The translations under genes were made by a program, and so were the position numbers. This document shows positions 1 through 56,666 of a DNA stretch of 56,666 bases, one piece after another; position 1 is the first letter of the stretch, and each line of letters starts with the position of its first letter. The notes under the pieces were generated by a model. The model was not told the DNA's origin, did no database searches, and worked only from the letters and a program-made list of their open reading frames with translations. The stretch lies in the sequence record SRR20825019_320; one strand, given 5' to 3'.

Positions 1-628
1 ATGTACTTTCAGCTATAATCTGGTGCACGAGCAGAGATAATATATTCCTCAAATTCTTTAATGTTCTATGTCTTTACTTTATTTTTTACTAATAAAGATA
101 TTAAATTTGTACATAATATAGTATATGAAAAATGAATTTATATAATGCTAAAATAGTTATATATGAACTAAGTAACATCAGATATAATATATTCAAAGAG
201 AAAGTATAATTTATTTTTCTAGGACAATATTATTGTATTTAGGTAAAATCTATCTAAAAAATACTTAACTTTACACAACTGCTTATAAAGTTTTCAATAA
301 AATTTCTTTTATTCTAATTAATAAGAGGCGAATATTTCTAGAGATATAATAGAGTATGTGTTTTTTAAACTTAGTTAAATTTTTAGAAAAGTTTAACATA
401 TATTCTGATTACAATTTGCTCAAGCTGCTTCTTTAGAATAATTGGATTTTGTTTAAGAGGTAAAAATATATGCATTAGAACTTGAATAGTTCAATGAATT
501 TTTGGTAATACCAAATAGATTATGCTTATTAATTCCGCCAAAAATATTTGTCCTATAATTTGTACTAATTCTCAGGAAATTGTTCAAATACATAAATATT
601 TAGAGATTTAATTTATTATATACATGTC

Positions 629-1777
629 TTACTCAGAATCTATGTGTATAATATTATAGTTTCCAGTCAGTTCAACATTACTCATTCTTAACTGTAGAAC
701 CTCTTCAACTATACTGTTGGCACCTTCTGATTTACTCTTTTCAAATATCTCAATCTCCTCTTGTGATAATGACAAAGTTTTCTTTATTTCTTCTTGTGTA
801 AAGCTATTTTTAACTAACATCTCGTATGTAGTAATATCCTTTTTAATTGTCTTGATTTTTTCATCTTTTATCACTTCAAGCATTAAATCCATTATAACAA
901 TCTCTGCTTCAAACTCTTTATTCTCAATTTCGAAACTCTCAACTAAAGTCAAATTTTTCTTATCCAAAACAGAGTAGGCTCTTTTAACTCCCTCTTGAGT
1001 AAGGCCTTTAGGCTCATGCTCCATTAGATGTATATTTTTCAAGCATTCGGCCCACTCTTTAATATTAATATTCTTTATATTTTCTAAGACTACTTTATTT
1101 AACTCCAAAATTGTAAAACTTGATAAAGGACTTGGAAATTCTTTTTGACCAATATCTTCATTAATCCCTCCCTCTAGTAAAGCTTCATTAAGCAATTTAT
1201 ATCTCTTAAATGGAACTTCATCATCAAAAAATTTGTAAGGCTGTATCCTTTCTTCAGGAGACATTATTGCAATTAAATGAACAGGATTTAATTCAGAATA
1301 AAGGGGTTGTATTTTACCACTTTTATCTATGTGCAATGTATTTCCGTTAGACATACTTGAAAATAAAGCATGAGAATGAGATACAAAACTTTCAAATAAA
1401 ATATTTGCAACATTTATCTGAGTCTTATTCAAAAAATCATGATTTGATTGATATCTATTATTATATTTTTGTATAGCAACTATAAAAGTTTCACCTTCTT
1501 CGGTTTCGCACTGTACATCTACACTCATACTTAATTTTATTTCTTCCTTAATTTGGGTATGTAAAAACTTTACATCCTTGATATTTTTGTTTAAAAAATC
1601 CGTTATAAAAGTTTTTAAAACTAATTCATCTCTAAATAACCTTTGAAATCCATAATCTGATTTAGGATCCAAATATCTACCGAATGTTATGCTTCTAAAA
1701 TGTCTTTGACTCACATACAGTGCACAATGATTATGTTTATAAAATTTTTTTATATTACTAAATATTGAGCTAAACAT
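629..1777 (-). CDS. Rpn family (PD-(D/E)XK nuclease / putative transposase) protein, divergent, with N-terminal extension
   Basis: Family N-terminal signature YLDPKSDYGFQRLF, then SVDVQCETEEGETFIVAIQ (canonical VDV.C.D..G..FIVEMQ), FTILEL and later W..CLK and RAYSVL segments typical of Rickettsiales Rpn proteins. Confidence 0.8.
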   Translation of the reverse strand: MFSSIFSNIKKFYKHNHCALYVSQRHFRSITFGRYLDPKSDYGFQRLFRDELVLKTFITDFLNKNIKDVKFLHTQIKEEIKLSMSVDVQCETEEGETFIVAIQKYNNRYQSNHDFLNKTQINVANILFESFVSHSHALFSSMSNGNTLHIDKSGKIQPLYSELNPVHLIAIMSPEERIQPYKFFDDEVPFKRYKLLNEALLEGGINEDIGQKEFPSPLSSFTILELNKVVLENIKNINIKEWAECLKNIHLMEHEPKGLTQEGVKRAYSVLDKKNLTLVESFEIENKEFEAEIVIMDLMLEVIKDEKIKTIKKDITTYEMLVKNSFTQEEIKKTLSLSQEEIEIFEKSKSEGANSIVEEVLQLRMSNVELTGNYNIIHIDSE

Positions 1778-2102
1778 AATTTATGTCTCTACTATAATTC
1801 AATTCTCAATTTACTAAAACTCATTGTTAAAATCAATAAAAATTTTGTATAATATATGAGTTTATAACATATAAAGTTAACCAGCATATAAGTACAAAAC
1901 AAATACAAGTATTTATATGATTAATATACTATATATTTTTGTATTAAATGATAATCATCTTTGGAAATATTAAAATATAATTAAAATTTTTTGATTTTTA
2001 TTTAATTATTATCTTTGTTATTTATATAAAAATCATTATAGTATGATCTTATTTAAATAGCTTAATTATTAGATTTTTTACTTAGGTAGTTGATGAATTA
2101 AA

Positions 2103-2396
2103 ATGACAAATGAAATTAATATAGAAGAATATATAAAAAATAAACTAAGAGTTTTAAAGCCAAGTAAGGTGATTATTGAAGATGAGAGTGTCTATCATAA
2201 GAATCATTATGAGAATAAATCACTATTTCCTTCTCATTTAGTGATTAAAGTAGTTTCAGATCAATTTGAAGGTAAGAGTTTAGTTGAAAGACATAGGGCG
2301 GTCAATAAGTTAATGAATGAAGATTTTAATAAGGGGTTACATGCACTTAAAATAATAACTAAAACTTCTAGGGAGTATCAAAATGAAAAAAGTTGA
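2103..2396 (+). CDS. bolA: BolA family protein
   Basis: IIEDES..H, SH...VVSDQFEGKSLVERHRAVN and GLHALKI motifs. Confidence 0.93.
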   Translation: MTNEINIEEYIKNKLRVLKPSKVIIEDESVYHKNHYENKSLFPSHLVIKVVSDQFEGKSLVERHRAVNKLMNEDFNKGLHALKIITKTSREYQNEKS

Positions 2397-2583
2397 GGCG
2401 TTAGTCAAGGGTGTATTTAAGGTGGGTGAGACTGCTATCAATATGCTTAAAAATGCAGGTAAAAATGAATCTAATTCTTATAGCGATTATGTAACAAGAG
2501 AGGAGTTTGAGATATTAAAAGAAATGGTAATAAAAAATAGTGTAACCAAAGACAAAAAGTCAAAGAGTAAAGTTAAAAAATAA
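2383..2583 (+). CDS. Small protein, UbiK/BMFP-like
   Basis: YVTREEFEILKEM resembles the VTREEF signature of the UbiK/BMFP family; overlaps the bolA stop. Confidence 0.5.
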   Translation: MKKVEALVKGVFKVGETAINMLKNAGKNESNSYSDYVTREEFEILKEMVIKNSVTKDKKSKSKVKK

Positions 2584-2625
2584 TAGTAAAAATAAAGATT
2601 AATTTAATTATTAGAATTTCTAAAG

Positions 2626-2922
2626 GTGCCTAATAAAACAGATATAGCAGAGAAAGTAGCAGAAAAATTTTCTTTAGATTTAAAGGATGCTCATGTTGTT
2701 TTAGATATATTTTTTAAGTCTATAAGAAGTAGTTTAAAACTAGGAGGAAGATCAGAACTTAGGGGATTTGGAAGTTTTTCAGTTAGAAAGAGAAAAAATA
2801 GTAAAAAGGTTATTAGTAAGTATACGTATAGAGGGCAGGATGAGTATAATGTATTATACTATAGAATGTCTTCTATTTTATTAAAAAGGCTTAACCGTAA
2901 GCTTGCTAAGAAAAATAAGTAA
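2626..2922 (+). CDS. HU/IHF family DNA-binding protein, divergent (GTG start)
   Basis: NKTDIAEKVAE N-terminal helix and ELRGFGSFSVRKRK signature. Confidence 0.85.
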   Translation: MPNKTDIAEKVAEKFSLDLKDAHVVLDIFFKSIRSSLKLGGRSELRGFGSFSVRKRKNSKKVISKYTYRGQDEYNVLYYRMSSILLKRLNRKLAKKNK

Positions 2923-3171
2923 AATAATGTAGATATTAAATTAAATAAGAAATTTAATATTCTTTTATTACCGTAAAAAGTAAATTATTTATATGAATCA
3001 ATCATTACTAAATACTTATTGTGTTCATATTTACATTCATATTTATATGTATTTGTAAATATATTTATAATTAAAATTACAATAAAAATTCTAGAAAAAA
3101 TCTTTACATTTATCCAATAAAGTAAGATTATAAATATTTATCATATAATTATAATAATTTAGTAGGGAGTT

Positions 3172-4728
3172 ATGAATGATAATACAAAGATAATTGAAAT
3201 TTCTGGAATCAATAAATATTTAGAGCAAAATCAGATTAAGAAAAATTCAGGTATGTCTGATTTGTATGTTATCCAAGATCAGGGATTAATGCCACATTTT
3301 AAAGATTGTTACAATGACCTTAAGAAAGCATGTGATGGAGATATGAATCTATCTGTTGATTATTTTAAAAGAAATTATACAAAAAGATTACTTCATGAGA
3401 TAGAAAATTATTCTAATTATTCAAGATATGTAGAAAAACTAGATGATGCTGGTAAGTTCATGCCAAGATTTGATAAGAATTTTTACAATGAACCCAAACC
3501 TAGTAATTATAAAGATTTTATAGATTTTTATTCTCAAATTGATGATTCAAAACTTGGTAATATAAAATTTACAGCATCTATTCTAAAGGATATTAACGAA
3601 GAAAGAGATATAAATACAATATACAAGAATTTAAACAATAAAATTGCAACGTATAAAGATAGCCAGAAAAATCAAGCTGCTAAGGATTTTGAGAGGGATG
3701 CTATTTATATACAAAAAGAAGGGAGAGTTTCAAAAATTCAGCTGCAAGATATAGATAATAAGCTAGCTGATTTATCAAATGAGCAGAGAGATTTTATAAA
3801 AGAGGCTTGCCATCAGGGTAGTATTGGTAATGCAGCTATAACAATGCAAAGAGAATATTGGAAAGAAAAGGATAGGGAAGCTAGTGCAGCAAAAAGTACT
3901 TTATTAAAAGTAAAACTTGATAAAGACTCGAGTACTGGTTTAGATAAAGTGAATTTAGTAAGTCATATTCAGATACAGGCTGTATCTACTAGTCCTGAAG
4001 ATGTAGATGATATTTATAAAGCAGTATCAGAAATATCTACTATAATTGATATTTCTGATCTAAAAGGGGGCACTTATATACCTGGTGCTACATCAAATGC
4101 TATATCTTCATCTATCCTGCATAAACCAATAATAAATGATTATAAAATAAATTCAAAAGATCCTTGTATTAAAAATATAGATGGTAAGAGTAATGTTATT
4201 TTGGAAGAAAATATTGATTTAAATGAAAAGCTCTATTACATAAGGCAATCTTCTATGAAGTTAAGAAATGATGATTTAGTGAGTAAAGCCTTTTATAATG
4301 AGAATCAATCGGTTGATGAGGTATATAATAATCAAGTTATTGAGTCTATATCTAAAGATTTTAATGATGTATTTAAAAAACAAAAAATTAGTAAAGAAGA
4401 TAGAAAGTTTTTAAAGGATTCCATTTTAGAAAACACGCAAATTATGTATCAAAATCTCAATAAAAATCAGCAAGAGTCGATCAAAAAGGATGCAAAAAAT
4501 CTAGTAGATGAAATGGCGTCTGAATCAAATAAACTAAGTTTTTATCAAAATATTAAGCACAAGGTCAAGAATTTTGTTGATAATATATTTCGAAAACATA
4601 AAGCTCAAATAATTACAAAATCTGTAGGGGTATCCTTAAAGGAAAAGATGAATATACATAAAGAAGTAAAAGATAATTCAAAAACATTTTTAGGAAAGTT
4701 AAAACAAAAATCTCATAGAAGCTTATAA
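3172..4728 (+). CDS. Hypothetical protein, candidate secreted effector
   Basis: 518-aa hydrophilic ORF with AGGGAG RBS and no recognisable housekeeping motif; basic C-terminus KTFLGKLKQKSHRSL. Confidence 0.6.
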   Translation: MNDNTKIIEISGINKYLEQNQIKKNSGMSDLYVIQDQGLMPHFKDCYNDLKKACDGDMNLSVDYFKRNYTKRLLHEIENYSNYSRYVEKLDDAGKFMPRFDKNFYNEPKPSNYKDFIDFYSQIDDSKLGNIKFTASILKDINEERDINTIYKNLNNKIATYKDSQKNQAAKDFERDAIYIQKEGRVSKIQLQDIDNKLADLSNEQRDFIKEACHQGSIGNAAITMQREYWKEKDREASAAKSTLLKVKLDKDSSTGLDKVNLVSHIQIQAVSTSPEDVDDIYKAVSEISTIIDISDLKGGTYIPGATSNAISSSILHKPIINDYKINSKDPCIKNIDGKSNVILEENIDLNEKLYYIRQSSMKLRNDDLVSKAFYNENQSVDEVYNNQVIESISKDFNDVFKKQKISKEDRKFLKDSILENTQIMYQNLNKNQQESIKKDAKNLVDEMASESNKLSFYQNIKHKVKNFVDNIFRKHKAQIITKSVGVSLKEKMNIHKEVKDNSKTFLGKLKQKSHRSL

Positions 4729-4859
4729 TTTACTAGTAACTTTTTGTATTATTATAAACTAGTAACTTTCATAACAAGTCAAATATTACTATTAATTAAT
4801 ATAATCTAATATATAATCAAAAATAATTTATAATTATTTATTATTGAATTGATAATATA

Positions 4860-5615
4860 ATGCATAAGGAAGAATTTACTATGAAGTTAGAGGAATATAA
4901 AGAGGATATAAAGTTAAACCCTTTATCTGGAAATGGTTACATACAAATGAGTCGTTTTCTAAGAAATAATTCTGAAATACAAAATGCACTAGAAATATGC
5001 AAGGAAGGCATAAAAAAATGTAATCCGACATCTATTTTATATATAGAACTGGCAAGATGTTTACTGAATGTCGGGGACATAAGTGGTTTAAAGCAAGTTT
5101 GTCAAGAAGCTTTAAGTAAATTCCCTAATGTAAAAACTCTTTATGTTAATTTAGGTAGATTTATGATATTAGCTAATGAATATGATTACGCAATTAAAAT
5201 ATATGAAGGGGCTATCAAAAATTGTGGTCGTTGTATTATTTTACTTGACGAAATTGAAAAATTCAAAAATCTGGTAAATAAAGACAATGGATTAAATAAG
5301 TATGAGCTAGATAAGTTAAATCCAGAGGTTAATAATAATAATTTAAAAAATGAAATAATACCCTCAAGCTCAGAAAATATTATAAAAAAGGAAGCGTTTG
5401 AAGATATGACTCAAGATAAAACTAATAAATTTCAAATAGAAGATTATATAAACACAACTAAAATATTGGTAAAAAATAATATTGTTCAAACTAATCTTGT
5501 AATCGATATGTGTATTGCAAATCTTAATAATAATTATGATGAAGCATTCAAATATTTTAATAATGCATGTAAATTTATGAAGCAGGAAAGTATATTCAAG
5601 AAATATATTCATTAA
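4860..5615 (+). CDS. Tetratricopeptide-repeat protein
   Basis: Repeated ~34-aa units: NP....YIQMSR...NALEICKEGI, P...LYIELAR, P....LYVNLGR....EYDYAIKIYEGAI. Confidence 0.7.
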   Translation: MHKEEFTMKLEEYKEDIKLNPLSGNGYIQMSRFLRNNSEIQNALEICKEGIKKCNPTSILYIELARCLLNVGDISGLKQVCQEALSKFPNVKTLYVNLGRFMILANEYDYAIKIYEGAIKNCGRCIILLDEIEKFKNLVNKDNGLNKYELDKLNPEVNNNNLKNEIIPSSSENIIKKEAFEDMTQDKTNKFQIEDYINTTKILVKNNIVQTNLVIDMCIANLNNNYDEAFKYFNNACKFMKQESIFKKYIH

Positions 5616-5743
5616 TTGGAGAGAATGAATTTTAATATATATACTAAATTTAAATATTTAAATTTAATTTAAAGTATAGATATGTCAAATTTATTAAATT
5701 AAATATTTAACAAATTATAGTTATAAAAATATAAATTTTTATT

Positions 5744-5820
5744 TGGCGCACCCGGGAGGATTCGAACCCCCAACCTTATGATCCGTAGTCATACACTCTA
5801 TCCAATTGAGCTACGGGTGC
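5744..5820 (-). tRNA. tRNA-Arg (anticodon ACG)
   Basis: Reverse complement GCACCCGTAGCTCAATTGGATAGAGTGTATGACTACGGATCATAAGGTTGGGGGTTCGAATCCTCCCGGGTGCGCCA: cloverleaf, anticodon stem TATGA/TCATA around CT-ACG-GA, TTCGAA T-loop, encoded CCA. Confidence 0.98.
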
Positions 5821-5896
5821 AATATATTATTAGAAAATTAAAGATATGTCCTCCGTATTTATAAATATTATTATAATAAAATAATATATTGAGTTT

Positions 5897-6406
5897 TTAT
5901 TTAGAATTTTTTACTTTTTCTTTAAGTAAATCTACTAATTTTTCAGTAGCATCTTCTTGAGAAATATCTTCAAGTATAGCAAGTTCACAAGAAAGTCTAC
6001 TTACTGCAGATTCATATATTGTTCTTTCGCTATAAGATCTTTCTGTATCAACATTTTTATATAAATCTCTTACAACTTCTGCAATAGCAACAACGTCACC
6101 TGAGTTGATTTTATTTTCATATTCTTGAGCTCTTCTACTCCACATTTTATTACCTGCTTTTGGATCGCCTTGTAGAGCTGTATATATTTTTTGAATGTAA
6201 TTCTTATTCATTAAAGCTCTTAGTCCTACTTCTGGTGCTCTGTTTACAGGAACTTTAAGGGTCATTTTATCTCCAGGGAAATCTATCACATAAAATTGCA
6301 TGTTATGTCCACCAATTGTTTGATTTTCAATATCCTTTATTTCTCCTACTCCGTGAGCTGGATACACCACTCTTTCTCCTATTTTAAAATCAACTTCTAT
6401 AGTCAT
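5897..6406 (-). CDS. carD: CarD family transcription factor
   Basis: FKIGERVVYPAHGVG N-terminus, conserved Trp in MWSRRAQEYE, AEVVRDL; GAGG RBS. Confidence 0.96.
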   Translation of the reverse strand: MTIEVDFKIGERVVYPAHGVGEIKDIENQTIGGHNMQFYVIDFPGDKMTLKVPVNRAPEVGLRALMNKNYIQKIYTALQGDPKAGNKMWSRRAQEYENKINSGDVVAIAEVVRDLYKNVDTERSYSERTIYESAVSRLSCELAILEDISQEDATEKLVDLLKEKVKNSK

Positions 6407-6510
6407 TATACCTCATAACTTTGAATAAAGCCTTGCATTGTAACATTAAATGACTAATATTTAAAGTAATAAGTTTTGAATTTTTAATATATATATTATC
6501 AAAAGGTTAA

Positions 6511-7533
6511 ATGAAAGGTAAAAGGGACGATATTTTATTGAGTAAAAGTGAAGAAAAAATTTCTATGGGTAAAAAGGCTTTAAAAGCAAAATCATTAGAT
6601 GAACTATCAACAAAAGCAGCAAAATATATTATTAATGGAGATTTAGTTATATTTCCTACTGAAACAGTATATGGAATTGGTGCAGACTCTTCTAATGATT
6701 CTGCATGCAAAGCAATATTTGCTATTAAAGGAAGGCCTTCATATAATCCATTAATATTACATTTTTTTTGTATTGGTGATATTAAAAGATATGCTTATAT
6801 AAATAGTAGATTCACAAAATTAAGCAGTTTATGGCCTGGACCTTTAACTTTAATAGTTAAAAAACGAAGAGATGCGATGCTATCAAAAATCGCAACTGCA
6901 GGTCTTGATACTATTGCTGTAAGAATACCTTCTTACGATATAGCTCTAGAAATTATCAAGAAATCAAAAATTCCTATAGCAGCTCCTAGTGCAAATAAAT
7001 CTGGTTATGTAAGTCCTACTAAATATAACCATGTAAAGAATTTTGAAAATGTAAAAAAAATATTTCCTATTGATGGAGGAATATGTAATGTTGGTATTGA
7101 GTCAACTATTGTTGATATTAGCTGTAAAGAAACCAGAATATTAAGGACAGGTTACTACACTAAAGATAAGATTGAAAATATACTTAATGAAAAAATTCTA
7201 GAAAATATCAATCAAAAAGATGATAATAAAATAATAGCTCCAGGTATGATGAGCAAGCATTATTCACCGGTAACAAAATTGAGGATCAATGCAAGTACAT
7301 TAAATCATGATGAAATTGGTTTAGGTTTTGGAAATAATAATTTAAATTCAGAATTTAACTTAAGTGTTACTGGTTGTTTAGAAGAAGCTGCAAGGAACTT
7401 ATATGATATGATTAGAATGCTTGATAATCATTGTATGCACCATGCTATAAAGCAGATTGCTGTGGCATCAATACCTAATTTTGGTATAGGGACTGCGATT
7501 AATGACAGATTAATTAGGGCTTCATTAAATTAG
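6511..7533 (+). CDS. sua5: Threonylcarbamoyl-AMP synthase (Sua5 type)
   Basis: FPTETVYGIGAD, KGRPSYNPLI, AAPSANKSG, PGMMSKHYSP linker and Sua5 C-terminal domain; true start may be the downstream Met (MGKK). Confidence 0.95.
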   Translation: MKGKRDDILLSKSEEKISMGKKALKAKSLDELSTKAAKYIINGDLVIFPTETVYGIGADSSNDSACKAIFAIKGRPSYNPLILHFFCIGDIKRYAYINSRFTKLSSLWPGPLTLIVKKRRDAMLSKIATAGLDTIAVRIPSYDIALEIIKKSKIPIAAPSANKSGYVSPTKYNHVKNFENVKKIFPIDGGICNVGIESTIVDISCKETRILRTGYYTKDKIENILNEKILENINQKDDNKIIAPGMMSKHYSPVTKLRINASTLNHDEIGLGFGNNNLNSEFNLSVTGCLEEAARNLYDMIRMLDNHCMHHAIKQIAVASIPNFGIGTAINDRLIRASLN

Positions 7534-7664
7534 ATCTTAGTTAGGTCAAAAGCAGTAATTAGCTATTACCATAGAGTATTCTTATTATCTTAAATATTGA
7601 TAAAAATTTAATCTTCTCTATCATGACCTTTTTTATTAAAGATTAGTAAAACAAATTTAAATAT

Positions 7665-9458
7665 ATGCATAAATACAGAACTCATAATTGCACAGCTCTA
7701 TCAGAGAATGATAAAGGAAAACAAGTTAAATTATCTGGTTGGATAGATAGAAGTAGAGATCATGGGAATTTATTATTTATAGATCTTAGGGACCATTATG
7801 GAATAACGCAGCTTGTTTTTGATGATAGTAATAAAGAATTAACAAAAGAAGCAAGAAAACTTAAAAATGAGTCTGTAGTTACAATTGAAGGAAAAGTAGT
7901 ACTTAGATCGGAAGAGACTATAAATTCTGATCTTACAACTGGTAAAATTGAGGTTGTAGTTGAGAAATTTATTATAGAGTCTGAATCTGATATTTTACCT
8001 TTTCCAGTAAATGGAATATATGATATTCCTGAAGAAATGAGGTTAAAACATAGATTTTTAGATTTAAGAAGGCAAGTTATACATAATAATATAGTACTTA
8101 GGTCCAAAGTTATTACTAAAATTAGAGAATTAATGAATGATGCTGGGTTTTTAGAACTTCAATCACCAATCTTAACTGCAAGTTCACCAGAAGGAGCTAG
8201 AGATTTTTTGGTAGCAAGTAGGTTGCATCCAGGAAAATTTTATGCTCTTCCTCAAGCTCCTCAGCAGTTTAAACAGTTATATATGGTATCGGGTTTTGAT
8301 AAATATTATCAGATTGCACCTTGTTTTAGGGACGAAGATTCAAGGGCTGATAGATCTCCAGGAGAATTTTATCAGCTTGATCTTGAGATGTCTTTTGTGA
8401 CTGAAGAAGATGTGTTTAATATGATTGAGCCTGTTATTTATAATTTATTTAAAAGCTTTACTAATAATAAAATTTCTACTTACCCATTTAGAAGAATATC
8501 ATATCAAGAGTCAATGCTAAAATATGGTACGGATAAGCCGGATCTTAGAATTAGTACAGAAATTTCTGATGTTACTGAAGCATTTAGAAATTCAAATTTT
8601 AGTTTATTTAGTAATGCTATTAAAAAGGGCGCTATAGTAAGAGCGGTACCTGCGAAGGGGGTTATATCAAAACCAAGAAGTTTTTATGACGGAATGATTG
8701 AATATGCAATTAATGAAGGTGCTAAGGGGCTTGGATATATTTATTTTGATGATAATGGTTCTCCTAAAGGTCCTATAGCGAAATTCTTATCAGAAGATGA
8801 AATAAATAAAATTAAAGATATTACAGCAATAACTAAAGAAGATGCTGTCTTTTTATCATGCTCAGATATTAAGCAAGCTGAGTATATATCAGGCAAAGTA
8901 AGAGTGAAGCTTGCTGAAGAATTAAATTTAATAGATGATAATAGATTTGAATTTTGCTGGATAGTTGATTTTCCTTATTATGAATGGGATCAAGACAGAA
9001 AATCTATAGATTTTAGTCATAATCCATTTTCAATGCCTAAAGGTGGATTAGATATTTTATTAAATTCTAAAACAAAAGAAGAGCTTTTAGATATTACTGC
9101 GATGCAATATGATATAGTATGTAATGGAATTGAATTATCAAGTGGGGCAATTAGAAATCATAAGCCAGAAATAATGTATAAAGCATTTGAAATAGCTGGA
9201 TATGATAAGAGTGATGTAGATGAAAAGTTTGGTGGTATTATTAATTCATTCAAGTATGGTGCTCCTCCTCATGGCGGTTTAGCACCGGGGATAGATAGAA
9301 TTGTTATGCTTCTTGCTGGAGTTAATAATATAAGAGAAGTAACAGCCTTCCCTTTAAGTCAAAAAGCTGAGGACTTACTTATGAATGCACCTTCCGAGGT
9401 ATCTGAGAAGCAGCTTAAAGATATTCATATAAAACTTGATATATCTAAAAAAGAATAA
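7665..9458 (+). CDS. aspS: Aspartate--tRNA ligase
   Basis: [50 protein letters not shown]. Confidence 0.98.
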
Positions 9459-9482
9459 TTATTTATTAATTTTTTATATGGC

Positions 9483-13333
<3,851 letters not shown>

Positions 13334-13383
13334 TTAACTATATTAATATTAGTTAATTTTAAAATTAATTAAAGGTCTTTTTA

Positions 13384-15333
13384 TCATTCTCCTACATAAT
13401 CAGCAGCTTTTTCAGTAGCCTTTTCACCCATTTTATCAGCAGATTCTTCAAGTTTTTCTTTAGATTTAGATGAGACATCCTCTGCTTGCTTTGAATCATC
13501 AGGTCCAGATGATGAATCTTTTGCTTCTATTTCAGTTGATGCAACTTTATTTTTCATTTGATCCATTAATCCTTTTACAGCGCTAAGAGGATTTTGTACA
13601 ACAGATCCTAATAGTGGACCTTCTGTAACATCAGATGCAAACTGGTTAATAGCAGAAGAGAAGTAAAAAATTATTAATCCTACTATCATAGCGTATAATA
13701 GATTAATGGATATTTTTTTATCATCACGAACATAATTTAACTGAAATAGTAAGAAGTTACGTTCATCCCAAAAATTATCAGTAAAATAATGTAGTAATTT
13801 TACTCCAAGACTATCAAGGCATTTATCTTGATTCGTTACTGGTGCTGAAATTTCAAAAGTTTTATATTCTTCTTTTTGAACTGGATGAAATTCACAATTT
13901 CCGTATATGGAGCTATCATATATAGTAAGAGCAAAACTAGTAAATCCTACTACAATAGCAGGCTGCAGAGCGCAAGATAAACATATTTTAAGCCAAGATT
14001 TAAAATTTTCTTTAGTGTAGCTAAATAAAGAAAATGTTATGAATATTGGTGAAATATAAGCCATGGCATATAGGGTAAGAAGGCAAACTAAATAAGTAGA
14101 AATAAAATGAACAATCATTGTGAATAAAAATAATGAAAAAATTATTCCGTAAGCAAATAATAATATATTTGCATCTATCAATAATATACCTACTAAAACT
14201 TTAAAAAACCTAAGAGGATAGGGAGCATTTCCAAATATAGAAGAGTTTAAATTTCCAATACCCATATTATCAGATATTTCAGGAAGATTTACACCTAAAT
14301 ATGTAAAGAATCTACAATCGATTGAATCCCATAATGCATAGTGAGAATATTTAGGTTCATAATCTTTTTTGTTAAATGAACATAATCCTTTTGAGCCGCT
14401 TGAATTAAATACTATATGAGCAAATTGGTTAATTGCGGATTTAAAAAATGGAAGGCCAAATTCTGTAAATCCGTTATGTTGATCTATGTTGTTTTTATTA
14501 AAAAATTTAAATCCAGATCCAACTCCAAAATAGGCAACTAATATTATTTTAATAGCAAATAATGTAAATGTGGATAAATTTCCATTTGCTGGGTTCATAA
14601 TTAAGTTTAGTCCAAATATTATTGTATAAATACAAAGAGCAGCAAAAACTGCGTTTTTAAGGTATTTTTGAAATCTTGGAAATGAAGTTAAAAAATGATG
14701 CTTGGTTTTACCATGACAAATTTTATCTTCAAAAAATACTCTATCTAGAGATTCAGTCACGCAATCAATTAGTCTTCCTGAAAAATGAATATTAGTCTTA
14801 CTTTTATTTGTATCAAAATAGCATGATTTAGCTTGGATCTTACATGATGTATCTTTTAATTCATCTAATTCTTCTTCTTGAGGAGATATAATTTTTTTAC
14901 ATAAAATTGGTGCCATACCTTTTGGAGTGGGTAAAGAGATGCATAAAGTTTTATAAAAAAATTCATCTACATGAAGTTCTGTATTTTTTAACGTAGGGTA
15001 TTTTGTGAGTGTATTTTGATCAAGATATGAACTAATATTTACTATACTACCTTTGTTTAAGGTGATTTCTGTATATTCATTACTAGCTTCATTTTTTCTA
15101 ATACAAATATTAAGTTCATCATTAAAGTTTTTACATTTTTGCCTCCCGTCTTTAAGGGTGTTTTTCATATCTATATGTTCAAGCACTAAATTATAAATAG
15201 TGTTTTTTGAAGCATATTGATAAATTCCAGTTACAGGTAGGGTGTCGCAAGTTTCTCCTTTTTGAGCATATGATGGATTTGATATTAATATATACATCAA
15301 CAAAGTTTTTATAATAAAGAAAAATTTTTTCAT
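13384..15333 (-). CDS. virB6: Type IV secretion VirB6/TrbL family protein (rvhB6 paralog 2)
   Basis: Signal-peptide-like N-terminus, Cys-rich region, LWDSIDCR, multi-TM core with FKSWLK...LQP; ATGA overlap with upstream virB6. Confidence 0.9.
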   Translation of the reverse strand: MKKFFFIIKTLLMYILISNPSYAQKGETCDTLPVTGIYQYASKNTIYNLVLEHIDMKNTLKDGRQKCKNFNDELNICIRKNEASNEYTEITLNKGSIVNISSYLDQNTLTKYPTLKNTELHVDEFFYKTLCISLPTPKGMAPILCKKIISPQEEELDELKDTSCKIQAKSCYFDTNKSKTNIHFSGRLIDCVTESLDRVFFEDKICHGKTKHHFLTSFPRFQKYLKNAVFAALCIYTIIFGLNLIMNPANGNLSTFTLFAIKIILVAYFGVGSGFKFFNKNNIDQHNGFTEFGLPFFKSAINQFAHIVFNSSGSKGLCSFNKKDYEPKYSHYALWDSIDCRFFTYLGVNLPEISDNMGIGNLNSSIFGNAPYPLRFFKVLVGILLIDANILLFAYGIIFSLFLFTMIVHFISTYLVCLLTLYAMAYISPIFITFSLFSYTKENFKSWLKICLSCALQPAIVVGFTSFALTIYDSSIYGNCEFHPVQKEEYKTFEISAPVTNQDKCLDSLGVKLLHYFTDNFWDERNFLLFQLNYVRDDKKISINLLYAMIVGLIIFYFSSAINQFASDVTEGPLLGSVVQNPLSAVKGLMDQMKNKVASTEIEAKDSSSGPDDSKQAEDVSSKSKEKLEESADKMGEKATEKAADYVGE

Positions 15334-17963
15334 GAATTATTACCTTTATTATTATCAGTATTTTTGCTAATGTTATCTTGAACTTCGTTATTACTATTTT
15401 GTTTTTTATCGGCTTCTTTGAATTTGATTTGTGCTTTATCCTCTGTATCTTTATCTGAATTTTTGCTATCTTTTCCAGAATTTTGTTCAACTGATTTTTG
15501 TACAGATTCATTAACATTAGATACTGCATCTTTAGCCGCTTCTTTTGCTTCATTAGCTGCAGCTGCAGCAACATCAGCTGCTTCAAATACGGCTTCAGCG
15601 CTACCAGCTGTAAAATAATCAGCTGCAGCTCTGACAACTAGTTTCACTGCCGCATTTTTTACTTTATCAACGGCTTCAGCGGCTTGTTTTGTTGCTTGGT
15701 ATACAGATTGAGGTTTAATTGCCATACCATCAATAGCTACCCCTTCTACCATGTCTGCTGCAAATTTAGATAATTGAGTGCTAAAATGGTAAATCATATA
15801 AAGAATTATTATTGCAGTTATTAAGGCTAAAGTAAAATCTTTAATTTTTTCAATTGGAACGCTTATACTATTTTTAATAAATATGCCTGGATAGGACATA
15901 ATCGCATTTTGTATAGAATGTTCTTCAGCTTTATTTTTTAAATCATCAAAATCCTTTTTGCCCTTCTCAATATGAGTTGCTATTATGGAATTTAATGGGT
16001 TGTTTAGCATATAACCTAAACTATTTGTGCATCTTTTATATTCTGCATTAGTGTATTTTGTCGATTTTCTATTTGTGTCAATTAAGAATTGAAGCTTTGA
16101 ATTTTTATCTAATTTTGAAGTTGTATTTGATTTAAAAGGTCTTGAGATAAGATTAAGCGAGTTTTCTTCAAGTTTTTCATCAATTGCGTAAGCTTTGTAT
16201 TTACATGAATCATAAAATCCAAGATCATAAATAGCAAACATAGTCATCATAAATGAAGCTACAACCATAGGCTGTAATACAAATGATATAAGGAGTTTAA
16301 GCCAAGACTGGAAATATCCTTTTGTTACAGAGAATAGACTAAATGGTATAAATATAGGAGCAAGAGTTCCAAGTATTGCAATTGAGATCATGCATATTAT
16401 AAATGCATTTACCATATAAGCAGCTACTGATATTACTATTAAAGGATATGATAGAGTAAGTATTACTAGGGATAAATTAGTTGATAGAAAAGCAGCTATT
16501 ACTAATATAAAATATGGAGGGTATGATGCGCTAAATAATTGATTTATATTACCTTCTTTTAATTGCTGAAGTCTTACGAGTTTCTCTTGTTTAAAATCAG
16601 TCAGGAAATCAAGTCCGAGATAATGAGATATTCTGCAATCTAGTGAATCCCATAAGGAAAGGCTCTTATATCCTTCATCATATAATTCTTTATTAAATTT
16701 ACATAATCCTGATGATGTTGCATCCATTACCCAGCTTGCAAGTGTACTTGCTCCTTCAAACATTAATGGAAATGCAAATGAAATCATTCCATTATAGTTA
16801 TTATTTTTGAAGTTAATACCGATTGTGAAATATACAACTAATAGGAAATGAATAATTACCATTATTAATTCTGATTTCGGAGGTACATCTCCTTTTAGTA
16901 TGATTTTAAAACCAAATAAGATTATATATATTGTCAAAAAGCCAGTTACAGTTTTTTTCATGGCGTTATTGAATTTAAAAAAACTACTATCTTTGTAGCT
17001 TAGAGGAAATTTATATGAATCTTGGTGATTACAAACTCTTTTATCAACTAAGAGTCTAGTTATCATTTGATTTATACATTCAATTAAAGGTAGAGAAATT
17101 TGCATGAGGTTTTTAGAATTTGCTTTTGCTCTTGCGTAACAAGATCTTGTTCCTGTGCAATCAACTAAATCTAAATTTTTTAAGTAATTTTTCTCATTAT
17201 ATTCTTCAAGCTCATCTTCATCTGCTTTAAATTTTGAATATATGGAATATGGGTATGGTTCTTTTACAAATATGCAACCTGCATTAATACTTCCCCACCA
17301 TAAAGTTTTAGTGGAAACGCAGACCATATCTCTATCTCTAACTATTTCCCATGGAAAAATTGAAGTTCCATCAAAAAATACTCCACTCTCACCAATTTTT
17401 TTTGATATAAATTTTTCAGTAAAATCATTAGGATCAGGATGCCAAACTTCTTCAAGGCTTTTGTATAAGGCCTCTCCAGATTTTTTTTGCGCTATTAATG
17501 TTACTAATTCTTTTGCTATTTTTAAAGAGCTTTTAGCTTTTTCTTTTGCAAGTAGAAAATTGCTACATATTCCAAAGGAAATTTTTGGGTTTTCATAATC
17601 TGTATGTTTACTAAAATGACATTGGGAATTAAAAGGCGCCCCGTTATCTAGTTTGACTTTATTATCATTTATTCTAAGCCTTAAAAGTAAAAACTGGTAC
17701 ATTCCAGGAGAAATAAATGAAGCTATATAAGGTGAAGGGGTAGCAGAAGGAGCGCAAGTATGGGAGCCTTCTTTATAAAACATATTTCCTATTCCACCTG
17801 TTTCACAAGTAATATTCTTAAGTAATTCTTTTACAGATTCAATATCATCACCTATGTCGCTTTCTGAAGTTTTAGAGGGTTCTGAATATGCTATGTTTAT
17901 TTGAGATATAAATAGGGTTGTTGTGATTAGCAAAATTTTGACAAATTTGGCAATAGCAAACAT
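15330..17963 (-). CDS. virB6: Type IV secretion VirB6/TrbL family protein (rvhB6 paralog 1)
   Basis: LWDSLDCR, YFQSWLK...LQP multi-TM core directly after virB4; start set at MFAIAK (17963), which forms a TAATG overlap with the virB4 stop (ORF track extends to 18002). Confidence 0.9.
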   Translation of the reverse strand: MFAIAKFVKILLITTTLFISQINIAYSEPSKTSESDIGDDIESVKELLKNITCETGGIGNMFYKEGSHTCAPSATPSPYIASFISPGMYQFLLLRLRINDNKVKLDNGAPFNSQCHFSKHTDYENPKISFGICSNFLLAKEKAKSSLKIAKELVTLIAQKKSGEALYKSLEEVWHPDPNDFTEKFISKKIGESGVFFDGTSIFPWEIVRDRDMVCVSTKTLWWGSINAGCIFVKEPYPYSIYSKFKADEDELEEYNEKNYLKNLDLVDCTGTRSCYARAKANSKNLMQISLPLIECINQMITRLLVDKRVCNHQDSYKFPLSYKDSSFFKFNNAMKKTVTGFLTIYIILFGFKIILKGDVPPKSELIMVIIHFLLVVYFTIGINFKNNNYNGMISFAFPLMFEGASTLASWVMDATSSGLCKFNKELYDEGYKSLSLWDSLDCRISHYLGLDFLTDFKQEKLVRLQQLKEGNINQLFSASYPPYFILVIAAFLSTNLSLVILTLSYPLIVISVAAYMVNAFIICMISIAILGTLAPIFIPFSLFSVTKGYFQSWLKLLISFVLQPMVVASFMMTMFAIYDLGFYDSCKYKAYAIDEKLEENSLNLISRPFKSNTTSKLDKNSKLQFLIDTNRKSTKYTNAEYKRCTNSLGYMLNNPLNSIIATHIEKGKKDFDDLKNKAEEHSIQNAIMSYPGIFIKNSISVPIEKIKDFTLALITAIIILYMIYHFSTQLSKFAADMVEGVAIDGMAIKPQSVYQATKQAAEAVDKVKNAAVKLVVRAAADYFTAGSAEAVFEAADVAAAAANEAKEAAKDAVSNVNESVQKSVEQNSGKDSKNSDKDTEDKAQIKFKEADKKQNSNNEVQDNISKNTDNNKGNNS

Positions 17964-20377
17964 TATAACTCTTTTACTTTCTGATAGAATATTTGAAGCC
18001 ATTTTTCAGGGTCATCACCATATTCTGATCTTATTTTATCTAGTAATATAGAGGTTTCTGCTCTTCCTGATAATATATTAATTATATTATCCATTCCGCT
18101 TAAATTAACTCTTGCAATAATTGCATCTACTCCTTGTTTAATTAAAAAGAACCTACTTGATGGATCTGTAGTTTTAATTATATTATATTCCCTTTGGCTA
18201 AGCATAAAGGCGCTTGTATATATACTTGTAGCTTTTAAATTTGGTAGAAAAATTTGTGTTGCTGTTTGTTGTATTAAGGTGTCGCTAATTCGACTTTTAG
18301 CGGCATCTTCTACAGATTGTGTTGCAAAAATTACAAATGTATTTAGCTTTCTTAAGACTTTTAGCCAGTCTTTAATTTTTGGTGCAAATATTGGGTTATC
18401 AATAAGTGCCCATGCTTCATCAAGCACTATCATAGTAGGATAGCCATCAAGAGATAAATTGATTCTGTGAAATATATAATTTAAAGCAGGTCCAAGGCTT
18501 ACAGGATCTTTTAATAATTCTGCCATTTCAAAACCAAATATGCTACTAATAGATAGATCAGTTTCGTCAGTATCATTATCAAATATACATGCTCTTGAGC
18601 CATTAGAGTGCCACATTGAGATTCTTCCTGCAAGGGTTCCTGGCCCATCTATTCCAAGAAACGGAACAATATTTGATAGTTTTCTATCTTTTTTATCAAG
18701 TCTAAAATTACCATCAATAGCTATAGTTAACAGTTTAATGTCATCTGCAGTTAGAGTTTCTCCATTTGTTGTAACTAGTGATTTTAGCCATTCAAGTAAA
18801 AATGTTCTGTTTTCTCCTGTGTCTTCGAGCTGAAGGGGATTAAAGTTACATTTAGCTCCTGGATCTATAACTGTATATACCCCTCCAATAGCTCTTATAA
18901 ATATTTCTGCGCCTCTATCTTTATCAAAAAAATACATTCTAGGTTTGAATTTTTGTGCTTGCGCGCACAAGAAATTCATAAGTACTGTTTTACCAGCTCC
19001 TGTTGGTCCAATAATTAAGGTGTGACCCACATCTCTTACATGAAAGCTAAAGTAAAATGGAGTTTTTGAAGTAGTATCTAATATGGTAACAAATTCTCCC
19101 CAATGATTTCCATATTTTTTACCTGTAGGAAAATTGTGAAGGGAAGCATATCCAGCAAGATTTAAAGTATTTATTGTAGATTTTCTAACAATGAAACTAT
19201 TATTTCCTGGAAGTTGTCCCCAGTAGCATGGCTCCATATTTACAGTTTCTCTAACAGGTTGTATTCCGCAGTTAGAAAGTTCAACAGATGCTTGAGATAA
19301 AATATTTTCAAGTGATTTTAAGTTATTATCTATACATAATATTGTAAGGTGATGAGTTCCAAAACCTATTTCTCCGCTCATTGCCATATCAAGTGCTTGA
19401 GAAATTTCTGCAATTTGAGAAACAGCTTTATCTTCAGCTTGAATCATTCTGTTTTGTTGAAGTTGCATACTATTTATAGCAACTGTTCTGTTAGAAAAAT
19501 TGAAACTTTGTGAAATAATAAACTCAAAAGGCATGTGAAGAAATCTATCAAGAATTCCAGCATATGTAATGGGCCCATATTCTTTTACGCTAATAATGCC
19601 AGCATATTTTACTCCTAAAGGAGTTCTAGCTTCCATAGATTTATTGCCAAAAAACAATCTACTATTTGGAATATACTTGTCTATATCTATTTTTGGAAGA
19701 AGCATATTGGTTGAATAGCCGCAATTAGTAATAGTTCCTAGAAATTCAAGTAAACTGCATTTATATCCTTGTTTTGTATTTTCTATTCCTAGTATATAAG
19801 GAGAATAATCTTTAAATGTATTTATTATTCTAGATGTTATTTCAGCGAGATTATCAGACATTTCTTTCATATCAGTTTCAAAAGCATTTTTATCTGACTT
19901 TTGGGATAATTTTTTATAAAGATGTTCAAAGTAAGCAGCTCCTGCTTTATCTTGTTTATAAATTACTGATATATATAGTTCATTTTCGTATGATTCAAAT
20001 TTAGTATATTTTTCTTTCCATGTACTTCTTAAGTAGCTTGTAAAATCAGATCCTTGGGCAAGTCTTGGATCAATATTATATTCGTGATCTTTTGATAATA
20101 TTGGTTTTCTTTTTCTAAAAATATGAAAATATAAAGAAATATTTCCTGAAGAAAGATTTTTAAAAAGCAGATTTCTCATGTTTTTACGCATATTTAGATC
20201 ATCATCATCTGCAGTTTCAAAAGAAAAGCCTTTAAGTTTAATAACTTGAAGTAGGGAATTTTCTTTAGTTAGTATTGTATTATGATTCCAGTGGCATTTA
20301 TATGGTATAAAATCGCTTGCATGGATTTCTTGTTTAGCTTTATTTTCTTTAGAGGTACTTGTGTAAAAAAATTGCAT
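17963..20377 (-). CDS. virB4: Type IV secretion ATPase VirB4
   Basis: Walker A GPTGAGKT, FDKDRG, Walker B IVLDEAW, FATQS; between virB3 and virB6. Confidence 0.97.
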   Translation of the reverse strand: MQFFYTSTSKENKAKQEIHASDFIPYKCHWNHNTILTKENSLLQVIKLKGFSFETADDDDLNMRKNMRNLLFKNLSSGNISLYFHIFRKRKPILSKDHEYNIDPRLAQGSDFTSYLRSTWKEKYTKFESYENELYISVIYKQDKAGAAYFEHLYKKLSQKSDKNAFETDMKEMSDNLAEITSRIINTFKDYSPYILGIENTKQGYKCSLLEFLGTITNCGYSTNMLLPKIDIDKYIPNSRLFFGNKSMEARTPLGVKYAGIISVKEYGPITYAGILDRFLHMPFEFIISQSFNFSNRTVAINSMQLQQNRMIQAEDKAVSQIAEISQALDMAMSGEIGFGTHHLTILCIDNNLKSLENILSQASVELSNCGIQPVRETVNMEPCYWGQLPGNNSFIVRKSTINTLNLAGYASLHNFPTGKKYGNHWGEFVTILDTTSKTPFYFSFHVRDVGHTLIIGPTGAGKTVLMNFLCAQAQKFKPRMYFFDKDRGAEIFIRAIGGVYTVIDPGAKCNFNPLQLEDTGENRTFLLEWLKSLVTTNGETLTADDIKLLTIAIDGNFRLDKKDRKLSNIVPFLGIDGPGTLAGRISMWHSNGSRACIFDNDTDETDLSISSIFGFEMAELLKDPVSLGPALNYIFHRINLSLDGYPTMIVLDEAWALIDNPIFAPKIKDWLKVLRKLNTFVIFATQSVEDAAKSRISDTLIQQTATQIFLPNLKATSIYTSAFMLSQREYNIIKTTDPSSRFFLIKQGVDAIIARVNLSGMDNIINILSGRAETSILLDKIRSEYGDDPEKWLQIFYQKVKEL

Positions 20378-20416
20378 TACAAATATATATTTTTATAAAA
20401 CCGGAAACTTAAATAT

Positions 20417-20704
20417 TTATACATAATATGAATTTGCACCATAATAGCTTTTATTGTAGCATGTTTTGCATTTGGAAGCTTTATTTAGGTATAATTCTAG
20501 AAATAATGGTTCTTTAAAACATATTATATAACCAATTAAATGTACAAAAGCTGAAACAAAGATAACCAATAAACTTGAGGTTTGTATATATGCAACTATT
20601 GAAATCATCATATTAAGCATTGCAAATGGCATACTTACCCCAAAAATAAGTGATGGCCTTGTAAGACCAATAAATAATGGGTCAGCAGGTAGTTTATTAC
20701 TCAT
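20417..20704 (-). CDS. virB3: Type IV secretion VirB3
   Basis: ADPLFIGLTRP..FGV, two TM segments, YGANSY C-terminus; upstream of virB4. Confidence 0.95.
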   Translation of the reverse strand: MSNKLPADPLFIGLTRPSLIFGVSMPFAMLNMMISIVAYIQTSSLLVIFVSAFVHLIGYIICFKEPLFLELYLNKASKCKTCYNKSYYGANSYYV

Positions 20705-20961
20705 ATTATAATCTTTTTAAATTATACTAGAATTTATAATAAATTGTTATATTCATTCTAACTTATTAATTTGTTATATGCAATTATATAAGTATTTTTA
20801 GAAGGAATTAATTAATTACATTTTTATAAATTTCTAAAATTTAGTGAAGAATTTATAAAAATGATAATTGCTTGACTATAATTTTTTAATAATTCATGTA
20901 TAACTTTTTACGAAATATTAATTTTGATAAAAAAATCTAATTATAGTGTGTATCAGTTTTA

Positions 20962-21933
20962 ATGACTATTAATTTAAAATCAGTTTCACTTTCTAGCTCT
21001 GTTATTTTAGCTCCTATGTCTGGTGTTACTGACTTGCCTTTTAGAAAATTAGTAAAAAAATTTGGAGCAGGATTGGTGGTGTCTGAAATGGTTGCATCTA
21101 AGGCTATGTTACTTGAAACAAAAAAGTCTATGCAAAAATCAGCTATTGCTCATGGGGATGCAACTTCTTCTTGCGTGCAGCTTGCTGGCTATGAACCAGA
21201 TATTATGGCAGAAGCTGCTAAAATGAATGAAGATATGGGCGCTAAAATCATTGATATAAATTTTGGTTGTCCTGCTAAAAAAGTTGTAGATGGTTATGCA
21301 GGTTCATATTTAATGAAGCATGAATCAGTTGCTGCTAAAATACTTGAAAAAACTGTAAATGCTGTAAAAGTACCTGTTACGTTAAAAATGAGAATGGGTT
21401 GGGATTTTAACTCTTTAAATGCCCCAAAACTTGCAAAAATTGCTGAGCAATTAGGTATTAGTATGGTAACTATACATGGAAGGACTAGATCTCAATTTTA
21501 TTCTGGATCTGCAGATTGGAATTTTATAAATAAGGTCAAGTCTGTTGTTAAAATACCAGTAATCGCTAATGGAGATATTAAAAATATTAAAGATGTAAAA
21601 GATTGTTTGGCTTCATCAGGAGCTGATGGTGTGATGATAGGAAGGGGAGCTTATGGAAGGCCTTGGTTTATTAATCAAGCTGGAGAATATTTAAAAAATG
21701 GTAAAATTATTGATGATCCTACTGGCAAAGAAAAATTAGATGTTATTTTATTTCATTTTGAAGAAATGCTTTCATATTACGGTATTTATACAGGGCTTAG
21801 AATTGCAAGAAAGCATTTATGTTGGTACACTACAAATATGGAGGGAGCTAAAGAATTTAGGAATAAAATCGTAAGAGAAGAAGATCATAATAAAGTAAGA
21901 ATTATGATAAGGGATTTTTTTACATTAGAATAA
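20962..21933 (+). CDS. dusB: tRNA-dihydrouridine synthase B (NifR3)
   Basis: LAPMSGVTD, IDINFGCP, HGRTR, IANGDI, GADGVMIGRG, ARKH. Confidence 0.96.
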   Translation: MTINLKSVSLSSSVILAPMSGVTDLPFRKLVKKFGAGLVVSEMVASKAMLLETKKSMQKSAIAHGDATSSCVQLAGYEPDIMAEAAKMNEDMGAKIIDINFGCPAKKVVDGYAGSYLMKHESVAAKILEKTVNAVKVPVTLKMRMGWDFNSLNAPKLAKIAEQLGISMVTIHGRTRSQFYSGSADWNFINKVKSVVKIPVIANGDIKNIKDVKDCLASSGADGVMIGRGAYGRPWFINQAGEYLKNGKIIDDPTGKEKLDVILFHFEEMLSYYGIYTGLRIARKHLCWYTTNMEGAKEFRNKIVREEDHNKVRIMIRDFFTLE

Positions 21934-21951
21934 ATAATTAAAGGATATTAT

Positions 21952-22218
21952 ATGAATATAAACATAAACAAACATCTTGATCAATCTATTAAAGAATCTG
22001 TAAAAAAACAAATTAGGTTATTACTTGAGATGTTTTTTGATGATGATGAAAATTTGAATTTATATCAAAGTATTATCACGGAGGTTGAAAAAACTTTGAT
22101 AATTGAAACACTCAAGCATTCAAATTTTGTTCAATCAAAAGCTGCAAAAATTCTAGGTATTAATAGAAATACTTTAAGAAGAAAGATCTTGCAACTTAAG
22201 AAAAAAAATGAGACTTAA
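21952..22218 (+). CDS. Fis-like stand-alone helix-turn-helix protein (NtrC C-terminal-like)
   Basis: LYQSIITEVEKTLI..TL......QSKAAKILGINRNTLRRKI Fis/NtrC HTH; AAGGA RBS; 88 aa with no other domain. Confidence 0.85.
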   Translation: MNININKHLDQSIKESVKKQIRLLLEMFFDDDENLNLYQSIITEVEKTLIIETLKHSNFVQSKAAKILGINRNTLRRKILQLKKKNET

Positions 22219-24031
22219 GCTATTTTTCAAAAGGTTTATTGAAAGTTTACAAACGTGGAGAATTAGAGTTCTTTCTGTTTATTTACTTTGTATTCTTGCT
22301 GCTATTTTTACTTGTATTACTTTATATTTCTTTTTATATCATCATAATATTTCTGTCAGAAAATCAAGTATTTTATTTGCTTTATTACTAATTGACTTAT
22401 TTATTATTGTACTTCTTACTATTTTACTTTCTTTAAGGATAATAGTAGCAGCAAGATCAACAAAAAAATATAAATCAAGTATTCAAAGAAGGATAATTAT
22501 TATCTTTTTTTTAATTACAGTTGTGCCGACTGTTATTATTACAGCTTTTTCTGCATATTTTTTTGTTAATGGTATTCAGTCTTGGTTTGGTTCTAGGGTA
22601 AGTATGGTTCTTGATCAATCTTTGCATATTGGAAGATCATATATAGAGGAATATAAAGTAAGAATTAAAAATACTGCTCTTTCTATGACTAATGAACTTG
22701 GAGATATGTATTATGATGTTGTAAATGACTCTATGAAATTTAGTGCAGTATTAAGTGCTCAAGCTCAAGATAGAGCAATTGATGAGGCAATAATTTTCCA
22801 GCCTAGTAGTAAAACAGTCCTTGCAACTACTAATTTTACTTTTACACTTGCATATATAATGATAGATCCTCAAGATTTAAATAAAGCATCTATGGGAAAT
22901 ATTGTAATATTACCATCGCAAAATGATAAAATAGTAGTTCTTGCAAAGTTACAAGAATACGATGATTCATATTTAATGATTAGTAAAACTATTGATGTAG
23001 GTATTTTAGATTATGTAGATAAAACAAGAGGGGCTGCTGCTGAATATAATAAGTTAAAGCAAAATATGCTTTCTTTCCAGATTAAATTTTTAGTGATTTT
23101 TATTCTAATATCAATCTTATTAATACTTGTATCTGTAAATGTTGGGGTTTTATTTGCAAATAGTATTATTGGTAAATTGCTTACACTTGTAGATGCTACT
23201 GATAAGGTAAGGCAGGGTAATTTAAATATAAAGGTTAGTACTGGGAGTGGAGATGATGAGTTTGCATATTTAGCATCTGCATTTAATGCTATGCTTAAAC
23301 AGCTAAGGAATCAAGGAAGGGATTTACTTGTAGCTCAAAAATCATTAGCTTGGCAGGATGTGGCAAAAAGGGTAGCTCATGAGATCAGAAATCCATTAAC
23401 TCCCTTGCAACTGGCTGCAGAAAGGATTAAAAATAAGTTTGTTAATCAAATAACAAAAGATCAGGATCAATTTATTAAATATGGTGATGTATTGCAAAAA
23501 CATATTAAAGATATAGGGGTAATAGTTTCTGAATTCACAAATTTTGCAAGAATGCCAAATCCAGAATTTACCAAAGTAAATATTTCAAACTTAGTAACTT
23601 CTATAATAGATTCAAGAAAGATTATTCATTCAGAAATTTTATATGAGATAGAATTTCAAAAAGATGATATATATTTAAATGCTGATGAAAATTTATTAAG
23701 AAGGATATTATTAAATTTAATAAAAAATTCAGAAGAAGCTTTGGAGCTTTTAAAGAATAATACAAAAAAAATAACAGTTATATTGAATGGAGACGAGGAA
23801 GTTGTTATACTTAAAATTGATGATAGCGGTCCTGGTTTTAAAGAAGAGAATAAGGATAAGTTATTACATCCATATTATACCACAAAGAAAGATGGCACTG
23901 GTTTGGGGCTTGCTATTGTTAAGCAAATACTAGAAGAACATAGAGCTGAAATTCATCTAGGTAGTGGTAAAAATGGTGGTGCGTTAGTTGAGATGAAATT
24001 TAGTAGAAAATTTTTGACTAATAGAAATTAG
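22208..24031 (+). CDS. ntrY: Sensor histidine kinase NtrY
   Basis: N-terminal TM helices, HAMP, H-box AWQDVAKRVAHEIRNPLTP, N-box NLIKNS, DSGPG, GTGLGLAIV; precedes ntrX. Confidence 0.93.
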   Translation: MRLKLFFKRFIESLQTWRIRVLSVYLLCILAAIFTCITLYFFLYHHNISVRKSSILFALLLIDLFIIVLLTILLSLRIIVAARSTKKYKSSIQRRIIIIFFLITVVPTVIITAFSAYFFVNGIQSWFGSRVSMVLDQSLHIGRSYIEEYKVRIKNTALSMTNELGDMYYDVVNDSMKFSAVLSAQAQDRAIDEAIIFQPSSKTVLATTNFTFTLAYIMIDPQDLNKASMGNIVILPSQNDKIVVLAKLQEYDDSYLMISKTIDVGILDYVDKTRGAAAEYNKLKQNMLSFQIKFLVIFILISILLILVSVNVGVLFANSIIGKLLTLVDATDKVRQGNLNIKVSTGSGDDEFAYLASAFNAMLKQLRNQGRDLLVAQKSLAWQDVAKRVAHEIRNPLTPLQLAAERIKNKFVNQITKDQDQFIKYGDVLQKHIKDIGVIVSEFTNFARMPNPEFTKVNISNLVTSIIDSRKIIHSEILYEIEFQKDDIYLNADENLLRRILLNLIKNSEEALELLKNNTKKITVILNGDEEVVILKIDDSGPGFKEENKDKLLHPYYTTKKDGTGLGLAIVKQILEEHRAEIHLGSGKNGGALVEMKFSRKFLTNRN

Positions 24032-24052
24032 ATTATTGTTTAAGAGGTAGTA

Positions 24053-25489
24053 ATGAGCATAGATGTACTTATAATTGATGATGAAGAAGATATTAGGGAT
24101 TTAATATCTGATATATTACAAGAAGAGGGTTGTGATGTAAGAACTGCTAGTGATAGTGAGTCTACATTTATGCAGCTCGAGAAAAAAGTCCCTACTGCAA
24201 TAATATTAGATATATGGCTTCAAGGCAGTGATTTAGATGGTCTTGGTATACTTGAGCAGATTAGAAAGAAATATCCAATATTGCCTGTTGTAGTTATTAG
24301 TGGACACGGTACTATAGCAACAGCTGTTAGTGCAATTAAACTTGGTGCTTTTGATTATGTAGAGAAGCCTTTTACTCAAGAAAAATTATTAATAGCTTTA
24401 AAAAGATCTTGGGAGGCTGCAAAGCTTAAAAAAGAAAATCTTCAGTTAAAATCAAAAATTCTTGATAAAGCTGAGTTTATTGGTGAGTCTAAAAAAATCA
24501 CTAATTTAAAGCTTTCAATTAATAAAATTAGTAAAACGGATAAAAAATTTATAATAGAGGGGCCAATAGGTACTGGAAAAAAATTAGTTGCAAGACTTGT
24601 ACATAGGCAATCTAAAAGGGGCATGGGTCCTTTTATAGCATATACCCCAGTAGGAAAAGAAACATCTACCATAAATAAGGAGCTATTTGGAATGGTGGAT
24701 AAAAATAGTAAAGATCAACAAATGCAGCTTTCTGCAATTGAAAGGGCTAATAGGGGTACTTTATATATAGATGAGGTTTTATCTTTGCCTTCAAGTACTC
24801 AGGTATTATTATATAAGTTTTTAAAAGATCAGACACTTATAAATAAAAATAAGAAAAAAATTAAATTAGATGTTAGGCTAGTAGTTGGCTCATCCATTAA
24901 AATCTCAGAAGAAGTTAGGGAGAAAAGATTTAATCAAGAATTATATTCAGAAATTAAAGCTTTTAATGTTTACGTAAATTCTTTATCAGAAAGAAAGGAG
25001 GATATACCTGCTTTAATTGAACATTTTGTTAAAGAATTTTCGCGTTCATCAAGTCTTAAAATTGTGAAATTTTCACAAGATGCTCTTGCTGTATTGCAAA
25101 CATATGCATGGCCTTTAAATGTAAGGCAGCTTAAAAATTTAGTTGAGAGGGTGATGATACAAAACTCAATTTTTCTTGAGCAAAGTAATAAAGATGTAGC
25201 TAGTAAAAATAATATGATTACTTTAATCAAGAGTGCTATGTTACCTCATGAAATTTTAGGTCATAAAATAGCTATTTCTAAAAATGATGGAGCTGATTTT
25301 ATGTCGATGCCGTTAAAGGATGCAAGATTTGCATTTGAAAAGCAATATTTAATAGCTCAAGTTAAAAGATATTCATATAACATATCTCAAACTGCTAATT
25401 TTATAGGTATGGAAAGATCAGCCCTTCACAGAAAACTCAGGTTACTAGGACTTTCTTTGAGCAGCCTTGAGGAAGATAAGGGGTTATAG
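24053..25489 (+). CDS. ntrX: Response regulator NtrX (REC-AAA+-HTH)
   Basis: LIIDDE / LDIWLQGS receiver, GPIGTGK, LYIDEV, C-terminal GMERSALHRKL HTH. Confidence 0.95.
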   Translation: MSIDVLIIDDEEDIRDLISDILQEEGCDVRTASDSESTFMQLEKKVPTAIILDIWLQGSDLDGLGILEQIRKKYPILPVVVISGHGTIATAVSAIKLGAFDYVEKPFTQEKLLIALKRSWEAAKLKKENLQLKSKILDKAEFIGESKKITNLKLSINKISKTDKKFIIEGPIGTGKKLVARLVHRQSKRGMGPFIAYTPVGKETSTINKELFGMVDKNSKDQQMQLSAIERANRGTLYIDEVLSLPSSTQVLLYKFLKDQTLINKNKKKIKLDVRLVVGSSIKISEEVREKRFNQELYSEIKAFNVYVNSLSERKEDIPALIEHFVKEFSRSSSLKIVKFSQDALAVLQTYAWPLNVRQLKNLVERVMIQNSIFLEQSNKDVASKNNMITLIKSAMLPHEILGHKIAISKNDGADFMSMPLKDARFAFEKQYLIAQVKRYSYNISQTANFIGMERSALHRKLRLLGLSLSSLEEDKGL

Positions 25490-25514
25490 ATTAATTAATT
25501 TACTTAGATATAAA

Positions 25515-26423
25515 TTATTTAATATTTTCAACTTCATCTTTGAAGTTTTTCTCTTCTTGAACTATACCTTCGCCTAGTTGATAGCAGGTAAACTCTTTTA
25601 TTTTTATTTCTGAATTAAGATTTTTGGATTCATTATTAATAAATTCCTTAACCTTAATTTTACCATCCATTACTAGAGTTTGCTCTAGTAATACTGATTC
25701 TTCGTAGAATTTTCTGATTCTGCCATCTAGCATTTTTTCAATTATTGCATCTGGCTTTCCTGATGCCCTAGATTGCTCTCTTAATATATCTTTCTCTTTT
25801 TCTATAAGAGATGGGTCAAGACTATCAATATCTATTGAAGCTGGTCTGCATGCTGCAATATGCATAGCTAGCATTTTACCAATATTTTCAAGGCTAGATT
25901 TATCAGCTTGAGATTCTAAGCCTATTATTACTGCAATTTTACCCATTCCAGGAACTTCTTGGTTATGAATATATGAAACTACTACACCATTAGAAACTTC
26001 TATTTTATCCATACGTCTTAAGGTGATTTTTTCACCAATTACTGCGCTATTTTGAGAAATTTCTTCAAGTGTTTTAGTATTTGGTTTGATTTCAAATGAC
26101 AAAAGCTCGTCTAGATTACTTACATTAAAAGAAGCATCAGAGATTTTTGATACTAGTTCTTGGAATTGACTATTTCTTGCAACAAAATCAGTTTCTGAAT
26201 TTACTTCAATAACAATACCAGCATTATTATTAATTTTAGCAGCTACAAGACCTTCAGCTGCAACTCTTCCTGATTTCTTAGCAGCAAGTGATAAACCTTT
26301 TTTTCTGAGCCATTCTATAGCTTTTTCTACGTCGCCGTTATTTTCATCTAATGCTTTTTTGCAATCCATCATTGCAGCACCTGATTTTATTCTAAGTTCT
26401 TTTACTAATTTAGCATCTACCAT
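25515..26423 (-). CDS. tsf: Elongation factor Ts
   Basis: MMDCKKAL, EVNSETDFVA, LAMHIAA. Confidence 0.98.
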   Translation of the reverse strand: MVDAKLVKELRIKSGAAMMDCKKALDENNGDVEKAIEWLRKKGLSLAAKKSGRVAAEGLVAAKINNNAGIVIEVNSETDFVARNSQFQELVSKISDASFNVSNLDELLSFEIKPNTKTLEEISQNSAVIGEKITLRRMDKIEVSNGVVVSYIHNQEVPGMGKIAVIIGLESQADKSSLENIGKMLAMHIAACRPASIDIDSLDPSLIEKEKDILREQSRASGKPDAIIEKMLDGRIRKFYEESVLLEQTLVMDGKIKVKEFINNESKNLNSEIKIKEFTCYQLGEGIVQEEKNFKDEVENIK

Positions 26424-26489
26424 AATCTTATCCTTTAATAATGTTAATTTTATATTTGGTTAAATAATATATTTTTCTAGTTACTTTAC

Positions 26490-27572
26490 TTATTTAAATT
26501 CTTTTTTAGAAATATCAGTTTTTTCTTTTTTTGGCGCAAGAGCTGTTTTTTGTGATTTAGAATCTTTAGAATCTTTTACAGTATCCTGACTTGGTTTTGA
26601 TTTAACTTTTTTATCTTGTTTGGAAACTGGTTCTGATTTTGAAGATGATTCAGTTTTAGATTCTGAATCTGGTTTAGAAGTTTTTTTACTATTAGATTCT
26701 AAATCTTTTACTGTAGGGTTTTTGGGGGATGATTTACTAATTTTATCCTTTGCTTTTGGCTCATCAGTTTTAGATTTGGAATTATTTGCTTTTGTCTCTA
26801 GCTTTTTACTTTTGCTTATATTATGAACCATATCAGTGGAGTCATTTTTACCTATTTCTACACCAGCATTTGCAAGAGAATATTTGATTCCACTTAAAGC
26901 TGCTATTGAGAATAAGTTACAATATAATCTTATTGATTTAATAGCATCGTCATTTCCAGGAACAGGATATTCAACAGAATCAGGGTCTGAGTTAGTATCA
27001 ACAATACCTACAATAGGAATGCCTAGCTTTTTAGCTTCTTTAATAGCAATATGTTCTTTATTTGTATCTATTATAACAAGAAGGTCTGGTTTACCTCCCA
27101 TATTTCTAATACCACCAAGTGACTTTTGAAGTTTTTCTTGTTTTCTTGAGATATCTAGAATTTCTTTTTTAGTATATATTTCTTTTTTATCTTCATCACC
27201 CAAGATTTTTTCAAGATCTTCTAGTGTTTTTATAGATTTTTTTACTGTATCCCAGTTTGTTAGCATCCCTCCTAGCCACCTATGATTAACAAAATATTGG
27301 CTGGATTTTTCGGCAAATTCTTGAATTATTTCTGATGCATTAATTTTTGTTCCTACAAAAAGTACTTTACCATTTTGAGCTACAGTATCATGCACTATTT
27401 TAAGTGCAGATTTAAGCATTCTACTTGAATAATTAAGATCAATTACATGGCCTCCATTTCTAACTGAATGGATGTAAGGAGCCATTTTAGGGTTCCATCT
27501 TGATGATTTATGTCCAAAATGTACGCCTGCCTCTAAAAGGTCTTGTATTGAAAAGTCAAAAATATCTTCCAT
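26490..27572 (-). CDS. rpsB: 30S ribosomal protein S2 with long Lys/Ser-rich C-terminal tail
   Basis: [38 protein letters not shown]. Confidence 0.98.
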
Positions 27573-27603
27573 AGTTTTAATATATTGTTAGTTAAATGTT
27601 TTA

Positions 27604-27640
27604 CACAAAGATACCCATAAGGGACCAACAAAACTTTGTG
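27604..27640 (-). promoter_or_regulatory. Structured rpsB leader hairpin (candidate S2 autoregulatory element)
   Basis: CACAAAG/CTTTGTG outer stem enclosing a CCC/GGG inner stem, 31 nt upstream of the rpsB start. Confidence 0.5.
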
Positions 27641-27660
27641 AGCTTATTATTTAACGCCAA

Positions 27661-27689
27661 TTGATAAAGTATTCTTTTAAAAAATGCAA
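27661..27689 (-). promoter_or_regulatory. Candidate sigma70 promoter of rpsB-tsf
   Basis: Minus strand TTGCAT-N17-TATCAA just upstream of the leader hairpin. Confidence 0.4.
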
Positions 27690-27875
27690 GTAAAAATTTA
27701 TTTACTGCTCAGATTATATACTATATTGATACTAAATATTGGTTATGTATAATCACATATTCAACAATTATTAGAAAATTTTATTAAAATAGTTTTAAAT
27801 ATTTAGCTTATATAGTAAATTTTTAAATATTAATAAATAATCTAAAGTAATAGATAAAAAATAGTAAATTTTATT

Positions 27876-28667
27876 ATGCTTAAACAATTTTTTAAAAATA
27901 ATTTTTTTCAAGCTTTAAAGGAGTTAAAATCATTAATAGTTATGTTATTTATAGCTATTTTAATTAGGACTTTTATTATAGAGGCATTTTACATACCTTC
28001 TGAATCAATGAACGATACTTTGCTTGAGGGAGATTATTTAATAGCTACAAAATATAGTTATGGAATTAGTAATTTTTCATTTCCTTTTAGTCCAAATCTA
28101 TTTAAAGGTAGATTTATTGCAAACGAGCCATTAAGGGGAGATGTTGTAATTTTTAAGTCTCGTCATGATAAATATCAAGATAGGTATATAAAAAGAGTTA
28201 TTGGACTTCCAGGGGATAAAATACAGATTAAGGATGGAATATTATATATAAATGATAGAGGGGTGGTTAACCGCTTCATTAAATCTATTACTAAAAGGCA
28301 GGGACTTGATAATTCAACTTATAATATGTATGAGGAAATATTACCAAATGGAAGAAAATATTTTATTTTGAAATTAGCTTCTATTGTTGAAGATTATGTT
28401 GGTACTTACAGGAATAATACTCCAGCCTATATAGTGCCAGTAGGTAAATATTTTGTTCTTGGAGATAATAGGGATAATTCTGGAGATAGTAGGTTTGATA
28501 TAGGTTATGTTGATGCAAATCATTTAATAGCAAAAGCAAGATTTATAATTTTTTCTTTTGAAAGTAGGTTATGGCTCAATAATTCTTCAATAGTTGAGCA
28601 AGTATTTCAGGTTCCTGTATGGTTAAGCTCATTTAGGTTAAATAGAGCATCTAAAGTTATAAAGTAG
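27876..28667 (+). CDS. lepB: Signal peptidase I
   Basis: IPSESM (Ser), YIKRVIGLPGD (Lys), GDNRDNSGDSR. Confidence 0.97.
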   Translation: MLKQFFKNNFFQALKELKSLIVMLFIAILIRTFIIEAFYIPSESMNDTLLEGDYLIATKYSYGISNFSFPFSPNLFKGRFIANEPLRGDVVIFKSRHDKYQDRYIKRVIGLPGDKIQIKDGILYINDRGVVNRFIKSITKRQGLDNSTYNMYEEILPNGRKYFILKLASIVEDYVGTYRNNTPAYIVPVGKYFVLGDNRDNSGDSRFDIGYVDANHLIAKARFIIFSFESRLWLNNSSIVEQVFQVPVWLSSFRLNRASKVIK

Positions 28668-28673
28668 CTAAAA

Positions 28674-29375
28674 ATGGATTATACTAAATATAGTATTTTA
28701 GAAGAAAAACTTGGATATATTTTTAAAGATAAGTCTTTGCTTAAGACTGCATTAACTCATCCTTCAATGAAACAAGAATTATCTTTTACTAATTATGAAA
28801 GACTTGAATTTTTAGGAGATGCTGTACTAAACATAATTATTACGGATAAGATATTTAATCAGTTTAGAGATCTAAATGAAGGTGATCTTGCTAAAATGAA
28901 ATCATATTTAGTTTCTAAAGATTCAATATATATTGTAGCAAATGATCTTGGTATAGAAGAATATATTGATATGACTTATGGAGAAGAAAATACTGGAGGA
29001 AGAGAGAATATAAATAATGTTGAAAATGTGACAGAAGCTGTTATAGCTGCTTTATATATTGATGGTGGTATGGAGCCTGCAAAAAATTTTATATGTAGAT
29101 ATTGGGCTAATCTAATAGAGAGTTATGATGAGGATAAATCTGATCCTAAAACTGCATTACAAAATATTACCCAAAAACTGGGATTTGGGCTTCCTGTGTA
29201 TAAAGTTATAAATAGAACTGGTCCTGATCATAGGCCCCTCTTTGAAGTTTCTTTAGAGGTTGCCGGTAAGGTTTTAGAGAATGCGTCAGCTGGGTCATTA
29301 AGGGCAGCTCAGAAGCTAGCCGCTGAAAAAGTAATAGCTTCTGACTTTTATAAAGATTTAAAATCTAAAATTTAA
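28674..29375 (+). CDS. rnc: Ribonuclease III
   Basis: ALTHPS, NYERLEFLGDAVL, dsRBD DPKTALQ...GPDH.P.F. Confidence 0.97.
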   Translation: MDYTKYSILEEKLGYIFKDKSLLKTALTHPSMKQELSFTNYERLEFLGDAVLNIIITDKIFNQFRDLNEGDLAKMKSYLVSKDSIYIVANDLGIEEYIDMTYGEENTGGRENINNVENVTEAVIAALYIDGGMEPAKNFICRYWANLIESYDEDKSDPKTALQNITQKLGFGLPVYKVINRTGPDHRPLFEVSLEVAGKVLENASAGSLRAAQKLAAEKVIASDFYKDLKSKI

Positions 29376-29710
29376 AATTTAATTTTTTATTATTTTAAAA
29401 ATTATCATAAAATTTAAAAATATATAGAACTTATTAGATATAAGTAACTTAAATATCAAATATTAATATCAAAAATTAAAAAAAATAATCAAATTTTAAA
29501 TTTAAAATAAGAAATTAATAACTCATTAATTTAAATTTACAGAATAAAGAATTTGAAAATAAATATTAATTATATATGTCTTTTATTGGGTCCTATGTTA
29601 TATTAACATTTTAATTTATCATTAATCATATATTAACAATTTATTTATATTAATTACTTTTATATATTAGTTTTAAATTTTATAAAATTGCAATCAAACA
29701 TATAAATATT

Positions 29711-31354
29711 ATGAGCCAAGAAAATTACATATACACAATGAAAGGTTTTAGTAAGTCTATTAATGGACGTAAAATAATAAAGGAAACTTGGCTTTCTTTT
29801 ATTGATGGGGCTAAAATTGGAGTTGTTGGCGAGAATGGTTCTGGTAAATCTACTCTTTTAAAGATTATGGCAGGAATAGATCAATCATATGATGGAGAAA
29901 TTTGGCAAAAAGAGGGTCTTAATATAGGCTATTTAGCTCAAGAGCCTGAGCTTGTTATGGGTAAAACTGTATATGAAAATATTCTTGAGGGTCTTGGCGC
30001 TAAGAAAAAATTACTTGATGAATTTAATGAAATAGGAGCAAAATTTGCATTACCTATGTCTGATTCTGAGATGGATGAATTGATGCAAAAACAAGCCACT
30101 CTTCAAGATGAGATTGATTCAGTGGGTGCTTGGGATATAGAAAGAGACATTGAAGTTGCAATGCAGTCGTTAAATATTCTAGAGAAAGATCAATTTGTAG
30201 ATAATTTATCAGGTGGAGAAAAAAGAAGGGTTGCATTATGTAAAATATTACTAAGTGCTCCTGATTTATTACTGCTTGATGAGCCTACTAACCATTTGGA
30301 TGCTTGGTCTGTATCGTGGATAGAAAATTATCTAAAAAGTTATAAGGGGGCAGTTGTTGTTGTAACTCATGATAGGTATTTTCTGGATAATGTTACTGAG
30401 TGGATATTAGAGCTAGATAATGGTGAATGTGTACCATGGCATAAAAATTATTCATCTTGGCTTCAAGAAAAGGTAAAACAGGAAAATTCTAATAGTGAAA
30501 TATATAAAGAAGAATATAAATGGTTAAAGCTTGGCAAAGAAGAAAGGGCTAGTGAAAAAGCTCAAAGAATATCTTCTTATAGTGAGAAATATTCTAAAAA
30601 AGATACAAGGCAAAATAGGAGGATTTTTATACCAAATGGTCCAAGGCTTGGGAATTTAGTCATAGAAGCTAAAAATATAAAAATGTCTTTTGAAAATAAA
30701 ACTCTATATGAAGATTTTAGTTTTAAGGTTCCAGCAGGTGCTGTTATTGGTGTTATTGGTCCAAATGGAACAGGTAAAACTACATTATTTGAGATAATAT
30801 CAGGGAAAACAAACCCAAAGGCTGGAGAGGTAAGGCTTGGAGAGACTGTGAAACTAGGATATGTTGATCAAGATAGAGATACGCTAGATCCAAACAATAC
30901 AGTTTGGGAGGAAATATCAGGTTCTCAGGAGGAGGTAGAAATTTCAGGGACATTAATTAAAACAAGAGCTTATTGTTCTTTTTTTGGTTTTAAGTCTGAT
31001 GCTCAACAGAAAAAAATATCTTCTTTATCAGGTGGTGAAAGGGGAAGGGTTCATATGGCAAAGTTACTTAAAAGTGGTTCTAACTTATTATTACTTGATG
31101 AACCATCTAATGATTTGGATATAAGTACATTAAGATTACTTGAATCTGCTATAAGAAATTTTGCAGGATGTGCTATTGTTATTAGTCATGATAGGTGGTT
31201 TTTAGATAGAATAGCTACTCATTTAATATCATTTGAGGAAGAACAACCTGTTTGGTTTGAGGGTGGGTTTCAGGAATATGCTGATTATTTAGTAAAAACC
31301 AAATCATTAGATATTACAAGTTCAAACTTTAGGCATAAAAAATTCTCAATATGA
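29711..31354 (+). CDS. ettA: Energy-dependent translational throttle protein (ABC-F)
   Basis: Two ABC cassettes (GENGSGKS/LSGGE/LLDEPTNHLD; GPNGTGKT/LSGGE/LDEPSND), IPNGPRLG, ISHDRWFLDRIATH. Confidence 0.93.
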   Translation: MSQENYIYTMKGFSKSINGRKIIKETWLSFIDGAKIGVVGENGSGKSTLLKIMAGIDQSYDGEIWQKEGLNIGYLAQEPELVMGKTVYENILEGLGAKKKLLDEFNEIGAKFALPMSDSEMDELMQKQATLQDEIDSVGAWDIERDIEVAMQSLNILEKDQFVDNLSGGEKRRVALCKILLSAPDLLLLDEPTNHLDAWSVSWIENYLKSYKGAVVVVTHDRYFLDNVTEWILELDNGECVPWHKNYSSWLQEKVKQENSNSEIYKEEYKWLKLGKEERASEKAQRISSYSEKYSKKDTRQNRRIFIPNGPRLGNLVIEAKNIKMSFENKTLYEDFSFKVPAGAVIGVIGPNGTGKTTLFEIISGKTNPKAGEVRLGETVKLGYVDQDRDTLDPNNTVWEEISGSQEEVEISGTLIKTRAYCSFFGFKSDAQQKKISSLSGGERGRVHMAKLLKSGSNLLLLDEPSNDLDISTLRLLESAIRNFAGCAIVISHDRWFLDRIATHLISFEEEQPVWFEGGFQEYADYLVKTKSLDITSSNFRHKKFSI

Positions 31355-31701
31355 TAGAATTATCTAAGTATGAGATATTGGTATCTATTATAGTAATTTT
31401 GGTAATAATAAGACCAGAAGATATTCCGTTTATCATAAAGCAGTTAAAGGTTATATTAAATCAGATAAGGAAATTTAAAAATATAATCAGTGATTTTTTT
31501 GAATCTTTTGATGATATTGAACCTGAAAAGATGAATCTTGATAATCAAGATACTATAAATTTCTATATATCAAGAATTGCAGAAACTGGAGCAACATATA
31601 AAGGCAAATATGAACTTAAAGCGATAAAAAAATATTATTTTAAGCGGCTTGAGTTGATTAAAAAAATAGAAGATGATAGAAATATATCATCTAAAAATTA
31701 G
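31351..31701 (+). CDS. TatB-like / Rickettsiales DUF2672-like small membrane protein
   Basis: N-terminal TM with E(x)n-P-E-D-I-P hinge followed by an amphipathic helix; C-terminal INFY...Y.G.Y.L..IKKYY; ATGA overlap with ettA. Confidence 0.55.
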   Translation: MIELSKYEILVSIIVILVIIRPEDIPFIIKQLKVILNQIRKFKNIISDFFESFDDIEPEKMNLDNQDTINFYISRIAETGATYKGKYELKAIKKYYFKRLELIKKIEDDRNISSKN

Positions 31702-31876
31702 TATTTAAATTTTCTTAATAATTTGAAGCAAAATATATTGACTAAGTAATTTTTTAAAAATGCTCTATGAAAGGATCAGTTTCTAAAAAATTAGTGATAT
31801 TTTTATATAATTAATTTGATTTTTTTTAAGTGATTGTTTAATTTGAGATTATTAATAATTTTAAGGTAGTTTAGTT

Positions 31877-32332
31877 ATGGTTTTAGAAGTAGGGGATTCA
31901 GCTCCAGTTTTTAGCGGGGCAAGTTTACATGATTTAAATTATGATTTTAATGGAAAATCTGATAAGGCATTATTGATATTTTTCTATCCAAAGGATAATA
32001 CTCCTGGCTGTACGGTCGAGGCAAAAGAATTTAGTGATTTAAAAGATGAATTTATGGCTAAGAATATTGAGCTTTTAGGAATATCACCAGATAATATTAA
32101 TTTACACAAGAATTTTACAGCAAAGCATAATTTAACCGTTAATTTATTTAGTGATTTAGATTCTAAAGTTTGTGATTTATATGGTGTATGGAAACAAAAA
32201 TCCATGTTTGGTAAGAAATATATGGGAGTTGAAAGGACAAGTTTTTTAATAGGTTCAAATGGAAATATTTTAAATATATGGAGAAAGGTTAAGCCTATTG
32301 GACATGCTAGGGAGATATTGGATTCAGTATGA
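31877..32332 (+). CDS. bcp: Peroxiredoxin, BCP/PrxQ family
   Basis: FFYPKDNTPGCTVEA peroxidatic Cys motif, GVERTSFLI, GHA. Confidence 0.95.
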   Translation: MVLEVGDSAPVFSGASLHDLNYDFNGKSDKALLIFFYPKDNTPGCTVEAKEFSDLKDEFMAKNIELLGISPDNINLHKNFTAKHNLTVNLFSDLDSKVCDLYGVWKQKSMFGKKYMGVERTSFLIGSNGNILNIWRKVKPIGHAREILDSV

Positions 32333-32357
32333 TTTTTTCTATTTTTATTAAATATCA

Positions 32358-35300
32358 GTGTCAAAAGATTTTGTACATCTAAGGGTTCATAGCTCTTACT
32401 CAATGCTTGAGAGCACTATCAAGATTGATAATCTTGTTGGACTTGTTAAAAATAAGTTAATGCCTGCTGTTTCATTAACTGATAATGGAAATTTATATGG
32501 TGCTCTTGAATTTGCAATAGCTGCAAATAAAAATGGAGTAAAGCCTATCCATGGAGTAGTTATTAATATTAAATATGAATCTTTTGGAAAAGAATATTAT
32601 GCAGAATTATTGTTACTTGCTAAAAATAAACTGGGAATACAAAATTTATTTAAGCTCTCTAGTAAGTCATATTTAGAAAATGACAGGAGGGATTGCGAGC
32701 ATATTACGATAAAAGATTTAGAAATTTATCATGAAGGGCTTATAATATTATCAGGATATACTGGTGGTATTATAGGTCAGTTATTGCTTCAATCTAATTA
32801 TGACGAGGCAAAAAAGCAGGCAAATTATTTTAAAAACTTGCTAGGTTCTAGATATTATATGGAGATTAGTAGGCATGGTTATGAAAAGGAAAAAGCAATT
32901 GAAGCTAGTTATACTAAACTCGCAAGTGAGTTATCAATTGCTTTAGTTGCTACTAATCATGTGTTATTTGATACAATAGAAATGCATGAAGCGCATGATG
33001 TTCTATTATGTATTGCTGATGCTGTTCCAAGATCTGAAAAAAATAGAAAAACAGTAAGTAATCAATGTTATTTAAAATCTTCTGAGGAAATGGAAGAATT
33101 ATTTAGTGACATTCCTGAAGCTATTGATAATACTATACATATAGCGAAAAGATGTTCATTTATGCTTGAAACATCAAAGCCAGTACTGCCTAACTTTTCT
33201 CAAGGAAATCAAGATGAAGATGATATATTAAGAAATGAGGCTCATTTAGGTCTTGAAAAAAGACTTGATGTAAAATTAAAAAACGAAAATATTTCAGATG
33301 ATGATGCTGTTAAAATAAAAAAAGAATATTTAGAAAGATTAGAATATGAATTAGATATTATATGTTCTATGAAATTTTCTGGATATTTTTTAATAGTATC
33401 TGATTTTATTAAATGGAGTAAAAATAGCCAAATTACTGTTGGGCCTGGAAGAGGTTCTGGAGCTGGTTCTGTTGTTGCTTGGAGTCTTTTAATCACTGAT
33501 TTGGATCCTATAAAATTTGGTTTACTATTTGAGAGATTTTTAAATCCTGAAAGAGTATCTATGCCTGATTTTGATATAGATTTTTGTCAGGAAAAAAGAG
33601 AGCAAGTAATTGATTATGTAAGGCTTAAATACGGAAAAGAGAGGGTTGCAAACATCATAACTTTCGGGAAATTACAAGCTAAAGCAGTAATTAAAGATGT
33701 TGCTAGGGTTTTAGGTCTTGGATATAGTTATGCTAATTATTTAACTGAGCTTGTACCTTTTAATGCCGTGAATCCTGTAACATTAAAGCAAGCAGTAGAG
33801 GAGATACCTGAGCTTGCTTCGGCTCTTAAAGGTGGTGGGATTAAGAATTTAAGTGGTGAGAATGAGTTAATTGCTCAGGTTTTAAATACAGCTTTAATAC
33901 TTGAAGGTTTACATAGGCATGTATCTGTGCATGCTGCTGGAATAGTAATTTCAGGAGAAAAGCTTGATAAGTTGTTACCTTTATATAAAGATAAAAATTC
34001 TGATATCCAAATTATTCAATATTCTATGAAGTATGCAGAGCTTGCAGGACTTGTAAAGTTCGACTTCTTAGGTTTGCAGACACTGACTTTAATATCAAAA
34101 TGTGTAGAATTAATTAAAAATATGGGGTTTGAGCTTGATATTAATGATGTAAATCTTTCAGATGGAGCAACTTTTAGGATGCTTTCTGATGGAAATTCTA
34201 CAGGTGTGTTTCAGTTTGAAAGTGCTGGTATGAAAGATACTCTTAGAAAATTAAAGCCTGATTGTATTGGAGATTTGGTTGCTCTTGGAGCTTTATACCG
34301 TCCTGGTCCTATGGAGAATATTCCTACATATGTTGCATGTAAACATAAGTTGCAGGAACCAGAATATTTGCATCCTCTATTAAAAGATGTACTTAAAGAA
34401 ACTTATGGGGTCATAGTATACCAAGAACAGGTAATGGAGATAGCTAAGATTTTAGCTGGATATACTCTCGGTGCGTCAGATTTATTAAGGCGCGCTATGG
34501 GTAAAAAGAACAAGCTTGAAATGAAAGAGCAGGAAAATATATTTATTTCAGGTTCTAAACAAAATGGAATAGATAGTAATCAAGCTAAGAAAATATTTGA
34601 CTCTGTTGCAAAATTTGCAGGTTATGGTTTTAATAAGTCTCATGCAGTTGCATATGCGATGATATCTTATCAGACTGCATATCTTAAAGCTAATTATTTG
34701 ATAGAATTTTTGGTAACTAACCTAAATTTAGAGATAGATGATAGTGATAAGATATTAATGTTTGTAAAGGATGCACTTGAGAATGGTATTAAAATTTTAA
34801 AGCCAGATATTAATCAGTCTGAAGGTGGTTTTACATTTAATAAAGCTGAATCTTCTATTACTTTTGGAGTAGGAGCTATAAAAAATGTAACATCAAGTCT
34901 TGGTGGGTATTTAAAGAATGAAAGAAATGTAAGAGGAAAATTTAAATCTATTTTAGATTTTATTAAAAGAGTGCAGCCTCATCTTATCAATAAAAGGGCC
35001 CTTGAAAATCTTATTAAAGCAGGATGTTTTGATAGTTTGCATAATAATAGGAATCAATTAATTCAGTCAGTTCAGAGAATAATTTCTTTTGGTCAGACTT
35101 TTCATCAAGAGAAAGATTCTAATCAATTTAGTTTTAATATAGATACATCTTCAAATGTCCTTGTAGAGGAATTAAAAGATTATGATGATAAAACTATTTC
35201 TATGCATGAGATGGAGGTAACTAATATTTTTTTGTCAGGTCATCCTTCTATGCATTATGAAGAATTTTTCAATGATTTAGGAATAAGTACAATAAGTAAG

Positions 35301-35801
35301 ATTAAATCAGATGAGAATTTAACTAATGGGAGGGTTAAACTATTTGGTGTTGTACATAAGAAAGATACAAGGATGTCTCAGCGAGGTAGGTTTGTTACTA
35401 TTGTTATGTCGTCTGGTCAAGATTATTTTGAGGTGGTTGTATATAATGATAATTCACTTAAGAAATATGGGCATTTGATTAATGCAAAGGAGATATTAGT
35501 TGCAACATGTGATGTAATTAAAGATGAAGGAGGAATGAGGTTTGTAGGTCATGAATTTGAAAGAATTGATGATGCAATGCTTAAAAATGATCGTTATTTG
35601 CTTTTAAAGCCTAAAGGAAAACATGGGCTACATGCAATTCTTGAATTTATAAAACCAAAACTAGAAAGAGACTATCCAAATATTAGGATTGATTTAGAAG
35701 TGCCAATCTCTTTAAAATTTAATGTAAAACTTGACTTGAATAAGGAGATAAATCTTACTTATGATGAAGTTAAGAACCTGAAAGAACTTTGCCAGAAATA
35801 A
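32358..35801 (+). CDS. dnaE: DNA polymerase III alpha subunit (GTG start)
   Basis: FVHLRVHSSYS PHP domain, GPGRGSGAGS, MPDFDIDF, KFDFLGL, YGFNKSHA. Confidence 0.98.
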   Translation: MSKDFVHLRVHSSYSMLESTIKIDNLVGLVKNKLMPAVSLTDNGNLYGALEFAIAANKNGVKPIHGVVINIKYESFGKEYYAELLLLAKNKLGIQNLFKLSSKSYLENDRRDCEHITIKDLEIYHEGLIILSGYTGGIIGQLLLQSNYDEAKKQANYFKNLLGSRYYMEISRHGYEKEKAIEASYTKLASELSIALVATNHVLFDTIEMHEAHDVLLCIADAVPRSEKNRKTVSNQCYLKSSEEMEELFSDIPEAIDNTIHIAKRCSFMLETSKPVLPNFSQGNQDEDDILRNEAHLGLEKRLDVKLKNENISDDDAVKIKKEYLERLEYELDIICSMKFSGYFLIVSDFIKWSKNSQITVGPGRGSGAGSVVAWSLLITDLDPIKFGLLFERFLNPERVSMPDFDIDFCQEKREQVIDYVRLKYGKERVANIITFGKLQAKAVIKDVARVLGLGYSYANYLTELVPFNAVNPVTLKQAVEEIPELASALKGGGIKNLSGENELIAQVLNTALILEGLHRHVSVHAAGIVISGEKLDKLLPLYKDKNSDIQIIQYSMKYAELAGLVKFDFLGLQTLTLISKCVELIKNMGFELDINDVNLSDGATFRMLSDGNSTGVFQFESAGMKDTLRKLKPDCIGDLVALGALYRPGPMENIPTYVACKHKLQEPEYLHPLLKDVLKETYGVIVYQEQVMEIAKILAGYTLGASDLLRRAMGKKNKLEMKEQENIFISGSKQNGIDSNQAKKIFDSVAKFAGYGFNKSHAVAYAMISYQTAYLKANYLIEFLVTNLNLEIDDSDKILMFVKDALENGIKILKPDINQSEGGFTFNKAESSITFGVGAIKNVTSSLGGYLKNERNVRGKFKSILDFIKRVQPHLINKRALENLIKAGCFDSLHNNRNQLIQSVQRIISFGQTFHQEKDSNQFSFNIDTSSNVLVEELKDYDDKTISMHEMEVTNIFLSGHPSMHYEEFFNDLGISTISKIKSDENLTNGRVKLFGVVHKKDTRMSQRGRFVTIVMSSGQDYFEVVVYNDNSLKKYGHLINAKEILVATCDVIKDEGGMRFVGHEFERIDDAMLKNDRYLLLKPKGKHGLHAILEFIKPKLERDYPNIRIDLEVPISLKFNVKLDLNKEINLTYDEVKNLKELCQK

Positions 35802-35918
35802 ATTTGGTAAGTTTATATCTATAGAAAATTTCTATACCAATAAAAGAATCTCCAATGAAGACCTATTGATACATTAAATTATATGCTATATTTTATATTA
35901 ATTTTAGATCAAGAGTGA

Positions 35919-38900
35919 ATGGGCAAGTTAAATTTTGTATGGAATGAATTAAGATTTGCAAAGAATCTAATTAATACAAGTCTTTATGAAGAGTATAGAG
36001 AGAAGATAGGTAGTCTTTTTGAAGATAAGAATATATCTACAGAGAAATTACATACAAAGAAGCATTTTCTTATGTCCTTTCGACTTGATAAGAAGATTAG
36101 AGCTATATGTACTCAAGATAAGAATATTCTAATAATTATAGATATATTAACTTCGCATAAATATGATAAAGTGCTAGATATTAATTCTAGTAAGATAGCA
36201 GAAGAAACTAGAAATGAGTTGGATGATTTATCAGAAGATGAAGAGGAGTTAAGTGAGAAGATTTTAGAATATGAAAGTAAAGAATTTTTAAATAGTAGAT
36301 CAAATTTTTTAGTATTAGATAAAGTACAATCAGGAATAGTTGAGGATGTAATATCTTTGAGTAAGCCATCAAGTATAATAGTTAATGGAGTTGCTGGTTC
36401 TGGTAAGACAACAATAGCTGAGTCGATAATAAATCATACTAAACTAAACCATACAAAGTTTGCTCAAACTAATTCCATGAATTTATTATATATATGTAAA
36501 TCATCAAGGCTTATTAGTATGATGAAGAATGTATATTCTTTGGGAGAAGAGTTTACTGGGCTAGATTTTATTACAAGTAATGAGTTATATAAGGGGGAGA
36601 TATTTAATTATGATATATTTTTAGATTGGGTTAATAGTAATTATGCTAGGGAGAAATTTAGTGATGATTTAAGGAAATATATAGAAGAAAATCAAGATAA
36701 TCTTGAAGATATAAGTAAAATATTGACTGAATTATATTCAGGTATATCAAAATCTCTCAAGGGAGGAGCAAATAAAGAAATAAAGAGAGAATTATTAAAA
36801 GAATTATTATTTCAATATCTAGATGATAAGATATGTGAACTAAAAACATTTGAGAGATGGATAGAATTTACTAAACAAAGAAGGCTAAGTAAATATAAAT
36901 ATCTTAAGGGTATTAGTAAGGAGGAAGTTAAATATATTTATGAAGATATAATTAAGTATAAGGAGCAGGCTGAAGAATTAGAAGGAACAAGCAAAGGATT
37001 AAGCAAAGATTTAGGTAAAAAAGTCTCATACGGTATTTTGGGTAGTGAAGAATTATCAGATATATTAAATGAATATGTTAATTATCTAAAAAATAGTAAA
37101 AAATTTGATTTTAGGCTAGGAGTAAATAAAGCAACAATGTTTTTTGATAGCAAGAAAAAAGAACAAGTTTTTCACAAGGGATTAGAAAATAATAGTAACA
37201 AAAATTATACATATATCTTAATAGATGAGAGTCAAGATTTAAGCCAGAGTGAGTTAATTGATATAAGGTCATATTTAAAGAAGGATGGTACTATCATATA
37301 TTTAATGGATAGTAATCAAACAATTGAGGATACATTTAGTAGGACCCAGCACAATGTTAGTGTTGCAGAGTCTTGTTATAGTGATAGATCAGTTTTATTA
37401 TATAATTTAGATTCTTCATATAGGAATGCAGAGATAATAGCAAGATTTGCAACAAGGCTTATACATTTAAAGTCTTACTTGGTAGGTGGTAAGTTAAATA
37501 AATATGAAGGAATGAGTGATATAGATAGTTTACCTACATCACAAAGGAAAAGTGGAGAAGTGAGGTGGATATATTGTGATCAAAAGGATAAAAAAACAAT
37601 TGAGAATATAGAAGCATTAAAGCATAATGCTAGATCTATAATGGATTGCTGCGTAGTAATACCTGATGAGGATCTTAGGTTAGATGCTGAAACAGATTTC
37701 CCTGGTGCATTAGTTTTAACTCCGTCACAAATTAAGGGATTAGAATATAATCAGATTATATTATACAAATTTATTTCAGGTGAATATGAAGCTAATATAC
37801 TAAAAAGTCAATCAGCAATAGAGAAATATAAGGCGGGCCAGGAGGTTCCTAGGAATTTTCCTAGTGATAAGAGTAGCGCAAAATATACAATTTTACTAAA
37901 TAAATTATTTGTTGGAGCAACTAGGGCGATGGTAAGTTTGGTGGTATATGAAACTAAAGCTAATGATAAGGGGAATTCGCTAATAGAAAAATATGAATCT
38001 ATATTTGAGGGTATAATTGATAGTAAAGGTATAAGAGTTTTAGAGAGAGCGTCATTAAATGAGATAATTGCTAAAATAGAGCTGCTAGGTAGTCAATTAG
38101 ATAGTGAAATATTAATTAAATATTTTAATTTAGCTTATACTAAATTAGATGAAGAGAAGTATGCAGAAGAGAATTTAAAGCTAAGAGATTTAACTAATTT
38201 TGAGAAAGTAATTAAAACTTTATGTGAAAGCAGAATAGATAGTATTAGATTTAAGGAAATTATTAAAAAAGTTGAAGAAGAGATATCTAAATTATCTAAA
38301 ATAATATTTGGGGTAAATGCTTTTGTTAGGAACGAGGAATATGAAATAGTACAAGAAGGGGAAAGGGTTACTGAAATTAGAACTAATACCCATAAAAATC
38401 AAAATACTAACTTTAGTAGTATAAGTAAGAATAGTGTAAGTAATAATAATTTATCTAAAGGATCTAGTAAAAAAAATAATAGGTCTATGGATACTATGCA
38501 AGAAAAAAAAGATAGTAAAAAGAATCTTAAAATAAGCCTTCAAGACAATCGTAAGTTTAAAATAATTATGGATATAATTAGAAGGTTATATAATGATCAG
38601 GATTATGATAAGGCTGCAGATTATGTTAATGAGCCAAAAAATAAAATTTTAATAGAAAAAAATCTTGAATTAATAGATCCTAGTGAGGTTAATTCATTAT
38701 TAGATTATCATGATATAGGGATAATTCAATTTTTATTAGGTGGGTATAAAAAAGCTCTTGAGAGTTTTGAACTTGTAAAAGAAATGCACAGTAATAATAG
38801 AAGCAGTGAATTTAATATTGGATTTTGCTATTATCAACTTGGGATGCATAAGAAAGCTATAGAGAAGTTTATTCTTTGTGAGGAGCGTTCTTATAAATAT

Positions 38901-41690
38901 CTAATGGATTCTTATGGTGAATTAGGTATGCATGAAAAACATATAAAGCTTTGTAAAAAGTATATTGATAAAAATCCTGATGATTATAGGTTGCATACTG
39001 AAATGGGTGATTGTCTTTTTGTTATCGAGAAATATGATGAAGCAAGTAAAAGTTATAATAAATCATTTATTATTAAAAATACATCTAATGCTATTTGGGG
39101 TATTACAAAATGTTATTTTTTATCAGAAAAATATCAAGAGTCATATGATATTTTGTTACAAATGAAGTATGAGTATTTATCAGGTTCTAAGACAATATTA
39201 GGACTTAATGAGCAATATATATATTTAAGTTCTTTGTATTTGTTTGCTTTAAGAAAATATGATTATGTTATTGATATATCTAAAGAGTTAATAAGCACTG
39301 GATACAGGTTAGGTACTTCATTCTATATACTTGGAATATCATATAAAATGATAGGAAATTATAAGGAGTCTAAGAAATATTTAGAAAAAGCTGCAAAAGA
39401 AGGTTTTAGAGTTAATCTTTTTAATTTGCATAAAGGTCTAATACTCAGAAAAGAAATGAGTAGTTATTTATCAAATCAAATGTCAGGTGTAAAAGATACT
39501 TCTATTATAGATATTTATGCTAAATATTGTGTAAGTTATACAAAAACAATTATAGAAAATTTTGAAACTCAAGCTGCGATATCTTTACTACCTGACTTGA
39601 ATTTTAATTTAGGATTATGTTATTTGTGTGAAGGGCGTTTTAAGCTAGCAGGTCAAAGTTTTATGAAGGAGCTTGATATTAATCCTAAGCATAACAATAG
39701 TAACTTAATGGAGGAATATATTGACAAATTTTTGATAAGTGAGAAAATTTCTTTTGATGAGTGCTATGATCAAGTAATTAAGGAGGCTTTAAGCATACAA
39801 GAACATATTACTGGTTTTAATCATAAAGGTATAATTTTTAATTTAAAAGATATGTTTATTATATGGCAAGATTTGATTAAATTATTAGATTCAAAACCTA
39901 TTTTACTTAGTGAGAATTTTGAAATAGGTAATATGTTTTATGATTTATCAATGTATAGGGAAGCATTATTATTTTATAGAAAAGATCAAGAATGTCTAAA
40001 AGTTAAGGAGAAACTAGCTATATGTTATAAGGATTTAAAAAGTTATCAAGAAGCAATAAATATTTTTAATGAAATATTATCTGTAAAGAAAGATACGTTA
40101 TCATTGAACTGGCATATTGGTCATTGCTATGAGCTTTTAAAGCAATATAATAAGGCTATTAGTAGTTATAAAAAAGAGTTAGATATATATCCTAAATGCG
40201 GTGATAGTCATTATCAAATAGGATATTGTCAAATGATTTTGGGTAGTCACGAAAGAGCAAAGGAGTCATTTATTAAAGCTAGAAATTGTAATCCAACGTA
40301 TGAAGATTCCAAGGAAAATATAAAATTATGTAAAAAACTACATGTTAAAACTCAAAAAGCTATAAAACTTCTTGAAGATGGGCAATTTGAAAATGCAAGT
40401 AATGTCCTTGAGGAAGTATTATCACTACATCCAGAAAATTTAAGTGCACTCAATATACTAATTATATGTATGCAAGAGCTCAAGCTTTATAAGAGAGGGC
40501 ATGATTATGCAACTCAAGCTATTGAAATATTTCCTTCATATTGGGCATATTATATGAATGATGGAGAGTTTCTTAAAGAAATGTTTGAAAAAGAAGGTGC
40601 ATTAGTACAAGAGAATGCAATTGAACAATTTAAAAAAGCACTAGAGATAAATCCCAAAGCAGAGGGTGCTTATTATAAACTTGCTGAATGCTATCAAGGT
40701 CGAGATGACAAAAAGGCAAAAGAATATTATGAACTATCAATTAAATCGGGTTATAGAGAGTTAGAGTCTTTATATAATGTTGGCGTACTTTATACATATA
40801 TTGATCAAAATATTCCTAAAGATTTTAAAAAGTCTATTGAGTATTTTAATAAAGTAATAAATATAGACCCAGAATATAAATCAGCCTATCTTATGAAGGG
40901 TATCAGCTCTCAAGAGATAGGATTATATGAACAGGCTCTTTTATGTTTTAATAAATATAAACAAATTACAGGTATTAATTGTGATAAGGACTTAAAGAGT
41001 TATTATTTCATTGGTATACCTAGTTTAGAATATCTTAGAGGTATCTGTTTTAAAAAACTAGGTAGATATAAGGAAGCAATAGAGAGCTTTGAGAATATAC
41101 CTGAAGATATGCTAATTTTTGATGATAATGAGAACCCAACTTCAATATGTTATTATCGAGGAGAATGCTATGAGGCACTTGGTGAATATGAAAATGCGAT
41201 AGAAAGTTATAAGTGTATGCATGAAGATTATTGCATACCTAATGATAATAAATATAAGATATCCATATTTTATAAACTTGGGGAGTGTTATGAAAAAATA
41301 GGTAAATATAACGAAGCAATTAAAAGTTATGAATTTCAGATATTAAAACGTAAGACTGATATACCTGGATTAGAAAATAAGATGGTACAAATATATGATA
41401 GAATAGGTAAGGTTAAAGAAGCAATTAATTTATATGCTGAGATATTAAAATCAAATCCAAGTCAAAAACATCTTGAGAGTATAAAAAAATTATTATTATG
41501 TAATTTATCTAATAAAATAAGTGATTCTAATAGCAGATATTTCATAAAAAATTCTGAAGAAATTAGTAAAACGAGTAACATAGTTGATGATGATACTGAG
41601 CAGCAATATAACAAAGAAGCAATGGGTGAGCATAATATTGAAACTGCAGGAAGTATTAGTAACTATCAAGATGATTCTAGTACTATTTAA
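35919..41690 (+). CDS. Large SF1 (UvrD-like) helicase / TPR-array protein with RelE-like N-terminus
   Basis: Walker A GVAGSGKT (36387-36410), Walker B LIDESQD (37218-37238), MDSNQ, SSYRN, IKGLEY, LFVGATRA; many TPRs from about 38700 onward. Confidence 0.85.
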   Translation: MGKLNFVWNELRFAKNLINTSLYEEYREKIGSLFEDKNISTEKLHTKKHFLMSFRLDKKIRAICTQDKNILIIIDILTSHKYDKVLDINSSKIAEETRNELDDLSEDEEELSEKILEYESKEFLNSRSNFLVLDKVQSGIVEDVISLSKPSSIIVNGVAGSGKTTIAESIINHTKLNHTKFAQTNSMNLLYICKSSRLISMMKNVYSLGEEFTGLDFITSNELYKGEIFNYDIFLDWVNSNYAREKFSDDLRKYIEENQDNLEDISKILTELYSGISKSLKGGANKEIKRELLKELLFQYLDDKICELKTFERWIEFTKQRRLSKYKYLKGISKEEVKYIYEDIIKYKEQAEELEGTSKGLSKDLGKKVSYGILGSEELSDILNEYVNYLKNSKKFDFRLGVNKATMFFDSKKKEQVFHKGLENNSNKNYTYILIDESQDLSQSELIDIRSYLKKDGTIIYLMDSNQTIEDTFSRTQHNVSVAESCYSDRSVLLYNLDSSYRNAEIIARFATRLIHLKSYLVGGKLNKYEGMSDIDSLPTSQRKSGEVRWIYCDQKDKKTIENIEALKHNARSIMDCCVVIPDEDLRLDAETDFPGALVLTPSQIKGLEYNQIILYKFISGEYEANILKSQSAIEKYKAGQEVPRNFPSDKSSAKYTILLNKLFVGATRAMVSLVVYETKANDKGNSLIEKYESIFEGIIDSKGIRVLERASLNEIIAKIELLGSQLDSEILIKYFNLAYTKLDEEKYAEENLKLRDLTNFEKVIKTLCESRIDSIRFKEIIKKVEEEISKLSKIIFGVNAFVRNEEYEIVQEGERVTEIRTNTHKNQNTNFSSISKNSVSNNNLSKGSSKKNNRSMDTMQEKKDSKKNLKISLQDNRKFKIIMDIIRRLYNDQDYDKAADYVNEPKNKILIEKNLELIDPSEVNSLLDYHDIGIIQFLLGGYKKALESFELVKEMHSNNRSSEFNIGFCYYQLGMHKKAIEKFILCEERSYKYLMDSYGELGMHEKHIKLCKKYIDKNPDDYRLHTEMGDCLFVIEKYDEASKSYNKSFIIKNTSNAIWGITKCYFLSEKYQESYDILLQMKYEYLSGSKTILGLNEQYIYLSSLYLFALRKYDYVIDISKELISTGYRLGTSFYILGISYKMIGNYKESKKYLEKAAKEGFRVNLFNLHKGLILRKEMSSYLSNQMSGVKDTSIIDIYAKYCVSYTKTIIENFETQAAISLLPDLNFNLGLCYLCEGRFKLAGQSFMKELDINPKHNNSNLMEEYIDKFLISEKISFDECYDQVIKEALSIQEHITGFNHKGIIFNLKDMFIIWQDLIKLLDSKPILLSENFEIGNMFYDLSMYREALLFYRKDQECLKVKEKLAICYKDLKSYQEAINIFNEILSVKKDTLSLNWHIGHCYELLKQYNKAISSYKKELDIYPKCGDSHYQIGYCQMILGSHERAKESFIKARNCNPTYEDSKENIKLCKKLHVKTQKAIKLLEDGQFENASNVLEEVLSLHPENLSALNILIICMQELKLYKRGHDYATQAIEIFPSYWAYYMNDGEFLKEMFEKEGALVQENAIEQFKKALEINPKAEGAYYKLAECYQGRDDKKAKEYYELSIKSGYRELESLYNVGVLYTYIDQNIPKDFKKSIEYFNKVINIDPEYKSAYLMKGISSQEIGLYEQALLCFNKYKQITGINCDKDLKSYYFIGIPSLEYLRGICFKKLGRYKEAIESFENIPEDMLIFDDNENPTSICYYRGECYEALGEYENAIESYKCMHEDYCIPNDNKYKISIFYKLGECYEKIGKYNEAIKSYEFQILKRKTDIPGLENKMVQIYDRIGKVKEAINLYAEILKSNPSQKHLESIKKLLLCNLSNKISDSNSRYFIKNSEEISKTSNIVDDDTEQQYNKEAMGEHNIETAGSISNYQDDSSTI

Positions 41691-41965
41691 TAAACACTTG
41701 TTAAGTAGAGAATTTATTTTAACATATTTATATCTTTTGCTATTTAAAATTTTCAGTACTAGTAGTTTATATAGAATTGATTGTAAAATGTATTAAGATT
41801 TATACATGAGAAAGTAATATTTTTTGTGTAAGTTATTAAATTTTTATACTATTTTTTAGTAGATTTTTGAAATAAAATTTCAAACTGATTTAAATTTAAT
41901 AGCTAATTTTTTATGGGCATTGTCCATTTTTTCAGCTTTCCTAATTGGTAAATATATAATCTTTC

Positions 41966-43252
41966 TTATTGATATTTATTTAGAGATCTTGATTTAAAAT
42001 TTAATATTCTATTTTCTAGCTCACTTCTAAAATGTTTTATAAGCCCTTGTATGGGCCATGCTGCTGCATCTCCAAGAGCGCAGATAGTATTTCCTTCTAC
42101 CTGATAAGAAATCTCAAGTAAATTATCAATATCACTAATTGATGCATTTCCGTCTACAAGTCTATTCATAATTCTCCACATCCAGCCAGTTCCTTCTCTA
42201 CAAGGAGTGCATTGCCCGCAAGATTCATGCATATAAAATTTTGATAAAAGACCAATTGCTTGTATTATGTCTGTTGAATTATCCATAACTATAATAGCAC
42301 CTGTTCCTAAACTAGTACCTAGAGATTTCAAGCTGTCAAAATCCATTAGAGCATCATCACATAGTTTTTTTGGCATAAGTGGTACAGAAGAGCCTCCTGG
42401 AATAACAGCTTTAAGGTTTTCCCATCCTCCTCTTACACCTCCTGCATATTTTTCAATTAGATATTTTAGTGGTATGCCTAATTCTTCTTCTACATTGCAG
42501 GGATTATTTACATGTCCAGAGATTGAAAATATTTTTGTTCCACAGCTATTTGTAGTACCTAATGAATTGAACCATTTAGCTCCTCTTTTTAAAATTGTGG
42601 GGATTACTGCTATAGATTCAATATTATTAATAGTTGTAGGGCATCCATATAAACCTTTATTAGCTGGAAAAGGAGGTTTTAGTCTAGGTAAACCTTTATC
42701 TCCTTCAAGGCTGCTTAATAAAGCTGTTTCTTCTCCGCAAATATACGCACCTGCACCTCTATGAAGTATAATATCAATATTATTTTTGCTATTTAATATA
42801 TTTTTACCTAGATATTTTCTATTGTAGCACTCGTCTATAGCATTTTTGAGAATTTCATATTCTTTATGAAATTCTCCTCTGATATATATATAGCAAGTAT
42901 TCACATTAAGTGCATAGCTTCCAATAATCGCTCCTTCTATAATTTTGTATGGTTCATAGGTAATAATATCTCTATCCTTGCATGTACCTGGTTCAGACTC
43001 ATCTGCATTAATTACTAGGTATGATGGAATACTAGAATTTTGAGGCATAAATGACCATTTAACCCCAGTTGGGAAACCTGCTCCTCCTCTTCCTCGTAAA
43101 CCTGAATCTTTTACTTCTTGAATGATTTTTTCTTTAGATAGAGTTAATATATTTTTTAAATCTTTAAAATCACCTACTTCTTCTGCATATTTTAAGTTTG
43201 CAGCTTTTTTATTGATTAAGTTATTAAATATTAGGTTTTTTTTATCAATCAT
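41966..43252 (-). CDS. nuoF: NADH-quinone oxidoreductase subunit F
   Basis: [47 protein letters not shown]. Confidence 0.98.
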
Positions 43253-43283
43253 TTTTTAAAAACTTTATATAATAGGGAGTATT

Positions 43284-43796
43284 TTAATCATCTTCATCTA
43301 ATTTATCAATTATATGAATAATTTTTTCTTCGGTTAATTTTTCATATCTATCATTATTAATAAGAGCAACAGGAGCATCTATACAGGCTCCAAGACATTC
43401 TATTTCACTTAAAGTAAATTTTTTGTCTTTGGTTGTTTTTCTATTCTCTATTTTTAGTCTTCTTTGGCATGCTTTACTAATTTTTGATGAGCCATTTAGC
43501 CAGCATGGCGTAGTTGAGCATACTTGAATATGATATTTACCAACTGGATCAAGATTAAACATACTATAAAAAGATGCGACTTCGTATGCTTTTATATATG
43601 GTATAGATAACAATTCTGCAACTTCAACAATTGCCTCTTTAGTTAGAAAGCCTTGTTGATTTTGTGCTAAATGAAAAAGCGGTAAAATAGCACTTTTTTG
43701 TCTACCTTTAGGGTATTGATTTATTATTTTAGATACAAGTTTATTATTTTCTTCAGTAAATTTAAATTTAGTTTTGGAGCTGTTTATTTGACTCAT
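43284..43796 (-). CDS. nuoE: NADH-quinone oxidoreductase subunit E
   Basis: EVASFYSMF, VCSTTPC, ECLGAC 2Fe-2S ligands. Confidence 0.97.
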   Translation of the reverse strand: MSQINSSKTKFKFTEENNKLVSKIINQYPKGRQKSAILPLFHLAQNQQGFLTKEAIVEVAELLSIPYIKAYEVASFYSMFNLDPVGKYHIQVCSTTPCWLNGSSKISKACQRRLKIENRKTTKDKKFTLSEIECLGACIDAPVALINNDRYEKLTEEKIIHIIDKLDEDD

Positions 43797-43801
43797 AGTT
43801 A

Positions 43802-44980
43802 TTACCTATCTATTTCACCAAATACTATATCTAAACTACCAAGTATTGCTACTATATCTGCCATTAAATGTCCTTTTGACATCATATGCAATCCTTGAAG
43901 ATGAGCAAATCCTGGTGATTTAATTCTACATCTATATGGTTTATTTGTACCGTCTGAATATACATAAACTCCAAATTCTCCTTTGGGAGCCTCTATTTGT
44001 GCATAATATTCACCGCTTGGTACATGGTAACCTTCTGAATATAGTTTAAAGTGATGAATTAGTGCTTCCATAGATTTTTTCATTTCAGATCTAGGAGGTG
44101 GAGCAATTTTTCTATCATCTGTTTTTACATCACCTTTGGGTAATTTTTCTATACATTGCCTTACTAAGTGTACTGATTGTTTCATTTCTTCCATACGAAC
44201 TAGGTATCTATCAAAGCAATCACCATTTTTACCAATAGGAATATCAAAATCAAGCTTACTATATATTTCATATGGACTTGATTTTCTTAAATCCCAAGCA
44301 ATTCCTGAAGATCTGAGCATTGGTCCAGAAAAACCCCAATCAAGAGCTTGCTCTTTACTAACTATAGCTATATCTACAAGCCTTTGTCTCCAAATTGGGT
44401 TATTATTTAGAAGATTTTCAAGATCTGATATTCTATCTTTGAAACTCTCAATAAACTTAGCTATTTTATCAGTAATTCCATCAGGTAGATCTTGGGCAAC
44501 TCCTCCTGGTCGAATGTAATTAGAATGCATTCTTGAACCTGAAACTTCTTCGTAAAATCCCATGATTTTTTCTCTATCTTCAAAAAGCCATAAAAGAGGG
44601 GTTGTTGCTCCAACATCAAGTGCAAGAGTTGCTATATTTAATGTATGATTTAGAATTCTTGTTAATTCAGAAAACATAACCCTTATGTAACTTGCTCTTT
44701 CTGGGATTTTACATCCAAGTAATTTTTCAATACATAAAGCAAAACAATGCTCTTGGGGCATTGGTGATACATAATCTAATCTATCAAAATAAGGAACGCT
44801 TTGAAGATATGTTTTATGTTCAATAAGTTTTTCAGTACCTCTATGTAAGAGACCAATATGAGGGTCTGCTTTTGTAACTACTTCACCATCCATTTCAAGA
44901 ATTAATCTAAGTACTCCATGAGCTGCGGGGTGTTGAGGACCAAAATTTATAGTGATTATTTCATTATCTTGTTTGTTCAT
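43802..44980 (-). CDS. nuoD: NADH-quinone oxidoreductase subunit D
   Basis: [33 protein letters not shown]. Confidence 0.98.
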
Positions 44981-45002
44981 AAAGATTAATTTTATTTATA
45001 TA

Positions 45003-45590
45003 TTACTTTATCTTTTTGCCGTTAGTTCCAGGAAGTTCAATATTGGTATTCCAGGGAGATAAAAAATCAAAATTTCTATATTCCTGGTCGAGATTTACAG
45101 GCTCATAAACGACTTGTTTTAATGTGTCATCATATTTTACTTGTTTATATCCAGTTAGAGGAAAATCTTTTCTTAATGGATATCCTTCAAAATCATAATC
45201 AGTGAGTATACGTCTGAGGTCTGGGTGATTTTTGAAAGAAATTCCAAACATATCGTATATTTCTCTTTCATACCAGGAAGCTGAGCTATGAATGTCACTT
45301 ATAGATAGGCATTCTTCGTTTTGTTCTAACTCAAGTTTTATAATTAGCCTTGAGTTATTTTTGAGACTGAGCATATTATATACGACTTCAAACCTCTTTT
45401 CTTTGTGGGGAAAATCTACTGCAAATAAATCAGTAAGAAGGTTAAATTTTAAATTGTTATCGGTTTTGATAGATTTTATGACATTTTTTAAATTATTAAG
45501 TGTTATATTGCAGTAAAACATACCGTGCACGATATCAATTTTGGTATCTACTAACTTACTGAGATTCTTAACTATATCTTGCTTTGTCAT
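45003..45590 (-). CDS. nuoC: NADH-quinone oxidoreductase subunit C
   Basis: WYEREIYDMFG, HPDLRRILTDY, PLRKDFPLTG. Confidence 0.97.
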   Translation of the reverse strand: MTKQDIVKNLSKLVDTKIDIVHGMFYCNITLNNLKNVIKSIKTDNNLKFNLLTDLFAVDFPHKEKRFEVVYNMLSLKNNSRLIIKLELEQNEECLSISDIHSSASWYEREIYDMFGISFKNHPDLRRILTDYDFEGYPLRKDFPLTGYKQVKYDDTLKQVVYEPVNLDQEYRNFDFLSPWNTNIELPGTNGKKIK

Positions 45591-45653
45591 ATATATGGTA
45601 ATTTATAAAATATTTATTATTTATATATTATTTTATTACTAATAAATATATAA

Positions 45654-46157
45654 TTATGTCCTAATTATAGTTTTATTCCCACGTATTTTTTTCTGTAGTA
45701 GGGTAATTCCATATAGAAGTGCTTCAGGAGTAGGGGGGCAACCCGGTACGTAAACGTCAACTGGTACAATCCTATCACACCCTCTTACTACTGAATAAGA
45801 ATAATGATAATATCCTCCACCATTTGCACAGCTTCCCATTGAAATTACCCATTTGGGATCTGCCATTTGGTCATATACTTTTCTAAGAGCGGGCGCCATT
45901 TTGTTGGTTAATGTACCTGCAACTATCATAACATCAGATTGTCTCGGGCTTGGTCTAAATAGCATACCGAATCTATCTAGGTCATATCTACTTGACGCTG
46001 CTTGCATCATCTCTACTGCGCAGCATGCTAGCCCAAATGTCATTGGCCATAATGAACCTGTTTGTGCCCATTTTACAAGATCAGTGAGTTTTGCGGTAAT
46101 AAATCCACTTTGCATGGTTTTTCCATCAGTAGGATTACTAAGTCCATTTATTCCCAT
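45654..46157 (-). CDS. nuoB: NADH-quinone oxidoreductase subunit B
   Basis: [27 protein letters not shown]; start set at MGING overlapping the nuoA end (ORF track begins at 46178). Confidence 0.96.
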
Positions 46158-46501
46158 TCCAGTGCCTCTTTTTTCCATTCATAAATAAATCCAATAATCA
46201 AAATAAATACAAAAAACATCATTGAGTAAAACCCAGTCCAAGAAATTTGCTTAAGACTAATTGCCCAAGGTATCATAAAAGATATTTCTACATCAAAAAT
46301 TATAAATAATATTGCAACTAAATAAAATCTAACATCAAAATTAGAAACATCATTATCTATTGGGTCAAAGCCACATTCATAGGGCGTGAGCTTACTAGCA
46401 TTATTTATTTTTTTAGAAAAAAATTTAGGCAGTACTAATAAAATTGCAGCAATTAATACTGAAATGAATATGAATAAACCTAAATTTAGATATTCCTGCA
46501 T
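46148..46501 (-). CDS. nuoA: NADH-quinone oxidoreductase subunit A
   Basis: [29 protein letters not shown]. Confidence 0.97.
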
Positions 46502-46894
46502 ATTAATTTTATGTGATATTATTTAATAATAAATTATACTATACATTACGAGTTGTATTTTTAAAGACTAGTCTTAAAAATTTATATAATCATTATTCAT
46601 TATTACTTATATATAATATAATAATTCCAGTAAAATTATCTCTTAATTAATAAGTTATATATATCTAATCATATCATATCATCAAAAAACACATAATTTA
46701 TATCTAATAAATCTTTATAGTTAGTAATCAATATATATTTATTTTTAAAAAACTATTATAAATCTATGATTGTGTAAAAATACAACAAAATTTTTGTAAT
46801 GAGTATAAATTATAGTGTTTTAAAATAATGAATTTATAGTATTTTTTAAAAATATATGTATATTACGTTAAACAATTAAAAATACAAAATTTGT

Positions 46895-48166
46895 ATGCAT
46901 AAAATAAATATAAATAAAATAAAAAATTCTTTATTAGTGATTAGTACTTTAATGCTACCTTACATTGCAGTAGCAGAAGAGGGTTTTGAAGCTAAATTAA
47001 AGGGTAGTATGGATTTTACATCTGTTTTTCATTCTAAAGAAAAAGATGATAATAAAAATGTAACTAAGAATAACAAATCATTCGGATTTTCTACAGAAGC
47101 TGATCTTAGTTTGCAAGCAAGTTATACCACATCAAATAACCTTGAATATGGTGCAGTGATAGGTATTGAGACTTCTACAAAAAATACAAGATCAATGCCG
47201 TCTTACATATTTTTTACAACAGAACTTGGTAAATTGGAATTAGGTTCAGGTAAATCTGCATTCAAAGGTCTTGCTACATCTGCATATAAGATTGCAGCAG
47301 CCACAGGAGGAGGATGGGATAGCTGGGTAGATCTTAACCCTAAAGACCTTAAAATAAATTATGCTCCTGGTTATAGTAATATGGTAGACTCAAAAGTCAG
47401 AACCAAAGGAAAAGTAGAATTTCCAAGAAAAATTACTTACTATACGCCAAGCTTTAATGGTTTTTCTTTAGGTGTTAGTTATATACCTGATGCATCAAAT
47501 GCAGGTCACGGATCAATAGATGGAGATAATAGTTTTAAACCTTCTAAATATTTTTATAAAGTAGCTCCTAAAGAAGGCGGAAATATCTTAGAAAGCAAAA
47601 TTAAACAAGCAGATATATCTTTTTCAATAAAAGACGCTATTGCGGGAGGGGTTTTATACGAAAAACTTCTTAGTGACGATTTATCAGTAAGATTTTCTGT
47701 TGTAGGTGAGACAGCAAAAGTTGTTCATGAATATAAAGATTCAGAAGACATGAGTGATGATGATAAAGATCGTTTTAAGAAAGCAACTTTTAATGATGTA
47801 AAGAGTGTTATGCTAGGGGGGATTTTGAAATACAAAAAATTCTCAATAGCTGGATCATATTATAATTATGGAAAGAGCTTTGCATCTAAAGAATTAGATA
47901 CAGGAAAAGCTTCTTATACTTTTACTATTGGAAGTAAATATGAAATAAATAAGTTTAATACAAGTTTACATTATCAAAATTCTAATTTTAGAGGTAATAA
48001 AGTTGATGCAATCACACTTGCAATGGATTACAAACTTGCACCTGGACTAAAACCTTATGCTGAATGTACATTATATAGTAGTAAAGGTGAGCAACTTGGG
48101 CTTGATCAGAAAACAGACCAAAGAAAGGGTACATTATTCTTAATGGGAACTAAACTTTCTTTCTAA
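46895..48166 (+). CDS. Outer-membrane porin (Rickettsiales/alphaproteobacterial type)
   Basis: Signal peptide (AVA-EE), GKLELG, KITYYTPSFNGFSLGVSY, DYKLAPGLKPYAE, C-terminal Phe (GTKLSF). Confidence 0.88.
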   Translation: MHKININKIKNSLLVISTLMLPYIAVAEEGFEAKLKGSMDFTSVFHSKEKDDNKNVTKNNKSFGFSTEADLSLQASYTTSNNLEYGAVIGIETSTKNTRSMPSYIFFTTELGKLELGSGKSAFKGLATSAYKIAAATGGGWDSWVDLNPKDLKINYAPGYSNMVDSKVRTKGKVEFPRKITYYTPSFNGFSLGVSYIPDASNAGHGSIDGDNSFKPSKYFYKVAPKEGGNILESKIKQADISFSIKDAIAGGVLYEKLLSDDLSVRFSVVGETAKVVHEYKDSEDMSDDDKDRFKKATFNDVKSVMLGGILKYKKFSIAGSYYNYGKSFASKELDTGKASYTFTIGSKYEINKFNTSLHYQNSNFRGNKVDAITLAMDYKLAPGLKPYAECTLYSSKGEQLGLDQKTDQRKGTLFLMGTKLSF

Positions 48167-48189
48167 ATATTAATATTAATATTATTTAT

Positions 48190-48217
48190 AAAAGGGAGCT
48201 ATAGCTCCCTTTTTTTT
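48190..48217 (+). terminator. Rho-independent terminator after the porin gene
   Basis: Perfect palindrome AGGGAGCTATAGCTCCCT flanked by an A-run and a T-run, about 25 bp after the stop. Confidence 0.9.
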
Positions 48218-48290
48218 CTTAAAATAATTGCTGGATTCTTTTGTTGCTCTGGTTTATTGTTTAATTTTGTAATTAATAATTGAGGTCAAA

Positions 48291-51149
48291 TTGAAGGATA
48301 GGTTTGATAGGAAAAGTTTTTTGAGTTCTTCAAACATAGTATTTTTAGAAGAATTACTTAATAAATATCTTGATGATCCCAGCTCAGTATCAGAAGAGTG
48401 GCAAGATTATTTTAATAATATTGAGAGTAATAAAAGAATATTTCCTGGTTTTCAAAGTAATATACTCAAAATAATACAAGATGAAGATAATGAAAAAATA
48501 GGAAGAAGGTTAAATTGTGAAATTAATAAAAAAGTTGATATTAAAAATAATGATGCAAATCATGGTCAAGATATTAAAAATACAAACTATGAATTTATAG
48601 CAAGAGAGATTATTAATCTTTATAGAAATAAGGGACATTTTCTTGCTTCACTAGACCCTTTAAATTTAGAAGAGAAACAAAATCCTTCAGATTTAGGTCT
48701 TGAATTTCAAGATCTTCCAAAAGAAATATATTTAAAAGATATTAATAATAAATCTGTTATTAATAAAAATTATCTTGGTGAAACTACATTTCAAGGTTTA
48801 ATTAAAAAATTAAAGGATTTATATTGTGGAAATACAGCATATGAATTTTCGCACATTCAGGATGAAAATAGAATAAACTGGATTGTTGATATTATTGAGA
48901 ATAGAAATAATTTAGTTAATTTTAGTAATCAAAAAAGAAAAGATATAATAAGTGATTTAATAGCAATTGAAGGATTTGAGAATTATTTACATAAGAAATT
49001 TCCTGGTGCAAAAAGATTTTCTGTTGAGGGTGCTGAATCTAGTGTTGCATGCTTAGAGCATTTAATTAGAAGTTTATCAAAACTAGGTGCAGATGAAATT
49101 GTTTTTGGCATGGCACATAGAGGTAGGCTCAGTACACTTAGTAAGATATTGAAAAAGCCTTATTATAAGATTATTGCAGAATTCATGGGTAAAAAACTTG
49201 ATTTAAGAGAAGGATCTGGTGATGTGAAATATCATATGGGTTATTCTAATGATGTAAAATTAAACGAGAATGACAAAATTAAGTTAACACTTGCCTATAA
49301 TCCATCACATTTGGAATCAGTGAATTGTGTAGTTGCGGGTAAAGTTAAAGCAATGCAAGATGAGGTTAAGAATGAGTACTCTAAAAATAAGTATGTTGGG
49401 ATATTAATTCATGGTGATGCTGCTTTTTGTGGACAAGGTGTAGTTACTGAGGGTCTTTTAATGTCTGGACTTGAATCATTTGATATTGGAGGGACTATTC
49501 ATATAGTAGTTAATAATCAAGTAGGTTTTACAGCTAATCATTTTGAATCTAGAAAAAGTAGATATTGTACAGATATTGCAAAGTCGATAGGTGCACCTAT
49601 TATACATGTAAATGGTGATTATATTGAGGAAGTTATTAAGGCTGTTGAGTTTGCTGCATTATACAGAAATAAGTTTCAAGAAGATATAGTAATAGACATA
49701 GTAAGTTACAGAAAATATGGTCATAATGAGGGAGATGAACCATTATATACTCAGCCTATTATGTATAAGGTTATTAAAAATAAGAGAAAGATATCTGAAA
49801 TTTATAGGGATTATTTAATTGAGTTGTCAGAAATTTCACATGAATTTTATGATAAAATTAAACTCAGTTTTAATTCATTACTAAATGAAGAATATGAACG
49901 AGCATCTAAAATTTTAGCTCCCAAGGATAATAATAAAGAATTATCAGATTCCAATAATATAGATATGTTTGATGTTAAAACTGGTTCTAGAGAAGGTGAT
50001 CTTGATAATATTGTAGAAGATTTATGTAAAATACCTGAAGATTTTGATATTAATAATAAAATTAAAAATATAATAACAAATCGACAAAAATTATATAATA
50101 GTGAAGACAAGATAGATTGGGCACTTGCAGAGAATCTTTCTTATGCTACCTTACTTAAGGATAATTATGGAGTAAGAATAACTGGTCAAGATTCTGTAAG
50201 GGGCACATTTTCTCATCGACATTCTGCATATTATTCACAGGAAAATGGTAATAAATATGTTGCTATGAATAATATAAGAGGTAAACAAGGTGAATTTGTT
50301 GTTACAAATAGTAATTTATCTGAATATGGAGTATTAGCTTTTGAATATGGATATTCTTTATATAGTCATAACAAGTTAGTAGTATGGGAAGCTCAGTTTG
50401 GAGATTTTGCTAATGGAGCTCAGATTATAATAGATCAGTTTATTGCATCTGGTGAATCCAAATGGGGAATAAATAGTGGCATAGTTTTATTTTTACCTCA
50501 TGGTTATGAGGGGCAGGGACCAGAGCATAGTTCTGCAAGGCTTGAAAGGTTTTTACAGTTATGTGCGAGTAATAATATGAGGGTTATGAATCTTACTAGT
50601 CCAGCATCATTATTTCATGCTTTAAGATCTCAAATATTATCTAAAACAAGAAAGCCGTTGATTATAATGTCACCAAAATCATTATTAAGGCATAAAAGAG
50701 TATTATCTCATAAAGATGATTTTAATGAAGGTAAATCATTTAAAAAATTAATAAAAGAGGAGGACTTGAATATTTCTAAAGGTAAGATAGATAAGTTATT
50801 AATTTGTAGCGGTAAAATATATTATGACTTAATTGAACAAAGGGAATCTATCAAAAAAGATAAAGTAGCAATTATTAGACTTGAGCAGTTATATCCATTC
50901 CCTAAAGAGGAGCTTATTAATATTATTAAAAGTTATGAAGTTAATAATATTTCTTGGGTTCAAGAGGAACATAAAAATATGGGGGCATGGTTTTTTGTGA
51001 AAGACAATATATTAGAAGCTATGAGATATGCTAATAAAAATTTTGAGGTTACATATGTTGGTAGAGATCATTCTGCATCTCCTGCAACTGGTTATATAGC
51101 AGTTCATAAAGAGCAGCAGGATAATTTGCTCAAAAGAGCTTTTAGTTAA
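48291..51149 (+). CDS. sucA: 2-oxoglutarate dehydrogenase E1 (TTG start)
   Basis: [66 protein letters not shown]. Confidence 0.98.
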
Positions 51150-51178
51150 TATTTATAAACAAAATTAAGGTTAGAATT

Positions 51179-52381
51179 ATGGATAAAGTATTAGTACCAA
51201 GTTTAGGTGAATCTGTCACAGAGGCTACCATTGCTAAATGGTATAAAAAAGAAGGTGATAATGTAGAGATGGATGAGCTATTATTAGAGCTTGAAACTGA
51301 CAAAGTTACTCTTGAAGTTAATGCTTCATCTAGAGGGGTAATTGCTAAAATACTTAAAAATGAAGGCGATAAAGTAGAGGTTGGCGCAGTAGTTTGTCAT
51401 ATTGATAATGCTGCTCAAAAAGATAGTTCGGCTAGTCAAGAACATGCAAACAAATCTAGTAAAATAATAGATGCAGAAAATACTAAAATTACAAATAGTC
51501 AAATAATAGCTCCGTCAGCTAGAAAGATGATTATTGAAAATCAAATAAACCCTAATGATATTATAAATAAAAGAGGAGATGGGAGGATATTAAAAGAGGA
51601 TGTTATTAATCATTTATCAAACATAAACACTATTAAGGACACAAATAGTGAATCAGTTAATAAAGAGAGTATTGTTTCTATAAAAGAAATTGAAAGAGTT
51701 AAAATGTCTGCTTTAAGAAAAACTATAGCTACAAGACTAAAAGACGCTCAAAATACTGCAGCTATTTTGACTACTTTCAATGAAATTGATATGTCAAATG
51801 TTATTGAGATGAGATCAAGACATAAGGATGAATTTTTAAAAAAGCACGATACAAAATTGGGTTTTATGTCATTTTTTGTGACTGCTGCAGTTAAGGCATT
51901 ACAAATGATTCCTGCAGTTAATGCAGAGATAGATGGAGATGAGATTATATATAAAAATTACTATGATATAGGGGTAGCTGTTGGTAGTAAGAATGGTTTA
52001 GTAGTTCCAGTACTTAGGAATGCTCAAGATATGTCAATGCCAGTTATTGAAAGTAAAATTGTAGAATATGCAAAAAAAGCAAGAGATGGTAAATTGTCAA
52101 TGTCTGAAATGCTTGGCGGGACTTTTACTATATCTAATGGAGGAGTTTATGGCTCTTTAATGTCTACTCCTATTATAAATCCTCCACAGTCAGGAATTTT
52201 AGGATTGCATAAAATACAAGAAAGGCCAGTATGTATTGATGGAAAAATCGAGGCAAGGCCTATGATGTATGTAGCATTATCATATGATCACAGGATAATA
52301 GACGGACAGGAAGCTGTTACATTTTTAGTAAAAATTAAGGATATGATTGAAAACCCTGAAAGAATTTTACTTAATATTTAG
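51179..52381 (+). CDS. sucB: Dihydrolipoyl succinyltransferase E2
   Basis: Lipoyl motif [24 protein letters not shown]. Confidence 0.98.
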
Positions 52382-52404
52382 CGGTAATAAAAAGAAAGTT
52401 TTAA

Positions 52405-53433
52405 TTAAATTTCTTCTATATTCCAAGTTGGTCTTGGGCTTATATTTCTTTTAATATATTTTGGTCCTAGAAATATTTTTTCATGTGCTGCCCATGCTAT
52501 CATTGATGCGTTATCTGTGCATATATTTTTAGGTGGAATAAAAATCTCCATATTTTCTTCTGATGCAAGTTCTTTAAGTTTCTCTCTTATAGATGAGTTT
52601 GCTGCAACTCCTCCTACAAATGCAAAATGATTATTTTGAAAATTTCTTTTATAGTAATTAATTGCAATTTTGGTCTTATTATAAAGTGATTTAGACATTG
52701 TTTGTTGAAATGAAGCTGCTATATCATTTATAAATTGAGAATTGATTTCATTTGAATTAATAATTTTACGAACAGCTGTTTTTAATCCTGAAAATGACAG
52801 ATTTGCAAATTTTTGATTATGAAGTGGTAAAGGTAGTTTATATTTATAGGGGTTTCCGGTAGATGCAAGTTTTTCAATTATGGGGCCTCCAGGAAATCCT
52901 AAATTCAGCATTTTAGCAACTTTATCAAAAGCTTCTCCTGCAGCGTCATCTAATGTTTCTCCTATAATTTTGTAACTAGTAGGGTTTATACATACAGCAT
53001 AAAAAGAATGTCCACCTGAAGTTAGTAATGCAAGGTATGGAAAATTGATTTTTGTAGCTAGTCTTGCAGATAGAAGATGCCCTTCATGATGGTTTATTAG
53101 GTAGCAAGGAATGTTTAAGGATGCAGCGAGTGATTTTGCAAAAACAGATCCTACTATAAGTCCGCCTATAAGACCAGGTCCTATAGTGACTGCAATAGCA
53201 TTTATATCTTCTATTCTAATTTTAGAGTCCTTTATTGCAGAATCTACAGTATGGGTTATATTATCTAAATGTGCTCTTGAGGCAATTTCAGGGACAATTC
53301 CTTGGTATTTTTTATGTTCTTTAATTTGTGATGATATAATGTTTGATAATATAGTCTTATCTGACTTTACTATAGCTGCGCAAGTATCATCACAGCTTGA
53401 CTCAATTCCAAGGATAATTTTTGATTTACTCAT
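52405..53433 (-). CDS. tsaD: tRNA threonylcarbamoyltransferase TsaD
   Basis: LGIESSCDDT, VPEIASRAH, NHHEGH, DDAAGEAFDK, CTDNA. Confidence 0.97.
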   Translation of the reverse strand: MSKSKIILGIESSCDDTCAAIVKSDKTILSNIISSQIKEHKKYQGIVPEIASRAHLDNITHTVDSAIKDSKIRIEDINAIAVTIGPGLIGGLIVGSVFAKSLAASLNIPCYLINHHEGHLLSARLATKINFPYLALLTSGGHSFYAVCINPTSYKIIGETLDDAAGEAFDKVAKMLNLGFPGGPIIEKLASTGNPYKYKLPLPLHNQKFANLSFSGLKTAVRKIINSNEINSQFINDIAASFQQTMSKSLYNKTKIAINYYKRNFQNNHFAFVGGVAANSSIREKLKELASEENMEIFIPPKNICTDNASMIAWAAHEKIFLGPKYIKRNISPRPTWNIEEI

Positions 53434-53462
53434 AATTATAAAATTAAAATATTTAAATAAAC

Positions 53463-54539
53463 ATGTCTAGAAATATAGTTTTAGATAATATCTATAAAAA
53501 AATAAATAAAAATGGTTATCTTTATATAGATGAATTTATGGGTATAGTTCTTTCTGATTATAAAGAATCATATTATAGAAGTAGAAATCCGATTGGCAAT
53601 TCAGGTGACTTTGTAACGTCACCTGAAATAACTCAGGTTTTTGGTGAAATTATAGGTGTTTATTGTGCTTATAAATGGATTCAAAATTTAAGGCCAGTTA
53701 ATTTTCATTTGATTGAAGTTGGTGCTGGAACAGGAGAGTTAATTATTGATATATATAGAGCAACAAAACATATAAAGGGGTTTCATAAAGCGCTTAAAAT
53801 ACATCTTTATGAAGTTAGTGAATATTTAAAAATAATACAGAAGCAAAAATTTAAAAATAATTCAATACAAGTAAATTATTTAAGTAGTTTATCTGATTTA
53901 ACTAACATAAAAGGTGTTTTAATTGCGAATGAATTTTTTGATGCATTACCGATTAAGCAGTATATCAAGTGTGACTTGAATTGGAATGAAAGAGTAGTAC
54001 AATTAAATAATGGTGAACTTGAATTTAGCTATAAATCAATATCAAAAGATATAAACACTAAAATAAATAATAAATATGTAAATGCAAAAAATGGAGCTGT
54101 AGTTGAGTTATTTCAAGGAAGAAATTATATTAAGGATATTGCAAAAATGTTAAAATCGGGATTAAGTTCAGCATTAATTATTGATTACGGATATTTTATT
54201 GATCCTTCAATAAGAAATAATGAGCAATATAAAACTACATTGCAATCAATAAAATCGGGTAAATATATTTCATTATTTGAAAATATTGGAAATGCAGATA
54301 TTTCTTCGCATGTGGATTTTTATGATATCAAAGAAATTCTTAATTCATATGGAATTAAGAATATTTTAGTAAGTAGTATGAATGAATTTTTAGCTAAGTA
54401 TGGTATAGATGATAGATTTAAAATGCTTATTTCAAAAGCTGATTTAAAAGGTAAAATTTTACTTACTAAACAATATTCAAGAATTATGTCAATTCAAAGA
54501 ATGGGGGCTTTGTTTAAAGTCCTAGAAGCCATTAAATAG
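53463..54539 (+). CDS. SAM-dependent methyltransferase, MidA/NDUFAF7 family
   Basis: GDFVTSPEITQVFGE, EVGAGTG, ANEFFDALP, IIDYG, ADISSHVDF, MGALFKV. Confidence 0.92.
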   Translation: MSRNIVLDNIYKKINKNGYLYIDEFMGIVLSDYKESYYRSRNPIGNSGDFVTSPEITQVFGEIIGVYCAYKWIQNLRPVNFHLIEVGAGTGELIIDIYRATKHIKGFHKALKIHLYEVSEYLKIIQKQKFKNNSIQVNYLSSLSDLTNIKGVLIANEFFDALPIKQYIKCDLNWNERVVQLNNGELEFSYKSISKDINTKINNKYVNAKNGAVVELFQGRNYIKDIAKMLKSGLSSALIIDYGYFIDPSIRNNEQYKTTLQSIKSGKYISLFENIGNADISSHVDFYDIKEILNSYGIKNILVSSMNEFLAKYGIDDRFKMLISKADLKGKILLTKQYSRIMSIQRMGALFKVLEAIK

Positions 54540-54575
54540 TATCAAATATTACTATTAGGCATGAAATATTAGAAA

Positions 54576-55814
54576 TTAGACTGATAATTTAAATCCAAGC
54601 AAAAATAATCTCCCTGGTACGTTAATTCTATCTTTGGATGAATTTAACATACTTGGAATAAATGATTTATGTCCTAATATACTATAAAAGCTAAGTTCAT
54701 AATAAGCTTTAAATCCGTCAAATAATTTATAGTCTGATGAGAATGTAGTACATGATACTTTATTATTAAATCTAACACCATTAAAATAACTCAAACTAGC
54801 TCCAAGGGGGCCATTATTATATGCAGCTGTAAATTGATAGAATTTAGATTCAGTATTATCTCCATGGATTTCATCAGATATAAAGCTTTTATTATGATTT
54901 CCATAAGAAGCTGCGTAAGAATATTTTCCATAATTTAGCAATATACCCAAATAATATGCTTTTAGATTTGATAATTTATGAGAAGATATTTTGTTATCAT
55001 TAGTATCAGTAATTTTAGCTAAATCTGTAGATTTTCCAAATTCTGAACTTATAGAAAATGCTATATCCGTATTTTCATTTATTTTGCTAGATATCTTAAT
55101 TGATGGAATGAATATATTTTTAGCAGCATGATTAATATGTGCTTTTTGGTTATTTGGCAAATTAAATGAGTAAGAGAAAATATCATTGCTATTAAAATCT
55201 CTACTAGAAATTGACTCAGAAGAAGGTATATAAGTAATTCCTAGTTGCAATGTGTTATTTATAGGTGGTGATATATAAGAAATATTTCTAGGTAAGTATG
55301 TGTAAAAATTTGAATCTGATACTTTATCTGGTTTTGCTATAAAATATTGAGGATGCATATTCATCATTATCTTATTATTTGATAATCCTGATACGTAATT
55401 ATGCCAGGACATATTTTTAGAGATTTTATTGGCTGACAGGTTTAGTATATTAAAACTAGTTGGTCCTGCACCTATTTCAAATCTACCAAAATTACCCTGG
55501 GTATAAATATAAGACTCACTAAGAGCGATATTATTTAAAGAACTGCTTAGTGGAGAAACTGAAATTCTAGCTCCGTAAATGTTATTATCTGAAATATAAT
55601 TACTTATATCAACACCAAGATTTGTATAAGTAAGATATCCTTTGTTTTTTTGGTTTTGCGAGATATTAGAGTTTATACCATCAATTTTTTTTTGATTTTT
55701 AAACGCAATTTGATAATCGAAATTTGCAAAAAATTTTGCAGAAACCTCGCTTTCAGCAAAAATACTATTTATAAAAAAGGGAAATACGGTAATTAAGCTT
55801 AATAATATTTTCAT
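54576..55814 (-). CDS. Outer-membrane porin paralog
   Basis: Signal peptide (IFA-ES), FGRFEIG, PRNISYISP, DYKLFDGFKAYYE; motif order matches the 46895 porin. Confidence 0.78.
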   Translation of the reverse strand: MKILLSLITVFPFFINSIFAESEVSAKFFANFDYQIAFKNQKKIDGINSNISQNQKNKGYLTYTNLGVDISNYISDNNIYGARISVSPLSSSLNNIALSESYIYTQGNFGRFEIGAGPTSFNILNLSANKISKNMSWHNYVSGLSNNKIMMNMHPQYFIAKPDKVSDSNFYTYLPRNISYISPPINNTLQLGITYIPSSESISSRDFNSNDIFSYSFNLPNNQKAHINHAAKNIFIPSIKISSKINENTDIAFSISSEFGKSTDLAKITDTNDNKISSHKLSNLKAYYLGILLNYGKYSYAASYGNHNKSFISDEIHGDNTESKFYQFTAAYNNGPLGASLSYFNGVRFNNKVSCTTFSSDYKLFDGFKAYYELSFYSILGHKSFIPSMLNSSKDRINVPGRLFLLGFKLSV

Positions 55815-56086
55815 TATAAATTATTTTTATTCAAGCGCATAATAGCAAAATATTAGATTGACGCAACTTTATACGGGGTAAGAAATTTTTACTTTGTTTA
55901 ACTAAAGCTCAAATCACTAAATAATAGTATGTGATAGCATATGCCAAAAAAGAATATTAATAAGTAAATATATAAAATCTTTAGATTTAGTAATTATAAA
56001 TTAGTTATAAAGGTATTATTCTTACTTTATAGATAAGGCAGTATACATCCTGAATTTTGTTGACTATTGCACGTAATAAATTATAA

Positions 56087-56645
56087 CTAAAATTTGATAA
56101 ATCAAGATTTGAAAATACAATAGACCAAATATCAAGAAACTTAGGAGATGGGGAGGTCGCTAGTTATGAACAGAGGGACCTAGCCCCAATAAAAATTAAT
56201 AAGGAAGAATTAGAAAAACAGAATACCGTTTTTAATAAATTATGTAACTTTAGTTATGATTTTTATCAAAATTCTAATCAAGTGCTTTACTTTAAATACA
56301 CTTATAAGAATCAAGGACATAGTACAGTTCTTAGATTTGGTGCTTTATCTCAATATTTAAAGAATAGCTTTGAAGCTTTCAACAATCAAATAATATCTTG
56401 CTTAGCTAAAAATTCGTCTGAACCAAGTGGCAGTAAAAGAAGTAATAATAGTAACAAGAAAGATCAAGATACTAACAAAATTCTTCATCCTGTTGAAATA
56501 TTTTTAATTAAAACGGCATTATCAGAATTACAAAAAAAGCATGACGTAGTTACAGTAGATATATTTGCATGAGGAGACAACGGAAAGATCATTGTGGGAG
56601 TGTTGCAAGAATGAGAAAATGAAAATATTGATGGTGTAATAAAAT
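56087..56645 (+). pseudogene. Probable decayed gene fragment of unknown function
   Basis: Frame open from 56087 to 56572 with no ATG (only an internal GTG at 56282); protein-like reading continues past two TGA codons. Confidence 0.4.
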
Positions 56646-56666
56646 AAAGAGAAATCCCTATGAGCA

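Follow-up and report, generated by a model that had tools for sequence, protein, structure and literature searches.

RelE/YoeB toxins are encoded in small two-gene modules, and in Cami1 the toxin fold forms the effector end of a sensor in CRISPR signalling. The eukaryotic Schlafens, which join an RNase to an SF1 helicase, offer a further functional comparison. For E. coli YoeB, excerpts from one study (PMC3814384) give Glu46, Arg65, His83, and Tyr84 as the essential residues. In the giant protein described here, the RelE/YoeB RNase fold is hard-wired to a motor and a swappable protein-binding array.

The gene lies in a window of 56,666 nucleotides (the whole stretch analysed, from sequence record SRR20825019_320). 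It comes from a Rickettsiales-like bacterium that has a small genome and an rvh-type type IV secretion system (T4SS); VirB4 and two VirB6-like genes of this system are also within the window. NuoF has a highest identity of 69% among 301 genomes from the order of the Rickettsia-endosymbiont genome G001. At 27% G+C, a reading frame open for 5.8 kb is far longer than chance would allow, and alignment of the homologue P0003 from residue 7 onward supports the chosen start codon. Upstream is dnaE (32358-35801, plus strand); downstream are nuoF (41966-43252) and then nuoE, nuoD, and nuoC, all on the minus strand. The gene is flanked by housekeeping genes, and a recognisable defence island is absent here. 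No ORF of at least 25 aa lies wholly inside either flanking gap (35802-35918 and 41691-41965), a scan of both gaps found no adjoining antitoxin or immunity gene, and no mobile-element scars were seen around the gene within the window. A 70-aa frame (41584-41796) overlaps the 3' end of the giant gene.

Features of the giant gene and its product (DNA positions are those of the window)
Feature	Residues	DNA position	Strand	Basis
Complete gene (1923 codons and a stop)		35919..41690	+	ATG start, uninterrupted frame (0 internal stops)
YoeB/RelE-superfamily domain	1-90	35919..36188	+	Profile, AF2, Foldseek, VIA, conservation
TEKLH	41-45			Single occurrence
MSFRLDKKIRAIC	52-64			Single occurrence
IIDILTSHKYD	73-83			Single occurrence
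Acidic linker	92-122	36192..36284	+	11 Glu of 31 residues
SF1A (UvrD/Rep/PcrA/HelD-like) helicase core	~123-700	36285..38018	+	Pfam, Foldseek, conservation
GVAGSGKT (Walker A)	157-164			Single occurrence
LIDESQD (motif II)	434-440			Single occurrence
MDSNQ (motif III, Gln467)	463-467			Single occurrence
SSYRN (Arg502)	499-503			Single occurrence
IKGLEY (Gly607/Glu609)	605-610			Single occurrence
GATRA (Arg669)	666-670			Single occurrence
Helical stalk behind the helicase	~701-805	38019..38333	+	DSSP helices 713-804, pLDDT 50-84
Low-complexity N/S/K-rich linker	~806-865	38334..38513	+	Composition, pLDDT
TPR/TPR-like solenoid	~866-1865	38514..41513	+	Pfam, NCBIfam
Polar acidic C-terminal tail with HNIETAGS	1866-1923	41514..41687	+	Composition
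NIETAG	1906-1911			Single occurrence

The first-pass annotation had described a tripartite giant protein whose gene stands alone between dnaE and nuoF. The frame is uninterrupted, the three domains were identified in the claimed order, and the neighbour coordinates and the gaps agree with the solitary position. All of the motifs it quoted are present, once each in the protein. The acidic linker following the N-terminal domain, the roughly 900 aa of TPRs, and the NIETAG tail were likewise located, while the N/S/K-rich linker, which it had placed at 38380-38540, was found close by, at ~38316-38513 (residues ~800-865, with 12 Asn and 9 Ser among its 66 residues).

Its boldest call was a RelE-like N-terminus, and residues ~1-90 do form a YoeB/RelE-superfamily domain with a conserved Arg/His/Tyr set. 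Pfam gave no match to residues 1-140, and residues 1-860, searched as a single sequence against PDB sequences, found no relative, so the link to YoeB was reached by a family profile only. This profile (A2), built from 34 N-termini and run against PDB sequences, matched the YoeB chains 7v6w_F (E = 1.4e-4), 7v5y_E (1.5e-4), 7bwf_A (7.9e-4), and 6l8e_E (1.2e-3). Alignment with S. aureus YoeB places the family's blocks E-K-L, YS-R-N, and R-L-L-F opposite FEKL, YSRRIN, and HRVVY. The correspondence with E. coli YoeB numbering is drawn through the S. aureus protein, because the E. coli chain scored just E = 1. The key residues of the domain are Glu42, Arg55, Arg61, His80, and Tyr82. Its AF2 model (pLDDT 81.4) comprises a strand, two helices, and an antiparallel four-stranded sheet (E10-13, H15-18, H21-35, E41-44, E51-55, E61-67, E70-77).

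Structural comparison of this model points in the same direction. The best Foldseek match is YoeB (E = 1.7e-3, probability 1.00, with none at E <= 0.001), and the top rows are YoeB, RelE, YafQ, and HP0894 toxins, all with a probability of ~1.00. VIA returned Z scores of 7.0-7.7 to HigB, YoeB, RelE, and Cami1. By title, its 50 rows comprise 47 RelE/ParE/HigB/YoeB/YafQ/BrnT toxin-antitoxin entries, two Cami1 entries, and one Txp40 entry, with Z scores of 5.5-7.7 that lie below 8 throughout; the tool cautions that values this low may stem from an arrangement shared by many folds. Among 144 relatives, Arg61 and His80 are present in all, Tyr82 in 141, and Arg or Lys at position 55 in 138; the general-base position 42 is Glu or Asp in 108 and Lys in 30. 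By analogy with YoeB, the domain is predicted to be an RNase whose activity would depend on the ribosome.

The acidic linker, helical with low confidence in an 860-aa model, leads into a UvrD-like SF1 helicase with two RecA-like domains and a full motif set. Pfam AAA_19 matches at 27.2 bits against a cut-off of 25.1, and the UvrD-helicase model falls under its cut-off. Foldseek with the 860-aa model placed 136 structures at E <= 0.001, the foremost being HelD (1.6e-11), UvrD (2.3e-11), PcrA (1.3e-10), FBH1, and Rep (1.7e-9), at sequence identities of 10-14%; the HelD among the best matches is the RNA polymerase-bound form. A search of the ESM Atlas returned just generic UvrD-like clusters. In an alignment of 55 sequences, Gln137 of the helicase Q-motif is invariant, as are Gly157, Gly160, Gly162, and Lys163, and Asp436, Glu437, Gln467, Arg502, Gly607, Glu609, and Arg669 reach 90% conservation or more. 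Walker A and motif II are separated by a large helical insert (~220-420), which is family-specific and contains the near-invariant residues Trp314, Glu343, and Tyr386. The domain-by-domain structure search that the first-pass annotation had proposed leads from the N-terminal domain to YoeB/RelE toxins and from the 860-aa model to SF1 helicases. Together with the conservation, it bears out both the RelE-like N-terminus and the call of an SF1 helicase, with its motifs in order, instead of a STAND NTPase.

Upf1-type RNA helicases match the model slightly lower (6.2e-9), so either DNA or RNA is possible as the substrate. In one alternative, the N-terminal domain would have another activity, ParE-like topoisomerase poisoning or ribosome-independent cleavage of DNA or RNA, and the protein would act on DNA together with its helicase, for which DNA helicases are the closest structures. 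The fold is also that of ParE toxins, which are among the VIA matches (6xrw, 6x0a, 5czf, and 7r5a), but which at Z scores of 5.5-6.8 rank below YoeB, RelE, HigB, and YafQ (7.0-7.7), and the sequence profile selects YoeB, not ParE. Excerpts from a preprint report that Agrobacterium YoeB cleaves DNA (bioRxiv 10.1101/795211). Against this, His and Tyr, both conserved where the sheet ends on its C-terminal side, correspond to the YoeB-type catalytic pair, and we regard such a different activity as quite unlikely.

Behind the helicase, the helical stalk aligns with the nearest relative, P0002, through residue 757, and AF2 confidence drops below a pLDDT of 50 across residues 796-860. The solenoid is matched by 12 TPR-type Pfam models above cut-off (TPR_1, 2, 6, 7, 8, 11, 12, 14, 16, 17, 19, and ANAPC3), among them TPR_2 (E = 7e-43), TPR_1 (6.3e-39), and TPR_12 (9e-32), with Pfam and NCBIfam repeat matches extending over residues 873-1896. 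The end of the protein is strongly acidic (pI 4.05 for residues 1880-1923), and a similar tail, reading HNLGDAGS, is found only in P0002.

A word-based search with residues 1-860 against proteins of 1057-3366 aa found no homologue, and a profile search with the full-length alignment A4 was of no use, since ankyrin proteins from outside the family dominated its results. An exhaustive HMMER search established that the helicase is common to at least 490 clusters, formed at a 50% identity level. The N-terminal domain is present in 144 of the best 150 representatives. Across 38 sampled members, the C-terminal array consists of ankyrin repeats in 17 and TPRs in one, with no Pfam repeat in the remainder among 25 families listed of the 44 matched in all. 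The giant protein, with its TPRs, thus belongs to a family whose members usually carry ankyrin arrays. Other arrays occur among relatives of a Legionella query: Arm/HEAT in P0213 and TPR in P0225. No conserved neighbour or partner gene was seen across the window and the Shigella, Polymorphobacter, Thermus, and Rickettsia copies. Collecting homologues and tabulating their repeats, as had been suggested at the outset, reveals a patchy and mobile distribution in which the module of N-terminal domain and helicase is kept and the repeat arrays are swapped. The first-pass annotation had also ranked the protein as the best candidate for an undescribed system; no characterised family fits it, but it is a member of a widespread family and not a one-off.

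Members are found in Legionella (as several paralogs), Rickettsia endosymbionts, Wolbachia, Piscirickettsia plasmids, and Shigella/E. coli plasmids and islands, as well as on plasmids of Thermus and Polymorphobacter. The organism-named relatives of the Legionella query are all Legionellaceae or an unnamed gammaproteobacterium (Legionella in 13 of 15 rows), a Legionellaceae-heavy list that came from a search seeded with a Legionella protein; L. brunensis has at least three paralogs. In E. coli, 115 of 5426 complete genomes are positive, with 106 of the sites on chromosomes and 10 on plasmids. Both of the E. coli copies inspected lie within IS-rich islands, and one is frameshifted; the intact island homologue has an ORF of 177 aa upstream. 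A locus search with a 6-sequence alignment yielded three loci. The copy in a Rickettsia endosymbiont is surrounded by transposases and TraD, and those on Thermus aquaticus pTA78 and the Polymorphobacter plasmid, which have the same N-terminal motifs and the same architecture including ankyrin repeats, adjoin IS, Tn3, or toxin-antitoxin genes. The family is present in 5 of 301 genomes in the order of G001 and in 14 of 401 in the phylum. Phage records were searched and contained no relative, so there is no direct phage link.

This distribution speaks to the possibility of a housekeeping or repair role, in which an accessory helicase would act on stalled RNA polymerase or coupled transcription-translation and the YoeB-like domain would be a ribosome- or RNA-binding adaptor. 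The dnaE/nuo setting, free of visible mobile-element scars, is consistent with such a role, as are the best structural matches (RNA polymerase-bound HelD, and UvrD/PcrA/Rep). We nevertheless think it unlikely, given the very patchy occurrence, the mobile contexts of other copies, one of them frameshifted, and the variability of the arrays; strict catalytic-type conservation of Arg, His, and Tyr would not be expected of a mere adaptor either.

The host range raises the further possibility of a translocated effector, which in intracellular bacteria like the present one would be delivered by the T4SS to a host cell, where the TPR array would dock a host protein and the module would attack host mRNA, ribosomes, or nucleic acids. 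The rvh T4SS genes in the same window, the relatives in Legionella, Rickettsia endosymbionts, Wolbachia, and Piscirickettsia and Shigella plasmids, and the lack of an adjoining immunity or antitoxin gene would all suit an effector, and ankyrin, TPR, and Arm/HEAT arrays are of kinds common among effectors. Tails in the family are also polar, and of 123 full-length relatives, 79 show a hydrophobic-Phe motif at a distance of 20-35 residues from the C-terminus, where control windows yield 41 +/- 5; this motif might conceivably be an export signal, but it is missing from the protein in the window. The same architecture is, moreover, found on the plasmids of Thermus aquaticus and Polymorphobacter and, mostly on the chromosome, in E. 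coli, and injection of such proteins is not known from these organisms. The Shigella copy has a G+C content of 51%, whereas the neighbouring T3SS effector gene ospG has 36%. The words 'helicase', 'YoeB', and 'ParE' are absent from the main text of a structural atlas that covers 368 effectors of L. pneumophila (PMC11696984). An effector is thus possible, though doubtful.

The first-pass annotation had offered a sensor-activated defence system or an exported effector, and each of these readings has genuine support. We favour a role in intrabacterial conflict over a T4SS effector. In this tentative proposal, which we put at a little short of an even chance, the giant protein would be a stand-alone mobile conflict protein, combining a YoeB/RelE-type RNase, a UvrD-like translocase, and a TPR array for gating or targeting, and would act in the cell that produces it. 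The TPR array may bind a specific protein, for example one of an invader or a cellular complex. ATP binding or hydrolysis by the helicase would then couple this binding to engagement of nucleic acid, which may free or position the N-terminal RNase. The RNase would cut mRNA, most likely ribosome-bound as with YoeB, shutting down translation in the producing cell. Gating by the repeats and this site of action are predicted, as is the overall function of a repeat-targeted, ATP-driven, ribosome-linked mRNA endonuclease. The housekeeping neighbours and the rvh T4SS in the window count against an intrabacterial role, and the paralog pattern in Legionella also suits effectors.

If the RNase is active and repeat-gated, it would represent a new control of a translation-targeting toxin, achieved without an antitoxin. 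The family could then prove to be an immune system of a new, single-gene type, or else host-directed effectors of a new class. The family's breadth, from Legionella, Rickettsia, and Wolbachia to Shigella/E. coli and Thermus, gives the question wider relevance. The E. coli island copies make it testable in the laboratory, with the invariant Arg/His/Tyr set and the Walker A lysine as clean loss-of-function controls.

A literature search, with supplementary tables outside its scope, found no paper on an architecture of YoeB/RelE domain, SF1 helicase, and repeats. Predicted-effector lists exist for non-pneumophila Legionella and could include names of these proteins. The architecture is not mentioned in excerpts of PMC3482391 and PMC8195603. 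In PADLOC-DB 2.0.0, no Avs model matched the giant protein, and the only matches were mad8 (E = 2e-6) and GajB (3.2e-4 and 4.4e-3), which are partial (residues 145-441 and 422-515) and at the level of the P-loop. No already-characterised family absorbs the protein, and its own family is large, bacterial, mobile, and apparently undescribed.

GajB of Gabija and mad8 of MADS resemble the giant protein as UvrD-like P-loop helicases, but membership of either system was ruled out, the matches being weak and partial and the partner genes absent from the locus. A classic type II toxin-antitoxin module was ruled out by the absence of an antitoxin gene at the locus. With YoeB/RelE toxins, the N-terminal domain shares the fold, topology, profile match, and Arg/His/Tyr residues aligned with the catalytic blocks. 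Those toxins, however, are free proteins of ~85 aa with an adjacent antitoxin gene, while here the domain opens a protein of 1923 aa, with H-x-Y in place of the adjacent H-Y of YoeB and a general-base position that varies within the family. Cami1 likewise has a RelE-fold RNase, which is ribosome-dependent, in cis with a sensor module (8phj_X, Z 7.5, rmsd 3.5, 88 aligned in VIA), but it senses cyclic oligoadenylate through a CARF domain and has neither helicase nor repeats. UvrD/Rep/PcrA and HelD share the two RecA-like domains, Q motif, Walker A, DExQD, and motifs III to VI, and differ in that the present helicase has a family-specific helical insert and sits between an RNase-fold domain and a solenoid.

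Schlafens of group III also place an endoribonuclease domain N-terminal of an SF1 helicase, and Pfam SLFN-g3_helicase matches 24 of the 38 sampled members, though the giant protein only weakly (E = 1.1e-4, below cut-off). The RNase folds are unrelated, however, being the Schlafen core in one case and RelE-type in the other, and the present family is bacterial with C-terminal repeats. Avs and NLR-like STAND proteins have effector, NTPase, and repeat array in the same order, with an array that varies among relatives, but use a STAND ATPase where the present protein has a two-RecA SF1 helicase. STAND/NLR membership was ruled out by the SF1 helicase fold of the 860-aa model, and Pfam hits to NB-ARC, NPHP3_N, and nSTAND cover the P-loop alone (~148-183), below cut-off. 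It is conceivable, if less likely than not, that the family is a helicase-based counterpart of NLR/Avs proteins and a bacterial analogue of Schlafens, in which the variable ankyrin, TPR, or Arm solenoid would sense an invader protein, the helicase would transduce the signal, and the YoeB-type RNase would abort infection by cutting mRNA on the ribosome, all within one polypeptide that dispenses with an antitoxin.

The window gene is intact and encodes a genuine member of a protein family that is large and apparently undescribed. Its product combines a YoeB/RelE-like N-terminal domain, an SF1 helicase and a TPR array, the same three-part anatomy proposed in the first-pass annotation, and the motifs quoted there are all present, each once and in the order described. 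The gene is preceded by ettA, a DUF2672 gene, bcp and dnaE and followed, on the opposite strand, by nuoF, nuoE, nuoD and nuoC and, beyond these, a porin gene and sucA, confirming dnaE and nuoF as the flanking genes. Elsewhere the window contains virB4, two virB6-like genes, ligA and ntrY/ntrX. Judged by its genes, the virB4-virB6 stretch forms an rvh-type type IV secretion cluster of Rickettsiales kind. G+C content is low throughout the window (24-32% in 2-kb bins), at 27.1% in the giant-protein gene against 30.8% in dnaE and 32.1% in nuoF. This gene set and base composition point to a Rickettsiales-like alphaproteobacterial host. In the 301 genomes from the order to which the Rickettsia endosymbiont discussed below belongs, the best NuoF match has only 69% identity, and the host therefore has no close relative among them.

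Coordinates of the window protein, its genomic surroundings and related loci
Feature	Position	Strand	Remarks
Giant-protein gene	window 35919-41690	+	open for 1923 codons
Acidic linker	window 36192-36284		helix-prone, 11 Glu of 31; directly after RNase-fold domain
Helical stalk	residues ~701-805
N/S/K-rich linker	residues ~806-865		disordered, pLDDT below 50 at residues 796 to 860
TPR or TPR-like repeats			~1000 residues
C-terminal tail			polar, acidic
Tail motif HNIETAGS	window 41625-41651
VirB4 homologue	window 17963-20377	-	part of T4SS cluster 13384-20377
VirB6/TrbL-like gene, large	window 15330-18002	-	follows VirB4 homologue
VirB6/TrbL-like gene, large	window 13384-15333	-	follows VirB4 homologue
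518-aa ORF	window 3172-4728	+	no Pfam family at E <= 1e-5
Rickettsia endosymbiont homologue	L002 7938-12416		mobile region, L002 1-18244
~177-aa ORF, first E. coli island	L027 8422-8955		same orientation as homologue
~177-aa ORF, second E. coli island	L028 8401-8937		same orientation as homologue

Pfam returned nothing for residues 1-140 beyond one chance-level match, and phmmer, run on residues 1-860 against the PDB, found no sequence match below E 0.4. Conservation across the family spans the first ~90 residues, with Arg61 and His80 invariant and Tyr82 near-invariant in an alignment of 55 sequences. A profile built from 34 N-termini matches four PDB chains of YoeB toxins (E 1.4e-4 to 1.2e-3), aligning the family blocks E-K-L, Y-S-x-R-x-N and R-L-L-F with FEKL, YSRRIN and HRVVY of Staphylococcus aureus YoeB. 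An AlphaFold2 model from the alignment of these 34 N-termini (pLDDT 81.4, pTM 0.71) has the topology strand, two helices, four-stranded sheet. Foldseek found no PDB match to this model at E <= 0.001; its top rows are YoeB, RelE, YafQ and Helicobacter pylori RelE-like toxins (E from 1.7e-3, prob 1.00, TM 0.5-0.6). VIA-align matches include HigB1 7awk (Z 7.7, rmsd 2.9, 85 aligned), YoeB 7v6w_E (Z 7.6, rmsd 2.8, 74 aligned), Cami1 8phj_X (Z 7.5, rmsd 3.5, 88 aligned) and RelE 3bpq_B (Z 7.4, rmsd 2.8, 75 aligned). Among the 50 rows listed, 47 are by title RelE/ParE/HigB/YoeB/YafQ/BrnT toxin-antitoxin structures, two are Cami1 and one is Txp40. A Z below 8, the range of all N-domain values, can alone reflect a common arrangement; we nevertheless accept the RelE/YoeB fold because the match list is uniform and the sequence-profile match is independent. 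The RelE-like N-terminus claimed from the sequence alone is thereby upheld. That the domain is ParE-like or DNA-directed has, in our view, only a slim chance.

In E. coli YoeB the general base is Glu46 and the general acid His83, with Arg65 stabilising the transition state and Tyr84 orienting the mRNA (PMC3814384). When the N-domains of 144 relatives were aligned to the profile, position 61 was Arg and position 80 His in every one, position 82 Tyr in 141, and position 55 Arg or Lys in 138; position 42 was Glu or Asp in 108 and Lys in 30. Set beside the E. coli residues, these counts suggest that a YoeB-like Arg/His/Tyr set is thus maintained under strict selection; its exact residue-to-residue equivalence with E. 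coli YoeB is one we infer.

The helicase scores above the Pfam AAA_19 cut-off (27.2 versus 25.1 bits) and just under those of UvrD-helicase, SLFN-g3_helicase and Viral_helicase1. Gln137 of the Q motif and Walker A residues G157, G160, G162 and K163 are invariant across the 55 sequences, and conservation is 90% or more at D436/E437 (motif II), Q467, R502, G607/E609 and R669. A helical insert of ~200 residues, with family-specific, near-invariant W314, E343 and Y386, separates Walker A from motif II. A model of residues 1-860 (pLDDT 76.2, pTM 0.75) yields 136 matches in the PDB at E <= 0.001. RNA-polymerase-bound HelD (1.6e-11), UvrD (2.3e-11), PcrA (1.3e-10), FBH1 and Rep head the list, with Upf1 and IGHMBP2 slightly lower. 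Given this motif conservation and these matches, the NTPase is an SF1, UvrD-like motor and not a STAND NTPase, as the first-pass annotation had it. We consider it improbable that the protein is a housekeeping helicase with an adaptor domain.

The RNase-fold domain is basic (pI 9.3, residues 1-90), and the acidic linker that follows it might mask it in cis, much as an antitoxin would. At the other end of the protein, HNIETAGS resembles the HNLGDAGS that ends P0002, the closest relative; this pattern has no match in other window frames or in the other 149 of the best 150 family representatives. A separate motif, hydrophobic-Phe followed by a polar residue, was looked for in the C-terminal 60 residues of these representatives; it lies 20-35 residues from the end in 79 of 123 full-length relatives, compared with 41 +/- 5 (maximum 54, 200 draws) for matched internal windows. 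It may signal export, bind the clamp or act in autoinhibition, and is absent from the window protein.

An exhaustive search of 1.84 billion representatives recovered 490 proteins at E <= 1e-3, 219 at <= 1e-10 and four at <= 1e-30, the closest with 33% identity. The N-domain is present in 144 of the best 150 (141 at E < 1e-10); the other six are short or lack an N-terminus. Homologue collection and repeat tabulation, both proposed at first pass, reveal a conserved N-domain and helicase module carrying swapped repeat arrays. Among every fourth of the best 150 (n=38), Ank_2 occurs in 17 and TPR in one, P0002; for the remainder, the 25 families listed include no Pfam repeat. Further members carry Arm/HEAT (P0213) or TPR (P0225). 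The arrays of the window protein and P0002 share only generic TPR similarity (22-27% identity), and the window protein is an unusual TPR-bearing member.

The family is patchy in distribution, mobile and stand-alone. Where an organism is named, the relatives belong to a Rickettsia endosymbiont, to Wolbachia pipientis and to Legionella brunensis. A Legionella-seeded search gave 15 organism-named rows (Legionella 13, including three L. brunensis paralogs, Tatlockia one and a gammaproteobacterial MAG one), a count biased by its seed. By tblastn, 127 of 72,556 plasmid records have a match: Shigella 99, Escherichia 13, Piscirickettsia nine, Methylosinus two, and Polymorphobacter, Thermus, Deinococcus and Cetobacterium one each. 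The Shigella, Polymorphobacter and Thermus plasmid genes share the N-terminal motifs of the family. The Shigella-type gene occurs in 115 of 5426 complete E. coli genomes, with 106 of its places on chromosomes and 10 on plasmids. Both E. coli copies inspected lie in IS-rich islands, one adjoining afa/dra adhesin genes and the other cdiBA, and one copy is frameshifted. In these two islands the homologue is preceded, at a distance of ~100 bp, by an ORF of ~177 aa that matches no Pfam family. Neither the Shigella plasmid copy nor the window gene has this ORF upstream, and it could be a lineage-specific partner. In the Rickettsia endosymbiont of Polydrusus tereticollis, the homologue is surrounded by two DDE transposases, a PD-(D/E)XK transposase, TraD, an HD-domain gene and a HATPase_c gene, a region that we take to resemble the cargo of a Rickettsiales amplified genetic element. 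Homologues occur in five of the 301 genomes of this endosymbiont's order (860-aa query) and in 14 of 401 of its phylum (N-domain profile), all but two of the latter within open frames spanning ~940-1500 aa. A search of 50,697 phage records found no relative, and no partner gene is conserved across the window, Shigella, Polymorphobacter, Thermus and Rickettsia endosymbiont contexts.

We propose that the repeat array would bind protein, that the helicase would use ATP to couple this binding to nucleic-acid engagement, and that the YoeB-like domain would cut mRNA, probably at the ribosome. Action within the producing cell, in defence, addiction or mobile-element competition, is the reading we tentatively favour, at somewhat less than an even chance. 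It draws on complete members, ankyrins included, in Thermus, Polymorphobacter and ordinary E. coli, on the mobile contexts and the E. coli pseudogene, and on a layout that parallels effector-NTPase-repeat immune proteins. A secreted effector is rather unlikely: the concentration of the family in Legionella, Rickettsia, Wolbachia and Piscirickettsia, the T4SS encoded in the window, repeat types common in effectors, polar tails and the lack of an immunity gene speak for it, whereas as a family-wide account it sits poorly with the Shigella copy, whose 51% G+C is E. coli-like and contrasts with the 36% of ospG, an effector gene next to it. Also against this reading, an atlas covering 368 L. pneumophila effectors (PMC11696984) does not use the terms 'helicase', 'YoeB' or 'ParE' in its main text.

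Among PADLOC families and in the literature searched, no characterised family accounts for the protein. The different NTPase fold places the protein outside STAND/Avs; Gabija and MADS give weak, partial matches and their partner genes are missing, and a type II TA module is rejected because there is no antitoxin gene. In the literature searched we found no published description of a YoeB/RelE, SF1 helicase and repeat architecture. The 'undescribed system' of the first-pass annotation thus apparently stands as to architecture, and not as a unique case, given its 490 relatives. For individual elements, Cami1 is a precedent for joining a RelE-fold RNase in cis to a sensor, and Schlafen group III proteins for linking an RNase to an SF1 helicase in one polypeptide. 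By analogy, the output of the family can be likened to a YoeB toxin, its engine to a UvrD/HelD-type motor and its logic to an Avs/NLR-like receptor.
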